From positions 143,856 to 207,855 of the IMG/VR virus record IMGVR_UViG_3300042340_000379: 64,000 nt of DNA; one strand, written 5' to 3'. Within the stretch, counting starts at the first letter, position 1. The number at the start of each line of letters is the position of its first letter. Position numbers and translations under genes: made by a program. The notes beneath the pieces are model-generated. The model was not told where the DNA came from and searched no databases. It was given only the letters and a program-made list of their open reading frames with translations. Below, in pieces: positions 1 through 64,000 of this stretch.

Positions 1-107
1 GGTGAAGCGTTTATAAGTTGCGCGTCTGTTGCGCTCTCGATGGCAGTCTCGAGAGCAGCAAAAGTCGGGTTGTTATACGAAAAGCGATCGCCAAACGTAA
101 ACGTCAT
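1..107 (-). CDS. 5' part of a virion morphogenesis-region gene (runs off the window)
   Basis: ATG at 107 overlaps the TGA of the upstream gene; reads MTFTFGDRFSYNNPTFAALETAIESATD... Confidence 0.6.
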   Translation of the reverse strand, partial: MTFTFGDRFSYNNPTFAALETAIESATDAQLINAS

Positions 108-565
108 CAGATTGCGCCATTCGCCTCAAGAATGCGATCGCACTCAGCAACAACAGACGCATAATTAGGAAAGCGAGTTTTCACTGCTTTGATTCTAGCT
201 AGATCAACCGGATTTGCTTCCTCAAGATCAAGGACATAAGCCTTAACCTTTGAGTGATGCGCATCTGATTCTAAAGGAAGAACTACTTCGTCTTCGCTAG
301 TTTCAGCTAGCTTAGCCGAGTCAACCTGAAGACCAACAACCAGTTTAGTGTCTTCAGTTGGTTCGGCCTTAACTTTTACAGGCTTTTGGTCAGTAACCAA
401 GTGAACATGAAAAGCGCCAGGGTAGTAAGAGATCAGCTTTTGGGCCACTTCATCTTCTACAGTCAGCACATCACCAGAGTAGACAGCTGAAAGCTCACCG
501 GGTTTCCATTGCCCCTCAGTGAGGGGGACATTTACGTTGCTAATAACAATCAGGGTGTGAGCCAT
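107..565 (-). CDS. hypothetical head-operon protein
   Basis: 152-aa ORF translationally coupled downstream of the capsid genes. Confidence 0.6.
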   Translation of the reverse strand: MAHTLIVISNVNVPLTEGQWKPGELSAVYSGDVLTVEDEVAQKLISYYPGAFHVHLVTDQKPVKVKAEPTEDTKLVVGLQVDSAKLAETSEDEVVLPLESDAHHSKVKAYVLDLEEANPVDLARIKAVKTRFPNYASVVAECDRILEANGAI

Positions 566-1248
566 TAGATAACGATTTCAACCTCTTTAGCGTCTACAGT
601 TGCGGTGACAACATCACCAGTTGCAGCAGTAGTAGAAGTAACAACTGCAATTAGTAAAGAGCTGTCGTAACGAACGTAATGAGCAGCAGGGGCAGATAAG
701 AAAGGCGAAGAAACGTCTTTGCTATGCACCATTTTCTCAGGAGCAACACCCACGGTAGCCCCAACAATCTCGTTGTGGGGAAGATTCCCGTAATCAAGAG
801 TCGGGGGATCAAAGATGATATCGTGTTTAGCCCAGGCGCTGCCAGAATACTTGTAGAAATTAACGAGTTTGAAGTACTCGCCCATGTCTACAGCATGAAG
901 ACGCACGGGGCCAGTGCCTCCAGTAGGAGGAGCTGCGGCGTTAGAAGCAGGGGCAGAAGTTACAACTGGGTTGGCGCGAGTGGGAAGAACATAAATGGGA
1001 GTCACAACAGTTGCAGAACTGGGAACCGCTGCAACGGTAACAGAACTCGCGCCGATAGAATACTTCTTACCATCGAGCCGAACAACGCCAGCAGCATAAG
1101 GGATGGTTAGAACATCAGTGGTAGCGTTATAGGCTACAGTCCCAATGGTAAGGCCAGAAACGACCCCACCGTAAGGATAAACTCGCATCCCGCCGCGCAT
1201 TGCCTGCGGGAAGCGATCAAAGTCAAATTGTTGGCCGACAGATGGCAT
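565..1248 (-). CDS. putative capsid decoration / head structural protein
   Basis: 227 aa, rich in Ala/Thr/Val beta-type sequence, immediately after the MCP, with GGAG RBS. Confidence 0.55.
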   Translation of the reverse strand: MPSVGQQFDFDRFPQAMRGGMRVYPYGGVVSGLTIGTVAYNATTDVLTIPYAAGVVRLDGKKYSIGASSVTVAAVPSSATVVTPIYVLPTRANPVVTSAPASNAAAPPTGGTGPVRLHAVDMGEYFKLVNFYKYSGSAWAKHDIIFDPPTLDYGNLPHNEIVGATVGVAPEKMVHSKDVSSPFLSAPAAHYVRYDSSLLIAVVTSTTAATGDVVTATVDAKEVEIVI

Positions 1249-1294
1249 GGATTACTCCTAAAAAGCAGATTGGCGAGATGGTGAACAAAAAGAT

Positions 1295-2623
1295 CTAGAA
1301 AGTACCGAAGCTTTCCATCGAACCCAGAATGAGGGTATCGTTGATCTCAGTAGCTTCACACACAGTGAGGATAGCAATCCACTCTGGGTATTTAGCAAAG
1401 GGAAGGAAAGAGTCACCCATCTGCATAGTCCGTCCGGGAGGAGAAGGAGGCTGCTGGTCAGGGCCAGTTCGCATCCACAGACCAGGAGAAGCATCAGGAG
1501 ATTCACCCACACAGTGGTGAGTAAGACCGAGAGTTTCCTGGGCATCTTGGTAATGGCGGGGTGCCATCAGAGCAACCTTATTCGGGGGCCAGTAGTTGGT
1601 GACAGTGTTGGTCTGAGGATGGCGGAAGAGACCGTCAAGAATACGGATTTTTACACCAGCAATAGCTTCAATGTCCCCACCTGGGCCGTAGCTAATAAAC
1701 TGAGGACTGGTGACAGCACCCACTCCAGTCGCAGTAATGCTGCGACCACCAGGCTGACCATCTGCGCGAGCATAATCACCAAAGAGACCCAGTTGACCTG
1801 AGTAAGCTTTCACAAACTCGTTTTCTTGAATCACAGTATAGAGTTCGCTAGAGATAACCATCTCAGTGAACTTATTCTTGTTGGTCTTCCAAAGGAAGTG
1901 CTTAATAAGGCGCAGAGTGCGAACAAGATCAGCTTGCGGGTGAGTCCAAGGGACGCCAGCGCGACCATTGGCATCAGTAAAGAGAAGAGCCTCAGTCCGA
2001 CCTTTATCGTTAGTCAACGCGGTAGCTGCGGTATAAGCAGTACCAGTAATAGTTGCGTTAGCTGCTACAGTAGCGTTAAAGCCTTTGTAGTGGAAAAGGT
2101 TGTGAACAGGAATGTGGGTCGAAACGTTGATCGACTGGTTGGTGCGGGGGTCAGTATAATTAATCCCACCCAGCAGAACTTGAGCCCGGAAAAAGTCCAT
2201 CGTCCGCTTGTGACGATTGATCATTTTCCGCACACGATCAGCGATGATTTGTTGAGGGTTGTACTGATCGTTGTAGGTACCAGCTTTGCGCAGCTGGTTG
2301 ATCAGGCCTTGGTCAAGAAAGTCATCTTCACGAACAACAGCGGGAGAAACTTCGCGCCGACGAATGCGCTCATTCTCAGCGAAGTTACCAGCAGGAACGC
2401 CAAAGCGAACAATGGGCATAATGCCTAAACCTTCAACAACCTGTTCGATTGTGATGGTACGCTCAGGAATATTCTGAGAAGGGAAAACATCGTCTAAAGA
2501 GCCGATTTCAATCTGCTCGTAAGAACGGGCCAGCATAGTCAGGTTCAAGGAACCTAGCGCTGTAACGTCACCGATGTATTCGTAATTTGTTGAGGAGGGG
2601 GTTAACTCGGGATGCGTAGACAT
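1295..2623 (-). CDS. major capsid protein (HK97 fold, phage capsid E-like)
   Basis: 442 aa after the protease/scaffold; lambda-gpE-like pattern (LDDVFPSQ...GIMPIVRFG...QVLLGGINY...PWTHPQADLVRTL...FLPFAKYPEWI). Confidence 0.85.
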   Translation of the reverse strand: MSTHPELTPSSTNYEYIGDVTALGSLNLTMLARSYEQIEIGSLDDVFPSQNIPERTITIEQVVEGLGIMPIVRFGVPAGNFAENERIRRREVSPAVVREDDFLDQGLINQLRKAGTYNDQYNPQQIIADRVRKMINRHKRTMDFFRAQVLLGGINYTDPRTNQSINVSTHIPVHNLFHYKGFNATVAANATITGTAYTAATALTNDKGRTEALLFTDANGRAGVPWTHPQADLVRTLRLIKHFLWKTNKNKFTEMVISSELYTVIQENEFVKAYSGQLGLFGDYARADGQPGGRSITATGVGAVTSPQFISYGPGGDIEAIAGVKIRILDGLFRHPQTNTVTNYWPPNKVALMAPRHYQDAQETLGLTHHCVGESPDASPGLWMRTGPDQQPPSPPGRTMQMGDSFLPFAKYPEWIAILTVCEATEINDTLILGSMESFGTF

Positions 2624-2639
2624 TTATCAGTCAGGTTCC

Positions 2640-3905
2640 TTAATAGAGTTGAGCGGAACGCTGACGCTGTTCGCTCAATTGGTTATGCTTTTGGATAATG
2701 TGAGCGTAAGGATTTTCATCCGAAACATTAGAGCCTTCAGCGTTCTGGTCAGAAGTATCATCTGATTGAGAACCTTGCTGCTTAGTCAAAAGCTGGGCAT
2801 TTTGAGCGCTCATTTCAGATAAAGCGGTAAACACAGCCTCTTCTTGTTCAGAAGGAAGACCAGCTGTAATAACAGCCTTAAAAGAATCTTTAACAGGCTG
2901 GCTTAAATTAAGCTTTTCAATTTTGTCGAGCTTAGAAGCAAGTTCTTGGCGAGCAAGTTTTTGATTTGCTTCATCGGCTGAAGCTTTTGCTTTCTCAGTC
3001 TCAAGCCGCTGGGTCTCAACCTGCTGGGCAAGAGTAATTAGCTGAGAAGCCAGTTGAGAAGGATCAGCAAAACTTTCGGAAGCAGGGGCCGCAGGTTGAT
3101 TTACAACAGCGGGTGCTTCGATAGTTTCAGGCTGAGCCGAGGTGGCTTGAGTTGTAATCATAGAACCTGGTGATTTATCAGTCTGGGTTAAGCTAAACAC
3201 AAATGTATTTGCCAAGTCTGCGCAACTTGAGTAAACTTCTGTCAGAGCAACGTTTCGAGGCATCCGGGTTAAGAAAGGGCGGTTGGTTAACGCGCAGCCA
3301 ACCAACAGAGTCCCAAGGGATTCTCCGTTTTCTTTAGAAACAGCATTCCGAATAATTTCAGCCGAGGAATACCTAAAGTAGTCTTCAGCAACTTGGTAAT
3401 AAGCATCAGGCTTAGCATCAAATTCTCCAAAGAGAGTATCGCCAAGTTGATACAAACGATCCAAGAAAGCAACAGCAGGAGCACCTTCCATAGTGTCCCG
3501 ATTAATCGGGTGGCCATAGAATAAAGGAGGCTCATACCCAGTTACATTCGCGTTGAAGTTGCGCATCATATCCGCAAAGTCTTCAGTAGTAAATGAGATC
3601 GGCCCATACTCTGGGTGTTCCCAAGTGCCAAGAACAGCGATAGGAACTCGGAGTCTAAAACCCTGGCTTAAAAGAGGGCCGTATTGAAGACCAAACTCAT
3701 CAGAGAGTTGGATAGTTACGGTTGCATCCCTGTTCTCGGACAGAGTTTCTGAAGTGGGTTCGTCTTCCGATAGTTCTTCAAGTACCTCTGAGCTTTTAAC
3801 ATTAGGCGCATCTGCCTGATTGGAGTTGTCTTCGGTAGGCTCAGAGAAGAGTTCATCAAGGTCATCGTCTAGAAGGGCAGCAATTTGGGTGGGAGTTAAA
3901 GACAT
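2640..3905 (-). CDS. Mu-like prohead protease with C-terminal scaffold
   Basis: GTWEHPEYG, YGHP, APAVAFL, FRYSSAEI and LVGCALTNRPFL motifs of Mu gpI-type proteases; coiled-coil C-terminus. Confidence 0.85.
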   Translation of the reverse strand: MSLTPTQIAALLDDDLDELFSEPTEDNSNQADAPNVKSSEVLEELSEDEPTSETLSENRDATVTIQLSDEFGLQYGPLLSQGFRLRVPIAVLGTWEHPEYGPISFTTEDFADMMRNFNANVTGYEPPLFYGHPINRDTMEGAPAVAFLDRLYQLGDTLFGEFDAKPDAYYQVAEDYFRYSSAEIIRNAVSKENGESLGTLLVGCALTNRPFLTRMPRNVALTEVYSSCADLANTFVFSLTQTDKSPGSMITTQATSAQPETIEAPAVVNQPAAPASESFADPSQLASQLITLAQQVETQRLETEKAKASADEANQKLARQELASKLDKIEKLNLSQPVKDSFKAVITAGLPSEQEEAVFTALSEMSAQNAQLLTKQQGSQSDDTSDQNAEGSNVSDENPYAHIIQKHNQLSEQRQRSAQLY

Positions 3906-3920
3906 TTTGTATAATACAAA

Positions 3921-4748
3921 TTAAACAGCAGATTTTTTCTTGCGGTACTGAGTCATTTTTTCTTTGGCGGCATAAGCAAAGGCCTCGCTAAGCTCTGAGT
4001 CAGTAGAAAATGCGCCTTCAAGTGAGCCTGTCTTTTCTTTAAAAGCTTTCTTGTATAAAACGACGGCATAGACTTCTTGATCCTCGGGTGAAAGGTCAGG
4101 TCTAGAGTTAGCTTTTTCAGTTGCCTCAGCAAAAAGCTTTGCGTCAGAGGCCATTACGACTGGCTCTTGAGCCTTAGATTCTACCTGTTGAACTTTTGCC
4201 TCAACGGGCTTAGCTTGCTGAGGCTGACTAAAAACTTGGTGTGAAGCGCAAATATAGTTCGAGAGAACTAAAACCCCATAACTTTGGCAAGTAAGTTGGT
4301 TTAAGCTAGAGTCTAGAGTGGAAGCTTTACAAGTAGCGCAGGAGGGCGCTTGAGAAAATTCAGGAATAACGGCAGATGCATCAGCGTGGATCTTTCGGGA
4401 CATCGCTGCTGGATCTGAGAGTCTTGACAATGCTTGAGCCAAAATCTGAGACATAGATTCGCTATGATTAGATTCTGGCTGTGTAAATACAGAAGGATGG
4501 GGCTCGGTTAAAGTAGTGTAATCAGTACTGCGTGCAACAATCTCATGAGGTTGTGCAGCAAGAGTTACAGGGCCAGGCGGCTCAGCAACCACAGGCTGAG
4601 CAGGCTGTGTCGCGGCAGACGGCTCTACAGGTTCAGAACTTGATTCAGATAAAACTTGCTCAGATGGCAGTGGGTCAACACCATTTTCTCTGCGATGTTG
4701 ATTTACTGATTGAGCGAACAAGTTGTTAATAAGTTGAGTTTCCTGCAC
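3921..4748 (-). CDS. hypothetical protein with small Cys/His cluster
   Basis: 275 aa low-complexity ORF with CATC...C...C..H; lies in the head operon. Confidence 0.55.
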   Translation of the reverse strand: MQETQLINNLFAQSVNQHRRENGVDPLPSEQVLSESSSEPVEPSAATQPAQPVVAEPPGPVTLAAQPHEIVARSTDYTTLTEPHPSVFTQPESNHSESMSQILAQALSRLSDPAAMSRKIHADASAVIPEFSQAPSCATCKASTLDSSLNQLTCQSYGVLVLSNYICASHQVFSQPQQAKPVEAKVQQVESKAQEPVVMASDAKLFAEATEKANSRPDLSPEDQEVYAVVLYKKAFKEKTGSLEGAFSTDSELSEAFAYAAKEKMTQYRKKKSAV

Positions 4749-4828
4749 GTAAAGCGCCCATAACTATGAGCTCAGAGTAAACGCTCAGCATAAATTTACG
4801 GTGTTCAATCTAAAGGTATTAATATAAA

Positions 4829-5443
4829 ATGATGCCATCGTTTTCAAACCTACTGGCAAATAGGTGTCTCGTTTGGAACTTAAGTGGCCGGTTGGGTGGT
4901 CTTCCTAAAGAGAGAATTCCAATTCCAAGCTTGAGAGCTAGATTAGAAGTATCCGACAAGATTTTGAATCAAAAAGGAAACTCCTATGCTAGCCCTAACA
5001 TATGTCAAGCCATCCTCCAAATTGAGGCAGACTTTGAGAGCCTTATCACAAGTTCTCAAATCGAGAACGGCAAGCTAACCTGTTGGCTAGAAGATGAGTT
5101 CAGAAATTCTACTCAGCAGAGCTTCGACGTTTCTGACTGGATAGATGGAAGCCGGTTTGGTAAATCAGGAGAGGCTATTAGCTATCAAAAGTTAATAGCC
5201 GCGCAGATGATTCGACATGGGTACTCAATCCATGAAGAAATTGGGATTGGGTTTACTGTGCTCGACTTTGCGGGCCAGTCAGCGTCTACCAATTTGAGCC
5301 GCTGCAACTGCTCTAGCAAGCAATCGCCCTGTGAGCATATGCTGCTTGCTAAAGAGTACGCCGCGCCTGGAAATCGAAAACTGTTAAAGGAGATTATTGG
5401 TTTTGAATACGTCCCAGCTAATAGTGGTCGCTCCATTAACTAA
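4829..5443 (+). CDS. SWIM zinc-finger domain protein
   Basis: C-terminal CNC-x6-CEH motif. Confidence 0.6.
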   Translation: MMPSFSNLLANRCLVWNLSGRLGGLPKERIPIPSLRARLEVSDKILNQKGNSYASPNICQAILQIEADFESLITSSQIENGKLTCWLEDEFRNSTQQSFDVSDWIDGSRFGKSGEAISYQKLIAAQMIRHGYSIHEEIGIGFTVLDFAGQSASTNLSRCNCSSKQSPCEHMLLAKEYAAPGNRKLLKEIIGFEYVPANSGRSIN

Positions 5444-5551
5444 AGAGACTCTCTCCCTTCGGCAGCTGCGAAGAAGGGAAGCTCCTATAGTCGATCGCAT
5501 CTATATCTCTGTAGGTGCGATCGCAACACACAAACATTTGGAGGCGGCAAA

Positions 5552-5875
5552 ATGATTGAAGTAGGACAAGAATTATTCGTAACAGGTGGGAGGTACAATA
5601 GTGTTGGCTGAAAACGAGTCGAAAAGATCGGGAAAGTATATTTTACTTTTGAGGGCGATCGCGGGCGTTTTTATATAAGCAACCTTCGAGAGGATATCAA
5701 AACCAACTATCCCAGGCAATGTTATCTGACTGATAAGGAACACTTTGAAAGACTTGAGCTTGAGAGACTAACATCGGCTATCAAGGATCGAGTCAGGTAT
5801 CCTATTAATTTAGGGCAGGCGCAGGCGATCGTAGCTATTCTTGGTCTTACGTCATTGTCTAGTCATGATCAATAA
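5552..5875 (+). pseudogene. phage hypothetical gene interrupted by an in-frame TGA at 5609-5611
   Basis: GGAGG RBS and ATG 5552; the frame stays open after the TGA (KRVEKIGKVYFTFEG...) to TAA 5873-5875. Confidence 0.6.
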
Positions 5876-6144
5876 GCGTATCCACAGCTATGCACCGCCT
5901 TCTATCATCGGATGGATTGGCGACTACCATCGATCGCGCAATCGTCCCAAAGCCCATCTAGGGGGCAGGCGATGTTCACATACTTCATCTCGTATCTTTG
6001 GGCTAACAGTTGGTGTAACTGAAAGCATTCATGACACTTGATAGCATCACCTATGAAGAAAATCAAGAAATATTTATTGAAGGATTGATGGAATGTGTCT
6101 ATGTGCTAGCTGAAGTGCGAGGACTGTTGTAGGAATTTTCTATT

Positions 6145-6543
6145 ATGAACACTCAAGAATTGCAGGAAGCTTACTATGAGCTTCCCTATCACACTCGGCA
6201 TAAATACGTTCGTATACTCCGATTAATTGATAAGGGCGTCGATACACTAAACGAAATATGCGCTGAGTTAAACGAGAAACCTCAATCCTTAGACCAGAAG
6301 TTAAAACGCCTCAAGGAACTAGGAATAATTGAAAGAGACCGAAAAACACCAAGAGGTATGCTGGAATATCAATATCGATGGGCCGATGGTATAGAGAAAG
6401 ATGATCTGTTTCAACTTATGAAAGAAACTATAACTTCAGATGGTAAACTACTAGAAAAACTATCTGACTTCAATCCTGCCTGGTCTAATAAGGCGGCTAT
6501 AAAATGGTTTGATTGCTTCATTGAGCTTGCGGATAAAATATAG
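6145..6543 (+). CDS. winged helix-turn-helix DNA-binding protein
   Basis: TLNEICAELNEKPQSLDQKLKRLKELGIIER, an ArsR/MarR-type wHTH. Confidence 0.75.
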   Translation: MNTQELQEAYYELPYHTRHKYVRILRLIDKGVDTLNEICAELNEKPQSLDQKLKRLKELGIIERDRKTPRGMLEYQYRWADGIEKDDLFQLMKETITSDGKLLEKLSDFNPAWSNKAAIKWFDCFIELADKI

Positions 6544-6549
6544 AAAACC

Positions 6550-7332
6550 ATGAGTTATCAACCTCGCCTTTCAGACAAAAAACTTTCCGACGCTTTAGAG
6601 AAAGCTAGCGAGCTTATCCCTGAATTCAAAGACATACAAGAGAGAGACTCTCGCTCCCTTCCTCTTCTACTCGCTACTGTGTTTGATTCTCTAGCCTACG
6701 GAGAATTAGACTTAGACTTTAATGTACTGAGGTGGGCAATTGAAGCTTATGCTGGCATTAGGCTAATTCGGTGTGTAGATCCTCTTTTGAAGATCCACGC
6801 CCAATTAGTGAAGAAGGGTTATAGCTATGAAAAACCTATTCAGTATGCTGCGGGCGATCGATATGTAGGTTATGTTAAAGACCCGTTAGAAGACTGGTCT
6901 GTTCTATCTTTTAGCAGCCAACACCCTGGATTTATCGTTCTTGTTCGTCAGGGCAGAAAAGAAATTAGAGATGAATGTGCAAAGTGGGAGAAAGCTGGAG
7001 AAGACATTCGACTTCACAAAGCTGATCTTCTTACCCGCGAGATTCATATTCGCCTGGCTGACAAAGAAGACGGTTCTCTATACAAAGTTTTGTCTCATGG
7101 TAAGAACTGCTTTCTAGTTGATGGGCCTAATTCAAGCCCTTTCTTTCGGTATGGAAGTTTTAACGACATTGGATTTATAGCTAGTGCAAAAGAGGACAGC
7201 TTCAACTTGTTTCAGGCTGAGGGCGCGATGGTGCATTGGAAGAATATGAATTGCGCTATGTATGATATGGCTTTCCTGATTGAAATCTTTGAGGAAGTTC
7301 TTGCTAAAGAAGAAGAAGAGGTGGACTCTTGA
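6550..7332 (+). CDS. hypothetical protein
   Basis: 260-aa ORF in a coupled operon. Confidence 0.6.
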   Translation: MSYQPRLSDKKLSDALEKASELIPEFKDIQERDSRSLPLLLATVFDSLAYGELDLDFNVLRWAIEAYAGIRLIRCVDPLLKIHAQLVKKGYSYEKPIQYAAGDRYVGYVKDPLEDWSVLSFSSQHPGFIVLVRQGRKEIRDECAKWEKAGEDIRLHKADLLTREIHIRLADKEDGSLYKVLSHGKNCFLVDGPNSSPFFRYGSFNDIGFIASAKEDSFNLFQAEGAMVHWKNMNCAMYDMAFLIEIFEEVLAKEEEEVDS

Positions 7333-7913
7333 AAACCGAATACTACTCTATCCGTAGTCAAACAGGCGAACTACTCTACATCCACTCTAGCAGCAATGGC
7401 AATGCTGATTGTTGTGGCGATCGCACCTACAATCTAGACTATGTGGGTGACACGGTATATAAAGCTGAGGACTACACTACCGCCCTCTATGCCAGCCACC
7501 ATTCAACTGAGTGGTATAACAGCACAGAAGACAGACCTAAGTGGTATACACCCAAGATTGGTCAAGATGTTCTAACTGTAGTCAAGGTTGTAGAGACCAT
7601 CGAGATTGAAGACCTGGAACCTCAATATGATCTAGCTCCTTCTTATTCTGATGACTTAGCTTTTGTACTGAACTATAGTGCTGTTTTTGATATCGAGCAC
7701 ACTAAGGATCGTAATAAGACCGTATTCTTCATGAAAGGCAGAAAAGCCAAGTCAATAGATTTTCACCCTGGGAGATGTGTTTTTCGGAACCTTCATCTTG
7801 AGGGCATCACCAGTCACCCTGAATTTCCCTTAAATAAAAGAGCTGACAAGTTCTTCCAGGAAAATCCCAATGCTTTTATTTTTGTAACTGAACCTATAGG
7901 AAAGCTAACATGA
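7329..7913 (+). CDS. hypothetical protein
   Basis: 194-aa ORF overlapping its neighbours by 4 nt. Confidence 0.6.
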   Translation: MKTEYYSIRSQTGELLYIHSSSNGNADCCGDRTYNLDYVGDTVYKAEDYTTALYASHHSTEWYNSTEDRPKWYTPKIGQDVLTVVKVVETIEIEDLEPQYDLAPSYSDDLAFVLNYSAVFDIEHTKDRNKTVFFMKGRKAKSIDFHPGRCVFRNLHLEGITSHPEFPLNKRADKFFQENPNAFIFVTEPIGKLT

Positions 7914-8238
7914 TCAATGACGCAATTCAACCATTTTTAGATGCTGGGTTTAAGAAATTTCCTAAAAATGACTTTCAAGAATACGCTGAATTTGGATTAC
8001 AAAAACGAATTGAAGATGAAAAAGGAACCAAATATTTTGTAACTTTATACGTGTACGATTTCTCAAAAATTCCGAATTACCCAAATCCTAAAAAATTGAC
8101 TTCCATTTAGATTTTCGAATTGAGTCTGAATTGCTTGACAAAGGCGTTGAAATTGACGTGGCTATCATATCTCCTAAAGACGCGCTACAGACAGCAGAGA
8201 CACTTTGGATGGCCTTGAAAGGTAAATACTATGAGTAA
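7910..8238 (+). pseudogene. phage hypothetical gene frameshifted in an A6 run (about 8090-8095)
   Basis: The 66-aa ORF continues in the -1 frame (IDFHLDFRIESELLDKG...LWMALKGKYYE*) up to the next gene start. Confidence 0.5.
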
Positions 8239-8632
8239 GTTTACTATTCTAGTAAAGCATCCACCAGGAATTCAAACGCAATTTAGTAATTGTGACATTG
8301 AATACACCATCTCATTCTCTACTATTCATAAGTTTGAGACAGATGAAGCTCAAATCCTTAAAGCTTTTCAAGATGCTGTAGAAAGCTGGGTGACTTCTAC
8401 AATTGAAGGTAAAGAGCGTTATCTAGTGGCAGGGCGGTATATTGATATCGAGCAACTTCTTCGCTCGTTAGATAAACCGTCACTTCATAAGTGCTTAGCA
8501 AAACATGGGATATTAGATTTCAAAATAGCTGAACCACCTATGACGTTTGATTGTTGGAACTCTCAGACTAACCTAACGCCCCATGATTTAGACGTTGAGG
8601 ATATAGGAGAATGGTCAGACGACTGGCCTTAG
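8231..8632 (+). CDS. hypothetical protein
   Basis: 133-aa ORF. Confidence 0.55.
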   Translation: MSKFTILVKHPPGIQTQFSNCDIEYTISFSTIHKFETDEAQILKAFQDAVESWVTSTIEGKERYLVAGRYIDIEQLLRSLDKPSLHKCLAKHGILDFKIAEPPMTFDCWNSQTNLTPHDLDVEDIGEWSDDWP

Positions 8633-8647
8633 TAAAAGCAAGGAGGC

Positions 8648-10069
8648 CTAAGCCAATTTCCCAGTAGGCTTCTGAGCAGTTTTAGGCCGTGCGGTCTGCA
8701 AAGGTTTCGATACCCCAGTAGGCCGACCGGCTCCCTTCACTTCTTTGTAAAGCACTTTCTTAATAAACTCGGTGTCGCCTTTATCGTGCGGGCGATCCAA
8801 AGCGCGAACCATCTGCCGAACCATTTGGTGATCAGACGCGTTGTTCGGGTTGAAATAACCTTTGTCGGTCATGCCGCTTACAACCTGCATCATAGCCACT
8901 CTATCTTCAGCTCGATCGCTATATATACGAGAGAATGAAGCGGGATGCCTGGCTGACTCGCGGTTAAAGTTGTATTGAATTAAACGCCCAAACGCCTGGC
9001 GGGCAATCGGCATCATGAACAGATTTCTGTAATGCTCAAGGTTGCCGTAGTAAAGTTCCATCCTGCGCTCAACCCCAGCTTCGTTATTGTTGAGTTCATT
9101 AGTAATTAGGAACGGGGGAATACCAAGAGGAAGCATTTCTTGTTCACTCACGTATCGAATCGAGTCAATAAAGATAGAACCGATGTTGTTGCCTGGGGTT
9201 AAAGAACCAACATCAGGCTTGTTTGTCCCATCTTGCTGTGGCAAAAACAGCATGTTGCCGCTTGAGTCCAGGTTCTGAATAGTCTCTTGAAATACTTCCT
9301 GAGTTGTAAGAGTTCTTTCTTCTCCAGTAGAAGGATCAATCGCTGTTCGACTAGTAGGGTAAACCGGCATTTTTACATACAGAAGCGGGTTGCCGTACCG
9401 GTCAAGTGCCGAGGCCATCATATCAACCAGGGCGTCTTTCAGCCGATGCCATTTATAGCAAGGCGCAACCGCTGAGTAACCATAGTAGTTACCAAACGCC
9501 GCGTTGTTCGCAATATATATGGTCTTCCAAAAAGACAAGCTTTGCTCAGGCTTAAATCGATTAGGAGTTTGATAGATACCAGATTTCCAGTAGCCACCAG
9601 CTGTCTCCTTACCTTCAGTCAACATCCCATTTTTATCAGGACGGATGACAATTGTGTTGGGCTGGTAGGTAACTAACCCATCTAGAGAAAGCGTACCAAA
9701 CTTTAGGTCATACAAATTCTCGCTAACAGAGAAGCCAGCCCAAAGCGTAGTAAATATAATCTGGTATAAAACTTCATGCCACTCTTGGTTAGTGCCATCT
9801 TGGAGAGTTTGAATATTAAAATTCAGAAACTCTTGGATTTCAGGGTCTGGATGGTGAACCGGGCCCACAGTTGAAAGAATAGATTTCACCATCATATTCA
9901 AAGCTGTAAACAGAATGGTGTCTTGATAGACCATCTGCTCATACGTTTTCAGCTTTTGCATAGACGGGCGCAGGGTAGCGATCGGCATCGAACCCTGCTG
10001 ACTAAAATGTCCTCGAGCCTGTCGTTTAGACTCGAACCGCTTATCTGTTACATAAAGAGATTGGGGCAC
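8648..10069 (-). CDS. portal protein (Mu gp29 / DUF935-like)
   Basis: 473 aa; LWAGFSVSENLY, FGNYYGYSAVAPCY, ALDRYGNPLLYVK and LIQYNF motifs. Confidence 0.85.
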   Translation of the reverse strand: MPQSLYVTDKRFESKRQARGHFSQQGSMPIATLRPSMQKLKTYEQMVYQDTILFTALNMMVKSILSTVGPVHHPDPEIQEFLNFNIQTLQDGTNQEWHEVLYQIIFTTLWAGFSVSENLYDLKFGTLSLDGLVTYQPNTIVIRPDKNGMLTEGKETAGGYWKSGIYQTPNRFKPEQSLSFWKTIYIANNAAFGNYYGYSAVAPCYKWHRLKDALVDMMASALDRYGNPLLYVKMPVYPTSRTAIDPSTGEERTLTTQEVFQETIQNLDSSGNMLFLPQQDGTNKPDVGSLTPGNNIGSIFIDSIRYVSEQEMLPLGIPPFLITNELNNNEAGVERRMELYYGNLEHYRNLFMMPIARQAFGRLIQYNFNRESARHPASFSRIYSDRAEDRVAMMQVVSGMTDKGYFNPNNASDHQMVRQMVRALDRPHDKGDTEFIKKVLYKEVKGAGRPTGVSKPLQTARPKTAQKPTGKLA

Positions 10070-10339
10070 TTAGAGAACGCCAGCTTTAAATAGCTCTTCT
10101 TGAAGTTTGTAGCCTTCGAGCAGCCACATTTGGTCTTCTACTTTTTTCCTGGCAACTCTACGGCCAATCTCAAGATTGAAATTGGATGGGTCAACACAAG
10201 AGCCGCTGCCCTCTAAAGTAAAACCATTCTTCAGCTTGTAGGACACAACCAAGCATTTGCCCCAGAAGACATGCTCTTCAGTTTCCGCTTCATCCAATAG
10301 CTTTGCAATTTGGTCTAGAGTGACCCGGTTCTGACTCAT
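10070..10339 (-). CDS. Gp49 family protein (N4 gp49 / Sf6 gp66), candidate nucleotide-signal sponge
   Basis: LKNGFTLEGSGSCVDPSNFNLEIGRRVA...MWLLEGYKL signature. Confidence 0.8.
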   Translation of the reverse strand: MSQNRVTLDQIAKLLDEAETEEHVFWGKCLVVSYKLKNGFTLEGSGSCVDPSNFNLEIGRRVARKKVEDQMWLLEGYKLQEELFKAGVL

Positions 10340-10406
10340 GTCTCTAATCCTAGAGTGTGCGCAATTCTGATTAAACTACCCAAGCACCCCGTTAAGGTGC
10401 TCAGGT

Positions 10407-10949
10407 TTAGAAAAAGCGTGAGGTTGAAGAAGTGGGCGCTTGAGGGAATTGAAGCTTAGAATTCTGCTCCATACGCTGCATTTCCATCTTGCGCTCGGCC
10501 TGGCGATTATGCGATTCTCGCTCGCGAACGATGTTTTCCACCTCATGCGCAATCGCCTTTTTGAGCATGTCGTCTAAACCGTGCCTTTCAAACCAAGGGT
10601 CTTTACCTAACCAATCTTGTACAGGAATTGGTACAAGTTGGTTTATGGCTAGCCAAGATGAAAAGTCATACTTTTTAGCAACTCGCTTGATATCATCTTG
10701 AGACTGGTTGTATTCGTCAAAAATCTGCTGCTCGGTAAGTCTGTACCTAACACGGTCGAAAAACTCAAACAGCTCAAGAGGGTCAAGCCTTCCAACTAAT
10801 TCATAGAACACATCAACAAGTTCTGTTCTATGAATGGGGAAGTTCTCTAGGAAACGATGGCCTTGCGGGATGCAAGGCTCATAGTATCCTCGGTCAACTC
10901 GCTGGCGACGGCGGATGATTTGGGCTTGAGTTCGCCACCGAGCTTTTTT
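10407..10949 (-). CDS. -1 frameshift extension of the tail assembly chaperone (gpGT-like)
   Basis: The -1 frame from GCA AAA AAG is open (KARWRTQAQIIRRR...) and runs into ORF 10407..10811. Confidence 0.75.
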   Translation of the reverse strand, partial: KKARWRTQAQIIRRRQRVDRGYYEPCIPQGHRFLENFPIHRTELVDVFYELVGRLDPLELFEFFDRVRYRLTEQQIFDEYNQSQDDIKRVAKKYDFSSWLAINQLVPIPVQDWLGKDPWFERHGLDDMLKKAIAHEVENIVRERESHNRQAERKMEMQRMEQNSKLQFPQAPTSSTSRFF

Positions 10950-11629
10950 GCATCATCCATGTCTGACTCATCAATAGTAAACATATTGATAAAGACGGTC
11001 GCTGCAAACTGAACGTCAGCAATGTCCCATTCATCAAGAACTGAGATGACATCTTTAGGATGCTCTACTGGTACATCGTTTACAGCCGAGAGGCAGTAAG
11101 CCAAAAGAAACTCTTCAAGGCTGCAGCCCATTTCAGCCATGCCGGTGTACTTTTGGTCAGCAGCAAACTGAACGCCAGTAGAAGGAGTACGAAACTCAAT
11201 CGAGAGATTTGGACTAGGAAAGCGCCCTTTAGGAATACGGTAAGTAGGCTGGTACTGCTTGGTAAGATTCTCAGCAATTGCTTTAGCAGCTTTAGCCTGA
11301 TCTTTTGACATAAAGAAAGCTTCAGTAATCGCCACAGTTAGAAACTGGCGGTCACGAATCGGGAAAGGCTCAAGCCGATCAACCATGTCGCGAGGCTGAG
11401 CGTCCAAAGGCTGGTCGTTGATTTCCTGCATACTCTGAGCTAGCATTAGCTCTTCTACAGAGTATGGGTTGCGATCACGCTCAGGGTAAAGACGGCGGGC
11501 GCTGCGATAGGTGCCGTAAGTCGGCTCGTTAAAAGAGATAGAATACTGCTTAGAAGGAAGCTTTTCTGCTGCAATGCGGATCATAAGCTTTTTATTAGGA
11601 ACAATCTCATTCTCACTTTTATTAATCAA
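10847..11629 (-). CDS. tail assembly chaperone (tandem duplicated domain)
   Basis: Two similar halves (ISFNEPT...EELMLAQSMQEIND...DRQFL and IEFRTPS...EEFLLAYCLSAVND...DVQFA); A-AAA-AAG slippery site near the 3' end. Confidence 0.7.
   Translation of the reverse strand: MINKSENEIVPNKKLMIRIAAEKLPSKQYSISFNEPTYGTYRSARRLYPERDRNPYSVEELMLAQSMQEINDQPLDAQPRDMVDRLEPFPIRDRQFLTVAITEAFFMSKDQAKAAKAIAENLTKQYQPTYRIPKGRFPSPNLSIEFRTPSTGVQFAADQKYTGMAEMGCSLEEFLLAYCLSAVNDVPVEHPKDVISVLDEWDIADVQFAATVFINMFTIDESDMDDAKKLGGELKPKSSAVASELTEDTMSLASRKAIVS
10943..10949 (-). promoter_or_regulatory. programmed -1 ribosomal frameshift heptamer A-AAA-AAG
   Basis: Correct phase, followed by stem CTCGGTGGCGA...TCGCCAGCGAG. Confidence 0.75.
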
Positions 11630-11644
11630 GCAAAGTGGTCAATT

Positions 11645-12286
11645 ATGCAAAAGCTCATTTTTACTTTAATTTTAAGGTTAGGTTTGCTAGGAGCTGTACT
11701 TAGCGCGGGATTTCTCCTAGCTTTAGGCAAACTACCTGGCAAGAATCAGCTAGCCGAGTTTGTGTTCTCAGATAAAGTTGATGTCGATGTGCGCGAGATT
11801 AAGCTGTCTGAGATCCAAGCAGTTGCTAAACTTATAACCGCTGAGCAAGATTACGAGGTTAATATTCCTCTGCGCTCAGACCGGGAAGTTTTAGGAACGG
11901 TTGTGGGTAGTACCAAGCTTATTTACATCGCAAGGGGAACCGTCTCTGCTGGAGTAGACTTAAGCAAAGTGACTATTAAGGATATTGAGAACACACCTGA
12001 AGGATTAGTCTTAAACCTACCCGCTCCAAAAATTCTCGAAACAGAACTGGATGTATTTAAGTCTGCAGTGTTCGGGGAAAGCAAAAGTGTCTTTGGGCCT
12101 GACGTACTTGATAAGCTAGTCGTTCAGGGTCAACAAGAAGGAAAGATTGCCATTATGGAGCAAGCTTGTAATAGCAACCTTCTCCTAGAAGCCGCCCAGA
12201 ATGCTGAAAAGAGCCTGGCCGCAATTATCAAAGTTAACATACCTAACGGTGATTGCTGGCAGGCTGAACAGACAAAAATGTCGTAA
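11645..12286 (+). CDS. DUF4230-like membrane-anchored protein
   Basis: N-terminal TM helix; KLIYIARGTVSAGVDLSKV...LNLPAPKIL motif. Confidence 0.75.
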   Translation: MQKLIFTLILRLGLLGAVLSAGFLLALGKLPGKNQLAEFVFSDKVDVDVREIKLSEIQAVAKLITAEQDYEVNIPLRSDREVLGTVVGSTKLIYIARGTVSAGVDLSKVTIKDIENTPEGLVLNLPAPKILETELDVFKSAVFGESKSVFGPDVLDKLVVQGQQEGKIAIMEQACNSNLLLEAAQNAEKSLAAIIKVNIPNGDCWQAEQTKMS

Positions 12287-12320
12287 AGTAGTAGGGTAAT
12301 CCTAAAGCTTCTATAACGTC

Positions 12321-12548
12321 ATGCTAGCCTATAAAAAAAGAGACATTATCACTTATCAGTCTTTAGTCCTAATTATGTTAGGTCTAATTATAGCTTTGGC
12401 TTCCATTGGCTCTGTTACAATGGGGACACTCTCAAGTCGTATTGATATTCTTGAAAAGAAAGTGGATGCTCAAGCTGATCAGCAAATAGAGCAGAAAGCT
12501 AAGTCAGAAGCGATTACTAGAGAACTCACCATCCTTGAGAATAACTAG
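12321..12548 (+). CDS. small membrane protein with coiled coil
   Basis: One TM helix then a heptad-like tail. Confidence 0.55.
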   Translation: MLAYKKRDIITYQSLVLIMLGLIIALASIGSVTMGTLSSRIDILEKKVDAQADQQIEQKAKSEAITRELTILENN

Positions 12549-12870
12549 CATGCAAAAGCTAATGAGAAAGCTTTTCCATCTTGGCCCTCCTGAATCGCTC
12601 ATCGAAAACGTAAGCGTAAACTTTGATTCTCATCCAACTCTACCCGGCATGTTAGAGGTAGAAATTACAATCAGAGCTGTAGTCAGCCCGCATATCCTCA
12701 AGCATAAACTAACTAGTGTTGCTTTTGGCCCTAAAGGAAAACTAGAACAGTTTCTCCGTCTGGCCATGCCCTATGTCAACAGCGGAGAGAATTTAGAGGA
12801 GGTTCTTAATTTTGCCAATAAGCTTATCTCTAAAAACAAGCCGCAGAATCCTGGGACGGCTAAAAGCTAA
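12535..12870 (+). CDS. hypothetical protein (likely start ATG 12550)
   Basis: ORF between the small membrane protein and the giant gene. Confidence 0.5.
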   Translation: MRITSMQKLMRKLFHLGPPESLIENVSVNFDSHPTLPGMLEVEITIRAVVSPHILKHKLTSVAFGPKGKLEQFLRLAMPYVNSGENLEEVLNFANKLISKNKPQNPGTAKS

Positions 12871-12916
12871 GCGATTTGAGCACATTGACAAATTAAGTTT
12901 CTACTAGTCTGATGGG

Positions 12917-15900
12917 ATGGATCCCCTCTTCCCAGAATTAGACCCGGCTTTAATTGATAACCAGAACTCCGAAGTTCGAGAGCAAATCAGACGGTTAGAA
13001 AAATCAACCCCTGAAGATATTGCTCGCCAAGAGTTAACCACCCCTGACCTTAACTCCATAGGGATTAGTCGGGGGTTTAGACTTCACTACGGAGAAGTAT
13101 CCGATCGCCCTGGCACACGCTACAACATGCTAGGGCAAAAGATCTACGAACCACCGACTCTAGCAATGGAGTCTCAAGTTGGATTTTATGAGCCGGTCAG
13201 CGTTCGCGCCAACGTTTCTCTAGACCAATCCCTACAAGTTAGAGCTGTTAATGCAATCGACTCTATTAACTATGGACGTTCTGTATTAACTGGGCAGCAG
13301 CGAACTGTAACGAGTGGCTTAAACACTATGTTTGGGCGGCAGTTTAGAAGTTTAATGTATGACCAGCAAGTAAGAGCTGCCGGTCTTATGGGGTTAAGCC
13401 GAGAAGACACCCGCGCTCTTTTAGGAGAACCTGCAGTTAGAGAAGGGCTTTATCAAGACGCTGGCTTTAGAACACCCAGCCTTGAATCGATTATGGAGAA
13501 TATGGGCACCGGGATGCCTAGCGCTGAACGCATCAGTGACATAAATAGAATGGGCTTCTACGCCGATCGCTATGCAGATCCTGAGAGCGTTCAGAAACTT
13601 TATCGAGAAGTCAACCAACTAAAAAATGCCCTTGGCGATGGAATCAAATCTGTAGAAAAGCGCTATGCATACCGAAAAGTTAACGGCATGTACGAAAAAG
13701 TCCTTGTTGGCTTAAAGGTTGGAGTAAGAAATTACAATGACCTTTTTGACGGAATGGGTCTCTACAGCGGAACCAGCGCTCCTGCTGTTGAAAGAGAAAC
13801 TGCTTTTAACTTTACTGTTGACTCTAAGGGCCAAGTAATTGAACTTAATACTAATAGGGTAATTAGTGGTTCGCTTATGGCCCTTGGGCCGTCCAGCATT
13901 TCTACTATTGTGGGTTCCTCTCTTATTGGAGGAGAAGGTCGCCGCCAAAGTAGTTCGGCTACAGCGCTGGGCCTTTTAGCTACTTACGCCAGGTCATCAG
14001 AGCTTGAAGCTCGGCACGGTGTTGTAGATGGTGTGTTTAACACCATGATCGCACAAGGAGAATATGGTGCTCTTGGAAGAGTCTTTGCAGAAGCTCTTGT
14101 GTCTCGTAATGAGAAGTATGTCGCCAGCCGGGGCTTAAAATTTGGCGAAGTTGCTGGCCAAATGCTCAGCTCCGTCGGCCATAAAGATTTTAAGAAAGGT
14201 ATTCATGAACTAATTGAGAGTATTTCCTATCGCGGTCTTGAGTACTATTCCAGTCTCCATACTGTATTTAAGGAAAGCTTTGATGAAAACACAGCCCGCA
14301 TGGAGCTGTTTAGAAACCGGCAGTCTCTTCTTACAGCTGCCTTTGACCCTCTTCTAAATTACACGGGTGGGGAAGGCTCCAGATTTGATGGGTTAATTGA
14401 CACCACAATGAAGCGGGTAGTTGACCTAATTCAATCTGATAGCAGTACCCAGCGGTTAAAAATTGCAGGTCAGGATGTAGACATTTCTCTATTTGATGAC
14501 TTAAAAGTTGCGGCTTTAAACATGAGCCCAACAGGTCGAAGTGCTTACGACTTAAGAAAGAGTCAAGTCAGCCGCTCGATTCTGCAACTTATGATGTCGC
14601 CATTCCTAATGCCGCATGAGTCAGGCTACTCAGGGTCTCAGTCTTCCTCCCGCCTTGGATTGTTTGCCATGTCGGAAACTAGGGGTCAGCGGGGTATGTA
14701 CGAGCTTTTTGCCATAAGCCCGTCAAAGCATACCCACGGAATGAAGAGCACAAAGCCTGGTGAGTACTACAAACCTATTGGCTCACAGAGCGCTAAAAGC
14801 TCTGTTATGAAATATATTGGCGGATTTTATAAATTTGACGACACTGCTGCTAAAGTAGCTGAGTTTTATGAGACAAAGACTTTATTTGCAGGTATGCCCT
14901 CATTAAAGCGTGCCAAGCTTGATGACATTCAGATTCACATGCAAAAAGCTGGATATAAAAGTTCTCGAGAGATTATCGAGAAGTATCGAGCAGAGATGCA
15001 GCTAAAAGAGGATAAAGATATTGAAGTTCTACTCATGCCATTTAGAAAGCCTGAGCAGATCTCCCAACGTCTTAAAAACTTGGTAGGGGGTAGACCCATG
15101 CTAGAAATAGCAACGGGTCTTCGCCGCGCAGTGATGAGCCAGAGTGGGCAGCAACTTCGAAGTTATTTCTCTGGAGGAGACTATGGCGTTTCCCTTGATG
15201 TGGGGAAAGCGTTAAGCGGCAACATTCCTGCCGCGCTAAATGACATCCAGTATCAGCAGATGGAGCAAGAGAGATCGCGCATTATTGCTGAACTGGGTCT
15301 AGATGAAAAGAAAATAACGCCGAGACAGCAATCAGAGTTATCTCGTTTGCTAACCTCTCGTATGCGGGAAATTGAAACTCAGTTTAATGAAGGCGGCGGG
15401 TACATTCAAGGTAAAGCCGCTCGCTTAACCATGGTGGGCATGGGCGTGAACATGCTCTCTGACTTTATGCTCGTCAACCAGGAGTACGTCAACAACACAG
15501 CTTTTGGCTATCTACATCATTCCAAGTTTCGAGTTTCAGCTACTCAAAACGTTCGGTATGAAGGAGTGGGGCGAGTTACAGAAGCTGACCCTTATTTTGA
15601 CTGGAAGACTAATCGCCTGGCGGAGGTGTTTAAAGCTGGTACCTCTATCTATCTATCACCTACCCCTCTAAAAAATGAGAGGGCAATGGAGATTCTTAAA
15701 AAGACCGCGCAAAGCATGAGGTCTGAGTTTCTTGCTCGAGGCATTAGCAAACGAGAGAGTGACGCGCAAGTAAGGCGCACGCTTCAAAGCAACTTCAAAT
15801 TTTTAGAGAGCGTAGACATCAAAGATGGAGAAGTCACCAACGCAACGATGCGGGCGGGTGCGTACTCGTTTGATGGGAATGATATGCGGTTCCAAGGTGA

Positions 15901-18900
15901 ATTGGTTGGTTCCTCCCTCCGTCTTGGAATGCTGCCCACAAATAATCGTCAGAGGTTAGGTGAGACTGGATTAAGCGGGGCGACTTCACTTGACTTCTTC
16001 GATGTAAAAATCCCCGGTGTAATCCGCTCAGTGTCTAAAGGCTTAGTTACGGTAGCCAATGACATAAACTTTGCTCCTTCTAGTGGGGGATATGAAGCAG
16101 ACATTAATTTTCTGGTAACTTCAGATATTCCAAGTGGCTCTAGATCCTCTTCTCTTACAAAAGGCCCTTGGTCTATGTATGAAAGTGAATCATTTTGGGC
16201 ACGCGCTCGAGAGCAGGCTATTCAACATAGTTTTGTTTCTAAGCAAACAGCTCAAGAAGGGGTGTTTGGAATCTTAAGCCCAACCGCGTTTAAGGGTTAC
16301 AACTACGAAGCTGGCTTAGATATTCTTAGGGATGCTGAATCTCGACGGGATCTGCTAGCTATTCCTGCTGACCAAACTGCTTTTCTACTTGGTATAGCCT
16401 TTATGGAAAAAGGCGAGAAAGGCCAGCGGTTAAAAGCGGCTATGCGTGAGTATGCTAAAACTCAAAGCTTAGGCTCATCTGTCGGTCTTCTATTAGAAGA
16501 TGTTAACTCGGGGTCTAGCATTGAAAAAATGCGGAATTTAATGCTCTCCACGCCTGACATTATTGAGTTTGCTGGGGGACAAAGCCTAGACCAAATGGGA
16601 GACTACCTTGCTCAACGATTTGAGACAGGAGACTTCGACCCGATTAAAAAGAGCTTAAACCGCATTGTTGGAAAAGCTCTGGACAAGTCTGTTCAAATGG
16701 AGCAGTATGTTGAAGGGCAGTCTAGTCTAGTTAGAACTTTCCAAGAAGGAGATTTTAGCGTTAGAAGTGCCGGTTTAGTTGCTGATGTACTCAATACAAC
16801 TCGCCAATTAATTTATGGTGGCATGACTGTAGGTGATGACCCCCTCCAAGGATATGCTCTTGTAGACAAAGAGAAGGGCGCTCGAGTCGATCGCTTTATT
16901 GAAGATAAAGACTTCCGAGCCGCAACTTTAGATATAGCACAAAAGATGGGAGTTAGAAGTCTGCTTCCTTCCCAGCTTAAGTTAGAGGGAGCCCTAAGCA
17001 GCCTTAAAGAAGGAGACGAACTCTACTCTCAAGTAGAGTCAATGCTCTATTTAATGCATGGTCATTTTAGTACTTCTCCTTTAGTAGCTCGCGCTTCAAA
17101 TATGCTACCTAGCAGAATCCTAGTAGCCGCTGGTTCAGAAGATGCCGTAGCTCTAGAATTTCATTACTCTCTCAACTTAAGCAAGCGAGAGTTTGGCATG
17201 TTGCGCGGAACAGGCGTGGACATAGAGAAGTTTACAGACTTACAAGCCGCTTATGGCGTTGTGGCTACTCACGGCTCAGCCAACAGTACCTCTCGAATGA
17301 TGCAAGTTATCAGCCCGTTTAGTACTGATAAGACTCAAGCAGGCGTGGCTAAAACAATGTCCCGTCTTATCGAGGGTTACAACGACTTTAGCGGCAAGTT
17401 CAAATTCTTAGGCAGCGTTGGAAATCTCAGCCTTCTTGATGAAGTTGTTCGGTCAATGGTGACTGGAAAGACCGATCGCACGCTACAGCTAATGGCTAGC
17501 TATGACTTAGCTAACAGAGCGCTTCGTCATCAAAAAGGTTTAGGGCAATTTACTGAGCAGACGGTAATGAACGTCGCCGGGGCCTTTAACCCAGGAAGCC
17601 TTGATTTAGACAGTGCTTCATTTAGTCAATTGGCCGACCTGGCTAACATTTATGGGGTAAAAGGAAATACTAAAGAAGAGCTAGCCAAAGGGTTACGAGA
17701 AACTGGGCCAATACTTGGCAGAGGTATTCCCTACTATGGGCCTTCAAGAAATCCGTTCGAGATTAAGCGGATGGCAATGGCTCGGGCTGTTATTGACTTA
17801 TCTAAACGACAAAAACAAAAAGGGCACGGCTCCCTAGTCTTTGGAGTCACTTCAGATAATGAAGATGTCAGAGACATCATGAAACGGGAGCGACTAAGCG
17901 CTTATGGATTTGGCTACTCAGACTTTAGGCAAGCTCTTGATTTAGTAAGTGATACTCAAACAGGGCGTCTTCTTTCTGACGGGAATGGCGACAAAGATCA
18001 CGTTCAAAGAATTGCGGGGCGGCTGCAAGATCATGACCGCTCAGTAGAACTTATGATGGAAAAAGCGGCGGGCACCTCAGACACAGAGTCTTTTGTGGAT
18101 GTTCTATATAAAGTAGTCTCTGGTGCTCAGCAAGTTATTGAAAATACTGAACGAGGTTCTGATGATTATAAGCGGGCCGAACGCTTAAGAAGTGAGGTCT
18201 ATCAAACCAAGTCTCTTTTGATGCCTTTTGTTCAAACAGCTCGGGATGGGTCGAAAGGAATCATTAGTCTGTATGACCCAACAGAAATGGGCGGTCAGTT
18301 ACGATTCACCGGAACACCTGCCATTCGCTTGGGTCTTGATGTTCTGTCTAAAGTCCCCGCCCAGTTTGAGGATCACATTTCTGAGGTTGTAGATCGGCAG
18401 CGGCAGATATGGGAGATTCTCCCTGAATTCCAAAGCATTATGGATAGGCTCACAACCGGGCCCATCATGGATGCTAACTTAGGTGAGATTTCTGTCATTG
18501 AAGAGATGCAGCGCCTGGCTATTCAAAGCCAAGAGGATGCCGCGCTTCTCTTTGGTAGCGTTATGGCCCAACGATCGCAAGGGGAGAAAATTAAGTACCC
18601 TGGCGTTTCCTTTGTTGCAGTAGCTGATTATCTAGCTACTCCTATGGAAGCTTTTGTTGGTAGCCGGGTTATGGGAACTGGCTTAGACCAAGTTGTCCGA
18701 GATGCCCAAGCTAGCCTAAATGGAGAAGAGCGGAGAAACAATCGATGGGAAGCAGAGAGAGAAAGGCTTCTAAAGCGAGCGGTTACTCATAGCCAATCAA
18801 CTGAAAAATCAGTCCAGAATAAATTTAAGCTGGCCCAGCGTCGGCGTATGGAGCTTCTACGCCAGCGAGTAAACATTAGAAAAAACCTTAACGAGAATGT

Positions 18901-21900
18901 TGGGCGGTTAAAAGAAGAGCAGCGCGTTATTAAAAAAACTCGTGAGAGAGTTTTTAAGCAAGAACGGGGTGCAAACTACCAAGCGTATAGACTTGATGGG
19001 CTTAGCCAAAGATATAACCATGCTCAAGCTGAGATATATGGTGCTAGAGATAACTCTCAACGAGAACTGAGAGAGCTAAATCCTGAACTCAATCGATTGC
19101 GCAAAGATACAAAATTTATGCAGCGGCAGTTTGTTCAAAACAAACTTCACCAGTTTGTTGTTGAAGGCCAGCACGTTTCTATCTTTAACAAAGAATTTAT
19201 TGCTGGAATTGGCGCACGCGATGGAGTTGTGCAAAGCGAGCTACGAAGCATGATTGCTCAAGCTCCTGAGGGATTTGTCGAAGGACTTAGCTCAGGAGAA
19301 ATTTCAGACCAAAACTACTATGACAAGTTTGTGTCAGTTCTAAGTAAAGTAGACCAGCAAGGTCAAAACATCTACAGAGCTGAGCTGGCCGGAATTGAAA
19401 GCGCAATGGGCCACGCTCTTAGAGATGGCTCAGGTTCTAGAAGCGATCAGCGTCAAATCAAAAAATACATGGGGCGGCGAGCTGCCTTTAACCAAACTCA
19501 GCAAATTGGGTTTGACTTCAAACCTCAAGAATTCGCTGCTCTTCAAAAGCTTCAATCACTGACTGGCTACGTTAACAGAGCGGGTGGCCCTAGCGGCGGC
19601 TCTATTGTTAACCAGCAGCACTCAATCCAAAACGTTGAGCGTCTAAAAAACAAACAAGTCTCTGAAGGCAACCAACTCTCACTAGCTCTTGATGGAAACC
19701 AGACCGCGCTAATTGTCTCAATGTATGGCCGGTTTGGCGTGCAGGGCGGTGACTTTGACGGTGACGCTTACCAGCTCGTCTTTGGATTTAGAGACATTCA
19801 AGAGTCCTTAGTTAAATCAATCAACAAACGGAATCAGATGGAAGATTCCAAATTGGCCCTTGAGCTTGAAATGGGGAGCGGGGAATATGGCAGAGATGTT
19901 CTTTTGCGTCGAGCCCAGCTTAGCAACCAAATTCGAGTTGAACAACAAGGAATTGACGGTCTAATCGGAAAACTTGATAACCAATTCCAAATGGCTGGAG
20001 AGCAGATAAGCCAAGGTGTTCGTCGTCACGTCTCTTCTTTAACAGGTGTTCCCTTGTCAATTATGTTGAACAAGGACGTGTACAGTGATGAACAAGTCTC
20101 TAATATGATCGAGCAGCAACGGGGGATTACGCCTGGCTTAACCGACTTTGGAGATTCTTATGGTGGCGAGGCCACGTCTTACGGCTTCTTATTCAACGAC
20201 ATTAACCAAGACCTTGGAAGTCTAAACGGAAGTCTTGGAGATTACCTAGACACTAAATTGGAAGGAAAGCCCTACGGATTAGACAAAGCTCAGCTTAGCC
20301 AATTTAAGCAGTTGACAGAAGAAGCCATGTCTAAACTTGACTTGGTAAACTCAAATGCTTCTGAACGAGCCCAAGCCTTTGGAGTAGAGTTGGGAACTCT
20401 AAATAACCTGCGCATGAGTTTGGATACCACCCAAAAGTTCATTCAGTCAGCGGCGGGTACAGTTCTTGACATGAAGTCTTTTGATTTAATGCAAGATGCA
20501 ATTGGTTATGTGGGTACTTCTCTAATCGGGGAAGGCTACAACGCAATCACCAGCATGATAGGCCGGTCTACCCTAGCGCGAACTTTAGCTCATGGACTTG
20601 GCGCTGAGTCAATGGTCGGCTTAGACACCGCAGCCCTAAATCTTGGAGGACAAATTCAAGAAAGACTTGATTATCTATTTGCTGGTGGAGAGAAAGCAAA
20701 TACGTCCAGCAATATTAAAGAGAAGTTCGCAGTCGATGAGATAAAACGCACCGCCTATTTTGCTCAAGAGAAAAGCCAACAAATTAGCGGTAAGCTGACC
20801 ATGATTCAGCAAATGATCCGAGACTCTCTAAAACCCAAAGAGGCTGGAGGTCTTATTGGAGCCATAGTTGATAACTCTGCAGATGGGGAAGCGTTCAGAG
20901 AAAAGTTTGACCGACTAGAGAAAAAGGAAGAGCGTTTAGACGCGCTACGAAACTTTGTGTCTACTAGAGCCGTTACCTCAATGGTAGATACAAATGAGCG
21001 GGGGCTCATCAACGCTTTTGGTGCCATCTTCTTAATGGCTGATTACACCAAGGAAAGTTCTCCTGAGAAAATGCTTAGCGACAAATCTGATCGCTATAGT
21101 GTTCTGCGCCAAACTCGAGAGCTATATGAAAAACAGTCTTCCAGGCTTCAGCAAGGTAAAGGTTTAAGTTCAGATTTAGATACTATCACGCGCCTCCGTC
21201 TTCAAGACCCAGAGTTTAGAGACAAGATGGTAAATGATGATGGGTTCCTAATCCGTCAGACCGTTGTTGACTTAATCAATAGTGCTACTGCACAAGAGAC
21301 AACCTCCAAATACTTAGGTTACGATGCTAATGATAGAGTTAGACAAGCCAACGTAATAAGAGAACAGTACATTGGTGCTTTAGCATCAGAGCGTGGACTT
21401 CTCGATGCTTCGTCTGACTTCTACTTTAAAAACGAGCAGCATCAAATGGCTATGATGAGTGCTCTTAATATCAAAGAACAGGACATTCTTGGCTATACTC
21501 AAGGCCAAGTTCAGAATGTATTTTCAGATAGTAATGCAGCTTTTAAAGCTTTAACGGAAAGAACATTTGTTGAGTCAACTTATCTAGGAATGGGACAGGA
21601 AGACTTAGAGTTCTCCAGAAATGTCATTCAGGCTGGTCGCTCCTTAGAGTTTATGGAGTTTGGGAACCAAATAGCATTTGCGCCTTTTGCAGCAGCTCAA
21701 AGCGAAAACCTTGTAGCTATAGAACAGTTAATGCGTCGGGGTAAATTAGATGACCCTGCTTTAATGAGAGAGGTTCAAATCAACAGCTCGGCAAGATTGT
21801 TTGATGCAATCGCCAAGGTCAGCACAAAACTTACCTCTCAGTATGGTTCTTTAGAATCAGCCATTAGTAAAGAGGAAGTGTATAAAGGCTATTCTCAAAT

Positions 21901-22999
21901 GGCAGAGCTGGCTGGAGTATTTGATGTTAGTCGTGATGAATCTAACATGCTTTCTTTAGCCATGGCAGCTAAACCTGACGGTAAGCAGTCTATCTTCGAG
22001 CAGCTTGCTGATTTGTCAGCTGGTCGCGCTAATGTTGAAGAGAAATATAACCAAATTTCAGATATTCACCAGGAAATGAGTACTGCTACTGGAACTCGTA
22101 AACAGTTTCTAGAGCAGCATCTAGCTCTACTTGAAGGTTCACTTGACTCTTATAGACAAGGAATTTCAACAAATGACACCAGCGCAGTAAGAACCGCACT
22201 GGCTGAAATTGGAAATAAAGAACGTCAATTTAGAACTGATCAGTTTAAAAAAGACGAGCGCGGCAGGCGGCTATTAATTCATAGCGCTGGAATGATGCAC
22301 GTCGCGTCAGGTTCTCAAAGTATGGGCGTGGTCAATACGCTTGGTCTGTTTGCAGCCCCTGTTGTTGGAGCTGCTCTTATGAGTGGCGCTGGATTAGATG
22401 AGCGGCTAGTCCTGGGCGGGTACGATTTAATGCAGGGTCTATCTACAGCTGAAGGATTTGCGGATAACAAAATGGCTCAGGCGACTAACAGCATGTTTAT
22501 CATGAGCCGATTACGCCAGCAAATGGCCGAGCAAGAAAGTCTATTTCTAGGTTCTGTAAAAGGCGTAGCGACAGAAGCACTTTACACAGGCCTAGCAGGG
22601 CTCGCCAGCCAAGCGTCCACCAGCCTTATGCGAGCAGCCGGGGCGCGGCAGGCAGCAGGAGGTTTAGGATCCGCACTTGCTGAAGCAGTCGTGACAGCGG
22701 CTGCTTTAGCTTTTTCTCGTAAAGGAAGCCAGTATGGCGTTCAAGACGAGGATTACAGTAGTCTAATGGCGCAATCTTTGTTAGACATGGCTCAGTCTAC
22801 AGAGAACATGATACAAGCTATGATTGAGAGGGCCCAAGACATTGAGGTCGAAACAGAAGACCAAATTGTCACGTTTGACTTTGATGCATCTATGGCACCC
22901 ACAGAATATGAAGAGCGGGTGACTGCTGGGTGGATTGAGTTCTCTGTTGCCTCTGATGAGTTTGATTCTGTCTACTCTGAAATTGGAAATTACGCTTAA
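12917..22999 (+). CDS. giant virion-associated protein containing a two-barrel RNA polymerase catalytic domain (candidate virion RNAP, possibly tape-measure fused)
   Basis: 3360 aa; GGDFDGD at nt 19745-19765 (D2279-D2283); upstream VNRAGGP; GEKIKYPGVSFVAV resembles the start of the beta-prime DPBB; long coiled coils; hydrophobic Ala/Gly C-terminus; located among tail genes. Confidence 0.7.
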   Translation: MDPLFPELDPALIDNQNSEVREQIRRLEKSTPEDIARQELTTPDLNSIGISRGFRLHYGEVSDRPGTRYNMLGQKIYEPPTLAMESQVGFYEPVSVRANVSLDQSLQVRAVNAIDSINYGRSVLTGQQRTVTSGLNTMFGRQFRSLMYDQQVRAAGLMGLSREDTRALLGEPAVREGLYQDAGFRTPSLESIMENMGTGMPSAERISDINRMGFYADRYADPESVQKLYREVNQLKNALGDGIKSVEKRYAYRKVNGMYEKVLVGLKVGVRNYNDLFDGMGLYSGTSAPAVERETAFNFTVDSKGQVIELNTNRVISGSLMALGPSSISTIVGSSLIGGEGRRQSSSATALGLLATYARSSELEARHGVVDGVFNTMIAQGEYGALGRVFAEALVSRNEKYVASRGLKFGEVAGQMLSSVGHKDFKKGIHELIESISYRGLEYYSSLHTVFKESFDENTARMELFRNRQSLLTAAFDPLLNYTGGEGSRFDGLIDTTMKRVVDLIQSDSSTQRLKIAGQDVDISLFDDLKVAALNMSPTGRSAYDLRKSQVSRSILQLMMSPFLMPHESGYSGSQSSSRLGLFAMSETRGQRGMYELFAISPSKHTHGMKSTKPGEYYKPIGSQSAKSSVMKYIGGFYKFDDTAAKVAEFYETKTLFAGMPSLKRAKLDDIQIHMQKAGYKSSREIIEKYRAEMQLKEDKDIEVLLMPFRKPEQISQRLKNLVGGRPMLEIATGLRRAVMSQSGQQLRSYFSGGDYGVSLDVGKALSGNIPAALNDIQYQQMEQERSRIIAELGLDEKKITPRQQSELSRLLTSRMREIETQFNEGGGYIQGKAARLTMVGMGVNMLSDFMLVNQEYVNNTAFGYLHHSKFRVSATQNVRYEGVGRVTEADPYFDWKTNRLAEVFKAGTSIYLSPTPLKNERAMEILKKTAQSMRSEFLARGISKRESDAQVRRTLQSNFKFLESVDIKDGEVTNATMRAGAYSFDGNDMRFQGELVGSSLRLGMLPTNNRQRLGETGLSGATSLDFFDVKIPGVIRSVSKGLVTVANDINFAPSSGGYEADINFLVTSDIPSGSRSSSLTKGPWSMYESESFWARAREQAIQHSFVSKQTAQEGVFGILSPTAFKGYNYEAGLDILRDAESRRDLLAIPADQTAFLLGIAFMEKGEKGQRLKAAMREYAKTQSLGSSVGLLLEDVNSGSSIEKMRNLMLSTPDIIEFAGGQSLDQMGDYLAQRFETGDFDPIKKSLNRIVGKALDKSVQMEQYVEGQSSLVRTFQEGDFSVRSAGLVADVLNTTRQLIYGGMTVGDDPLQGYALVDKEKGARVDRFIEDKDFRAATLDIAQKMGVRSLLPSQLKLEGALSSLKEGDELYSQVESMLYLMHGHFSTSPLVARASNMLPSRILVAAGSEDAVALEFHYSLNLSKREFGMLRGTGVDIEKFTDLQAAYGVVATHGSANSTSRMMQVISPFSTDKTQAGVAKTMSRLIEGYNDFSGKFKFLGSVGNLSLLDEVVRSMVTGKTDRTLQLMASYDLANRALRHQKGLGQFTEQTVMNVAGAFNPGSLDLDSASFSQLADLANIYGVKGNTKEELAKGLRETGPILGRGIPYYGPSRNPFEIKRMAMARAVIDLSKRQKQKGHGSLVFGVTSDNEDVRDIMKRERLSAYGFGYSDFRQALDLVSDTQTGRLLSDGNGDKDHVQRIAGRLQDHDRSVELMMEKAAGTSDTESFVDVLYKVVSGAQQVIENTERGSDDYKRAERLRSEVYQTKSLLMPFVQTARDGSKGIISLYDPTEMGGQLRFTGTPAIRLGLDVLSKVPAQFEDHISEVVDRQRQIWEILPEFQSIMDRLTTGPIMDANLGEISVIEEMQRLAIQSQEDAALLFGSVMAQRSQGEKIKYPGVSFVAVADYLATPMEAFVGSRVMGTGLDQVVRDAQASLNGEERRNNRWEAERERLLKRAVTHSQSTEKSVQNKFKLAQRRRMELLRQRVNIRKNLNENVGRLKEEQRVIKKTRERVFKQERGANYQAYRLDGLSQRYNHAQAEIYGARDNSQRELRELNPELNRLRKDTKFMQRQFVQNKLHQFVVEGQHVSIFNKEFIAGIGARDGVVQSELRSMIAQAPEGFVEGLSSGEISDQNYYDKFVSVLSKVDQQGQNIYRAELAGIESAMGHALRDGSGSRSDQRQIKKYMGRRAAFNQTQQIGFDFKPQEFAALQKLQSLTGYVNRAGGPSGGSIVNQQHSIQNVERLKNKQVSEGNQLSLALDGNQTALIVSMYGRFGVQGGDFDGDAYQLVFGFRDIQESLVKSINKRNQMEDSKLALELEMGSGEYGRDVLLRRAQLSNQIRVEQQGIDGLIGKLDNQFQMAGEQISQGVRRHVSSLTGVPLSIMLNKDVYSDEQVSNMIEQQRGITPGLTDFGDSYGGEATSYGFLFNDINQDLGSLNGSLGDYLDTKLEGKPYGLDKAQLSQFKQLTEEAMSKLDLVNSNASERAQAFGVELGTLNNLRMSLDTTQKFIQSAAGTVLDMKSFDLMQDAIGYVGTSLIGEGYNAITSMIGRSTLARTLAHGLGAESMVGLDTAALNLGGQIQERLDYLFAGGEKANTSSNIKEKFAVDEIKRTAYFAQEKSQQISGKLTMIQQMIRDSLKPKEAGGLIGAIVDNSADGEAFREKFDRLEKKEERLDALRNFVSTRAVTSMVDTNERGLINAFGAIFLMADYTKESSPEKMLSDKSDRYSVLRQTRELYEKQSSRLQQGKGLSSDLDTITRLRLQDPEFRDKMVNDDGFLIRQTVVDLINSATAQETTSKYLGYDANDRVRQANVIREQYIGALASERGLLDASSDFYFKNEQHQMAMMSALNIKEQDILGYTQGQVQNVFSDSNAAFKALTERTFVESTYLGMGQEDLEFSRNVIQAGRSLEFMEFGNQIAFAPFAAAQSENLVAIEQLMRRGKLDDPALMREVQINSSARLFDAIAKVSTKLTSQYGSLESAISKEEVYKGYSQMAELAGVFDVSRDESNMLSLAMAAKPDGKQSIFEQLADLSAGRANVEEKYNQISDIHQEMSTATGTRKQFLEQHLALLEGSLDSYRQGISTNDTSAVRTALAEIGNKERQFRTDQFKKDERGRRLLIHSAGMMHVASGSQSMGVVNTLGLFAAPVVGAALMSGAGLDERLVLGGYDLMQGLSTAEGFADNKMAQATNSMFIMSRLRQQMAEQESLFLGSVKGVATEALYTGLAGLASQASTSLMRAAGARQAAGGLGSALAEAVVTAAALAFSRKGSQYGVQDEDYSSLMAQSLLDMAQSTENMIQAMIERAQDIEVETEDQIVTFDFDASMAPTEYEERVTAGWIEFSVASDEFDSVYSEIGNYA

Positions 23000-23030
23000 A
23001 GCCCTCGTTCGTTTAACCCCTATCTATTAA

Positions 23031-23229
23031 TTGACACTCCTCAGCCTAAAGGCGTGAGGATTCTTGGACTCACTATTGCCTGTAGGACTTGTCCTAGCAT
23101 GGTCTTACTTAGTGATACCTAGTCTTGCAACTAGCTTCTCAAGCGTGAATTGCCGTATGCCCTGCGGTACTACACCTATTCTAATATAAAGCCGTGCTAG
23201 AAGCACGGGGTTTTAAACCCATTTTTTCG
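23031..23229 (-). mobile_element. non-autonomous IS200/IS605-family derivative (LE hairpin plus omegaRNA/RE, no tnpA or tnpB)
   Basis: Minus strand reads TTAT|CGAAAAAATGGGTTTAAAACCCCGTGCTTCTAGCACGGCTTT ... GAATCCTCACGCCTTTAGGCTGAGGAGTGTCAA. Confidence 0.75.
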
Positions 23230-23271
23230 ATAAAAACCTTTTCTTTGTAAGGATTAGAGACAACCGGCGAT

Positions 23272-24140
23272 CGTCAAGAATCCTTGGACGCCAAGATGGC
23301 ACAAAGAACCCCCTTTGGGGGGTGGAGGACTTGTGAGCGAGGATGCCTTTGTTATTAAGAACCTGGGTATGAGTTCTCGAATAGCCATTCACCCTGAACC
23401 ATTCCTCCCGTTTTTGAAAGGCGATCTACAATCTCGGTCGTAAAAGCCGTCTTGGGCTTTGTGTTGATCCGCTGGGCTTCAATGTCTGCAACTCTAAGGT
23501 CATACTTCGGGCCGTCAGGTATCTGGTCAGCAGAGAGCTGGTCAGTCGCAGTCCTCATGTTTTTTACATACTGCTGATAGTCGTTCCAACCCATTTCCTT
23601 TAGCTGGTCGAGGGTATATATTCGGCTACCCTCTCCATCGACCAAGACTATGTACTTGATATTCTCCTGAGCCAGAGGGGCTGAGAGCCAGTCGCCCACG
23701 TCTAGGGTGCCCAGTTCATTCTTGTACCCCATACTCTGGCCCCAGGGTCTACATGCTTCGGCTGACTGCTCATGCCAGAACGCAGCGACCATCTCTGTAT
23801 GATTGTTGCGATCGATGGTGGCTTGCTGATCGATCGATATCGTCTCGGTTGGGTCGATGTCTGGGGAGACTTCTACCTCTCCGCATTCGTAGTAAGACTG
23901 CGCAGCGACATCCTGCTTAGGCCTTTCTGCGAGAATCTTGGGCGCTACGAATTGCGATCCCGCCACGATCGCGCCAACGCTAGATAGCGTCAGTATTGTG
24001 GAAACAATCTTGCTCATAAGTTTCGTCCGTTGTGGTTGTAAAGGTCGGTCCACAAGAATACGTTTACTCTTGTCGACACTTTTTAGTATACGCCTAATTG
24101 CCGATCGCCACCCGTCAAGAATCTTTGGATGCCAAGATGG
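23272..24140. repeat. 28-bp direct repeats (23272-23299 and 24113-24140; 26/28 identical) flanking an inverted gene
   Basis: CGTCAAGAATCCTTGGACGCCAAGATGG versus CGTCAAGAATCTTTGGATGCCAAGATGG. Confidence 0.8.
23355..24053 (-). CDS. membrane-anchored or secreted moron-like protein (likely start 24017)
   Basis: N-terminal hydrophobic segment SKIVSTILTLSSVGAIVAG; opposite strand to its neighbours. Confidence 0.65.
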   Translation of the reverse strand: MDRPLQPQRTKLMSKIVSTILTLSSVGAIVAGSQFVAPKILAERPKQDVAAQSYYECGEVEVSPDIDPTETISIDQQATIDRNNHTEMVAAFWHEQSAEACRPWGQSMGYKNELGTLDVGDWLSAPLAQENIKYIVLVDGEGSRIYTLDQLKEMGWNDYQQYVKNMRTATDQLSADQIPDGPKYDLRVADIEAQRINTKPKTAFTTEIVDRLSKTGGMVQGEWLFENSYPGS

Positions 24141-24183
24141 TCAAAGATCCATTGGCATAGCAACTCATCATGTTAGTCTAACA

Positions 24184-24345
24184 ATGGAGGAAGCAAACGC
24201 CTTTGTTCAAGCCTGGTCACAAGATAACCGGCCTCACATTCAAAATATGCCTGAGGCTGCTAAGCTTAAGGCAGGCGATCGAGAGTTCTTTATTAGTGGG
24301 ATACCTCCCGAAGCTTTCGACAAAATGTTTTCTGACGAAGAATAA
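24184..24345 (+). CDS. small hypothetical protein
   Basis: 3' part of ORF 23938..24345 from ATG 24184. Confidence 0.4.
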   Translation: MEEANAFVQAWSQDNRPHIQNMPEAAKLKAGDREFFISGIPPEAFDKMFSDEE

Positions 24346-24461
24346 TAATGGATCTCTCTACTGCCTGTAGAGATTAATAGAAAGACGGGCTGCATCCAGC
24401 GGCCCTCTTTTTTGCCAAAAATTGAACGGTTTAGCTAAGCTGCCGCTGGTAAGCTTAGTAA

Positions 24462-24977
24462 ATGAGCGCCTCTACCCCCCTTATTGGAATTGCCCACCAA
24501 ATTACCCGGTTTCTTAGAGACCAGGTTCACCTTATGGCGATAGGGAATACTGTCACACCCTGGGCTACAGAAGGAATCGCGCCTTCTATTCCAACTACTC
24601 TGCTAGCTCTTCCTGAAATCTGCGGCTACTTCCCAATCAAAAGAGCAAGCCCAATTGTCCCTCACCAAAATGGAGAGATTCTTTCAGATGGGAGAAAATG
24701 GATTGAAGTTCATGGAAATGAGACAGACCTAGCCGCCGCTGCTTGTCGAGCTATTCTGTTTGAAGCCGACATTCGCCACTCGGTTATTCCTATTCAAGTT
24801 CTTAAATATAGAAGCGCGGGGCTGTTCACAGGCTGCTTTGTCAATGAGGCGATCGACGCTCAAAGCTTCTTTCTGCCTAACGAAATCGTTGGCTACTTAG
24901 ACAGCGCTTGGTACTTTCCTGCAATAGAAGTTCAAAGCAATCAAATTCAAACTCTCCAACTTATTAGGAGATTCTGA
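24462..24977 (+). CDS. putative baseplate wedge subunit
   Basis: HLMAIGNTVTPW...YRSAGLF pattern typical of myophage baseplate proteins; genomic context. Confidence 0.55.
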   Translation: MSASTPLIGIAHQITRFLRDQVHLMAIGNTVTPWATEGIAPSIPTTLLALPEICGYFPIKRASPIVPHQNGEILSDGRKWIEVHGNETDLAAAACRAILFEADIRHSVIPIQVLKYRSAGLFTGCFVNEAIDAQSFFLPNEIVGYLDSAWYFPAIEVQSNQIQTLQLIRRF

Positions 24978-26377
24978 TGCTCGCAAACTTTGCTCTCCTA
25001 ACAGGTTTAAGAGCGTTAATTGACCGCTTTGGTGGTCGGCAAAACATTCCCGAAGAAGAAATTACGGCTTTTATTGGAGCTCAAGCAACAGGCTCTACAG
25101 CCAGAGCTGATATAGAAAAGTTGTTTGAAACTCTTGAAGAAGCTCCTGAGATTATAGAAACACTTGCAGAAGAAGCTGCTGTAAGGTCTATTCTTTCAGA
25201 CCTTTCTCCAAACTTACAGTACGAAGATGAATCCCAAAATGGATTCTCTGCTTATGGTTACTTAGACTCAATTGTTTCTTCAGGTGGTGATAGCGCTAGG
25301 ATCACTCGGCTCTTCGACCCTGACCGGCAAGACTACTTTGGAATCAAATACTACGACAAGTTTACTGGCAAAGGGCGCTACTTTAGATTTAGTTTATTGC
25401 CCGCCATTGAGAACAAAATCTCTCCTTTAATTCCTGGGCAAACAGTCCCAGGAGTTCAACCTGGCATTATGATCAATACCGCCATGCGCCACAGGAATAT
25501 TTTAATTCCTGGCTCTACTCCTGTTTATCAAGCAATTGGCCTCGAGTCCGTTGAGATTCGTCTTTGTGGTTTGCTTAGCGGAGATGAAACTGTTATAAAT
25601 GACACGCCAGGCCCAATAACATTTACAGATAACGAGTTAGGTAATGCAACTAGTGGGTATGACCTCGCGCAATTTTTTAGAGAAGAAGTTGTAATTCCTG
25701 GGGTTCCTGTTGATGTTGAAATCTATGCTTCAGCAGGCCAAGTCGCGCCACTTCAACGAGAGGGCGCTAACCCTAACGGCTCAATTAAAATTAATGGGAG
25801 CCTTTTAATTAAAAGCTTTCGATCACTGTCAGCTCGAGCTTCAAGAGAATACTACTGCATCGATGCTTTTCTTATCAACTATAAATTAGAAAAACGAGCC
25901 GACCCTAAAGGAACTCAAAGCGCGGCAGACCTTGAGATTTGTCAGCTTTCAGCTCAGCAATGGAGAGAAAGCATAGGTGCTACAGATACATCTCCAGAGT
26001 CAGCTAGAGAAGGAAATCAAAATTCACCAGCTCCAGCCGAAGGGCAACCCGCAACCCCTACAGTAGTCCAGTTACCAGAACCTGTATCAAACGCTTGCTT
26101 AACCCTTCTTGCATCTAATGGGTTTGACATTTCAGATTTAAACAAAGCCCCTGAGCCCCCTCCTGTTCCAAGCACTGTTCCTGCTGCAATGGTTGGAGAA
26201 GGAGAGAGGGATAATAATGCTACAACGCCAGCTACAAGTGAAGTTGGAGCAAATGCTCAAACTGCTGGACAAGCTGCTCAACAGGGATTAGAAAATTTTT
26301 CTAATGTTGTTGGTGCTCAAGAACCTCTAAGAGCCCCTCAAGTGCTTATACAAAGAAACACTCAAGTAGCCCCTTAA
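24977..26377 (+). CDS. putative baseplate / tail tube initiator-like protein
   Basis: ILIPGSTPVYQAIGLESVEIRLCG pattern resembling P2 gpU-like tube initiators; genomic context. Confidence 0.5.
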   Translation: MLANFALLTGLRALIDRFGGRQNIPEEEITAFIGAQATGSTARADIEKLFETLEEAPEIIETLAEEAAVRSILSDLSPNLQYEDESQNGFSAYGYLDSIVSSGGDSARITRLFDPDRQDYFGIKYYDKFTGKGRYFRFSLLPAIENKISPLIPGQTVPGVQPGIMINTAMRHRNILIPGSTPVYQAIGLESVEIRLCGLLSGDETVINDTPGPITFTDNELGNATSGYDLAQFFREEVVIPGVPVDVEIYASAGQVAPLQREGANPNGSIKINGSLLIKSFRSLSARASREYYCIDAFLINYKLEKRADPKGTQSAADLEICQLSAQQWRESIGATDTSPESAREGNQNSPAPAEGQPATPTVVQLPEPVSNACLTLLASNGFDISDLNKAPEPPPVPSTVPAAMVGEGERDNNATTPATSEVGANAQTAGQAAQQGLENFSNVVGAQEPLRAPQVLIQRNTQVAP

Positions 26378-26382
26378 CTTTT

Positions 26383-27687
26383 ATGCTGCCGATCGCACTA
26401 CAAAATCATATCGCGGCGGTATCCGAACAGTTCGGAGGATATTCTGCTGTTGAAAAGCTAATTCCTAAAAGCCAGCTCTACTATCTTTCGCTTTTTCCAG
26501 GCCCATTTTTTGTAACTTCTCCCTGGGTTCTATACAGCGCTCAGTTTGAAAACTACGCCCCTGAGTTAAAGTTAGCTGGGCATATTCTTGGCGAGCAATA
26601 CAAAGTTTATAACCGAGAGCTATCATTCCTCTTCAAAGGAAACTCCGCTCTTTTTGGAGAATCAGAACAAGAAAAGCTTCTAATTAACTCTGCTTACAAT
26701 GGTGAGTTCTTCCATATTCAAGTTAGCACTCAGTATGGCCCAAAACTTGTAGTCCTCTGGGTATCAAAAGTTGTTCCTAGAAATGTTCAAGAACGAGCCG
26801 GACGAGCACTCAGGGAAAGTGTTAAGCCAGTTAGCCAAAACTCTCATGAAATATTTCTCAGCTCTGAAGGATTTTCATCAGTAAGAATCTACTCTTACAG
26901 AGGTGTTTCAAAACTAACTGCTAAAGAAATAGAAAATTCGGGACAAGCGGAAGTTATTGAAATTACTAATGGAAGAACGATTAGACTTACTCCAAAAGTC
27001 AGTACTTGGTATGCTTTTGAAGCCAACGGAAGCTCTTTAAGAGTAGCGCCTACAGGAGTGGGTGAAGAGCGGTGGACAAATCATGGCGATGTTTACCATT
27101 TTGAGAGTCAAAATCAATACTTAGTCGGCAGGGACAAGCTTGATCTAAGTGATTTTTCGCTTAGTCGTCAAAATCAAGCCCATCTCTTTGGCCAGTTAAC
27201 AAGCCCGCTGGTAAGTTCAGGAGCTATTAGTGGGAGTAGTGAATTTGCAGGAATTCCGTCAGAACCAACTCAGTTGCTTGTTACTGGATCAATTATTCGT
27301 AAAGGCTTGCTAACATCTGTAAATAGTGATAATATTAACCCACGAATTGTCGTTTTTGGTCTAGGGGTTATTCAAGGGGCAAGCCTTGAATTAAGTGGAG
27401 GGGAGTTTAATTCAACTACTATAACTTACGGGTCTATAGAAGGAAACTCTCCAAGTTCAACTGCTGCCTTTGAACAAAAGATTGAAACTTCTGGCTTGAT
27501 TACTGTAGAGCCTATATTAGTCTCTCCGTTTACTCAAGAGTTTCAAGAAAGCGCGTTTGAAAGCTTCTTTATACCTAGAAGTACAGGATCGCTTGAGTTA
27601 CAGATTTTTCCCCTCTACTTAAATATAAATTTCGATTTTTCCGACACACATAGTTCACTAACACTAGGGCTCCTAGGAACGCTATAA
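26383..27687 (+). CDS. putative virion structural protein
   Basis: 434 aa in the tail operon. Confidence 0.5.
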   Translation: MLPIALQNHIAAVSEQFGGYSAVEKLIPKSQLYYLSLFPGPFFVTSPWVLYSAQFENYAPELKLAGHILGEQYKVYNRELSFLFKGNSALFGESEQEKLLINSAYNGEFFHIQVSTQYGPKLVVLWVSKVVPRNVQERAGRALRESVKPVSQNSHEIFLSSEGFSSVRIYSYRGVSKLTAKEIENSGQAEVIEITNGRTIRLTPKVSTWYAFEANGSSLRVAPTGVGEERWTNHGDVYHFESQNQYLVGRDKLDLSDFSLSRQNQAHLFGQLTSPLVSSGAISGSSEFAGIPSEPTQLLVTGSIIRKGLLTSVNSDNINPRIVVFGLGVIQGASLELSGGEFNSTTITYGSIEGNSPSSTAAFEQKIETSGLITVEPILVSPFTQEFQESAFESFFIPRSTGSLELQIFPLYLNINFDFSDTHSSLTLGLLGTL

Positions 27688-27688
27688 A

Positions 27689-28333
27689 ATGCCAAACATT
27701 CAAGGCAAAGACGCTAACAACGCAACTATTTTTATCCGCTCAACTCGGGCGGGGACGGACTTAGATCCTCATTCTTCAAATGAAGATACTATTGATCGGC
27801 TTGGCCCTGTTGGCGAGACTGCACCAGCTAGTGATACAGCCAGCTCTGGGCTAAATGGGCGATTGCAACGGATAGCCCAGCGACTCACATCATTAATCAG
27901 CGGGATAGGAGCTACCAACGACGCAGCCGCTACCAGTGACACAGGGACGTTTAGCCTAATTTCGCTGGTTAAGCGACTGCTATCTAGGCTGGGCGCGACC
28001 CGGCTTTATGTCGCCACTACAATTGCAACCAGTGGAGACAATACGGTAATTTCTGCCCCTGCTGCTGGGGTGCGAATCGTTATTACTGGTTTGCGGATTC
28101 AGAATAACACATCCACGACAACCACACTTTTGTTAAAAGATGGTGCGGCCACAACTGTATCAAGACTTAGGGCTGTTAGCGATGGGAGCGGCCTGAGTGA
28201 AAACTATGGGCTTGGGGATGAGATTAGGCTGACTGCCGCAACAGCCTTTGTTATTAACCTTAGTGGGGCAAATTCCCACGGGGTTTCTGTGCGTTATTGG
28301 CTTGAAAATGCCTCAACCGGGCTACCTATTTAG
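27689..28333 (+). CDS. putative tail fibre / virion appendage protein
   Basis: Repeated G-x-x-x-x-AA/P-x-SDT...SL...R helical motif and a beta-rich C-terminus. Confidence 0.55.
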   Translation: MPNIQGKDANNATIFIRSTRAGTDLDPHSSNEDTIDRLGPVGETAPASDTASSGLNGRLQRIAQRLTSLISGIGATNDAAATSDTGTFSLISLVKRLLSRLGATRLYVATTIATSGDNTVISAPAAGVRIVITGLRIQNNTSTTTTLLLKDGAATTVSRLRAVSDGSGLSENYGLGDEIRLTAATAFVINLSGANSHGVSVRYWLENASTGLPI

Positions 28334-28344
28334 GAATATGCAAA

Positions 28345-28878
28345 ATGACGTTATTGATGGGTTCAGTAATTGGATTTACCTACGACCAACAGGCCGAACC
28401 GAGTAGCCCTACCGCTGGGCAAACCTGGCGAGAACGCAGTAGTGGCGACGTTATCATTGGCGAATGGGAATGGTCTGGGAGCCTTTGGCTTACTTCAACA
28501 CCGTCTCTTTCTGTACCCTTTGAAACTACCTCTTTCTCCTTAACGGCTGCGTCTTCTACTAGGTGCATCATTGGTGTCAGAGCCGTAGTCGTTGAAGTAG
28601 GATTTTTCGCGCGGATGACCGTACCGCCTTTGGACGCAGCTAACAGTTACCTAGTTACTATTAATTATGGCAGGGGCGATGGTGTTGCGGGATCTACTGC
28701 GCTTGGATCTGCACAAACGTTAAACGCCAACGAAATTAGCTATAAAAGCTCAACGTTAAATGTCTTGGGTTTAAACGCATACAACAACCATGCCGCCTAC
28801 TTTACGATGACAATATCTGCGGGAACTCCGGGTGCCGTTCGTTTTAATCCTTATGCTTTGTATAAAAGGGTGCGCTAA
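28345..28878 (+). CDS. putative fibre / receptor-binding-type protein
   Basis: EPSSPTAGQTW...WEWSGSLW motif common in phage fibres. Confidence 0.55.
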   Translation: MTLLMGSVIGFTYDQQAEPSSPTAGQTWRERSSGDVIIGEWEWSGSLWLTSTPSLSVPFETTSFSLTAASSTRCIIGVRAVVVEVGFFARMTVPPLDAANSYLVTINYGRGDGVAGSTALGSAQTLNANEISYKSSTLNVLGLNAYNNHAAYFTMTISAGTPGAVRFNPYALYKRVR

Positions 28879-29294
28879 TGCAAATTACAATCACGACCGC
28901 AGACGAATTAATGCACGGCCCTTTTGAAGTAGTGGATGGAGCGCCCAATCTATCTAGTATTGCCAGCCCCAATACCCAATCCGCATTGGCCGCTGCCTAT
29001 GCCGCTGGGAGCTACGCTACCTATACCCCGCCGCCAACAACCATCACAGCACCACCCACACCCACCCCCTCGGCCTTCCGTGCGGCTCTAGCGCAGACCG
29101 CTACCTGGATAGCCTGGGCTGAGACTCTATCCTTCGTGAGATACATCAACCTCACGACCGCCGCCGCCCTAGACAACTGGGCCGAAGCGCAGGCCATCTA
29201 CAACGCCATCAAGGCCACCACTTCACCGCCAGAGGCATCAATTACAGCCTGGCAGGCGTTGGCGGATGATAACGGCATTCCTATCACGTTCTAA
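28878..29294 (+). CDS. putative fibre-associated chaperone
   Basis: Coupled to the fibre-like gene; Ala/Pro/Trp-rich. Confidence 0.5.
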   Translation: MQITITTADELMHGPFEVVDGAPNLSSIASPNTQSALAAAYAAGSYATYTPPPTTITAPPTPTPSAFRAALAQTATWIAWAETLSFVRYINLTTAAALDNWAEAQAIYNAIKATTSPPEASITAWQALADDNGIPITF

Positions 29295-29420
29295 GCCTCC
29301 TCCCAGCCCCGCCATGGCCCCGCCATGGCTTTAATCGTCAACACACAGGCAAAAACGATTGATGCATTCTTGCCACAACTATTGGAGCTATAAGCAAAGT
29401 AACCCTTCTCATCCACCTAG

Positions 29421-29714
29421 CTAAGTTAAGCCAACGCGCTCATCAATATGTTGCAGCAAAGTGTAAAGAACAGACAGCTGGTTTATTTCCATTGGTGATA
29501 AACCTCTTTCTTGCATTCTTCTTATATTACGAATAAGAAGATCAAAATGGCGCATATAGTAGAAATCAACTAACTGCCGAACAGCAAGGTCATGACTAAG
29601 CCCATGCTGTTCGGCAAACTCATCGATCGCTATTTTAACAGGGTCACTAACTAATAGTCTGCACTTACTGTTTGCAGTTGTTCTGTGGCTTGCGAGTCTT
29701 GAGTCTTTTGGCAT
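29421..29714 (-). CDS. ribbon-helix-helix-like DNA-binding protein
   Basis: RLLVSDPVKIAIDEFAEQHGLSHDLAVRQLV. Confidence 0.55.
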   Translation of the reverse strand: MPKDSRLASHRTTANSKCRLLVSDPVKIAIDEFAEQHGLSHDLAVRQLVDFYYMRHFDLLIRNIRRMQERGLSPMEINQLSVLYTLLQHIDERVGLT

Positions 29715-29917
29715 GGTTCAAAATCAGGGTCACAGTTTATCAATAAATACTCGCCGTTTAGAACGACCGGCTTATCAGAATAAACCCATACCCCGTCACC
29801 TAATGTAATCGCGTAATGGTCACTTGAAATTAAAAGGCAGTTGTCCTGAACTTTTGCATATTTAGCCAAGTAGGCTAAAACTTTAATCAGATTAATTAGC
29901 TTAGTTAACAAAGACAT
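29651..29917 (-). CDS. hypothetical protein
   Basis: 88-aa ORF coupled to the PAAR gene. Confidence 0.5.
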   Translation of the reverse strand: MSLLTKLINLIKVLAYLAKYAKVQDNCLLISSDHYAITLGDGVWVYSDKPVVLNGEYLLINCDPDFEPCQKTQDSQATEQLQTVSADY

Positions 29918-30152
29918 TTGGACTCCCTTGAATAGCTATACCCCGCCCTGAATTACGATCGCCAATCCTATGAACCGCTCGATTGCCAGCAAAAACAGTA
30001 GGCGAACCACTAATTGCAAAAAAGTTAGTAATTATATCTCCAACTGATGAGGCCTTTCTATTGTTGACAAAAACGTTTCCAAAACAACGAGTCACAGGCC
30101 TTTTCCCCACAAAAGTTGTCTCTAGATCCCTAAGTCTAGTCCAAGCTGGCAT
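29901..30152 (-). CDS. PAAR-like spike tip protein
   Basis: Three repeats: NVFVNNRKASSVGD, GSPTVFAGNRAVHRIGD, GSPNVFVN. Confidence 0.85.
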   Translation of the reverse strand: MPAWTRLRDLETTFVGKRPVTRCFGNVFVNNRKASSVGDIITNFFAISGSPTVFAGNRAVHRIGDRNSGRGIAIQGSPNVFVN

Positions 30153-30942
30153 TTGTAAAATCCTTTATAGTCAGACTGTTTTTGATTTGATTATAGAGCT
30201 CAGTTTTTAAGTTTGTGCTCAAAGTAAAGTCAGGCATATAATCTAAAGTATAGCTTGAGAGCCCGTGAGAAGAAGTAAACCCAAAGCTGTAATCAATCAT
30301 TAGCTTGTCAACAACTTCGATCGCTAACTTCTCGACACTCTTTGTTTCTACCGTAACCCCATACACAACACGGTCAGGTAGGGCTTTAAGTGCAGCGGGT
30401 GTAAGTGGTCTATACACATTTAAGCTCACAAATGGGTAGTCTTCTAGCAAAATTGTCTCTTCATCGAGAAGTCTCTGCCGTCGAGTTTTTTCAGCAAGTA
30501 GTAGTTTCAGTTCCCATTCATAAGGAAGTCCATTGTAAGGCTCGTTAACAAACCGGGCGACAACACTTTCTGAAAGACTAACCTCATCAGTCTGAGACCA
30601 CAGCTCAAATGGCCCCTTTTGATAAACTGTTCCGTCATAAGCTTCTTCAAGCAAAGCAGGAGTCGCAGATGTTTCTTCCGAAAGTAAAACATAACTATGG
30701 ATAAAATAAGCAAACTTTACTTCGAGTCGGTTAGGCCAAAGCGTCAGTGAAAGCTTGAATGGCCGATTTGATAAAGCTTCGAGAGACTGAAAGCGGAAAA
30801 TTTTGTTGTCTAAAAGATTTAACTCATACTGCCATTGCTGATAGAGAAAGGGGTCGTCTAAAGATTCAGTCCTATAGAAAAGAGGAAACGTGTCTCCCTC
30901 AAAGTCAAAATCGCGGAAAGAAATTTGCATGAAAAATCCCAA
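30136..30942 (-). CDS. hypothetical (possibly baseplate) protein
   Basis: 268-aa ORF upstream of PAAR. Confidence 0.5.
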   Translation of the reverse strand: MGFFMQISFRDFDFEGDTFPLFYRTESLDDPFLYQQWQYELNLLDNKIFRFQSLEALSNRPFKLSLTLWPNRLEVKFAYFIHSYVLLSEETSATPALLEEAYDGTVYQKGPFELWSQTDEVSLSESVVARFVNEPYNGLPYEWELKLLLAEKTRRQRLLDEETILLEDYPFVSLNVYRPLTPAALKALPDRVVYGVTVETKSVEKLAIEVVDKLMIDYSFGFTSSHGLSSYTLDYMPDFTLSTNLKTELYNQIKNSLTIKDFTNASLD

Positions 30943-30992
30943 GCTGTACCTCTAAGTATAGCTTGGGATTTTCATCAACAAAAGGTAAACTT

Positions 30993-31283
30993 TTAATCGT
31001 CCATATCTAACTGTATATCAGAAAACTCAACCCCTCCTGTAGAAGGAGAAGATATTTTTGACTGCTGATATTCGTAAGCAGTTGGTGCATAGTTAGCCGA
31101 AAATGACGGGCTAGACGATCTAAGTTGGGGTTCCGGCATTTGTTGAGAAGTTCGATAGCTCCTAAGAAGAAAGGCAAATACTTCAACGTTAGTAACTTTT
31201 CTCGAGAATTCTTCTTTGCTTAGCTCCTGCCTGATGTTTTCTAATTCTTCTTCTAGTTGACCCGTTAAAGCGATCTTTGCCAT
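30993..31283 (-). CDS. ParR-like adaptor / DNA-binding protein
   Basis: Small gene directly after the actin-like ATPase; helical N-terminus and disordered acidic tail. Confidence 0.55.
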   Translation of the reverse strand: MAKIALTGQLEEELENIRQELSKEEFSRKVTNVEVFAFLLRSYRTSQQMPEPQLRSSSPSFSANYAPTAYEYQQSKISSPSTGGVEFSDIQLDMDD

Positions 31284-31289
31284 CTTATC

Positions 31290-32372
31290 TTAGGCTCCCA
31301 CTGTTACAGCATGTCGGTTTAAGTTATCCAATGCCATAATGTTAGCAAAATCAGGGTGCTGAGGAACATAAATTCCAGCATTTGCGGGAAGCCGACCTTT
31401 AAACAAGTAAGCACAGCCACCAAACAACATACGACCGGAAGTAGGAACAAACTGATTAAAGTTGTTTCGAATCTCACCTTGAACTAACTCAAAGAAGTTA
31501 GCAAGAGCATGCTTGGTAAGATCGGTGAAGTCGATCATCTCATTGTTGTCAGCAGGGTAAAAATAGGTAGAGCGCCCATTCTCTCCAGGAATAGGATTAG
31601 CCAGCGCAGTCATGACATCATCAAGGTCTAGTTGACCTCCAACACGTTGGATCATCAAAGGATTGATTTTAATCATAGAAGCCAAAGCCTTACCACCAGC
31701 TAAAGTTGATCCTTTAACTCCATCATAGGAACTACGAAGTAGGATGTTGTTGCGAGGGCCGATCGCAGTAATATCCAGTGTGCCGCCGCCAATGTCAGCG
31801 CCGATCACATTTCCGACAGAAGGAAGGTGGTTAAGTTCACGAGCCATAATAATCGCGTCAACCCCTTCGGGCCGAGGAGCCTCAGGATAAATGCGAACTT
31901 TCATGTCAAATGTACCCTTGTCAGACGTATAGGTGTACTCAAAAGTATCAGTGAGTTTTTCGCGAAGGAACTCGCCTACAGTTCGGCCATCGGTTCGGCG
32001 CTTACTTGGGTCAGGTAGACTCCATTGAAGTACAACCTCGTAATTGGTTTTGTTTCCAATGGGGCCAAGAGTAGAAAGGAGAAAAGGAATAAAGTACTTG
32101 GGATCTAGCTTATCGCGGTTAACCAATCCACTCGCGGCGGCACCATACTCAGAAGCGCGATCGCCAATATGAAAGCGACCAAAATCCCCCTCAACAATAA
32201 TAGAGTCGCTGCCAGGGTCAATTGCGTCACCACCAGGAAAGATGGGAGCAACAATAGATTTTAGATAAATCGGCTGGGTGTGAATCCCATGACTAATAGC
32301 CAGAGTAGAAAAGTTGCCAACATCAATAGCGTGCTGAGTTTTCATACAAAAATTTGGGTAATAAGTGTTCAA
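31290..32372 (-). CDS. parM: actin-like ATPase, ParM/StbA family
   Basis: AIDVGNFST (phosphate 1), PEG, GADIGGGTLD (phosphate 2), LFGGCA (adenosine) and PDFAN motifs. Confidence 0.85.
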   Translation of the reverse strand: MNTYYPNFCMKTQHAIDVGNFSTLAISHGIHTQPIYLKSIVAPIFPGGDAIDPGSDSIIVEGDFGRFHIGDRASEYGAAASGLVNRDKLDPKYFIPFLLSTLGPIGNKTNYEVVLQWSLPDPSKRRTDGRTVGEFLREKLTDTFEYTYTSDKGTFDMKVRIYPEAPRPEGVDAIIMARELNHLPSVGNVIGADIGGGTLDITAIGPRNNILLRSSYDGVKGSTLAGGKALASMIKINPLMIQRVGGQLDLDDVMTALANPIPGENGRSTYFYPADNNEMIDFTDLTKHALANFFELVQGEIRNNFNQFVPTSGRMLFGGCAYLFKGRLPANAGIYVPQHPDFANIMALDNLNRHAVTVGA

Positions 32373-32408
32373 CAGACTCCCTTAGTATAAGCTAAATTTT
32401 TGGGTTGT

Positions 32409-32552
32409 GGGCCATAAAAGGCCCGACGCGGGCCCTAATCGGACTTTCTAGGGCCCTAAAGGGCCCAACGCGGGACGTGAAGGGCCCTTCACGGGACATA
32501 GACGGCCCGACGCGGGCCCTAAAGAGACCAAAAAGGGCCCGTGAAGGGCCCT
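32409..32552 (-). repeat. GGGCCC/AAGTCC array with about 10.5-bp period, copy 1 (inverted relative to the others)
   Basis: GGGCC or GGGAC cores every 10-11 bp, upstream of parM. Confidence 0.85.
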
Positions 32553-32577
32553 AGGCAAACTTGTATCGTACAAAAAC

Positions 32578-32961
32578 CTAAGCCCAGATTACATTCCCAG
32601 GGCGAAAGTTGGCATTAGTATCAATGCGCTTAAGCTGCAATCCGGCTGGCTCTCCTAGCTCTTGCTTAAATTCGCTATAAGAACCAAACTCAATCTTAAC
32701 GCCCCGCTCCTGGTAATAAGGATCATGCTTGATCTGGGCTCGTAAACTCTGCCACTTCTTATATAGATCCTCATTCGTCTGGCGGCTGCACTCGCAAACC
32801 CTAAGAGTCTTGTTGTATAAGGCGCGAGGACTAGCTTTTCTATCCTTCCCGCAGCTAATACATATAATAGAGTAGCGAGCGTCAGAACCGTAATCTCCAA
32901 CCTCCCATCCATTAACGATTGAAGGAACCTGCTTTGTGGGTCGTCCGCGATATCGCTTCAT
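32578..32961 (-). CDS. HNH-related endonuclease-like protein
   Basis: CxxC...CEC zinc motif, YQERGVKI...LKRIDTNANFRPGNVIWA. Confidence 0.65.
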   Translation of the reverse strand: MKRYRGRPTKQVPSIVNGWEVGDYGSDARYSIICISCGKDRKASPRALYNKTLRVCECSRQTNEDLYKKWQSLRAQIKHDPYYQERGVKIEFGSYSEFKQELGEPAGLQLKRIDTNANFRPGNVIWA

Positions 32962-33075
32962 TTTAAGTAAGGGGTAAACGCAACCTCTTTAGTTTAAGTT
33001 GTAAGCCGCAATATAGAAAGGGTTTTTAAAAACAACATCAAAATAAGTGCTACTTTAACTCCACACTATTTCAAG

Positions 33076-33118
33076 AAAGGGGCCGCTAGATCTATTAGAT
33101 CTAGCGGCCCCTTTTTTT
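33076..33118. terminator. strong bidirectional hairpin
   Basis: AAAGGGGCCGCTAGATCTA-T-TAGATCTAGCGGCCCCTTTTTTT. Confidence 0.75.
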
Positions 33119-33131
33119 GAGCAAATCTAGG

Positions 33132-33259
33132 TAAGTATTTATACTTACGATCACAAAGCTGGAGAAAATATGACGCGGATTTTAAGAGACTATCTTTAAC
33201 TAAGTATAAATACTTATGATCGCAAAGCTGGAGAAAATATGACGCGGATTTTAAGAGAC
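33132..33259. repeat. two 59-bp direct repeats (69-bp period), each starting with palindrome TAAGTAT-NN-ATACTTA
   Basis: 33132-33190 and 33201-33259 are nearly identical. Confidence 0.9.
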
Positions 33260-33577
33260 CAATTATGAGGGATATCAACTATGCCCCCCTCCGACTTTGA
33301 GAAATTCAAAGCATCGAAGGTACGGGTATGACGAGTTTGCTCACCACAATTTTTGTGCGTGAGAACAACTCATCTCTTTGATTGAATGTAATTAAACATT
33401 TCACATCAAAGACTTAGTTTATTTCTCATTCACAACACAAGCTATCTGTACTTACTCTCTTACATGAATGAGTACAGATAGCCTACCTACCACGCATCTA
33501 CACACCCAAGCCCGTGCCTACACCCTAGGCACGGGCTTCTTTTTTATTCACCTAGTACACACCAAGGAGAACACATC

Positions 33578-33949
33578 ATGTCTATCTCTTCTTTTCTCAT
33601 TCCATCCATTAAAGGACTAGTCAAGCTAGGACTGCAAGACAGCAACCCACTGTGGGTGCATGACTGTATTCATGCACACGTATCTACACAACTACCACCC
33701 ATACCCATGGGTACACACCAGGTGACTGGTGTTGATGGTCTATCCATCAAGGAGTTCTGGGGTACACACCCACACACACCTACCTACCCAGGTGAACTAG
33801 ATGAGGCACGGGTTGGGATACATCAGTTCCTAGCCTCACCACTAGGTAGCCCTTGCTACCTAGCTAGGTACATCTACTGGTGTACCTACCTAGCCACACA
33901 GGGTATCAACCCTGTGATGGTGACCTATCACCACTGGAGGTCTATGTAA
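33578..33949 (+). CDS. first rightward (early) hypothetical protein
   Basis: AGGAGA RBS; 123 aa. Confidence 0.6.
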   Translation: MSISSFLIPSIKGLVKLGLQDSNPLWVHDCIHAHVSTQLPPIPMGTHQVTGVDGLSIKEFWGTHPHTPTYPGELDEARVGIHQFLASPLGSPCYLARYIYWCTYLATQGINPVMVTYHHWRSM

Positions 33950-34013
33950 TGACCTATCCATACAGGTACCCCTATATAGAGACCCCTCTATATAGGGGGC
34001 CTTATATACACCC

Positions 34014-34057
34014 CCCTACACCATGGTGGTTTAACTAGGTTCGATTCCTAGGTAGGG
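34014..34057 (+). ncRNA. tRNA-like mini-structure (acceptor-like stem plus T-arm)
   Basis: CCCTAC...CTAGG-TTCGATT-CCTAG-GTAGGG; no anticodon arm. Confidence 0.45.
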
Positions 34058-34119
34058 CCTTGCCCGTAGCTACTTCTAGCTACGGGCTTTTGTTTATTTA
34101 CCCATAGAGAACAAACATC

Positions 34120-34515
34120 ATGCAATCACTCACTTCCCTTACAGCAGAACGGGATTTTAAAAAGGCCTGTTCAGAAAAGTACCAAATGGTTTCCCTAGAC
34201 AGGCGGCTTGTTTGTCAGGTAGCTCGAAAGCTACCTAAACAGCGCCGGATAAAAGCTATGGCCCACCTGCTAGAAGAGTACGGCAGGCAAGAGGCAGTTC
34301 CGACAGGCGAGCTAGTGGATAAGCTTTTTGCCCTGGATGCCGTTTATAAAATTAACGACTTGGTAATCGGGGTAGATGTGACCCTCGATAAATCTCGAAT
34401 TGTAGAAAAACGGCAAAAACTGTCTTCCTTATCTGAAGCCCACAAAGCTTTAGGTATCGACAGAACAATAGTGTTTTGTCCAAAGATCCATAAGGATCTT
34501 CAGTCTGCTCTCTAA
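34120..34515 (+). CDS. hypothetical protein, possible PD-(D/E)XK-like fold
   Basis: VDKLFALDAV...IGVDVT pattern. Confidence 0.5.
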   Translation: MQSLTSLTAERDFKKACSEKYQMVSLDRRLVCQVARKLPKQRRIKAMAHLLEEYGRQEAVPTGELVDKLFALDAVYKINDLVIGVDVTLDKSRIVEKRQKLSSLSEAHKALGIDRTIVFCPKIHKDLQSAL

Positions 34516-34588
34516 ACCCTTTAATTCATAGCCGAGCCACAGGCTTAATTGTTCATGGCAAAACGCAAACATTACCTGGAGAACATCT

Positions 34589-34789
34589 ATGTCTTTTCAT
34601 GGAATCTATTACAACCACGCCGCTTCAAACCAAGAGTGGATTCGTCGCTACACCAAAATTGTATGCATTGGCGCTTGTAAGTGCCAAGACGGGAAAAAGC
34701 GCGTGGCCTACATCGCCAGCTTTGGCGATCAGAACAAAGACTTCATCCGCCGCAAAGAAGCTGAAGCTTGGATTCAATCTAAGCTCTAA
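34589..34789 (+). CDS. small early hypothetical protein
   Basis: GGAGAAC RBS shared with neighbouring genes. Confidence 0.6.
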   Translation: MSFHGIYYNHAASNQEWIRRYTKIVCIGACKCQDGKKRVAYIASFGDQNKDFIRRKEAEAWIQSKL

Positions 34790-34863
34790 TCCCAATCTTT
34801 TTATCATGCACGCCCAGTAAAGCCTGGGCTTTTTTGTGTCTAAAACTATCTGGAGAACATCAA

Positions 34864-35313
34864 ATGTCTACTCAAATCTTTTCCACTGCCCAAGCTTGCG
34901 CCGATGAAATCGCCAAGCTTCGCGCCCAGGGCGTTGCTTGCCGTCTTCAGAAAGTTGAAGGCGGTGGCTTCACCGTCGTTCTCATGAACGGTAAAGCCCA
35001 GCCTCAGAGCAAAACTAAAGCTAAAACTGATCCTGCTCCTCACATCCAAATTCGCCAAACTCTCGATGGCGGCGTGTGGTGCAACAAGGGTGCAGGGTTC
35101 TACCCTGTCGTCAAGTTCACCTTGGATGAGGCTATCAAAGCTTTGACTGATCGGTCTTACGTAAAGACCGACAAGAACCTGGATACGAAGAACTACAACA
35201 CGACTTGGGAGTTTAGTCTTAAGTCTCTTGTAGAAAAGGATGAAGCTGAAGAGTGGGGCAATCAAAACGATATGGACGATGAGCTGTACATGAATCGCAA
35301 CGGCCTCCTCTAG
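34864..35313 (+). CDS. early hypothetical protein
   Basis: GGAGAAC RBS before ATG 34864. Confidence 0.65.
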   Translation: MSTQIFSTAQACADEIAKLRAQGVACRLQKVEGGGFTVVLMNGKAQPQSKTKAKTDPAPHIQIRQTLDGGVWCNKGAGFYPVVKFTLDEAIKALTDRSYVKTDKNLDTKNYNTTWEFSLKSLVEKDEAEEWGNQNDMDDELYMNRNGLL

Positions 35314-35383
35314 TCAACAACCTTTTATCACGCACGCCCAGTAAAGCCTGGGCTTTTTTGTACTTATTTAGCGGAGAACTTCA

Positions 35384-35563
35384 ATGGCCCTCTTTCTCTT
35401 CATTCTCTTTTTCATTTCCCTCTGTCTTTTCTTTGCAGAGGACAAAGTAAGCCAACCCAGAATTACGCCTGACATGCTCCTTAGCAAAAAAGGCAAGCCT
35501 CTATATGGGGCAACTTTGCAGGCTCGCATCGAAAAGCTAGAGCGAGCTGGGTACATCCTTTAG
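35384..35563 (+). CDS. 59-aa membrane-anchored protein paralogous to an N-terminal segment of the adjacent RNAP (not in the ORF track)
   Basis: GGAGAAC RBS; MALFLFILFFISLCLFFAEDKVSQPRITPDMLLSKKGKPLYGATLQARIEKLERAGYIL. Confidence 0.75.
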   Translation: MALFLFILFFISLCLFFAEDKVSQPRITPDMLLSKKGKPLYGATLQARIEKLERAGYIL

Positions 35564-35637
35564 TTCACAGCCGAGCCACAGGCTTAATTGTTCATGGCAA
35601 TTTTCAAGCAACAACTAATCAACTGGAGAACAAACCC

Positions 35638-38600
35638 ATGAAATCCTTCACCAAATCTCTGAATTCTTTTGTTACCCGCTCCTTCTCTGTGGGTAAGCGC
35701 CAAATGATCTCTAAGGTCAAAATCGTTCACTCTAAGCGCGAGTTCATCTCGCGTGTTTCTGGCACCTTTCGCCAGCGCTTGAACCCTGCTACTCCAAAGT
35801 CCATTTTTGCTTGGGACGATGTTCAGCTCTCCTTAGCCTTTACTTATGGCCAAGGTTCTCTAGGAATCAAAGCTGACCGCGCCAACGCTGGCATTGGGTT
35901 TGGTAGTGATACCAAACCTAAATCTAAATCTGTTAAGTCCGATTCCATCAAAATCGCACACACCTTTAAGGAGATCCTCGCCCAAACCAAAGCTACCGCT
36001 GTCAAAGTCTTCGAGGCCATTTCCACCGTTTCTAAACTGATTACTCCCGATCTTCTGCTCTCTTCTACAGGTAAGCAGCTCTATGGAGCTGCTCTTAAAA
36101 ACCGGATTGCCAAACTTGTTCGTGAGGGCTACGCAGCCCCTGTTTCTCAACCTGCAGCGGTAAAGGCCGTTGACTTCATGGCGCTTGCTCAAGAGCGCTG
36201 CGCCCAAAGCCTTGCTGCGATCGAAGCAGCTATGGGCTTCACATCCACGGGCACCGTTGTGGCCATGCTTCAATCCGGCCAGGAGCCTGCGCCCATTGCG
36301 CGGCAGTCCGCCTCAAATATGGAGAACATCTCATTGTTTGAACTCAGGGCAAAAGAATTTCCAGCTCCTTCTGTCGAGGAGCTAATGTCTGACCTAAATG
36401 GCGATCGCGCCACCCGCGCTGAAAAGTGCAAAGCCATCTTGGCTAAGCACAACCTCAACACAGTTGGTGAGCTGATCGCTCGCGGCATGGTGTCTCGCAC
36501 CCGCAAAGACTTCTGGCTCGATAGTGCAAGCACTGCGTTCAGTGTGATGCTACTGGGCCACACTCTTGGCCAAATGCCCGCGCCTCTGGACTTCAAGGCT
36601 GGGAATACCTACCTGGTAGGTTTCCCTCTGTTTGATCGCACCTCTGGCGACAAGCAGATTTCCCCGTACAAGTGCGTCATAGGAGATATCGATCTCCTGA
36701 TGGCGTCTGTTCGTAGAGAAGAGCACGACATAAAGAACCTATCTTCTCCTGCTACCAAGAAGGTGTTTAAGAAGCACTTTAAGGTGCTAGAAGATAACTG
36801 CAAAGCCCTGGGCCTGTGGTTGTCTAAGGACGAAGTGGCTAACATGGCCGCTGCGTTGGCCATTAATGAAGTGGCTACCAAGCCCACCACTTTCGCGGTG
36901 CTGGCTTCCCACCTCTGCGAAGTCCTTGATGCTATGGGCATGATGCCCAACCGCGTGTATGCGGTGAATGCTGCGTGGAACCTTCCCCGCTACAAAGCGG
37001 ATCGCGTTATTGTGCGTAAGTTGGTAACCGCACTGCTGCGGGCCCAAGAGGGCATCGGCATGACAGGGTTCAAGTTCATCGACATGTCCACCAGCGAGCA
37101 AACTGGTGAGCTATTTGATGAAGTCGTTATCTGTGGCCAACGCTTTGTCATGGATGACGAAGGCGTTATCTTTGATGACGCAGGTACATCAAAACGGCTA
37201 AACCAGATAATGTTGGCTGCTCCCATTAAGGTAGGCCGCAGTCTACACCCCAACGAGTTCTCTATCTTGAGCGCTCACGACGTGTTGTTGTATCTGCTGG
37301 ACAACATTGTGCTGCCCATGCTCAACCGAAAGGATGTCAAATCTGACAAGAGCTTGGAAATCAGCCGTGTTGAGGAAACCAACGCTCGTGCTGCCCAGTC
37401 CATCAAATCGTTTATTGGCAAATCCATGCCTCTAAACGAGCGGGCTGTTGCGCTTGGTGTTGAAGATGCTGCCTCCAGCATTCTGACCAGCGGCGAAATC
37501 AGCTGCGTTGTCAAGTGGCATCAATCTCTCTTCCGTCGCAACATTGCGGCTGAGGGTTCAGCAGAGATCGCCATCTTCAAAGAAGGCATGCTAGTTGGGC
37601 CTGATAGTCCCTACAAACGCTCGGCTGATGCTACCGAGTATATGATCTTTAGCCAAATGGAGTTAAAGACCTCCACCAATTTCACCGACTATCACCCTCT
37701 CATCGAGCCTATGATCGCTCATGGCAAAGTGATTCAGCCTTTTGGCAACATGAATGCTGTAAGCCTTTCTGCTCACGGTACTCACTATGCCAACCTTGAT
37801 GTGAGCATTCAGAAAGAAGCTGTCAAAGCTTTCTGGGCTAACCAAGGCCTTGATGAGCAACAGCTGCGCTCTAAGTTCAACCTTGAAGGTGTAGTCGGTG
37901 ATGTGTGGATGCACATTGCTGAAGAAACCCTCAACTTCTTGTCCTACAAGGGCTCTAAGCGTTTCAAGCGCTCGGCTAACTTGTACGCTCAAGTCACCAG
38001 CTTCGCGTTTGAAGAGACCAGCCGCTTCCAGTGGTCTGGTCACGTTGATCACCAGATCACCGGCCTGGCGCTCAAGGCTGTGTTAGCTCCTAGCTACGTT
38101 TTCTCTGGGCCTGGTATGGCCTATATGAACTCGCACAAGCGTGCTCAATACGAGATGCGCTACCCCTTGGCTGGTGGCATGCATGACTACTACGATCGCG
38201 CTGCTGTGTTCAGTAACTTCGCGATTGATGATACTGCTATCATCACCAATCCTCTCACGGGCTGGAGCCATATTGACCTGGACATCAAAGTCCGGGAAGG
38301 GCAGGAGACTGGCTTGTTTATCGTGAACGAACATGGCCATCAGGTTCCTCTAAAAGCTGAGCACAATGGTGTGCTTTGCAAAATTCGTTTCCGCACTGTC
38401 GATAAGTTCTCCGTTAACGGCGTATTGGAGTGTCGCCTCTTTTATAAAGTGTCTGAGTACGACTTCAAACTGCGGGCTGGCTATAAAGCCATGACTACCT
38501 ATCATGACGGGTCGATCTTTGACCATAACGCCTACGCTCCCGAGTGGGACATCATCATCCCTGGTGATGCCAACAAAACCCTCGACCTTTTAACTTGCTT

Positions 38601-41127
38601 CCTCCCCGAGGCTGCTGAGTCATTCGGTCGCGCTCCTGAGGGCACTTTGGTTGATGGCGTTGATGTACGTGCCCTGCTGCGTTCACTTAATGCTGAGGCA
38701 TTTGGTCGTGAGGGCATCATTAAAGATGCGCCCAACGACAGCCTCTATGTCAACATGCTCATGTTGAATGAGGGTCGCTACGAGCAACTCCGTAAGTTGT
38801 TCATGACCGCATTTGGTCAAGTTATATGGATGAGCGTTGAGTCTGTAGAAATGCAGATCTTTGTCAACAAATTCTATTCTGCCAACGTTGCTGGTGGTGG
38901 CAAATGGCGCGAGCTGTCTGAAGCTGAGCTGGAAACAGTTGCTAAAGATGGTCTACCCAAGGGTGCTCGCGGCTTCTGCGACACCGCTGATATCAATGAC
39001 CAGAGCAACATTCTGGTTACCTACACTGAGAACGGGAAGTGCATGTCCCTTCACCGTCAGTGGGTCTACGCTTCCACGCCCGAGCTTGGCATGTACATGC
39101 TAGGTAAGCCTGAGTACACAACTGTGAGCCAGGCCGTTTCTGAATCCAGCGTTATGGGCAACGTCATCTATGACCTGGCCCTACGTAGCAACAAAGCTGC
39201 GTTGGAATTCGTCAACCGTGGCGAAATCAACCGCGTGCGCTACTCTCTTATCCATCGCCTAGCAAAAGGCCTTCCTATTGCTATTGATGGCGGCGAAATT
39301 CCTGTGATGAAAATCCAGGGCTCGATCGCTGAAATCGTGGGTAGTTGCAGCGCCAACTTGGCTGCTGCATACGCGGAAGGGCCTAACCAGTTCTTCCAAG
39401 TACTCCTGGAAATCTGCCAGGACAAAGTGCTGCGCTTTGAAGCCGACAACAGCACCTGGGTTAGCATCTACCTCCCTCTTCTCGCTTCTTACGGCGGGCA
39501 GGATCTTGAATCCAACGAAGGCATGACTCTTGCTAGCAAAGTCTATGAGTTGATGACCTCTTGGTACAACGGGGCCGACCCTAAGTCTCAGGGCATCAAA
39601 GTCATCGCGGGGGAAATCTCCAAGATGATGAATAAGTTGGCCGATGGTGGCCGGATGCAGAAGTCTTTGACCTACGGCCCTAAAGGCGTAGGTTTCAAGG
39701 TCGCCGCATTGCCCAACATTCCTACTGGGGAAGTGTGGGTCTATGCTGGCGGTGAAGTCTTTGCCAAAATGCGCAAGCTGTTTGGCAAAGACTTTGCTGA
39801 AAACGCCAAAACTGGCGATAGCTACATCGGTCTGGTGCGTGCGCCTATGACTCGTGTTGCTGTGCTCAAAGTCGTAGTCATCACCAAAGATGACAACCGC
39901 GCCTTGGCCTACAAACTCAATGGCGTGCAGGGCTACATCAGCCCATTCTCCCAGTATTTCAACATGGGAGACTTTGACGGTGATGGTGACTTGTCTATGG
40001 ACGTTAGTGATATCGTCCGTAGCGGTGAGCTTCAACAGGACTCTTTTGCGTCCATGCTCAAGTTCCAGCGGGAAACCCTGGGCTACGACATGATGCTACC
40101 CGAGTTCTGGAAGTCTGCTGCACCCGAGCAGTACTACGCCGACCACTTCTATGTACAGAGCTACACCTCTGTCATGGCTAAAATCGGTGGGCGCGGCCTG
40201 AACTTGGAATCTTCCGAGAAGGCCAACGTCATCACCCGTGCTCAACTGCTAGCCGGTGAGCACGGTGCAATCGGTCAGCAGACCGGCTATGTGTCCAGCT
40301 CATATCAAACCCAGTTCTTTATCACGCTGGCAGCTGAGATTCTGGGTCACCACAACGTAGCTGCATTCGAGTGGATTAAAGGCTCCACCTATCAAACCCA
40401 GGCCTTGTACGAAGTAGCGTTAGGCGGCTACTCTCCTGATATGTGCCGCGTGGCGTTTGGTCTTCTTGACCGCGCCTTCCGTTTGAGCACCACTCAAGAT
40501 TGGTGGCTAAAGCGTGTTGACGCTGAGGTTGCCGGTATGTTGCTTGACGGTACCAAGCACACAGCTTCTTCTCTCCTAGGTACCGAGCCTATGGATAAAG
40601 AGAAGACCCTGTTCACTTCCCTGAGTGAAGGCCAAGTGTTCCCCGCAATGCAGGCTTGCGGTTTTGGCTGGAATGGCTTTGAGGATGACCGCAACCAAGT
40701 GCAACAGTTTGTTAAAGCTGCTGCGCTCGCTGGCGTTGCTAAAAAGCGTGTCAGCGAAATCAAGAACGATGATGCTGGAATTGGTAGCGGCACCTACCAA
40801 AAGCTGGTGAAAACCTACGGCAAGAACATGGCCCTTGTCATGTGTCTTGCTCAACGTCTAATGGACATCAGCCGTAATAAGGCTGAGTTTGGTAAGGACT
40901 ACGACAACGAACTCCGCGCTGAACTCGACCAAATGCTCAAAGGTGTTAAAAGCGATTCTATTTCCGTCGATCTCTATCGTCGGATTGAGAAGACCCTAGA
41001 CGACTCTGTGTCCGCAGAAGTCGTAAGCTATGACAGCGCTGCTATCAACAAGCTTTGCCGCTTTGTTGAAACCGAAGACGCTGCTCCCATTACTCTGGAG
41101 GTTGCTGCCCAAGTTATCGCCAATTAA
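35638..41127 (+). CDS. single-chain two-barrel DNA-dependent RNA polymerase (non-virion, early-expressed)
   Basis: NMGDFDGD (D1445-D1449), LVRAP (R1401), GPKGVGFKVAALP (DPBB start) and beta-like DFKLRAGYKA...WDIIIP lysine pair (K944/K950). Confidence 0.8.
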   Translation: MKSFTKSLNSFVTRSFSVGKRQMISKVKIVHSKREFISRVSGTFRQRLNPATPKSIFAWDDVQLSLAFTYGQGSLGIKADRANAGIGFGSDTKPKSKSVKSDSIKIAHTFKEILAQTKATAVKVFEAISTVSKLITPDLLLSSTGKQLYGAALKNRIAKLVREGYAAPVSQPAAVKAVDFMALAQERCAQSLAAIEAAMGFTSTGTVVAMLQSGQEPAPIARQSASNMENISLFELRAKEFPAPSVEELMSDLNGDRATRAEKCKAILAKHNLNTVGELIARGMVSRTRKDFWLDSASTAFSVMLLGHTLGQMPAPLDFKAGNTYLVGFPLFDRTSGDKQISPYKCVIGDIDLLMASVRREEHDIKNLSSPATKKVFKKHFKVLEDNCKALGLWLSKDEVANMAAALAINEVATKPTTFAVLASHLCEVLDAMGMMPNRVYAVNAAWNLPRYKADRVIVRKLVTALLRAQEGIGMTGFKFIDMSTSEQTGELFDEVVICGQRFVMDDEGVIFDDAGTSKRLNQIMLAAPIKVGRSLHPNEFSILSAHDVLLYLLDNIVLPMLNRKDVKSDKSLEISRVEETNARAAQSIKSFIGKSMPLNERAVALGVEDAASSILTSGEISCVVKWHQSLFRRNIAAEGSAEIAIFKEGMLVGPDSPYKRSADATEYMIFSQMELKTSTNFTDYHPLIEPMIAHGKVIQPFGNMNAVSLSAHGTHYANLDVSIQKEAVKAFWANQGLDEQQLRSKFNLEGVVGDVWMHIAEETLNFLSYKGSKRFKRSANLYAQVTSFAFEETSRFQWSGHVDHQITGLALKAVLAPSYVFSGPGMAYMNSHKRAQYEMRYPLAGGMHDYYDRAAVFSNFAIDDTAIITNPLTGWSHIDLDIKVREGQETGLFIVNEHGHQVPLKAEHNGVLCKIRFRTVDKFSVNGVLECRLFYKVSEYDFKLRAGYKAMTTYHDGSIFDHNAYAPEWDIIIPGDANKTLDLLTCFLPEAAESFGRAPEGTLVDGVDVRALLRSLNAEAFGREGIIKDAPNDSLYVNMLMLNEGRYEQLRKLFMTAFGQVIWMSVESVEMQIFVNKFYSANVAGGGKWRELSEAELETVAKDGLPKGARGFCDTADINDQSNILVTYTENGKCMSLHRQWVYASTPELGMYMLGKPEYTTVSQAVSESSVMGNVIYDLALRSNKAALEFVNRGEINRVRYSLIHRLAKGLPIAIDGGEIPVMKIQGSIAEIVGSCSANLAAAYAEGPNQFFQVLLEICQDKVLRFEADNSTWVSIYLPLLASYGGQDLESNEGMTLASKVYELMTSWYNGADPKSQGIKVIAGEISKMMNKLADGGRMQKSLTYGPKGVGFKVAALPNIPTGEVWVYAGGEVFAKMRKLFGKDFAENAKTGDSYIGLVRAPMTRVAVLKVVVITKDDNRALAYKLNGVQGYISPFSQYFNMGDFDGDGDLSMDVSDIVRSGELQQDSFASMLKFQRETLGYDMMLPEFWKSAAPEQYYADHFYVQSYTSVMAKIGGRGLNLESSEKANVITRAQLLAGEHGAIGQQTGYVSSSYQTQFFITLAAEILGHHNVAAFEWIKGSTYQTQALYEVALGGYSPDMCRVAFGLLDRAFRLSTTQDWWLKRVDAEVAGMLLDGTKHTASSLLGTEPMDKEKTLFTSLSEGQVFPAMQACGFGWNGFEDDRNQVQQFVKAAALAGVAKKRVSEIKNDDAGIGSGTYQKLVKTYGKNMALVMCLAQRLMDISRNKAEFGKDYDNELRAELDQMLKGVKSDSISVDLYRRIEKTLDDSVSAEVVSYDSAAINKLCRFVETEDAAPITLEVAAQVIAN

Positions 41128-41133
41128 TCGCTA

Positions 41134-41286
41134 GGGCCCTATAGGGCCCGCAAAAGTCCGATTGGGGCCCAACGCGGGCCCTTTACGTCCCGTGAAAGTC
41201 CTTTTAGGGCCCGCGTTGGGCCTTTCATGTCCCGTCGAGGGCCCTAAACGTCCCGCAAAAGTCCGATTAGGGCCCGTCAAGGGCCC
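41134..41286 (+). repeat. GGGCCC/AAGTCC array, copy 2
   Basis: 10-11-bp spaced cores immediately after the RNAP stop. Confidence 0.85.
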
Positions 41287-41618
41287 AACCCCTATTTTGC
41301 TGCGCTCTACCCTGCGCGGTTAGAGGGGGAATGTTAGTTTTATTTGTTTGTTGTTAGCAGGTTTAGCTAATGGCAGTGGGTCTGTGTGTTATGCGGTTGG
41401 GCGGCAGGATGTAGATGCTAATAGGTATTTATGGCAGCACTATTATTTAATTGGAGCCTGGTCGCAGCGATCGCGCTGTGTATCTGGCTCGACAAATGAT
41501 TTGCCGACTGCCGTCCCCTGTGCGCGATGCGTTGGGACGGCAGCGGGAGAAAGAAACGCAAATTGCCGTGACTTAATGTCCGGCAGTTTGTAATCCGTTG
41601 AATTAGAGACTTGCTGCT

Positions 41619-42299
41619 ATGTCTACTTCCTCTTCTGTCTACACCGAAAATTTCTCCCTAGAGCACGAAGTCACTTGCAGCCACTTTGCTGCGCAGCTCG
41701 CAGCCAAAACTGAAGGTCGCTGTCTGGAAGTCTCTCGTGAGCTCGTCCGTGGGAAAGATCACGACGCGCTCTTTAGCCTAAGCTGCATTTTCCCAACCGA
41801 GAGCGATAATGGGGTTGTAGTACAAATCGCTCTCAGTGGGTACCTAGATGCGTCTAGTATGAACATCAATGGAAACCTGTATAGGATGGCCGTGCCGTTC
41901 ACAAAAGGTGACCAGCGCCAGACTGACAAGCCCATGCGAATCAAGACTGGGGCTATGAAGCCTCAGGAGTTCAAAGGTCTTCTCTCTGACGAGACCATTC
42001 TCGAGTTGCAGAAGTGGGCGGAGTTGAATGCTGGCGCAAAACGCGCTAGCTTTGACCTGGAGATTCCTGAAGGGGTGGATCTGTATTTCACTTTGTCCTT
42101 CCGTAAAGGAAAGGAAAACCCTTATGCAGTAGACCCGCTGCATATCCTGAAAATGGATATCATTGGTGGTCTCTTGCAGGAGGTTGAGAAGCCCTATGGG
42201 ACAAAAGTTGGGGGTGTGGAGGATTCCCGTTTAGCTGCAAAGAGAGCTGCCCTTGCTGCTTCCACCCTGCCCACGCCTGCTGACGATGACGTGATGTAA
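41619..42299 (+). CDS. hypothetical protein (possible ssDNA-binding protein)
   Basis: 226 aa, beta-rich, acidic C-terminus ADDDVM. Confidence 0.5.
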   Translation: MSTSSSVYTENFSLEHEVTCSHFAAQLAAKTEGRCLEVSRELVRGKDHDALFSLSCIFPTESDNGVVVQIALSGYLDASSMNINGNLYRMAVPFTKGDQRQTDKPMRIKTGAMKPQEFKGLLSDETILELQKWAELNAGAKRASFDLEIPEGVDLYFTLSFRKGKENPYAVDPLHILKMDIIGGLLQEVEKPYGTKVGGVEDSRLAAKRAALAASTLPTPADDDVM

Positions 42300-42369
42300 G
42301 GTTCTATGCAAGCTGCCGTAATCCTACAATAGGGTTGCGGCAGTTTGTATTCACTCTTGGAGAAATCCC

Positions 42370-43176
42370 ATGAAAGCTATGACCATCATCCTGTCTAATG
42401 CCTTGACTGAGCTAGTTTCTTCTGCAGGAAACTGGGACGAGCAGAAAAAGGTAGAGACCTTTCAAGAGTCACTAGAAGAGTTATCTCGCAAAGGGGAGCT
42501 TCCCCTTTGCGAGATAACGCTAGACATAAAAGAGAGCCGTAATTATTACGGCTTGATCGCCTATCTCGAAAATGTCAATGTCTCTCTCTTTGAGAGAGGC
42601 TTTCGGCAGACGACTGTCGAGAGCTTCAAGGTCACGACACCCTATTCCATCAAGGAGGTGAGGAACAAAATCCTCAAATCCTTGCTTACCAATTCAGCGG
42701 TTGTCCCTGCTGAATTGGTAAAGTGGCTCAAATTTGAGCCACTGGTGTTCGGGCTAGACAAGAATTTCGTTCACGGACTCGCACCAGGTCACTACTCAGG
42801 GGAAATGCTGATAGTGAAAAAGGGGCTGTTCGCAAGAACACCCTGCTATCCCATGCCCATTAAAGATACGGAAGGCTGGGAATCAGCCTTCATTGATGGA
42901 ACGTATGTATACAAGACGCCCTCGTCTTGGAGTGCGAGTTTGGTCTCGCGTGAAGATGAGGATAAGGCTGAGGCTAAGGCTGAAGCCGATGCCTCAATCC
43001 AGCAGATTGAGAAGGCCCAGCAATACGTAGGCTGGACAATCAGCGCGATCGCCAGTGGAATAGTCACTCTTACCTCTCCAACTGGAGAAGTAACTCAATT
43101 GACTTCCAGACACAGTGTCTGGAATTATGGGGATAATTCCGAAGACTGGATTGATATAGGGGGGATCTCAATCTAG
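42370..43176 (+). CDS. hypothetical protein
   Basis: GGAG RBS; 268 aa. Confidence 0.6.
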   Translation: MKAMTIILSNALTELVSSAGNWDEQKKVETFQESLEELSRKGELPLCEITLDIKESRNYYGLIAYLENVNVSLFERGFRQTTVESFKVTTPYSIKEVRNKILKSLLTNSAVVPAELVKWLKFEPLVFGLDKNFVHGLAPGHYSGEMLIVKKGLFARTPCYPMPIKDTEGWESAFIDGTYVYKTPSSWSASLVSREDEDKAEAKAEADASIQQIEKAQQYVGWTISAIASGIVTLTSPTGEVTQLTSRHSVWNYGDNSEDWIDIGGISI

Positions 43177-43322
43177 TTTCCATAAACTGCCACTGGCGAT
43201 CGCGCTGGCGGCAGTTTGTATTCAATCGAGGCAACCACTACTCACCCCTGAGCCTCGCAGGGAATGCCCAAGAAAACCACTTTAATCATTTAGCGCACCG
43301 CCGGGAGTAGCGCCCCGGCATT

Positions 43323-43550
43323 TTGGGAGATACCATCGTGGACGCCGAAACCGCATACGAATGTTTTGTTGGATCTATAACGCCTTTTGAATTTGTCGAT
43401 AAATTTGACTGTTTGGGCGATGCTATTAAGCAGCTAATAGCTGAAGAATGGTGGGCTGGCACAGGCCAAGTAGCCCCTGACAATCTGGCTGAACTCATTC
43501 GTGAGTACGCTGCCGATTGGTTAATTGCTAACTATGAGTCTATCCTATGA
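43323..43550 (+). CDS. small acidic hypothetical protein
   Basis: ORF with GGGAG upstream of GTG 43338. Confidence 0.45.
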   Translation: MGDTIVDAETAYECFVGSITPFEFVDKFDCLGDAIKQLIAEEWWAGTGQVAPDNLAELIREYAADWLIANYESIL

Positions 43551-43674
43551 CCACTACGCCTGTCCCTATGCCTAGACTCCCTGCCCGTATAGCCCAGGCG
43601 ATCGCCAGCCTGGGCATAACTACCCTACTGCCGTGACTAGGAGTCACGGCAGTTTGCTGTCAACAAAAGCCAAC

Positions 43675-43968
43675 ATGTATATTCCAGAACTCGACTGCCT
43701 TAGAACAGAAATTGTTCATCGGAGGCTTACAGAGGACAAAAACTTTTACCTATCTGTTCGAGAGTCTCTTTCGAGAACCAGTGGCGAGAAAGACTATGAC
43801 CGCTTTGAACATTGGAGTCATGGGTTTGAAAAGCGGCTTAGAACGGCTACTGCTAGAAAAGATATGAGAGCCAAAATGAGGGAGGAGCGTAGATTCTCAG
43901 CTCTCTTCCGTGAGGGCTGGTTAGCTTGCGATCGCCTTCTTCAACCCGAGTTCTATCCCAACCCCTAA
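43675..43968 (+). CDS. hypothetical protein
   Basis: ATG 43675 within ORF 43633..43968. Confidence 0.5.
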   Translation: MYIPELDCLRTEIVHRRLTEDKNFYLSVRESLSRTSGEKDYDRFEHWSHGFEKRLRTATARKDMRAKMREERRFSALFREGWLACDRLLQPEFYPNP

Positions 43969-43986
43969 CCCAATAAGGAGAGGTTA

Positions 43987-44214
43987 ATGGTTATTACCTA
44001 TAAAGTAAAAAGTCTCACAAGCAGCGGTTGCTTAGTAGAACCCCCTAATTGCGGGCCCTACTACAATCTATACCGTCCGTTTAGCAGTAGCTTTGAGAGT
44101 GAAGAGAGTGCTCTCGCTGCCATACATGAGTGCCTGCTGAAGAGCGAACATCGATTTGAGTATGAAAACCTAGTTGTGGTTCGGGTCTATAACCCTAACT
44201 ATTTAGAGGAGTAA
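43987..44214 (+). CDS. hypothetical protein
   Basis: AAGGAG RBS. Confidence 0.55.
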   Translation: MVITYKVKSLTSSGCLVEPPNCGPYYNLYRPFSSSFESEESALAAIHECLLKSEHRFEYENLVVVRVYNPNYLEE

Positions 44215-44224
44215 GGAGACTATC

Positions 44225-44356
44225 ATGGCCCAACAACTTAAGCGCTGGGAATCGCCGCGAAAGAAGCCCAGTCGCAATGACAAGGGCCGTGGTGGTTCTG
44301 CTAAAGCACGGCAGGTTAGAAAGAAGATGCGCCGTCTAAGCGCTAAGCTCAGCTAG
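44225..44356 (+). CDS. 43-aa highly basic protein (not in the ORF track)
   Basis: AAGGAG RBS; MAQQLKRWESPRKKPSRNDKGRGGSAKARQVRKKMRRLSAKLS. Confidence 0.6.
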   Translation: MAQQLKRWESPRKKPSRNDKGRGGSAKARQVRKKMRRLSAKLS

Positions 44357-44383
44357 TTTTTACTATATATAAGGAGTAATCCA

Positions 44384-44848
44384 ATGTCTATACTCTCTCA
44401 AATCGCACAAGAATCAAATAACCGCCTCAAGCGCGGCTCTTGGACTCCCCCTGGAAATGCATATAGCTCAGCCAGAACAGACGTGAAATTCAACAAGGTT
44501 GAAGTCCGCGTGCTGAATGCGCTTCTCACGTTTACAGAGTGGGATCTTAATGTAAGTGTGAATCTCCACTACGGGGAAAACATGGACGTTAAGCTAAAGA
44601 TCCGCAAAGAGGACTTCAATATGTCATGGGGTGCCTGGAATGTTTGGGCTACCCAGATAGTCCAGGCTATGGATACAATTCCTGAAGCGCACAACGACAA
44701 TGTGGAAGAGGAAGAGCAGGATTTAAACCCTCATTCTCTAGGTTATATGGAAGAGGAGCCAGAGCAGAATTTATACGACTGGCTACCCGATCCATCCGAT
44801 AGATCTTATGTTGGACGCCATCCTTTGGGGCCCTTGGTGTCTTGCTGA
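44384..44848 (+). CDS. hypothetical protein
   Basis: AAGGAG RBS; 154 aa. Confidence 0.6.
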   Translation: MSILSQIAQESNNRLKRGSWTPPGNAYSSARTDVKFNKVEVRVLNALLTFTEWDLNVSVNLHYGENMDVKLKIRKEDFNMSWGAWNVWATQIVQAMDTIPEAHNDNVEEEEQDLNPHSLGYMEEEPEQNLYDWLPDPSDRSYVGRHPLGPLVSC

Positions 44849-45132
44849 GTCACATTCATGGTGAACGTGCCCTCTGGGGCCTCGACTCTAATCCACTTCA
44901 AAACATAAATGCCGCTGGCGATCGCGCTGGCGGTTTTTTGCTACCTAGGAGTACCTTATGCAAGACCTCAAACTTCCCGGCTCTCTTCTTATCCGCCAAG
45001 CACGGCAGTGGAGAAGAGTCGATCACTCCCTCACCCACGCTTTACTCAAAAGCACCCAACATCTTCTCGAACGGCGAGGGATGACCGAGATTGTTTTCGA
45101 TCGCCTGGTCGAAAGACAGCCAAAAACAGCTA

Positions 45133-45285
45133 GGGCCCTTGGCGGGCCCTAAACGGCCCGTGAAAGTCCTTTTAGGGCCCGCAAAAGTCCGATTAGGGCC
45201 CGCGTCGGGCCCTTCATGTCCCGTGACGGGCCCTAAACGGCCCGCGAAAGTCCTTTTAGGGCCCGCGTTGGGCCACTTAGGGCCC
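45133..45285 (+). repeat. GGGCCC/AAGTCC array, copy 3
   Basis: Same unit vocabulary as the other arrays. Confidence 0.85.
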
Positions 45286-45322
45286 TAAGGGATATTCGGC
45301 CACCCTGCCAGGCCTCTTACAT

Positions 45323-45335
45323 CCACTCTCGGCAG
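45323..45335 (+). promoter_or_regulatory. candidate phage-RNAP promoter motif CCAnTCWCGGCAG (exact or degenerate copies at 44996, 47371, 47537, 48032, 48235, 61847)
   Basis: Recurrent intergenic 13-mer upstream of + strand genes. Confidence 0.55.
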
Positions 45336-45375
45336 GGTAGATATGTATTGTCCTATACCAAATCTAAGGTCAACT

Positions 45376-45546
45376 ATGAATTTCAACCGTCGCTCAGCTG
45401 CTTCCATCGCAATGTTAGGTCTTATGGCCGCTCTAGTCGTTGGTACTACACGCGAGGAGTTCCCTCGCACTTGTTCTCCTTGTTCTAGTGGAACTGGAAC
45501 TTGCTGCACAAGCTATATGCCTGTCAGAAATTCTGGCGTTTGCTAG
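45376..45546 (+). CDS. small exported Cys-rich peptide
   Basis: MNFNRRS plus hydrophobic signal-like segment, then CSPC...CC...C. Confidence 0.45.
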   Translation: MNFNRRSAASIAMLGLMAALVVGTTREEFPRTCSPCSSGTGTCCTSYMPVRNSGVC

Positions 45547-45676
45547 AAGAAGCAGCGTAAGCTGTAAGTTCTCCCCGCGCCTCAGCTCTGCTCGCCGCCC
45601 CACATCGCGTCTCATCTCGACTACAGAACCCTCAGTCTTAAGCGGCTGGGGGTTTCTGCTATTTATGGAGAAATTT

Positions 45677-46783
45677 ATGTTGTTACTCGAGATTTTCGCT
45701 GGAGTAGCAGCTGCCTACGTGGGCTCAGTGCTACCTGGCATGGGCATGATCGCCCTCCTAATTTGCAGTTCATGGAACCTTCCGGCTGGAGCCGCTTGCT
45801 ATGCGGCTAGTGTAGTCCTCTCCACATGGAGGGAACTCATTAGCCCAGCCACAAGCGCTGATCCAGAACTCCTCTCGCTAGGTGGCAAAAAGCTGGTCTT
45901 TGCAAACGATCGCGACCAGCAGATCATCTTTGTCGCGTCCGTCAAACTTAGCCTGCTCGCCCTCGGCATCCTGGTAGGGCATTTCCTAGTCCAGATGAGC
46001 GCTGACAACGTCTATTTAATAGCGCCGTTTGTTTTAGTTCCCGTTGTATTGGTGAGCTTGCGAAAAGTTCCCCAAGCAGAAGTTGGTAAAGCGATCGCGT
46101 TTCTAGGATTCTTCCTAGCCGTAATCGCCTGCCTGTCCTGGGTTCCAGCGATTTTGCCGATCCTCTATATGAGCCTTGCGGCCAATCCAAAAGAGGAAGT
46201 TGAGATTAAAGCCAACGCTAACTATGAAATCAAAAAGCTTAGTGGCTCCTCCCACAGCATTGCGTTCTGGGGAATTCTCTCTGGAATGATGCCTGGCTTA
46301 AACCCTGGCGCGATTGTTGGATTTACTTCAGCGCTAGGGCTAGACCCTCGCATTGCCTGTATTTCCATCAACGCCTTAGGTGAAGGCGTGTCCTTAGGCA
46401 TCTTTATCTTTGGTAGAGCTACTGGCAAGACGGCCATCACCGAGCAATTGTCTAAGTTCCTGGGTGAAGTTCTGCCTGGAGATGTAATAATTCCATGTGC
46501 GTTTGGTGCGGTTATTGCGATCGCGCTGATTCCAGTCTTTGTAAAGAGCTTGGATAGCGTGCTGCCGAATGACCAAAAGTATCGCCCGCTTGTAACCGTT
46601 GCTACGTGGGGTGTTAGCGTGTTTTACGCGAGTGTAAACCCTCTTAACTTTGTGTTTCCATACGCTGGCGTAATCACCGGGGTTATAATTGTGGCAGTTG
46701 TGAGTTCCCTGTGCAGAGTCTCGGTTCAAATGCCCGATAAGCTGCGGCCTCTATTGGTCGCAATTCCCATTGTCTTTCTCTAG
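45677..46783 (+). CDS. multi-pass membrane protein, TctA/DUF112-like
   Basis: About 10 TM segments; GSVLPGMG and GILSGMMPGLNPG repeats typical of the TctA family; GGAG RBS before ATG 45677. Confidence 0.65.
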   Translation: MLLLEIFAGVAAAYVGSVLPGMGMIALLICSSWNLPAGAACYAASVVLSTWRELISPATSADPELLSLGGKKLVFANDRDQQIIFVASVKLSLLALGILVGHFLVQMSADNVYLIAPFVLVPVVLVSLRKVPQAEVGKAIAFLGFFLAVIACLSWVPAILPILYMSLAANPKEEVEIKANANYEIKKLSGSSHSIAFWGILSGMMPGLNPGAIVGFTSALGLDPRIACISINALGEGVSLGIFIFGRATGKTAITEQLSKFLGEVLPGDVIIPCAFGAVIAIALIPVFVKSLDSVLPNDQKYRPLVTVATWGVSVFYASVNPLNFVFPYAGVITGVIIVAVVSSLCRVSVQMPDKLRPLLVAIPIVFL

Positions 46784-46795
46784 AGATAAACCCCA

Positions 46796-47104
46796 ATGCG
46801 TACCTATAGCCAAAATCGCCGTAAGTTAAATCAATCCAGAATCACCCGCGTTCTATCTCGAGGCTGCTGCAAGTGTGGCATCCAGTACTCAGGCAATCGA
46901 GTAGCTATTTCAAAAACAAGTGCTAAGCAAGAAACGTTCTGCGAAGTTCATATCCTCAGTGATGCTCTACCCGCCAGGATTAACCGTGAGGTGCAGTTGA
47001 ACCAAGCTCCTTTCTTAGGGCATGTGGTTTACGCTAGTTGCGCCTGGCCTCGTGAAGAACATATGACCATCCGGCAAAAGATAGAAGCGCTGCAAAAGAA
47101 GTAA
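46796..47104 (+). CDS. hypothetical Cys-containing protein
   Basis: CCKC...CEVH. Confidence 0.5.
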   Translation: MRTYSQNRRKLNQSRITRVLSRGCCKCGIQYSGNRVAISKTSAKQETFCEVHILSDALPARINREVQLNQAPFLGHVVYASCAWPREEHMTIRQKIEALQKK

Positions 47105-47179
47105 GCTAAACTTAAATATCGACAGAATATGTAACCCCGGCCCTCAAAAGCTGGGGTTTTTTGTGGCTAAAATAGGGTC

Positions 47180-47353
47180 GGGCCCTAAACGGCCCGCGAA
47201 AGTCCTTTTAGGGCCCGCGAAAGTCCTTTTAGGGCCCGCGTTGGGCCACTTAGGGCCCGTCAAGGGACGTAAAGGGCCCGCGTTGGGCCGTTTAGGGCCC
47301 GTGAAAGTCCGTTCATGTCCCACGCTGGGCCCTAAACGGCCCGCCAAGGGCCC
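47180..47353 (+). repeat. GGGCCC/AAGTCC array, copy 4
   Basis: Same unit vocabulary as the other arrays. Confidence 0.85.
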
Positions 47354-47570
47354 TAGCCTTTTTCCAGCAGCCATTCACGGCAGGTTGAGTTGGGAGATTC
47401 GCAGTGGCACTGCCTACCACCCACGGGTTGAGGGTGGCACGACCGACCAAAACGCCGAAAAGCGAGACAACGTCGTCCCCTAACTCAACTGCAGAGCCCT
47501 TAGCTTCGGCTGAGGGTTTCTGCTATCAGCCAGCAGCCAGTCACGGCAGGGTGTAATGGAGAACTTAACC

Positions 47571-48023
47571 ATGAACCTAAGACCTTTCACACCCGCGATC
47601 GCGCTTCTAGCCTGTGGATTCCTATTCTTAGGTGCAAGCCGCAAACCCAGTCAGGTTAGCAGTTTCGACAGTATCCGCCGCGCTGGTGAACTACATGTTG
47701 AAGTGCTTTCCTGCAATGGGCAGACCTGTACGCTAAAGGCTGGTAATGAAGTTCGTCGCGTAATCAGCCCTGAGCAGCTCGCTCCTGGTACCGGTATGGC
47801 ACGAATATCTAACCAAGCTGGTACGTTGAGCGTCTCGACTTTTGTACGGGACAAAATTCCAGCAGCCAGTCTCGGCATTGTGGAGCGGGTTCTATATATA
47901 GAAAACGCCCGCATTGTCTTTATTGCAGGCGCTGATATTACCTATTTATCCGATGACTGCCAGGTCGGCCAAATGGCCACTAGCCAAGGCAGCGACTCAG
48001 CTGTTTGCCACAAGCAGAAATAA
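47571..48023 (+). CDS. exported hypothetical protein
   Basis: Signal-like N-terminus; GGAGAAC RBS. Confidence 0.6.
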   Translation: MNLRPFTPAIALLACGFLFLGASRKPSQVSSFDSIRRAGELHVEVLSCNGQTCTLKAGNEVRRVISPEQLAPGTGMARISNQAGTLSVSTFVRDKIPAASLGIVERVLYIENARIVFIAGADITYLSDDCQVGQMATSQGSDSAVCHKQK

Positions 48024-48124
48024 GCCAGCAGCCGGTCACAACAGTATAGATATGGGAGTTCTCCAACCCCAGCCGGGTGCTTAGCTACAAAGCTAAGCAC
48101 CTTTTCTTATTGATTGGATTAGAA

Positions 48125-48168
48125 AGTGAGTCCAAGAATCCTCACGCCTTTAGGCTGAGGAGTGTCAA
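48125..48168 (+). mobile_element. isolated IS200/IS605 right-end fragment
   Basis: Exact 44-bp reverse complement of 23031-23074, ending TGTCAA. Confidence 0.8.
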
Positions 48169-48303
48169 TGATTGGTTCACACCTAACCTTCTACGGAGGG
48201 TTAGCTGAGGCCCTGTCATGCCTCACGCTTGCGGCCATTCTCGGCAGTAGGCAAGAGTTCCCTGTTTACCACGTTTACCTTTACCCTAAGAGATCCTAAA
48301 ACT

Positions 48304-49257
48304 ATGACTGCTGAATACACCGCTCTTTACGCCGAAACCGTTGCCGGTACCGAGGACAACGAGATTCTCATTGGCGACCAAGTTTACTTATCGTTCGACC
48401 GCGAAGAAGGCTCGGGTGACAACCTACGCGCTTTTGTGGAGCTACAAGGCCCCACCGTTGAAGACATCGAGAACAAGATCCGCTACTTCGGCTCTATCAA
48501 GATGTACAGCGTCAACGCCACCTTCCGCCTATCCTTCCAGTATCTGACCATCATCAATGGTGTGACCAGCTGGAAAGGCCCCAAATCCAACCCCAACGGT
48601 TATTACGAAGCAGTCTACTTCGTGGAAGGACAAATCCAAAATGGTCGTCGGGAGAGCTTCAAGCTCCCCCGCAACGAAATTTTCAATCCTGCTAACGCAG
48701 GATTGATTGAAGAAATCTTCACCGAGATGAAGACCGCCCAACTGGCCAAATCCGCTGACCAAAAGCTGGATACCAATGGCATCCCATTCACCGAGAAAAC
48801 CATTCTTCTCATGCAGGGCTGGGCTCTTCTAGTGCGCTGCTATCCCAGCCGCGCCAGCTTCAGCCTTTCCAAGCGTAATGAGCTACAGGGGCTGCAAGCC
48901 CGCCTTGCAGTAGCTTCTGGCCAGCCTTCGTATATCGAAGAGCTTGCCATCGTGCCCGCGCCTGCCTACATCTCTGATGCAATCGCGCCTTTCATGCCCG
49001 AGCGTGAAGGCACGGCCCTTGCCATCAGCATGAATGCAGTTGTCGGCCAAGTGCCCGCTTCTAACGGTACCCGTGACGTGACTTTCCGCGAATGGACAAA
49101 CAACAAGACCTTCAGCCCTCAAGCTGAAGAGTTTGTTCGTGCCTTCGTGGCAGAGCCCGTCGCCCTGCTTCTCACTGAGAAGTTGGGTCGTAAGATCACC
49201 GCACTCGACATATCGGCTAATCCACTGTCCTACACAGTTGGCGAAGCTGACATGTAG
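48304..49257 (+). CDS. hypothetical protein
   Basis: ATG 48304 within ORF 48229..49257; C-ending codon bias like the RNAP gene. Confidence 0.65.
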   Translation: MTAEYTALYAETVAGTEDNEILIGDQVYLSFDREEGSGDNLRAFVELQGPTVEDIENKIRYFGSIKMYSVNATFRLSFQYLTIINGVTSWKGPKSNPNGYYEAVYFVEGQIQNGRRESFKLPRNEIFNPANAGLIEEIFTEMKTAQLAKSADQKLDTNGIPFTEKTILLMQGWALLVRCYPSRASFSLSKRNELQGLQARLAVASGQPSYIEELAIVPAPAYISDAIAPFMPEREGTALAISMNAVVGQVPASNGTRDVTFREWTNNKTFSPQAEEFVRAFVAEPVALLLTEKLGRKITALDISANPLSYTVGEADM

Positions 49258-49316
49258 AGCCCATTAGAGCCTGGCCCACTGCTAGGCTCTAATACCCACT
49301 ACCCACACTAGAGTAC

Positions 49317-49353
49317 AAAAGAGGGCCTGACGTATTGTCGGGCCCTCTTTTTT
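49317..49353. terminator. intrinsic terminator
   Basis: AAAAGAGGGCCTGAC-GTATT-GTCGGGCCCTCTTTTTT. Confidence 0.7.
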
Positions 49354-49415
49354 GACTGCCAACCGGACTTTAGGGCAAACAGCCCCAGTTTCCTGGAGTA
49401 GCAACAGAATAGCTA

Positions 49416-49640
49416 GGGCCCGCGTCGGGCCCTAAAAGGCCCGTGAAAGTCCGATTAGGGCCCACGTCGGGCCCTAAAAGGCCCGTGAAAGTCCGATTAG
49501 GGCCCGCCAAGGGCCATGAAGGGCCCGCGTCGGGCCGTTTAGGGCCCGTGAAAGTCCTTTTAGGGCCCGAGGGGGTAAAGTTGGGCCCTTGGCGGGCCGT
49601 TTAGGGCCCGTGAAAGTCCTTTTAGGGCCCGCCAAGGGCC
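49416..49640 (+). repeat. GGGCCC/AAGTCC array, copy 5 (longest)
   Basis: Contains an internal 42-bp duplication. Confidence 0.85.
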
Positions 49641-50174
49641 ATAGCTATTTTGGCGATAAAATACAAAGAGTGAAGAAGAGAGAAAGTCTATGTCTGAATT
49701 AACAGGAAACACGTTCGGTAAAGCAGGTACGCGCTATAAGCTCTGCGTTAATCTGGCCAATAGATAGTGAAGCTGATAAATATAATCCAGAGGGCGATCG
49801 GTATGAGTACGTTAGGCTCGCCAAAGATTCAGAAGGGTGTTACGTCGCGGATTGCTTTATAGAAAACCAGGACGGGAAGCGGCATCCTGGTTACATACAA
49901 GAACCCATTCGTTTCTTAGCCGTGATGCAGCTTGAATTACAGATCTATCTATTCCACATGCGTAATGCTTATGGATTGAGCGTCACAGTCGTAGCAGCAG
50001 AAAGTTACGACGATGCGATCGCCATGGCGGCTACAGAAGAGGGATACTCTGTTGAAGAGTATTTGAGCTTCGGCGTAAAACACCAGATTCTAACTGCCAC
50101 TGAAAAAGCAGTGTTACTCTCCAAGTAAGGAATAAAAGCTATGACCTGTCTGGACGTAGCCTAGCTATTCCAGC

Positions 50175-50209
50175 GAATCCCCGCACCTTTAGGTCGGGGA
50201 GGATGTCAA
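50175..50209 (+). mobile_element. second, different IS200/IS605 right-end fragment
   Basis: GAATCCCCGCACCTTTAGGTCGGGGAGGATGTCAA. Confidence 0.65.
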
Positions 50210-50866
50210 GGGGTTGAACACCTTAAACGGTTCCCCCTGTGTTTTTATATAAATAAGAGAACTCGGGGACGAATTCAAACATCCGGTGCGGGAGCACCCT
50301 GGCAGAGATAGACAGGCCCTAGTTAAGGCACAGCAAGCTATCCGCATTTCCAGAACAAAGACGAATGCAAGATACGCGATCATTTTGACTGAGATTTACA
50401 TTGACCCCAAACACCATAGGCTCGCCTGTTTACAGGAGTCCTCCGCAAGAGGTATAGCCAGAGTAAGGAGTAGGGCAATCAGGAATCCAGCTCGCTACAT
50501 TATTTCCTTCGGCAAGAAATATGTGGGCCAGCCAGCCATCATCCAGCCGCCGATCGCGGCAGTCACCAAAAGGATCATTTGCGTTTGAATCAATCGGCTA
50601 AATAGGGTTAGTGGCATTTACGCCAGTTCATTGAGACCCTACTTCGGAATTTGTGGATACGATGGGATGGTTCCCGGCTCTAGCAGAAGAGGAGCTGACA
50701 GATGTGTGCAATCAATTTTATAATTATCTCTTCTTAAAATTTCTTCCTTTTCTTATTCTGTGTCTCTTGACACCCATGATAAAATTAAAGGTTAACCAAA
50801 CATCCACCTCATAGTCTGAAACCCTCATTCTCTCATTAAAATATTGATGTAAAGCTGCTCAAAGTA

Positions 50867-51391
50867 TTGGGTGGCTTTTATTTTGTATACTTTGAGTGGA
50901 AAATGTTCAGCAAAAGTATGGATTACAAAAAAGTAGAAGCACTGTGTGAAAAGGGTATGTTCGATGTAATGCGCGGACATCCCAATTGTATTGCAGTCTT
51001 GGTGACAATTTCGCCAGAAGTTGCAAGTATGGAATACAAGTTAAAAAAGAGCGCGGCCTGGGTGGTTGCGGCTTACAAGCTAGCTGAGAGAATACTTTAT
51101 TTTAGGCGGGATAAGTATATCCCGTTCCCTACGTTAACTCTCCATTTTTACTTCAACACCGCCGATTTAAATAAAGATACGAAGCTTGGGGCCTATCTTG
51201 TATCTCTAGCCAATAAGAACTCGCTTGTGCCCTATTCTGGCGTAAAAGCTTATGTTCCACCTATCTGGGGAAATACTACGCGAGGCTATGTCATCTTTAA
51301 GGAGTATTTCTCTAGTTTAGACACAAGGCGGCGCGAGGGTGAAGATAGGATTGGGGCGAGAGGGCTTACCCCCTTTTTGTTGAAAATTTAG
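50867..51391 (+). CDS. hypothetical protein
   Basis: 174-aa ORF. Confidence 0.5.
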   Translation: MGGFYFVYFEWKMFSKSMDYKKVEALCEKGMFDVMRGHPNCIAVLVTISPEVASMEYKLKKSAAWVVAAYKLAERILYFRRDKYIPFPTLTLHFYFNTADLNKDTKLGAYLVSLANKNSLVPYSGVKAYVPPIWGNTTRGYVIFKEYFSSLDTRRREGEDRIGARGLTPFLLKI

Positions 51392-51421
51392 AACTACAAC
51401 TACGTACAGGAGTTTAGATAG

Positions 51422-52571
51422 ATGATCGCTATAGAATTTGACTCGGCTCTTTTAGGAGAGACTGGTTCCAAAGAAAAAGATGGACAATACACGCGATTGT
51501 TCCGACAGAGACTTTTGATAGATCTTAAGGCACGCATAGACTTGGAGGTAGAACCGTCAGAAAGCAAGAACGTGCGCTGGCTGGTTCCGTTAGAAAATGC
51601 CCCTGCTTTTACCAGCACTCTTAATACGTATGCCTGGGACAATAATGCTACAAAATTTTAGACCAATGACTAAAGCTCAACAGCTAGTTGGAGAACTCGC
51701 CGCGAGACTTCCCACAGGCGCGAAGTTAGAAGTCTCGCGCCGAAATGACAAGCAGCTTGATATAACTCTGAGTTACACCGCTAACGGTTGCACCGGACAA
51801 TGCATAAGCCTTTGTGACGAAGATTACAACGGCCACGAACCCTGGCTGTGTGCTGTGATTATGCTAAACGGCTTAAAGGCCGATGTTAGAAACCAGTTCT
51901 TCAAAGCAATGTCTCTGCATGGAGTAAAAGTAGAACTTCCTGAGTGGGCGCGAAACAATGAATAGTTTAGAGATGAGCCCACTCGATCATGGCCGCAGGA
52001 TTGTCGAACTCTATGGCCATCGCATTGCTAAAGCCAAAAGCATTCCAGCTTGTGCGGAAGACTCTGAGGGGTATAGTGTGCGCTGGCTAACGCTTAGCGA
52101 AATTGTTAAAGACTACTGGCGCGGGAATGGATACGATCCAATGGAAAGAAACCCAATAGCACAGGGTTATATTCCCAGCAATCGGCTCTTCGATTTGACC
52201 AAACATATTCGAGATATTTAAGTGGAAAATGTTCAGCAAAAGTATTTATGGAGTATTAACCCATGATCAAAGAAATCCGCCTCACTCACACTCGACCGAC
52301 TAACAATCCTGATTCAGGTGAGCTACGGAAAGACTCAGCCATTGCTGTAGTTCGAGAAAATACATACGGTAGCTCTCTAGTCAAGTTCGATCGCTTATTT
52401 GAAACGCTACAGGAAACATTTCCTGGTGCTACACGAGATTCTGTTAATGTCGTTCATTATGGCGGCAACCGCATTAAAGGAACCTTCGGCTTAGAATGGA
52501 CAGTGTTTTATGACATCCATGAAGCGCCTAAAGGTTGGACTGCTATTAGTGAACTAGAGTGTACGCTTTGA
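51422..52571 (+). other. operon of small hypothetical genes (51422-51661, about 51666-51965, 51958-52221, 52263-52571)
   Basis: Tightly packed co-oriented ORFs with RBSs. Confidence 0.55.
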
Positions 52572-52742
52572 CGAGGAAACCATGGCCAATACTGACGATC
52601 TAATTTATTATCAAATGAGCTTACGTTTGCAATTAGAACTAGGTCTATCACTTATGAGATTTAAGTCGTAGCGCCTGACCTGAAAACTAGGCTCTGATTA
52701 ACCCGCCGAAACCGCTCAGTTACCCTGGGCGGTTTTTGCGTT

Positions 52743-52895
52743 GGGCCCTAAAAGGCCCGTCAAAGTCCTTTTAGGGCCCGCTGTGGGACGTTTAGGGCCC
52801 GTCAAAGTCCTTTTAGGGCCCAACGTGGGCCTTTTAGGGCCCGTCAAAGTCCTTTTACGTCCCGCCAAGGGCCGTTTAGGGCCCGCGTTGGGCCC
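52743..52895 (+). repeat. GGGCCC/AAGTCC array, copy 6
   Basis: Same unit vocabulary as the other arrays. Confidence 0.85.
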
Positions 52896-52938
52896 TACCT
52901 AGTTTTTTGGTAAAATAGAAAGATACCCATGGTCGAGA

Positions 52939-53796
52939 TTGATGAGCACCGCAAATTTTGAATGGTTTAGAAAAAACGACGAGCACGGTATAGCTGACAA
53001 GAGACGAGCGTTAGCCGCCGCCTCAGCTACAAAACAACAAATCTCAGAGATACCAGAGCCGCCAAGACCACAAGCCGCTGTTGTTAAACCTACATCAGAG
53101 AATCTTTGGGCTGTTTTAGAATTTGATGTGTTTGGTGCAACTCGTATCCACGGCTTTAAGAATGAAGGAGATGCGGCGACTGCATTACAAACACTGCCCA
53201 CAAAGTTTAGCGCCCAGACAACTAAGCTGCTAAGCATTGCCATCAACCCTCCACGGCAGGGGCAGGGTTTTCTAATCCCAATGCTTTCGCTAAAAGTGGC
53301 GATGGGGGATTATTTTGCTTTTTGCGCGGAACATCCACAAAGTTTGACTAAACTCCAGAGCGATCAGATCGCTCTTGTGGAGAATCTTGCGCGTCAGGCT
53401 GTCACTAAGTACCAAGCTGAAACAGCCCACATCACAGCCTATCTAGAGGACGTTTGTCAAACTGGCAGATTTTTTCAGCCACCAGGGAAAAATTATGTTA
53501 TTGATGCTCAAACTAAGAAAATCGTGATGGCGACAGGACTTGCTGCCGAGAACCCTGGGATTGAAGATATTGAGGCATTATGTTTGTATCCAGACCTTGC
53601 GGTTCTTTTAGCTCTTAAGTCTACCTACCCGCAGACTGTACAGATGGCTAGAGTACTTGCCGCACATTTGTTTGGAGATGTTCAAATCCCTGACACTGCC
53701 GGGGTTTGCATGCTGGAGCCGGGTGCTCCGTTTAAGCTATTGGCTTGGGGTGGACGGGAGTGTCTGATTACTCAAGCCGATTTAATTACCCTTTAA
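52939..53796 (+). CDS. hypothetical protein
   Basis: 285-aa ORF. Confidence 0.6.
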   Translation: MMSTANFEWFRKNDEHGIADKRRALAAASATKQQISEIPEPPRPQAAVVKPTSENLWAVLEFDVFGATRIHGFKNEGDAATALQTLPTKFSAQTTKLLSIAINPPRQGQGFLIPMLSLKVAMGDYFAFCAEHPQSLTKLQSDQIALVENLARQAVTKYQAETAHITAYLEDVCQTGRFFQPPGKNYVIDAQTKKIVMATGLAAENPGIEDIEALCLYPDLAVLLALKSTYPQTVQMARVLAAHLFGDVQIPDTAGVCMLEPGAPFKLLAWGGRECLITQADLITL

Positions 53797-53867
53797 ACTT
53801 GTTTTTTGACGAGGCAACCACTCACCCCTGAGCCTCGCAGGGGATGCCCAAAAGGAGGGCGAAGATT

Positions 53868-56800
53868 ATGCACCTTAAGCCTTTTATGTCTCCCGAAGAC
53901 AGCCCCAATATGTATTTTCTCGAACTACAGCAGCAGAATCATCCAGAGCTTTTGCCCGGAGAGTTATTCCTCTCCAACGTAAAAATGGAACGCGTCGCCG
54001 CGATTGAGGCTGGCGAGGACGAGTTCTACAGCCAGTACGAAGGCGTCCGTGTCGGGGCAATGGCCTACGACAGTCTGCGCAGACACAGACCCAACGAGCG
54101 CCCCGTCTTTCATCGGGGCTACAGAAAATCGCATACAACCAACTACTAAACCAAGAAGGGCGAAGACGATGATCGACACTATCATTCGAGTCGTGTGTAT
54201 AGCTGGCCTGGTCGGGATCGCAATCGCGGCCATCAAGTCAAAGCCCAGCGGTCAGCGCCGGATCAATAATGGGAGGCCGGGGCGACGTATTCGATAGCGC
54301 GATCGCCCACAACCTGACCATATAACCACACTACGGGATTCGCCCCGATAGAGCGATCGGAGAAGTGATGACAAAAGAGATAGAGCGACCCGCCTTTAGG
54401 GAGATCGCAAGTCGGCGCAAGGAGCAGCAGGAAGAGCGTTTAGAGGCCATGCGATCGGAGGCTAAAGCTGGCCATCCGCAATGGCTACAATTCCAAGAGG
54501 CTGTAGAAAGCATTAAAACTACTAGTGTCGCTAAAGTTGAATTAGATCTAGGCAATTATTACGGGACTCTAACCGTAAAGGTAGTGAGCGATCAGCACTA
54601 TGTTGGACTGGAGAACTGGAACGGCTGGTCTTGGCTACCCATCTCGAAGGCGCTATACGACCTATTGATCCAAGAGCTAGGTGGCAGCTAACCCATCAAT
54701 ATAAAAGACTGGTATCAATTGCATAATTTTCACTAGAGGAACAATCATGAAAACTTTGACCGTTAGAAGCGTCGACACAGATCTCAACCTGGTTGAAATT
54801 AACGACGGAGTTCTCGTCGGGTACGAGCATTTCTGTTCGATCGCAGACACTCTACCATATAAAGGAGACGTATACAAGTATGAAGGCTCTGCCCAAATGG
54901 GCGGGCAGCTAACGAAGGCCACCAAGATTCAATCATGATCAACACCACCATCCCAGCCATCTGCTTCTTCGCAGAGGCCTATCGCGACAACAACCGCATG
55001 ACCAAGGCCTACGTAGGCTATTGGGAGAAGTGGTTCTGGCATATTGGAGTTAGCGGGAAGGTGCCCCGCGACCCGACCAAGACGCCTGCCCATGCGATCG
55101 TCCACTACATCCCAGGTGGTCTTTACAAGGTGTTTCCTGGCACTCTAGGAGAAGACCCCACGGTATGTTTCAAGAAGGCCATGATCTATGCCTTAGGGCA
55201 GCATCGGCCATTCAAAAGCGACCCTTCGGTTTGCCACGATCGCTGGCAGAATGAGATATTACCCGCGATCGCGGAACTACAACAACAATTGGAGGCAGTC
55301 CATGTATAAACTTTACGCCCAGCAGTGGAACACATTCATTAAAGAAGGGACTCAGCAAGAGTGCTTGGATGAGGCGATCGCTCGAGGGTGGATAAATCCA
55401 ACGCCCGACACACGACCCGAAAATTGGTATTGTACCGACAGTTTTGCCAATGCCTATTGCAGCATCCGACTTGCTACCGAAGCTTGAATGACAATCACAA
55501 CAACAATTGGAGAATTCCCATGAGAGCCATCGACGACCCAGCCCGTTATGACACCCAGAACTGCCGGGTGTACCGAGTAAACATTGAAACGGGTGCTTAC
55601 GAACTGATCCAGACTGGATCAGTCAAAGCTATGGATCAACTGGTTCGAGACAACATTGGCGAGTACGAATACCCACTCACCATGTACTAGACCAACGATC
55701 GCGACGTGCCAGATGCTCAGAAAATTGCAGAATTTTGCGCGTACATCAAAGGTGGAAAATGAGCGATCGCACGAACCATGGCGAGCTAGAGGTAATGCAA
55801 CTCAAAAGGATGCAGCCATACCTCGAAGCCCACGGCATAACCAGTCCTAAGAAGATTGACAACTACTGGATGGGCCACTACCCAGACGGGACGAATCAAG
55901 TAATTCCCAGCAGGGTTTACGAGCCGCCGTTCCCTGGGTAGCCGATCCATCAACCACCCCGATCGCGCCCTTCCATCCTGCATAGCCCAGGCTCCCACCA
56001 GTCTGGGCCTGACCACGTCCACTACAAGCAAATGCCCAAGGAGGGCGAAGACGATGAAACTCTTTATGGCACCTGACGAAGTATTCCAAGAATGGCCTAA
56101 TATTTTTCAAGATGAAACGTTAATTGAAACGAGTGATGAAAAGTACCTCTGTGCTCAAGCGTTATCAGCGTGGGCTATGGTGTGTGGCCAGAGGGGAGAA
56201 GTACCGACAAATTTTGGAGATGTGCTAGCTAAAGTTGCGAATAGACTTGGTGTTTCGGGAACGCCTGATTCTTTCTCTGATTTTGCTAAAGAAAAAGGCT
56301 GGATTACTTGACATGCGAAACGCCCAAAAAATTACATACGACCAACTACTAACCAAATAAGGAAATCAACACTGATGTATAAAAACGCGATTGATAGCAA
56401 GAAAGTTGAACTAAAAGCCCAGAGGGAACTTGAGTTCCAAAAGAATGCGGAGAGCAAAAAGGATGCAATTCTAAAAGAGATCGAAGCGACTGTCCCAATT
56501 TTCTGGGACTGCTACCAGAAACATATCAAGGCTGGATTTTCTGCCTGGTGGAATGCTGAAGATGTTTTAGGAAGTGGGTATGGCGTTCCAGGCATTGTGA
56601 TGTGGGGGCATCTATTCATAGGTGCAGAGCGAGACTCTGACCGCTGGCGGCTTCGTATTGGATCTTGGAGCAATCAGCAGCAATATACTGGTTCCATGAC
56701 AAAAATCGAGTGCCAGCCAAAGGTTTCAATCGACGCTATGAATAGCCATCGAATGGCAATTGAGGAGAGATTTTCAGAGGGTGTCCAAGAAGCAATTTCT

Positions 56801-57713
56801 CTAATTACAGCTCCCGGCAACAAATCGAGCTTTGCGTCTTGGACTGGCCCGGATGAACTGTAATCCCAAGAATGCAATTAATACTCAATATAAAGACTGG
56901 TACATACTATGCGACAGTTGACTCCTGCTCAGAAGATGGGATTTCCACTTGGAATGTATTACGTGGTTAGTGGGGTAGAAAAAATCGAACTTTTTAGAGG
57001 CCCGTACGATTACCTCTCTATAGCCGTTGGGGTGGTTAACAGTTATACAGGCAAAGGGCTCTGGGTGATGAATAGCCAAGGGCACAAGTTGGACAAAAAT
57101 AAATACCAGAACTCCGAAGGCGAAGCATGGATTGCCAGTTAAACCAGCGCTTATGTCTAACTATCAGTTTGTAGAAACTGTCCATTCAATTGTTACAGCG
57201 GTCGCTTATCCAGTCTTTTGGGTTGTAGCCGTTACGTTCTTTTGGATCGCGCTGGGAGATGAAGACTACAAAATCCACTGGGTCTTGGCACTGATCTTGC
57301 TTAGTGTCGTTTTGTTTGAAGTAGGTCTATTGCATTAAAGGAAGGTTTTTTGAGGCAAGAACATCTAGACGAGATTGCTAAGTACCTGTCTTTTTTCCAG
57401 TAGGGTTTTAAGTGCCATAACCAAGAGCACTATCATTCGCCGGATAAAGTTTGATGAACACCTGATTTTGGGAGAGTCAAGAGTGAATATTTATCTGACA
57501 AACCAGACCGCCGCTGAAATCGTTCAGATCCTTCAGCACCATCAGTATGACGGCACCTTCCCCGATCAGCGGGTAGCAATTGAACTTTTTCTGAATGCCT
57601 ATGAACAGGCATTTCAGGAAAATGAGGCAAAAGTGACAGAGGAACACAATAGCTTTTTGCGGGCACGGATGGCATCGTTCAAGGCCAGCAAGATGGCAAA
57701 CCCCCATGACTAA
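53868..57713 (+). other. hyperplastic cluster of small accessory genes (e.g. 54365-54691, 54747-54938, 54935-55309, 56054-56311, 56375-56863, 56909-57142, 57132-57338)
   Basis: Short co-oriented ORFs, shared leader repeats, dense HIP1 sites. Confidence 0.6.
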
Positions 57714-57927
57714 CCCCACCCCCGACCAACTGATTAACTTATTTCAGCCCACTCCCTGGCAAGCCGGGAACCCGCCAGGGCCGGGGTGGTATTTGGTGAC
57801 GGTAGACATTAGCGGTAGCCGGGAAACCGAGTATGCCTACTGGCTACCCGGAGCCTGGGACGATGCGGAGAATGTTGTAGCCTGGCAACCCCTGCCGGAA
57901 CCGTACCAAGGTAAGGGAAAGGCTTGA
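57706..57927 (+). CDS. DUF551-like protein
   Basis: W...P...GWYLVT...VVAWQPLPEPY. Confidence 0.7.
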   Translation: MTNPTPDQLINLFQPTPWQAGNPPGPGWYLVTVDISGSRETEYAYWLPGAWDDAENVVAWQPLPEPYQGKGKA

Positions 57928-57929
57928 TA

Positions 57930-58071
57930 GGGCCCGCAAAAGTCCTTTTAGGGCCCGTCAAGGGCCTTTTACGTCCCGACGAGGGCCCTAAAGGGCCCGC
58001 AAAAGTCCTTTTAGGGCCCGTCAAGGGCCTTTTAGGGCCCGCAAAAGTCCTTTTAGGGCCCTAAAAGGGCC
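57930..58071 (+). repeat. GGGCCC/AAGTCC array, copy 7
   Basis: Alternating 11-bp and 10-bp units. Confidence 0.85.
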
Positions 58072-58086
58072 ATAGGAAAAATCAGT

Positions 58087-58350
58087 ATGGATATTGATAT
58101 AGAGCAACTTCTGCTTTTAGCGCAACTTGCGAGTCATAGCTGGCGATCCGTAACAGCTAAAATAGATATACAGCTTTTGCAAGCTGTATATGATAGAAAG
58201 ATCGTCTGCAGCAAGCCAGATGTTGTAGTTGATCGCATGCAAGCGTTAATGCTGGCTCGTGGCGTGCCGTTGCTTGGCACTCATGTGCATATAGAGCAAC
58301 AAGACGAATCTCACCTAGATTGGGATTCAATATTAGGTACCTGTCAATAA
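58087..58350 (+). CDS. hypothetical protein
   Basis: AGGA RBS; 87 aa. Confidence 0.5.
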   Translation: MDIDIEQLLLLAQLASHSWRSVTAKIDIQLLQAVYDRKIVCSKPDVVVDRMQALMLARGVPLLGTHVHIEQQDESHLDWDSILGTCQ

Positions 58351-58559
58351 AAGAATGGGTCTAGTTAATTTGCTAGAGCACCTAAGTTCAAGATTCTTTA
58401 GTGGAGCCATTGCTAACCTGCGGGACGCTCATGACAATGCGATCGCGACAGGTGAAGTGGATTTTTAGCGTCCGTACACTTTCCACGCGATCGCCATTGA
58501 CGATTCAATGTATTGGAGTGAAGATAGAGGAGCGCTGAGGTTAATGCCCTCTTAGGGCT

Positions 58560-58892
58560 TTGCAAGCACCACCGATGACGCGCCCTCAACCCCTCTTAGG
58601 GATGCCCGAAAGGGCTGTCGTTGAGCAGAGAATTGCCATGGAAAAGATGATTCACTTGGATGAGCCTCCATACATGGAGGCTCCCGAAGATCCTGATAGC
58701 AGCCCCATCTGGTCAACTTATAACGGGGTATTGATCGAATGCCACACCCGCTGCGTTGACCAGGCTCCGAGCGAAATGCGCGATCTTGGATACATAGAGG
58801 TCGCAAACCCTCACCCATTTGGGGAGCTATGGTGCAAAGAGTCCATGCTAGCTGAAGGATTGCCCTTGATTGAGCGAGAGGTCTTGGTATGA
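58560..58892 (+). CDS. hypothetical acidic protein
   Basis: Coupled (ATGA overlap) to the Cas11d-like gene. Confidence 0.5.
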   Translation: MQAPPMTRPQPLLGMPERAVVEQRIAMEKMIHLDEPPYMEAPEDPDSSPIWSTYNGVLIECHTRCVDQAPSEMRDLGYIEVANPHPFGELWCKESMLAEGLPLIEREVLV

Positions 58893-59722
58893 GTGATGCA
58901 TTAACCCAACTTCGCTACGGGTTCAGAGGGCTTGCCCAACTAGGGTCGTCGTTCGAGGAGTGCTTGGTAGCCGTGCTGCCAGCTCTCAATAGAATCGTGT
59001 CCGACGCCGAGAATTGGCAGTTAGTTTTTGACCTACTGCACTGGGACTGGGAGGGTCTGGGCAGGGCTCCCGTTCCTATTAAGTTGCAAGACCAGCTATT
59101 ACTGGCTCTGTCACCCTGGAAATCGGAGACCGCAGCCATTCTAAGGCGACTGGAAGCATCGGCTCAAGAGTGGGCTGATGCACTCAACGCCGCTGGCCTG
59201 AGTCCCTCTGAGGCTTTGGGGCTGGCAAAGGCTGACATAGAAATGACTGTTGAAAAGGAGTCAGCGCTGACTGCCGTGGCTACTCACAAGAGCGCGATCG
59301 CTCCCCCGCTAGAGATCGTGCGCCAGTATCGTCAGTTCTATCGAGCCAGCAAGATGTACTCGCCCGAGAGAACCAATGCGCTAAAGCCTCTGCTGTTAGC
59401 CAAGGAAGTCATCCAGCGCAGTTCCTCGACTGGTGAAGATCTAGCCGTAGAAGTCGCTGGCCGCATTGCCGCCCACCTGGCCCAGGTGCGTCGTGGCACG
59501 GCCAAGGGTCGATGGGTCATCTCCAGCCAGGATGCCGAGCGGCAGGCGATTTCTGAGTTTGCCAGATTCCTGGTTCATCATCTGCTAGGTGAGAGATTCC
59601 GGGGCGACAAGTCTCAGTTCAGTTCCAAGACTGGCATCGGACTGATTGAGGATGCCTGCTTTTTCCTGTACCTACTAGAGCAAGAGAAAGAAAACGATTC
59701 CAAGGAGGCTTCGCGTGGATAA
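58889..59722 (+). CDS. fusion of an unknown N-terminal domain to a Cas11d / Cas10d C-terminal (type I-D small subunit)-like domain
   Basis: YRQFYRASKMYSPERTNALKPL...TAKGRWVISSQDAERQAISEFARFLV...FRGD...LIEDACFFLYLLEQEKEN follows the cyanobacterial Cas10d C-terminal pattern as I recall it; internal ATG at 59243. Confidence 0.75.
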   Translation: MSDALTQLRYGFRGLAQLGSSFEECLVAVLPALNRIVSDAENWQLVFDLLHWDWEGLGRAPVPIKLQDQLLLALSPWKSETAAILRRLEASAQEWADALNAAGLSPSEALGLAKADIEMTVEKESALTAVATHKSAIAPPLEIVRQYRQFYRASKMYSPERTNALKPLLLAKEVIQRSSSTGEDLAVEVAGRIAAHLAQVRRGTAKGRWVISSQDAERQAISEFARFLVHHLLGERFRGDKSQFSSKTGIGLIEDACFFLYLLEQEKENDSKEASRG

Positions 59723-59972
59723 AGTTCTTGGCTTAGATGTTGTCAACAGGTTCAACCCTGGCGGGATAGAAGCCACTCTGAAGATGTGGCATGAAGACCC
59801 TGAGCAGGTTGGCCGATGGGTAGTGTTCGATGGAGTTCAGGTTTCGCTGAGAGATCGCCTGAACAACCTGCGAGAGGGGGAACGATCGATCTGCCTGGTC
59901 GAAGAATTAGCGTCAGTCGTCGGGGACAATGCACATCTAACCCTGGGGGAATTCCTATACAACGACTTCTAA
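59715..59972 (+). CDS. hypothetical protein
   Basis: AGGAGG RBS; overlaps the end of the Cas11d-like gene. Confidence 0.55.
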   Translation: MDKVLGLDVVNRFNPGGIEATLKMWHEDPEQVGRWVVFDGVQVSLRDRLNNLREGERSICLVEELASVVGDNAHLTLGEFLYNDF

Positions 59973-60259
59973 CTCTTCTTCCACCGCCTCCACCCTCTAG
60001 GAGTAATACTCTCATGGCGAGGGGTGGTTCTTCTTCCGGGACGCCTCTCGCCATCACTTAAGCGCTCTAGATTTCCCTTATGATTGATAGAGCGCTTTCC
60101 ATTTTTGTGGTGAACCACAGTCCCATCGTTAGGCTTAGCACCGGCTATCCGACGATAGGCCCGTCGCCCATCTTTCCATCGACCATTACCCGTGCCCAGG
60201 ATGGCTGCTAGGCGCTTCTTCTTGTGGGCAGGTGACTGTTCGTAGCCAGGTTGAGGCAT
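59969..60259 (-). CDS. small HNH endonuclease-like protein
   Basis: VVHHKNGKRSINHKGNLERL. Confidence 0.7.
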   Translation of the reverse strand: MPQPGYEQSPAHKKKRLAAILGTGNGRWKDGRRAYRRIAGAKPNDGTVVHHKNGKRSINHKGNLERLSDGERRPGRRTTPRHESITPRGWRRWKKS

Positions 60260-60305
60260 AGGAGGGGTGCAGAACGCTCAATGTATTTTAACCAACGGAG
60301 ACTTT

Positions 60306-60626
60306 ATGCCTGAACGAAGAGACGGCTTTTACCTCATCTATGAGTGCGATGGCCACTGCCACTATGATTCAATGGTCATCAAGGCTATCCTCACGAAAGA
60401 GAGCCAAGCAATCGCGCACTACACCCGGATCGAGTCGGCATATCCCGCCAATGGGGCTGGCTGGCGAGTGAAGATGGGATACCTGCCCAAAGACCATGAT
60501 ATGCAAGGCGATGGCGACATCTTGCGCCAGATGGAAGATGTTACACCCACTATTCTGTGTTCACGCGATGCGAAATGGCTTCCGTCCTCCAAGCATCAAA
60601 GAGAGTCCCGTAAGGAGAGGATTTAA
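60306..60626 (+). CDS. hypothetical protein
   Basis: GGAG RBS before ATG 60306. Confidence 0.5.
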   Translation: MPERRDGFYLIYECDGHCHYDSMVIKAILTKESQAIAHYTRIESAYPANGAGWRVKMGYLPKDHDMQGDGDILRQMEDVTPTILCSRDAKWLPSSKHQRESRKERI

Positions 60627-60630
60627 CGCC

Positions 60631-61287
60631 ATGGCCAACCCTATCGACACGTCTCCCATATCCATCGCCCACGTTGACCTGTCAAAAGGCTCTCTCGCTT
60701 TCAAGGACGCACTGACTTTCACGCCCACGATGGACAGGAACCTGATCTTAGTCCTGGATGCGGAGACGGGCATCTACGCTTTTGCTGAGACTAGAGACCA
60801 ACTCATAGAGGAGATCCATGAACAGCTTCGATTCATGTGGCTCGCCTATGCCATGGAAGATGACTACAAGCTCACTCAAAGCGCGATCGCATTTAACAAC
60901 AACAACAACGAGGAAGCTATAACTAAGATAAAAGCAAAAATTATGGAGTTTGATTGCGAGGCAGATCCTGGCGATCCGCATTCCACTAAAACTGAGGGTG
61001 CTGAATTGACGCCAGAGCGAGCCTACTACTACGGCGAGCTACGCGAGACTTTTAGCTGGACATACGAAACCACTTCCCGGTTTGTATTCTCATGTCCTGC
61101 CTCTGCCGATCCCGACAGCTTGATGGACAGATATGCCTATGATGAGCGAGGCGGTGGAGACGGTGCCGATGGCGACTACGAGTCGAGTTGCAGTCGAGTC
61201 GAGTCCTTGGGCGCTCAACCTATCCCAGAGGAACATTTCAACGTCATGAAACTCTACTTGCCTGACCTGACTATATCCGAGGATTAG
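60631..61287 (+). CDS. chimeric-looking hypothetical protein (HicB-like N-terminal half)
   Basis: GIYAFAETRDQLIEEIHEQL pattern; junction at a HIP1 site plus (AAC)5. Confidence 0.45.
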   Translation: MANPIDTSPISIAHVDLSKGSLAFKDALTFTPTMDRNLILVLDAETGIYAFAETRDQLIEEIHEQLRFMWLAYAMEDDYKLTQSAIAFNNNNNEEAITKIKAKIMEFDCEADPGDPHSTKTEGAELTPERAYYYGELRETFSWTYETTSRFVFSCPASADPDSLMDRYAYDERGGGDGADGDYESSCSRVESLGAQPIPEEHFNVMKLYLPDLTISED

Positions 61288-61661
61288 GTTCTATCCCCCA
61301 TTCATGTTTGAGGAACTGTTTATACATTGGCTCGTTCATGGGGCGATCCTCCGTTGGATTGCCGCCTATTCTAGACGATGGATGGCGATCGTCTTTGTTC
61401 GTTAATTACCTTTCTGAGAGGAAATACTCATGCCAAAGATCACAGCAACAGAGGACTAAGCTATGCCAAACGGCCCATATAAAGTTAATCAAGACGACAT
61501 CGATCGCAGCAGCACCCTTGACCAGTCGGATCTAAACCGCTGGTACGTCCTCGTCTCTGGCACCATGCAGTTCGTTCGATCGCAGGAGGACGGCAAGACC
61601 CTGGTGCAACAGCTCAGGGACGACCTGCGGGCAATCTCTTGACGCTCATGGGTACATCAAA

Positions 61662-61700
61662 ACAAATCAACCGCCGAGGATTCCTCGGCGGTTGATTTGT
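61662..61700. terminator. 19-bp perfect inverted repeat, bidirectional terminator
   Basis: ACAAATCAACCGCCGAGGA-T-TCCTCGGCGGTTGATTTGT. Confidence 0.85.
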
Positions 61701-61773
61701 ATAGTACAAATTTTAAGGGACGGCGGTGTTAAGGAGATTTCAATCCCTGGTAGGGATTAGTGTGAACTCACCG
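61701..61773 (-). CRISPR. solitary type I-D-like repeat (61737-61773) plus 36-nt spacer (61701-61736): crRNA-like unit
   Basis: Minus strand CGGTGAGTTCACACTAATCCCTACCAGGGATTGAAAT, with AATCCCT/AGGGATT stem and ATTGAAAN handle, then spacer, then terminator. Confidence 0.75.
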
Positions 61774-61794
61774 CTCAATCTGTACTAAAAGTAG

Positions 61795-61818
61795 AGGGGC
61801 GGCGGTGTTGGGGAGAAC
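61795..61818 (-). promoter_or_regulatory. protospacer-like site with GTT PAM matching the adjacent spacer
   Basis: GTT-CTCCCCAACACCGCCGCCCCT versus spacer CTCCTTAACACCGCCGTCCCT (18/21). Confidence 0.65.
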
Positions 61819-61877
61819 AACACCCTAGCCGCCGCCCTGCTGGTCTGCCATCTCGGCAGTGAGATCCAGCTATGGAT

Positions 61878-61905
61878 ATAGTAGCAGATTTAAGCTAAAT
61901 AGCAA
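61878..61905 (-). promoter_or_regulatory. sigma70-like promoter for the crRNA-like unit
   Basis: TTGCTA-16 nt-TACTAT with a TG extended -10. Confidence 0.55.
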
Positions 61906-62051
61906 GAAATTTACTTTGGATAGTTGGGCAGAATCAGCCTATTTTTGTGCTTACAATAGGTGCAAGGCAATAAAAAAGCTGCGTGGGAACACAGCTTTAA
62001 GAATTACTTGTTTGGGAATCGACAGTCTATCTATCCACTCACTATTTTAAC

Positions 62052-63821
62052 ATGAAACAGAAAGCTGCATCGCCCTCCAGCAGTCAAAGTATCCAAGATT
62101 TAGAACTGAATCAACCTTGCGTGCCCCAAAGTATCCAGGATGCGCTAGCTAAGCTACCGTTAGAAACTCGGCAAAGAATAGAGAAGAACGTAGACAAGCT
62201 TAACCGAGGAATAGATAACGAAATCCTTAGACAAATTATTCACAAAGCTAATCCACAACTGTCTCATGCTTATGGAGTGGCTCTTGTTCGCAGCATACTT
62301 TGGCGTATGGAGCGGGACGCCCATCTATCCAAGATTAAAGAACCTATTTATAGACGCAGCATCCCTGTAAGTATTCTATGGTCAGCATTAAGTGGGGAGC
62401 CCTCTCGCATTTATAACAGCAATGCTAGGGCTCAGAAGTTTATGGGGGCTATTACCAAAGAGATAATCGACCCTCTATGGAGAAGCCGACTTATAACGAC
62501 AGTTCCCCATAACCGTAAGCAGCATAGGTGCCGAATCTTTAACCTAAGGCACGTCGCAAAAACAATCCACAACAGAGAACAAAAACCCCATATGCACCCA
62601 TTTGACTACAACCGCGTTGAAGATTACCAACTACCCCCAGTGGGAGTGGGTCAAGAGAAACTGCCTTTGCTCTGGTCTAAAGACAAAGCAAAGTACATGG
62701 CTATCACAAATGAGACCGGGGAATACCTCAGAAACTGCAAGTTCAGATTTGAGAGCATTGCATGGGATCGCATTGGGCTCTATTGGGCTAAGCAGTATGC
62801 AGACATAACAGCTAAATCTAGGGTGGCCTGCGATGCAAAGATCGGCTCGATCAAAAACGCTATTGAGGGTCTTGAATGGAAAATGGATGTTCAGCATACC
62901 GGGCAGTATCACATCCAGGGCCCAGGCCGTATGCATACCATTGGTGGAAGCATCGCGCTGCCAAAAGCATTCAGGCGGCTCTTTATCAGCCCTGTTAACA
63001 AGAACAACCTAGTACTCGAACTTGACCTTAAAAGCGCTCAGCTCGTTATCCTGAGTAAGTTTTTGGGGTGTACTGAGATCGTAAGCGCACTCCAGGACTG
63101 CCATAGAACGGGTAAATCTATTTGGGGTCTTATACAGCCAGAAGGGGAGTGTGTACCTAAGCGAGCGCTGAAAGTCCTAACCTATGGCCTATGCTTTGGA
63201 GCCAAGCGAGAAGACCTTCTCTATCTATGTAATAAGGAACTCTGGAAGACAGAATGCCCATTCGAGTTCTCAAAAGAAAGCCTAGATAAAGTTTTGGATG
63301 GGTTTTTAGCTCCTTTAGTCATTGAACGAGACAAATGGATGGCACGGTACACAAGCAAAGAGCTCAAAAAGAGAGGCACTAAGCTAACACACAAAAATGC
63401 TCTTGGGCTCGTATTTCAGGCAGGTAAAGAGCTGAAAGAATACGAGGCAAAGTGCAAAAAGTACGGGAAAAAGCCCCTGGATACTAAGATTGCAGGCCGT
63501 TTGCTGGCGCATTATGCCCAAGGTGAGGAGCAATTCATTATGCAGAGCTTCATTGCTAGCAGCGTGATGAAAGAGAACATATTAGACTTTAGCTATGACG
63601 GCCTAAGCGTTGAAGTTCCTATGAATTATGCAGAGATAACAGAACGATACGACGCATGGTTACAGGAATTTGACCCTGACCATCACTTTGAGTACTGTCC
63701 CCTATGGTTCAAACAGAACCCTGACCTAGATGGGCCCGACATGCTAGGCAATATGCTTCAGGAAAATTGGGAGGAGAAGTATAACCAAAAACCAGAAAAC
63801 CTTAAATATTTTCCTGAATAG
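62052..63821 (+). CDS. family A-like DNA polymerase / replication protein lacking an evident exonuclease domain
   Basis: GRMHT, ELDLKSAQL (motif A), KRALKVLTYGLCFG (motif B), HYAQGEE and FSYDGLSV (motif C). Confidence 0.7.
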   Translation: MKQKAASPSSSQSIQDLELNQPCVPQSIQDALAKLPLETRQRIEKNVDKLNRGIDNEILRQIIHKANPQLSHAYGVALVRSILWRMERDAHLSKIKEPIYRRSIPVSILWSALSGEPSRIYNSNARAQKFMGAITKEIIDPLWRSRLITTVPHNRKQHRCRIFNLRHVAKTIHNREQKPHMHPFDYNRVEDYQLPPVGVGQEKLPLLWSKDKAKYMAITNETGEYLRNCKFRFESIAWDRIGLYWAKQYADITAKSRVACDAKIGSIKNAIEGLEWKMDVQHTGQYHIQGPGRMHTIGGSIALPKAFRRLFISPVNKNNLVLELDLKSAQLVILSKFLGCTEIVSALQDCHRTGKSIWGLIQPEGECVPKRALKVLTYGLCFGAKREDLLYLCNKELWKTECPFEFSKESLDKVLDGFLAPLVIERDKWMARYTSKELKKRGTKLTHKNALGLVFQAGKELKEYEAKCKKYGKKPLDTKIAGRLLAHYAQGEEQFIMQSFIASSVMKENILDFSYDGLSVEVPMNYAEITERYDAWLQEFDPDHHFEYCPLWFKQNPDLDGPDMLGNMLQENWEEKYNQKPENLKYFPE

Positions 63822-63879
63822 GATAAGAAAAACTTATATAGTACGAATATAGTACATAAAAAGTTTAATAAATAAGCTG

Positions 63880-63922
63880 AGCTTATGATCAATATAACTA
63901 AAACTTATATTGATCATAAGCT
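63880..63922. repeat. 18-bp perfect inverted repeat in an AT-rich region (candidate origin or cruciform)
   Basis: AGCTTATGATCAATATAA-CTAAAAC-TTATATTGATCATAAGCT. Confidence 0.8.
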
Positions 63923-64000
63923 TTTATTTTTTCTATTTTGAATTTCTAAAAAAAATATATTTTGTGGCCCAGGGGGGGGGGGAGCCATTCGGAGGTCGCT

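What the first reader, a model, noticed from the sequence alone, without database searches (positions are those of the whole stretch)
61662..61905. Complete minus-strand mini-transcription unit: promoter, PAM plus target, single I-D repeat, 36-nt spacer, terminator
Seen: a TTGCTA-16-TACTAT promoter, a 37-nt repeat ending ATTGAAAT, exactly 36 nt to a 19-bp hairpin, and a spacer whose first 21 nt match a site in its own leader at 18/21. That site is preceded by GTT. The mismatches fall at positions 5, 6 and 17, and all three would be U-G wobbles. Known: the I-D PAM is GTN, Cas6 cleavage leaves an 8-nt 5' handle, and PAM-proximal partial pairing supports binding without cutting. Inference: an autoregulated crRNA mimic. 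An alternative is an RNA-RNA switch, because the target also forms a hairpin with 61818-61838 on the + strand.
Basis: partly seen in the sequence, partly recalled or inferred. Interest (0 to 1): 0.88.

Follow-up and report, generated by a model that had tools for sequence, protein, structure and literature searches.

The report
Phage crRNA-like gene with self-target
A 208-kb virus of cyanobacteria carries a small gene that imitates one repeat-plus-guide unit of its host's type I-D CRISPR system; the guide partly matches a correctly flagged site right beside the gene, and a viral copy of a CRISPR-complex subunit (Cas11d) lies 2 kb away, so the locus looks like a kit for hijacking or disarming host CRISPR immunity.

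Summary
The exceptions are small. The promoter is only an 8/12 consensus match, and only the 3' 25 nt of the "repeat" are repeat-like.

The repeat core belongs to a cyanobacterial type I-D family. It occurs in arrays next to cas6/cas1d and in regulatory mini-arrays between cas3' and cas10d. Those host mini-arrays follow the same rule as the window: a GTN PAM, 15-16 matching bases next to the PAM, then no match. The window's ...GAAAT handle is rare in arrays (2 of 1380) and common in solitary copies (8 of 36).

The leader site is the only PAM-flanked seed match in the whole phage genome. A second phage (L002) has the same repeat core, 36 nt and a terminator, but no self-match.

New finding: 2 kb away the phage encodes a stand-alone Cas11d homologue. 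Sequence, profile and structure all support this. It belongs to a family found only on mobile elements. The phage has no other I-D cas genes.

Best reading: a phage-borne type I-D crRNA-like RNA of the Racr/Cracr kind that uses host Cas6d and Cascade and probably guides non-cutting binding to its own promoter or leader. I could test neither expression nor conservation. Verdict: a new variant of a known kind.

The parts
61878..61905 (-). A TATAGT on the + strand overlaps the -10 element.
   Evidence: Present but only 8/12 to consensus and not listed by the scan. The scan lists a + strand TCGGCA-18-TATAGT at 61853-61882.
61795..61838 (-). Leader hairpin. The left arm (61838-61818) pairs with the target copy (61810-61795).
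   Evidence: Minimum-free-energy fold. Duplex energy -27.0 kcal/mol.
61816..61818 (-). GTT, a type I-D PAM (GTN) directly 5' of the target.
   Evidence: GTN PAM from PMC10212523. The host mini-array targets are all GTN-flanked.
61795..61815 (-). Protospacer-like self-target. It matches spacer positions 1-21 at 18/21, or 21/21 if rU:dG wobble is allowed.
   Evidence: It is the only such site in the 208-kb genome.
61788..61793 (-). TACTTT, a -10-like hexamer one base after the matched segment. It could be the -10 of an alternative promoter that the target overlaps.
   Evidence: Inference by analogy with the host targets, whose unmatched tail reads like a -10 box, e.g. TATAAA or AATAAA. Not tested.
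61737..61773 (-). Psi-repeat. The conserved part is 61761-61737, which holds the Cas6-type hairpin (CCCT-ACC-AGGG) and the 8-nt handle ATTGAAAT (61744-61737). The predicted Cas6d cut is 5' of 61744.
   Evidence: The hairpin forms in the fold.
61701..61736 (-). 36-nt psi-spacer (guide). It is unstructured in the processed RNA.
   Evidence: Host spacers peak at 35 nt and mostly span 33-37.
61658..61700 (-). Intrinsic terminator: 18-bp stem, 3-nt loop, then a T-run.
58889..59722 (+). Viral Cas11d-like protein, 277 aa. Residues 130-274 are homologous to the Cas10d C-terminus (Cas11d). The N-terminal ~130 aa are specific to this family.
   Evidence: TIGR03174, 57.2 bits, E 9e-16. PADLOC Cas10_Id, E 6e-24. 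38% identity to a host Cas10d C-terminus, E 4e-26. Profile hit to Cas11d chain 7sba_J, E 4e-8. Model pLDDT 92 with Foldseek TM 0.73 to 7sba_J.

Best explanation
This is a phage-encoded type I-D crRNA-like RNA gene. It consists of one degenerate repeat (psi-repeat), a 36-nt guide and an intrinsic terminator. It lies in a counter-CRISPR neighbourhood that also encodes a viral Cas11d homologue.

Shown:
- the layout;
- the type I-D affiliation of the repeat core;
- the PAM-flanked 21-nt self-match next to the PAM, and its uniqueness in the genome;
- the same targeting rule in host I-D regulatory mini-arrays;
- the absence of Cas6, Cas5d, Cas7d, Cas3' and full-length Cas10d genes in the phage;
- the Cas11d homology of the neighbouring gene.

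Inferred:
- Host Cas6d cuts 5' of 61744. The 8-nt handle plus guide is loaded into host Cascade, where it competes with immune crRNAs as Racr and Cracr RNAs do.
- The guide pairs with only 21 nt beside a GTT PAM, so the loaded Cascade binds the phage DNA at 61815-61795 without triggering cleavage.
- That binding acts as a repressor or roadblock. The target could be the RNA gene's own promoter or leader, which would give negative feedback. It could also be + strand read-through into the downstream 589-aa gene.
- The viral Cas11d-like protein probably acts as a faulty small subunit, like AcrIB4 in type I-B. It may keep hijacked complexes from cutting.

The confidence given is for the whole statement. 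I put the part 'a crRNA-like RNA gene that engages host type I-D machinery' at about 0.8, and the part 'functional binding to the self-target' at about 0.4.
For: - Layout and uniqueness.
- Type I-D affiliation: arrays of the family follow cas6...cas1d (TIGR04093 above its cut-off). Mini-arrays lie between cas3' (TIGR03158) and cas10d (TIGR03174).
- Same targeting rule in hosts: L122, L021 and L085 have 15-16 matches next to the PAM, broken only at position 6. L245 has mismatches at 5, 6, 12 and 17. All have GTN PAMs and lie 54-77 nt upstream of psi-repeat 1.
- The ...GAAAT handle marks non-array copies: 2/1380 in arrays against 8/36 in solitary copies. It is shared with the host L245 mini-array.
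- A second phage, L002, has the identical 22-nt core, 36 nt and a terminator, in a phage gene context.
- A viral mini-array, L188, copies a host regulatory spacer.
- CracrVA1 has the same layout of psi-repeat, psi-spacer and terminator.
- The processed guide is single-stranded.
- The phage lacks the other I-D cas genes.
- The viral Cas11d homologue lies 2 kb away. Racr and Cracr genes are known to sit near acr genes.
Against: - No expression or processing data; no RNA run was listed.
- No relative carrying the element was found, so conservation and co-variation of spacer, target and PAM could not be tested. The close relatives share only the cassette 58399-60633, which ends 1 kb before the element.
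- The promoter is weak.
- The target has the same orientation as the guide and lies closer to the repeat than in hosts. In hosts it is inverted and overlaps a divergent promoter.
- A mismatch at seed position 5, even as a wobble, may weaken binding.
- Repressing its own synthesis is not an obvious benefit for a decoy RNA.
- L002 has no self-match.
- The other viruses with such RNAs lack a Cas11d-like gene. The other Cas11d-like loci have no psi-repeat within 6-10 kb.
Confidence: 0.55

Rival explanations
1. It is a pure decoy of the Racr type. The RNA only soaks up Cas6d and Cas7d. The 21-nt self-match is a leftover local duplication that does not bind DNA.
For: Viral solitary repeats are numerous and act by sequestration (PMC10651486). 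L002 has the same layout without a self-match. The region is rich in related CCGCCG hairpin arms, including in the terminator.
Against: The match starts at guide position 1. It is flanked by the correct PAM and stops after 21 nt. Its mismatches are at position 6 or are wobbles. This is the same rule as in host I-D regulatory mini-arrays. The 8-nt handle is intact, whereas RacrIF1 did not need its handle.
Confidence: 0.2
2. It is a Cracr proper. The real target is a host type I-D cas promoter or a guard-toxin promoter in an unsampled host. The phage-borne copy of the target is a passenger picked up with the module, or a buffer.
For: The known class works this way (10.1101/2024.10.29.618823). 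Host I-D loci do carry such mini-arrays, beside HepT/MntA genes. The viral L188 element copies a host regulatory spacer.
Against: No host site was found in 401 cyanobacterial genomes. The hits with up to 2 mismatches were fewer than the reversed-pattern control, and none of the 12 hits examined had a GT PAM or a repeat nearby. In 151 genomes only the repeat core matches, not the leader or the spacer. These searches were samples, so the host may simply be missing.
Confidence: 0.12
3. It is an inter-phage weapon. The guide fully matches the equivalent region of a competing relative, and the phage's own copy has escaped by mutation.
For: Virus-borne mini-arrays that target relatives are known (as summarised).
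Against: No match to the guide was found in 2.9 million viral contigs. Similarity to the phage's own site is confined to the first 21 nt instead of being spread over all 36. There is only one repeat.
Confidence: 0.05
4. It is an RNA-level switch. The G-rich leader arm pairs either with the target copy or with the guide, and so controls Cas6 processing or the availability of the guide.
For: The two duplexes are nearly equal in energy, -27.0 and -24.0 kcal/mol. The three C-to-U changes keep pairing through G-U. The whole transcript is strongly structured, z = -9.
Against: In the minimum-free-energy fold the arm pairs with the adjacent copy. An RNA switch does not need the GTT PAM. This reading can coexist with the main one.
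Confidence: 0.05
5. It is an inert relic: a fragment of a host array captured by recombination that is now decaying.
For: It is a single copy, no relatives are known, and the 5' half of the repeat is degenerate.
Against: Exactly the parts needed for Cas6 and the handle are intact. The guide has the host's usual length and ends at a strong terminator. The same geometry recurs in an unrelated phage.
Confidence: 0.03

Closest known systems
Cracr RNAs, i.e. viral crRNA-like regulatory RNAs such as CracrVA1 (bioRxiv 10.1101/2024.10.29.618823)
   Same: Virus-encoded. A single psi-repeat, a psi-spacer and a rho-independent terminator. A partial match next to the PAM, beside a correct PAM. Binding without cleavage is expected. 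Located near anti-CRISPR genes.
   Different: Cracrs are reported for V-A, I-B, I-C, I-E and I-F, not for I-D. Their targets are host cas or creT promoters. Here the only target I found is in the phage's own DNA, next to the RNA gene.
Racr RNA anti-CRISPRs, i.e. viral solitary repeat units (PMC10651486)
   Same: A solitary repeat in a viral intergenic region. It keeps the Cas6-binding hairpin. No cas genes are needed in cis.
   Different: RacrIF1 acts through the RNA upstream of the Cas6 cut and does not need a handle or a guide. Here the handle, a guide of normal length and a PAM-flanked match are all present.
Host CreR/CreA-type mini-arrays in type I-D loci (10.1101/2023.03.03.530964; loci L245, L089, L122, L021, L085)
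   Same: The same repeat core, including the ...GAAAT and ACC variants (L245). A GTN PAM. A 15-21-nt match next to the PAM. The target lies just upstream of the RNA gene.
   Different: The host elements have two psi-repeats and sit between cas3' and cas10d. Their target is inverted and overlaps a promoter on the cas10d side. Here there is one psi-repeat, in a phage, with the target in the same orientation.
AcrIB4, a viral homologue of the Cas8b C-terminal domain (10.1101/2023.06.24.545427). Relevant to the neighbouring gene.
   Same: A stand-alone gene on a mobile element, about 38% identical to the C-terminal small-subunit domain of the large Cascade subunit.
   Different: This one is type I-D (Cas10d/Cas11d), not I-B. 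It has an extra ~130-aa N-terminal domain. Its function is untested.
CRISPR array of cyanophage N-1 (PMC4916379)
   Same: A virus of filamentous cyanobacteria that carries CRISPR repeat sequence of a host family.
   Different: N-1 has a true multi-repeat array. Here there is a single degenerate repeat.

Membership tests
Type I-D CRISPR repeat-derived element | The repeat core (hairpin plus 8-nt 3' handle) matches repeats used by type I-D systems. | tested here: met
   The 21-nt core occurs in more than 120 cyanobacterial loci. Arrays follow cas6...cas1d. Mini-arrays lie between cas3' and cas10d.
Type I-D CRISPR repeat-derived element | Cleavage by Cas6d, leaving an 8-nt 5' handle. | not testable with these tools
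   No RNA run was listed. The hairpin and handle are intact.
crRNA-like regulatory RNA (CreR, CreA or Cracr class) | A degenerate repeat followed by a spacer-like segment with a partial match (9 bp or more) next to the PAM, beside a cognate PAM. | tested here: met
   GTT PAM. 18/21 exact, 21/21 with wobble. Chance-level pairing beyond position 21.
crRNA-like regulatory RNA (CreR, CreA or Cracr class) | The target lies in a promoter, so that binding represses transcription. | tested here: inconclusive
   The target lies at about +56 to +76 from the weak upstream promoter. Alternatively it lies just upstream of a -10-like TACTTT. No transcription start data.
Cracr (viral, represses host cas or creT) | The spacer matches a host cas or creT promoter, or mimics a host CreR/CreA spacer. 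| tested here: not met
   No credible host site in 401 genomes, and no homologue of the leader or spacer in 151 genomes. These were samples only, so this is absence of evidence.
Racr (viral solitary repeat unit) | A solitary repeat in a viral intergenic region, not associated with other repeats or with cas genes. | tested here: met
   Single copy in the 208-kb genome. Intergenic, 61643-62051. No Cas6, Cas5d, Cas7d or Cas3' genes.
Racr (viral solitary repeat unit) | Inhibits CRISPR interference by sequestering Cas proteins. | not testable with these tools
   Needs an infection or plasmid-interference assay.
Virus-borne mini-CRISPR array (superinfection exclusion) | Two or more repeats, and a spacer that fully matches a related virus. 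| tested here: not met
   One repeat only. No viral protospacer found.
Cas11d small subunit (for the neighbour 58889-59722) | Sequence and fold homology to Cas11d, i.e. the Cas10d C-terminal domain. | tested here: met
Cas11d small subunit (for the neighbour 58889-59722) | Encoded inside cas10d within a type I-D operon. | tested here: not met
   It is a stand-alone gene with an extra N-terminal domain. All nine fetched family loci (L270-L275 from P0004, P0010 and P0011, and four further loci) are in phage or mobile-element contexts. It is therefore a viral homologue, not a bona fide cas gene.

The most novel reading that the evidence does not exclude
The phage uses the host's type I-D Cascade as a programmable transcription factor for its own genome. 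Its crRNA-like RNA loads into host Cascade and directs non-cutting binding to a PAM-flanked site in the phage's own counter-defence and replication region. This gives a switch that senses whether an active I-D system is present. The viral Cas11d-like subunit makes the hijacked complexes unable to cut, so the self-target is safe.
Probability: 0.25. Interest if true: 0.85.

Novelty: new variant of a known kind. Interest (0 to 1): 0.7.

Why it matters
Viral RNA mimics of CRISPR repeats (Racr, Cracr) are a recent discovery. None has been described for type I-D, the main type I system of cyanobacteria, and none is known to target the virus's own DNA.

If Cascade loaded with this RNA binds the phage site, it would be the first case of a phage borrowing a host CRISPR effector to regulate itself. 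The neighbouring stand-alone Cas11d homologue is a strong candidate for the first bacterial type I-D anti-CRISPR of the "faulty subunit" kind.

Both could be useful for controlling type I-D genome-editing tools. They also bear on cyanophage-host dynamics in lakes. In addition, the host mini-arrays analysed here give a clear, testable targeting rule for type I-D regulatory RNAs: a GTN PAM, 15-16 matching nt, and tolerance of a mismatch at position 6.

Tried and rejected
- Rfam: no family matched in the window.
- Phage database similarity search on the region: nothing.
- Relatives through the flanking 589-aa and 263-aa proteins in viral contigs: none.
- The 72%-identical homologue's contig (L242) stops just before the element. 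The 33% homologue (L243) has no such element.
- Sequencing runs hold only the identical strain, in fragments. No RNA run was listed.
- The metagenome scan for the exact repeat variant gave two unrelated loci.
- No viral protospacers were found for the window's guide or for L002's guide.
- Host array spacers do not match the phage beyond chance, so there is no host link.
- Capture of a whole host module: not supported.
- A wider class of self-targeting viral solitary repeats: not supported. The one clear extra hit (the L132 family) is a copy of the 3' half of a tRNA gene, not a regulator.
- The Aca2-like hit in the 589-aa protein (E 0.0055, below cut-off) and the AcrVA1 hit (E 0.14) were rejected as noise. 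That protein looks like part of a replication or partition module.
- A decayed two-repeat array: rejected, because there is no repeat remnant upstream of the target copy.
- Tn7/CAST involvement: no TniQ.
- Co-occurrence of the Cas11d-like gene with psi-repeats in other viruses: not found.

Full report
**Context.** The window is the last 64 kb of a 207,855-bp virus record that is estimated to be 97% complete. It is a genuine large tailed phage. It encodes a major capsid protein of the Phage_cap_E family, a Mu-type portal, ORFs of 3,360 and 1,829 aa, and an Alp7A-like actin. DNA runs that hold it come from lake-water metagenomes. The element lies on the minus strand in a 409-nt gap between two + strand genes, 61463-61642 and 62052-63821.

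On the minus strand the parts are as follows.
- TTGCTA (61905-61900), 16 nt, then TACTAT (61883-61878).
- A leader with two hairpins.
- GTT (61818-61816), followed by a 21-nt site (61815-61795).
- A repeat-like segment that ends ATTGAAAT at 61737.
- A 36-nt spacer (61736-61701).
- An 18-bp terminator hairpin with a 3-nt loop (61700-61662), followed by a T-run.

Spacer positions 1-21 match the leader site at 18/21. The mismatches are at positions 5, 6 and 17, and all are U:G-compatible. P(>=18/21) is 8.6e-9 per site, which gives about 4e-7 for a GT-flanked site within 400 nt. A wobble-aware scan that requires the PAM finds no other site in the 208-kb genome, against about 0.25 hits per shuffled genome at the looser threshold. 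Beyond position 21, pairing is at chance level.

The promoter is only 8/12 to consensus and is not listed by the scan. Only the 3' 25 nt of the "37-nt repeat" resemble CRISPR repeats. Rfam has no match.

**What the repeat is.** The 21-nt core (hairpin CCCT-nnn-AGGG plus ATTGAAA) is abundant in arrays of filamentous and other cyanobacteria, with a period of about 72 nt. In L020 and L080 such arrays follow cas6...cas1d, and the Cas1d model scores above its curated cut-off. The same core also forms mini-arrays (psi-repeat, spacer, psi-repeat) between cas3' and cas10d. In L245 and L089 these sit beside a HepT/MntA toxin-antitoxin pair. Host mini-arrays of this kind in type I-D loci are mentioned by Shmakov et al..

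Array repeats end ...GAAAC in 1375 of 1380 copies. The window's ...GAAAT ending occurs in 2 of 1380 array copies but in 8 of 36 single-copy loci. Both psi-repeats of the L245 mini-array have it, and the first also has the window's ACC loop. Host spacers peak at 35 nt and mostly span 33-37, so 36 nt is typical. According to the literature, the I-D PAM is 5'-GTN, Cas6d leaves an 8-nt 5' handle, and in the native host the 3' end is trimmed to 39-45 nt. A single upstream repeat is therefore enough (PMC10212523). Cas5d reads the handle (PMC9123187).

**The key comparison.** I asked whether the host I-D mini-array spacers have targets in their own loci. They do, and all have GTN PAMs.
- L122 (GTC) and L021 (GTT) match positions 1-15 except position 6.
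- L085 (GTC) matches positions 1-16 except position 6.
- L089 has two sites (GTT, GTA).
- L245 (GTC) has mismatches at 5, 6, 12 and 17, which resembles the window's 5, 6 and 17.

The targets lie 54-77 nt upstream of psi-repeat 1, in inverted orientation. They abut the mini-array's own promoter, which in L085 is a perfect TTGACA-17-TATACT. Their unmatched tails read like -10 boxes (TATAAA, AATAAA) that point toward the cas10d side.

The window's element therefore obeys the targeting rule of type I-D crRNA-like regulators. It differs in three ways. Its target has the same orientation as the guide. Only 21 nt separate the target from the repeat. There is one psi-repeat and a terminator instead of a second psi-repeat. 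One base after the matched segment comes TACTTT (61793-61788). By analogy with the hosts, the target may therefore overlap the core of a promoter that drives the RNA itself. This is inference.

**Other viruses.** A complete 119-kb phage (L002) has the identical 22-nt core, 36 nt and a terminator. Its flanks, guide and terminator are unrelated, it sits among phage genes, and it has no self-match. Many other viral contigs carry solitary or mini-array copies of this family. L188's spacer nearly copies the host L089 regulatory spacer and lies in a non-cas context.

These fit the known classes. Racrs are solitary viral repeats that sequester Cas6 and Cas7. Cracrs are viral crRNA-like RNAs that redirect effectors to host cas or creT promoters. 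Cracrs are reported for V-A, I-B, I-C, I-E and I-F, and CracrVA1 has exactly the layout of psi-repeat, psi-spacer and terminator. I found no report of a type I-D example or of a virus-borne guide whose partial target is in the virus itself.

**Tests of origin and conservation failed to find comparators.**
- No relatives through the flanking proteins.
- The contig of the 72%-identical homologue ends just before the element.
- Sequencing runs hold only the same strain.
- The metagenome scan gave unrelated loci.
- No viral protospacer.
- No credible host site in 401 cyanobacterial genomes. The hits were fewer than the reversed-pattern control and none of the 12 examined had a GT PAM.
- In 151 genomes only the repeat core matches, not the leader or the guide.
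- No RNA run was listed.

**An unexpected neighbour.** When I searched the phage for I-D components, I found no Cas6, Cas7d, Cas5d, Cas3' or TniQ. I did find a match to the C-terminal end of Cas10d, inside the 277-aa ORF at window 58889-59722. The evidence is as follows.
- NCBIfam TIGR03174, positions 817-944, 57.2 bits against a cut-off of 60.
- PADLOC Cas10_Id, E 6e-24.
- BLASTP 38% and 36% identity to the last ~145 residues of two cyanobacterial Cas10d proteins, E about 1e-26.
- A family profile hits Cas11d (7sba_J) at E 4e-8.
- An AlphaFold model (pLDDT 92) matches only Cas11d and the Cas10d C-terminus of the type I-D Cascade structure, with TM 0.73 by target.

That region of cas10d is separately translated as the small subunit Cas11d. 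Two copies of Cas11d form the minor filament and support R-loop stability and nuclease activation.

The phage protein belongs to a family of stand-alone proteins of 268-291 aa, plus one 152-aa partial match, with a conserved extra N-terminal domain. All nine family loci I fetched are in phage or mobile-element contexts. One has capsid and tape-measure genes, and one has ArdA and an integrase. None is in a cas operon. The precedent is AcrIB4, which is 38% identical to the C-terminal domain of Cas8b and inhibits type I-B Cascade as a faulty subunit.

The gene lies in a 2.2-kb mosaic cassette (58399-60633) that is shared at 93% identity with otherwise different phages and ends 1 kb before the RNA gene. 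The other family loci have no psi-repeat within 6-10 kb. Five other viruses that carry such RNAs lack the protein. The two are therefore independent modules that are co-located here, in the manner of an anti-defence island.

**Mechanism.** The following are shown: the layout, the family affiliation, the targeting rule, the dependence on host Cas proteins, and the Cas11d homology.

The rest is inferred. Host Cas6d cuts 5' of 61744. The handle plus an unstructured 36-nt guide load into host Cascade and compete with immune crRNAs. The 21-nt R-loop beside the GTT PAM allows binding but not Cas3'/Cas10d-mediated cleavage, as in CreR, CreA and Cracr systems. Bound Cascade then represses either the RNA's own transcription or + strand read-through toward the 589-aa gene. 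For that + strand transcription the guide pairs with the non-template strand. The viral Cas11d-like protein may poison or reprogram the minor filament.

The rivals are a pure decoy, a Cracr with an unsampled host target, an inter-phage weapon, an RNA switch, and a relic. They are weighed in their own sections.

**Verdict.** This is a new variant of a known kind, with no expression or conservation data. The adjacent viral Cas11d is a second finding that can be tested independently.

Noticed in passing
window 58889-59722 (+): Stand-alone viral homologue of Cas11d (the Cas10d C-terminal domain) with an extra ~130-aa N-terminal domain. It belongs to a family found only on mobile elements and is a candidate type I-D anti-CRISPR of the faulty-subunit kind.
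   Followed up: yes
window 58399-60633: A 2.2-kb mosaic cassette shared at about 93% identity with otherwise unrelated phage contigs (L270-L273). It contains a 110-aa ORF, the Cas11d-like gene, an 85-aa ORF and a weak HNH-like ORF.
   Followed up: yes
L245:6478-6709; L089, L122, L021, L085: Host type I-D regulatory mini-arrays between cas3' and cas10d. In L245 and L089 they sit beside HepT/MntA toxin-antitoxin genes. They have GTN-flanked 15-16-nt partial targets whose unmatched tail looks like a -10 box pointing to the cas10d side. They may be CreR- or CreTA-like circuits of type I-D.
   Followed up: partly
L188:2050-2190: A viral mini-array whose spacer nearly copies the host L089 regulatory spacer, in a non-cas context. 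It is a candidate type I-D Cracr.
   Followed up: partly
L002:2106-2205: A complete 119-kb phage with the identical 22-nt repeat core (ACC loop, ...GAAAT ending), a 36-nt guide and a terminator. It lies downstream of an N4 gp49-family gene and has no self-match.
   Followed up: partly
L132:1390-2690 (also L148, L164, L210): A solitary repeat followed by a copy of the 3' half of a tRNA gene (anticodon CAT). The full tRNA gene lies 1.2 kb away and matches at 32/36. This resembles a homing guide of a CRISPR-associated transposon, or an att-site duplication.
   Followed up: partly
L131, L132, L139, L142, L155, L160, L163, L185, L235: A conserved viral solitary-repeat family in which a 12-bp inverted repeat (CACAACAGCTAA / TTAGCTGTTGTG) brackets the repeat plus about 21 nt. 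The window's RNA has a similar bracketing stem (AGUACAGAUU / AAAUUUGUACU) in its predicted fold.
   Followed up: no
genome loci L003-L122: The handle ending ...GAAAT occurs in 2 of 1380 array repeats but in 8 of 36 single-copy loci. It may mark non-array (regulatory or solitary) type I-D psi-repeats.
   Followed up: yes
window 61975-61998 (-) and L242:50-80: A minus-strand terminator-like hairpin upstream of the element. It is kept in the 72%-identical relative, with changes on both arms and the T-run preserved. What it terminates is unclear.
   Followed up: no
window 61853-61889: -10-like elements on both strands overlap (TACTAT on minus, TATAGT on plus). This suggests a divergent promoter region shared with the 589-aa gene.
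   Followed up: no
window 62052-63821 (+); L243: The 589-aa hypothetical protein downstream has a 33% homologue flanked by ParA and ParB genes, and vague leads to a DNA-polymerase-A-like fold. It may belong to a replication or partition module. The source's own gene call uses a later start, giving 409 aa.
   Followed up: partly
window 12917-22999 and 35638-41127 (+); 31290-32372 (-): Giant ORFs of 3,360 and 1,829 aa with no Pfam match, and an Alp7A-like actin.
   Followed up: no
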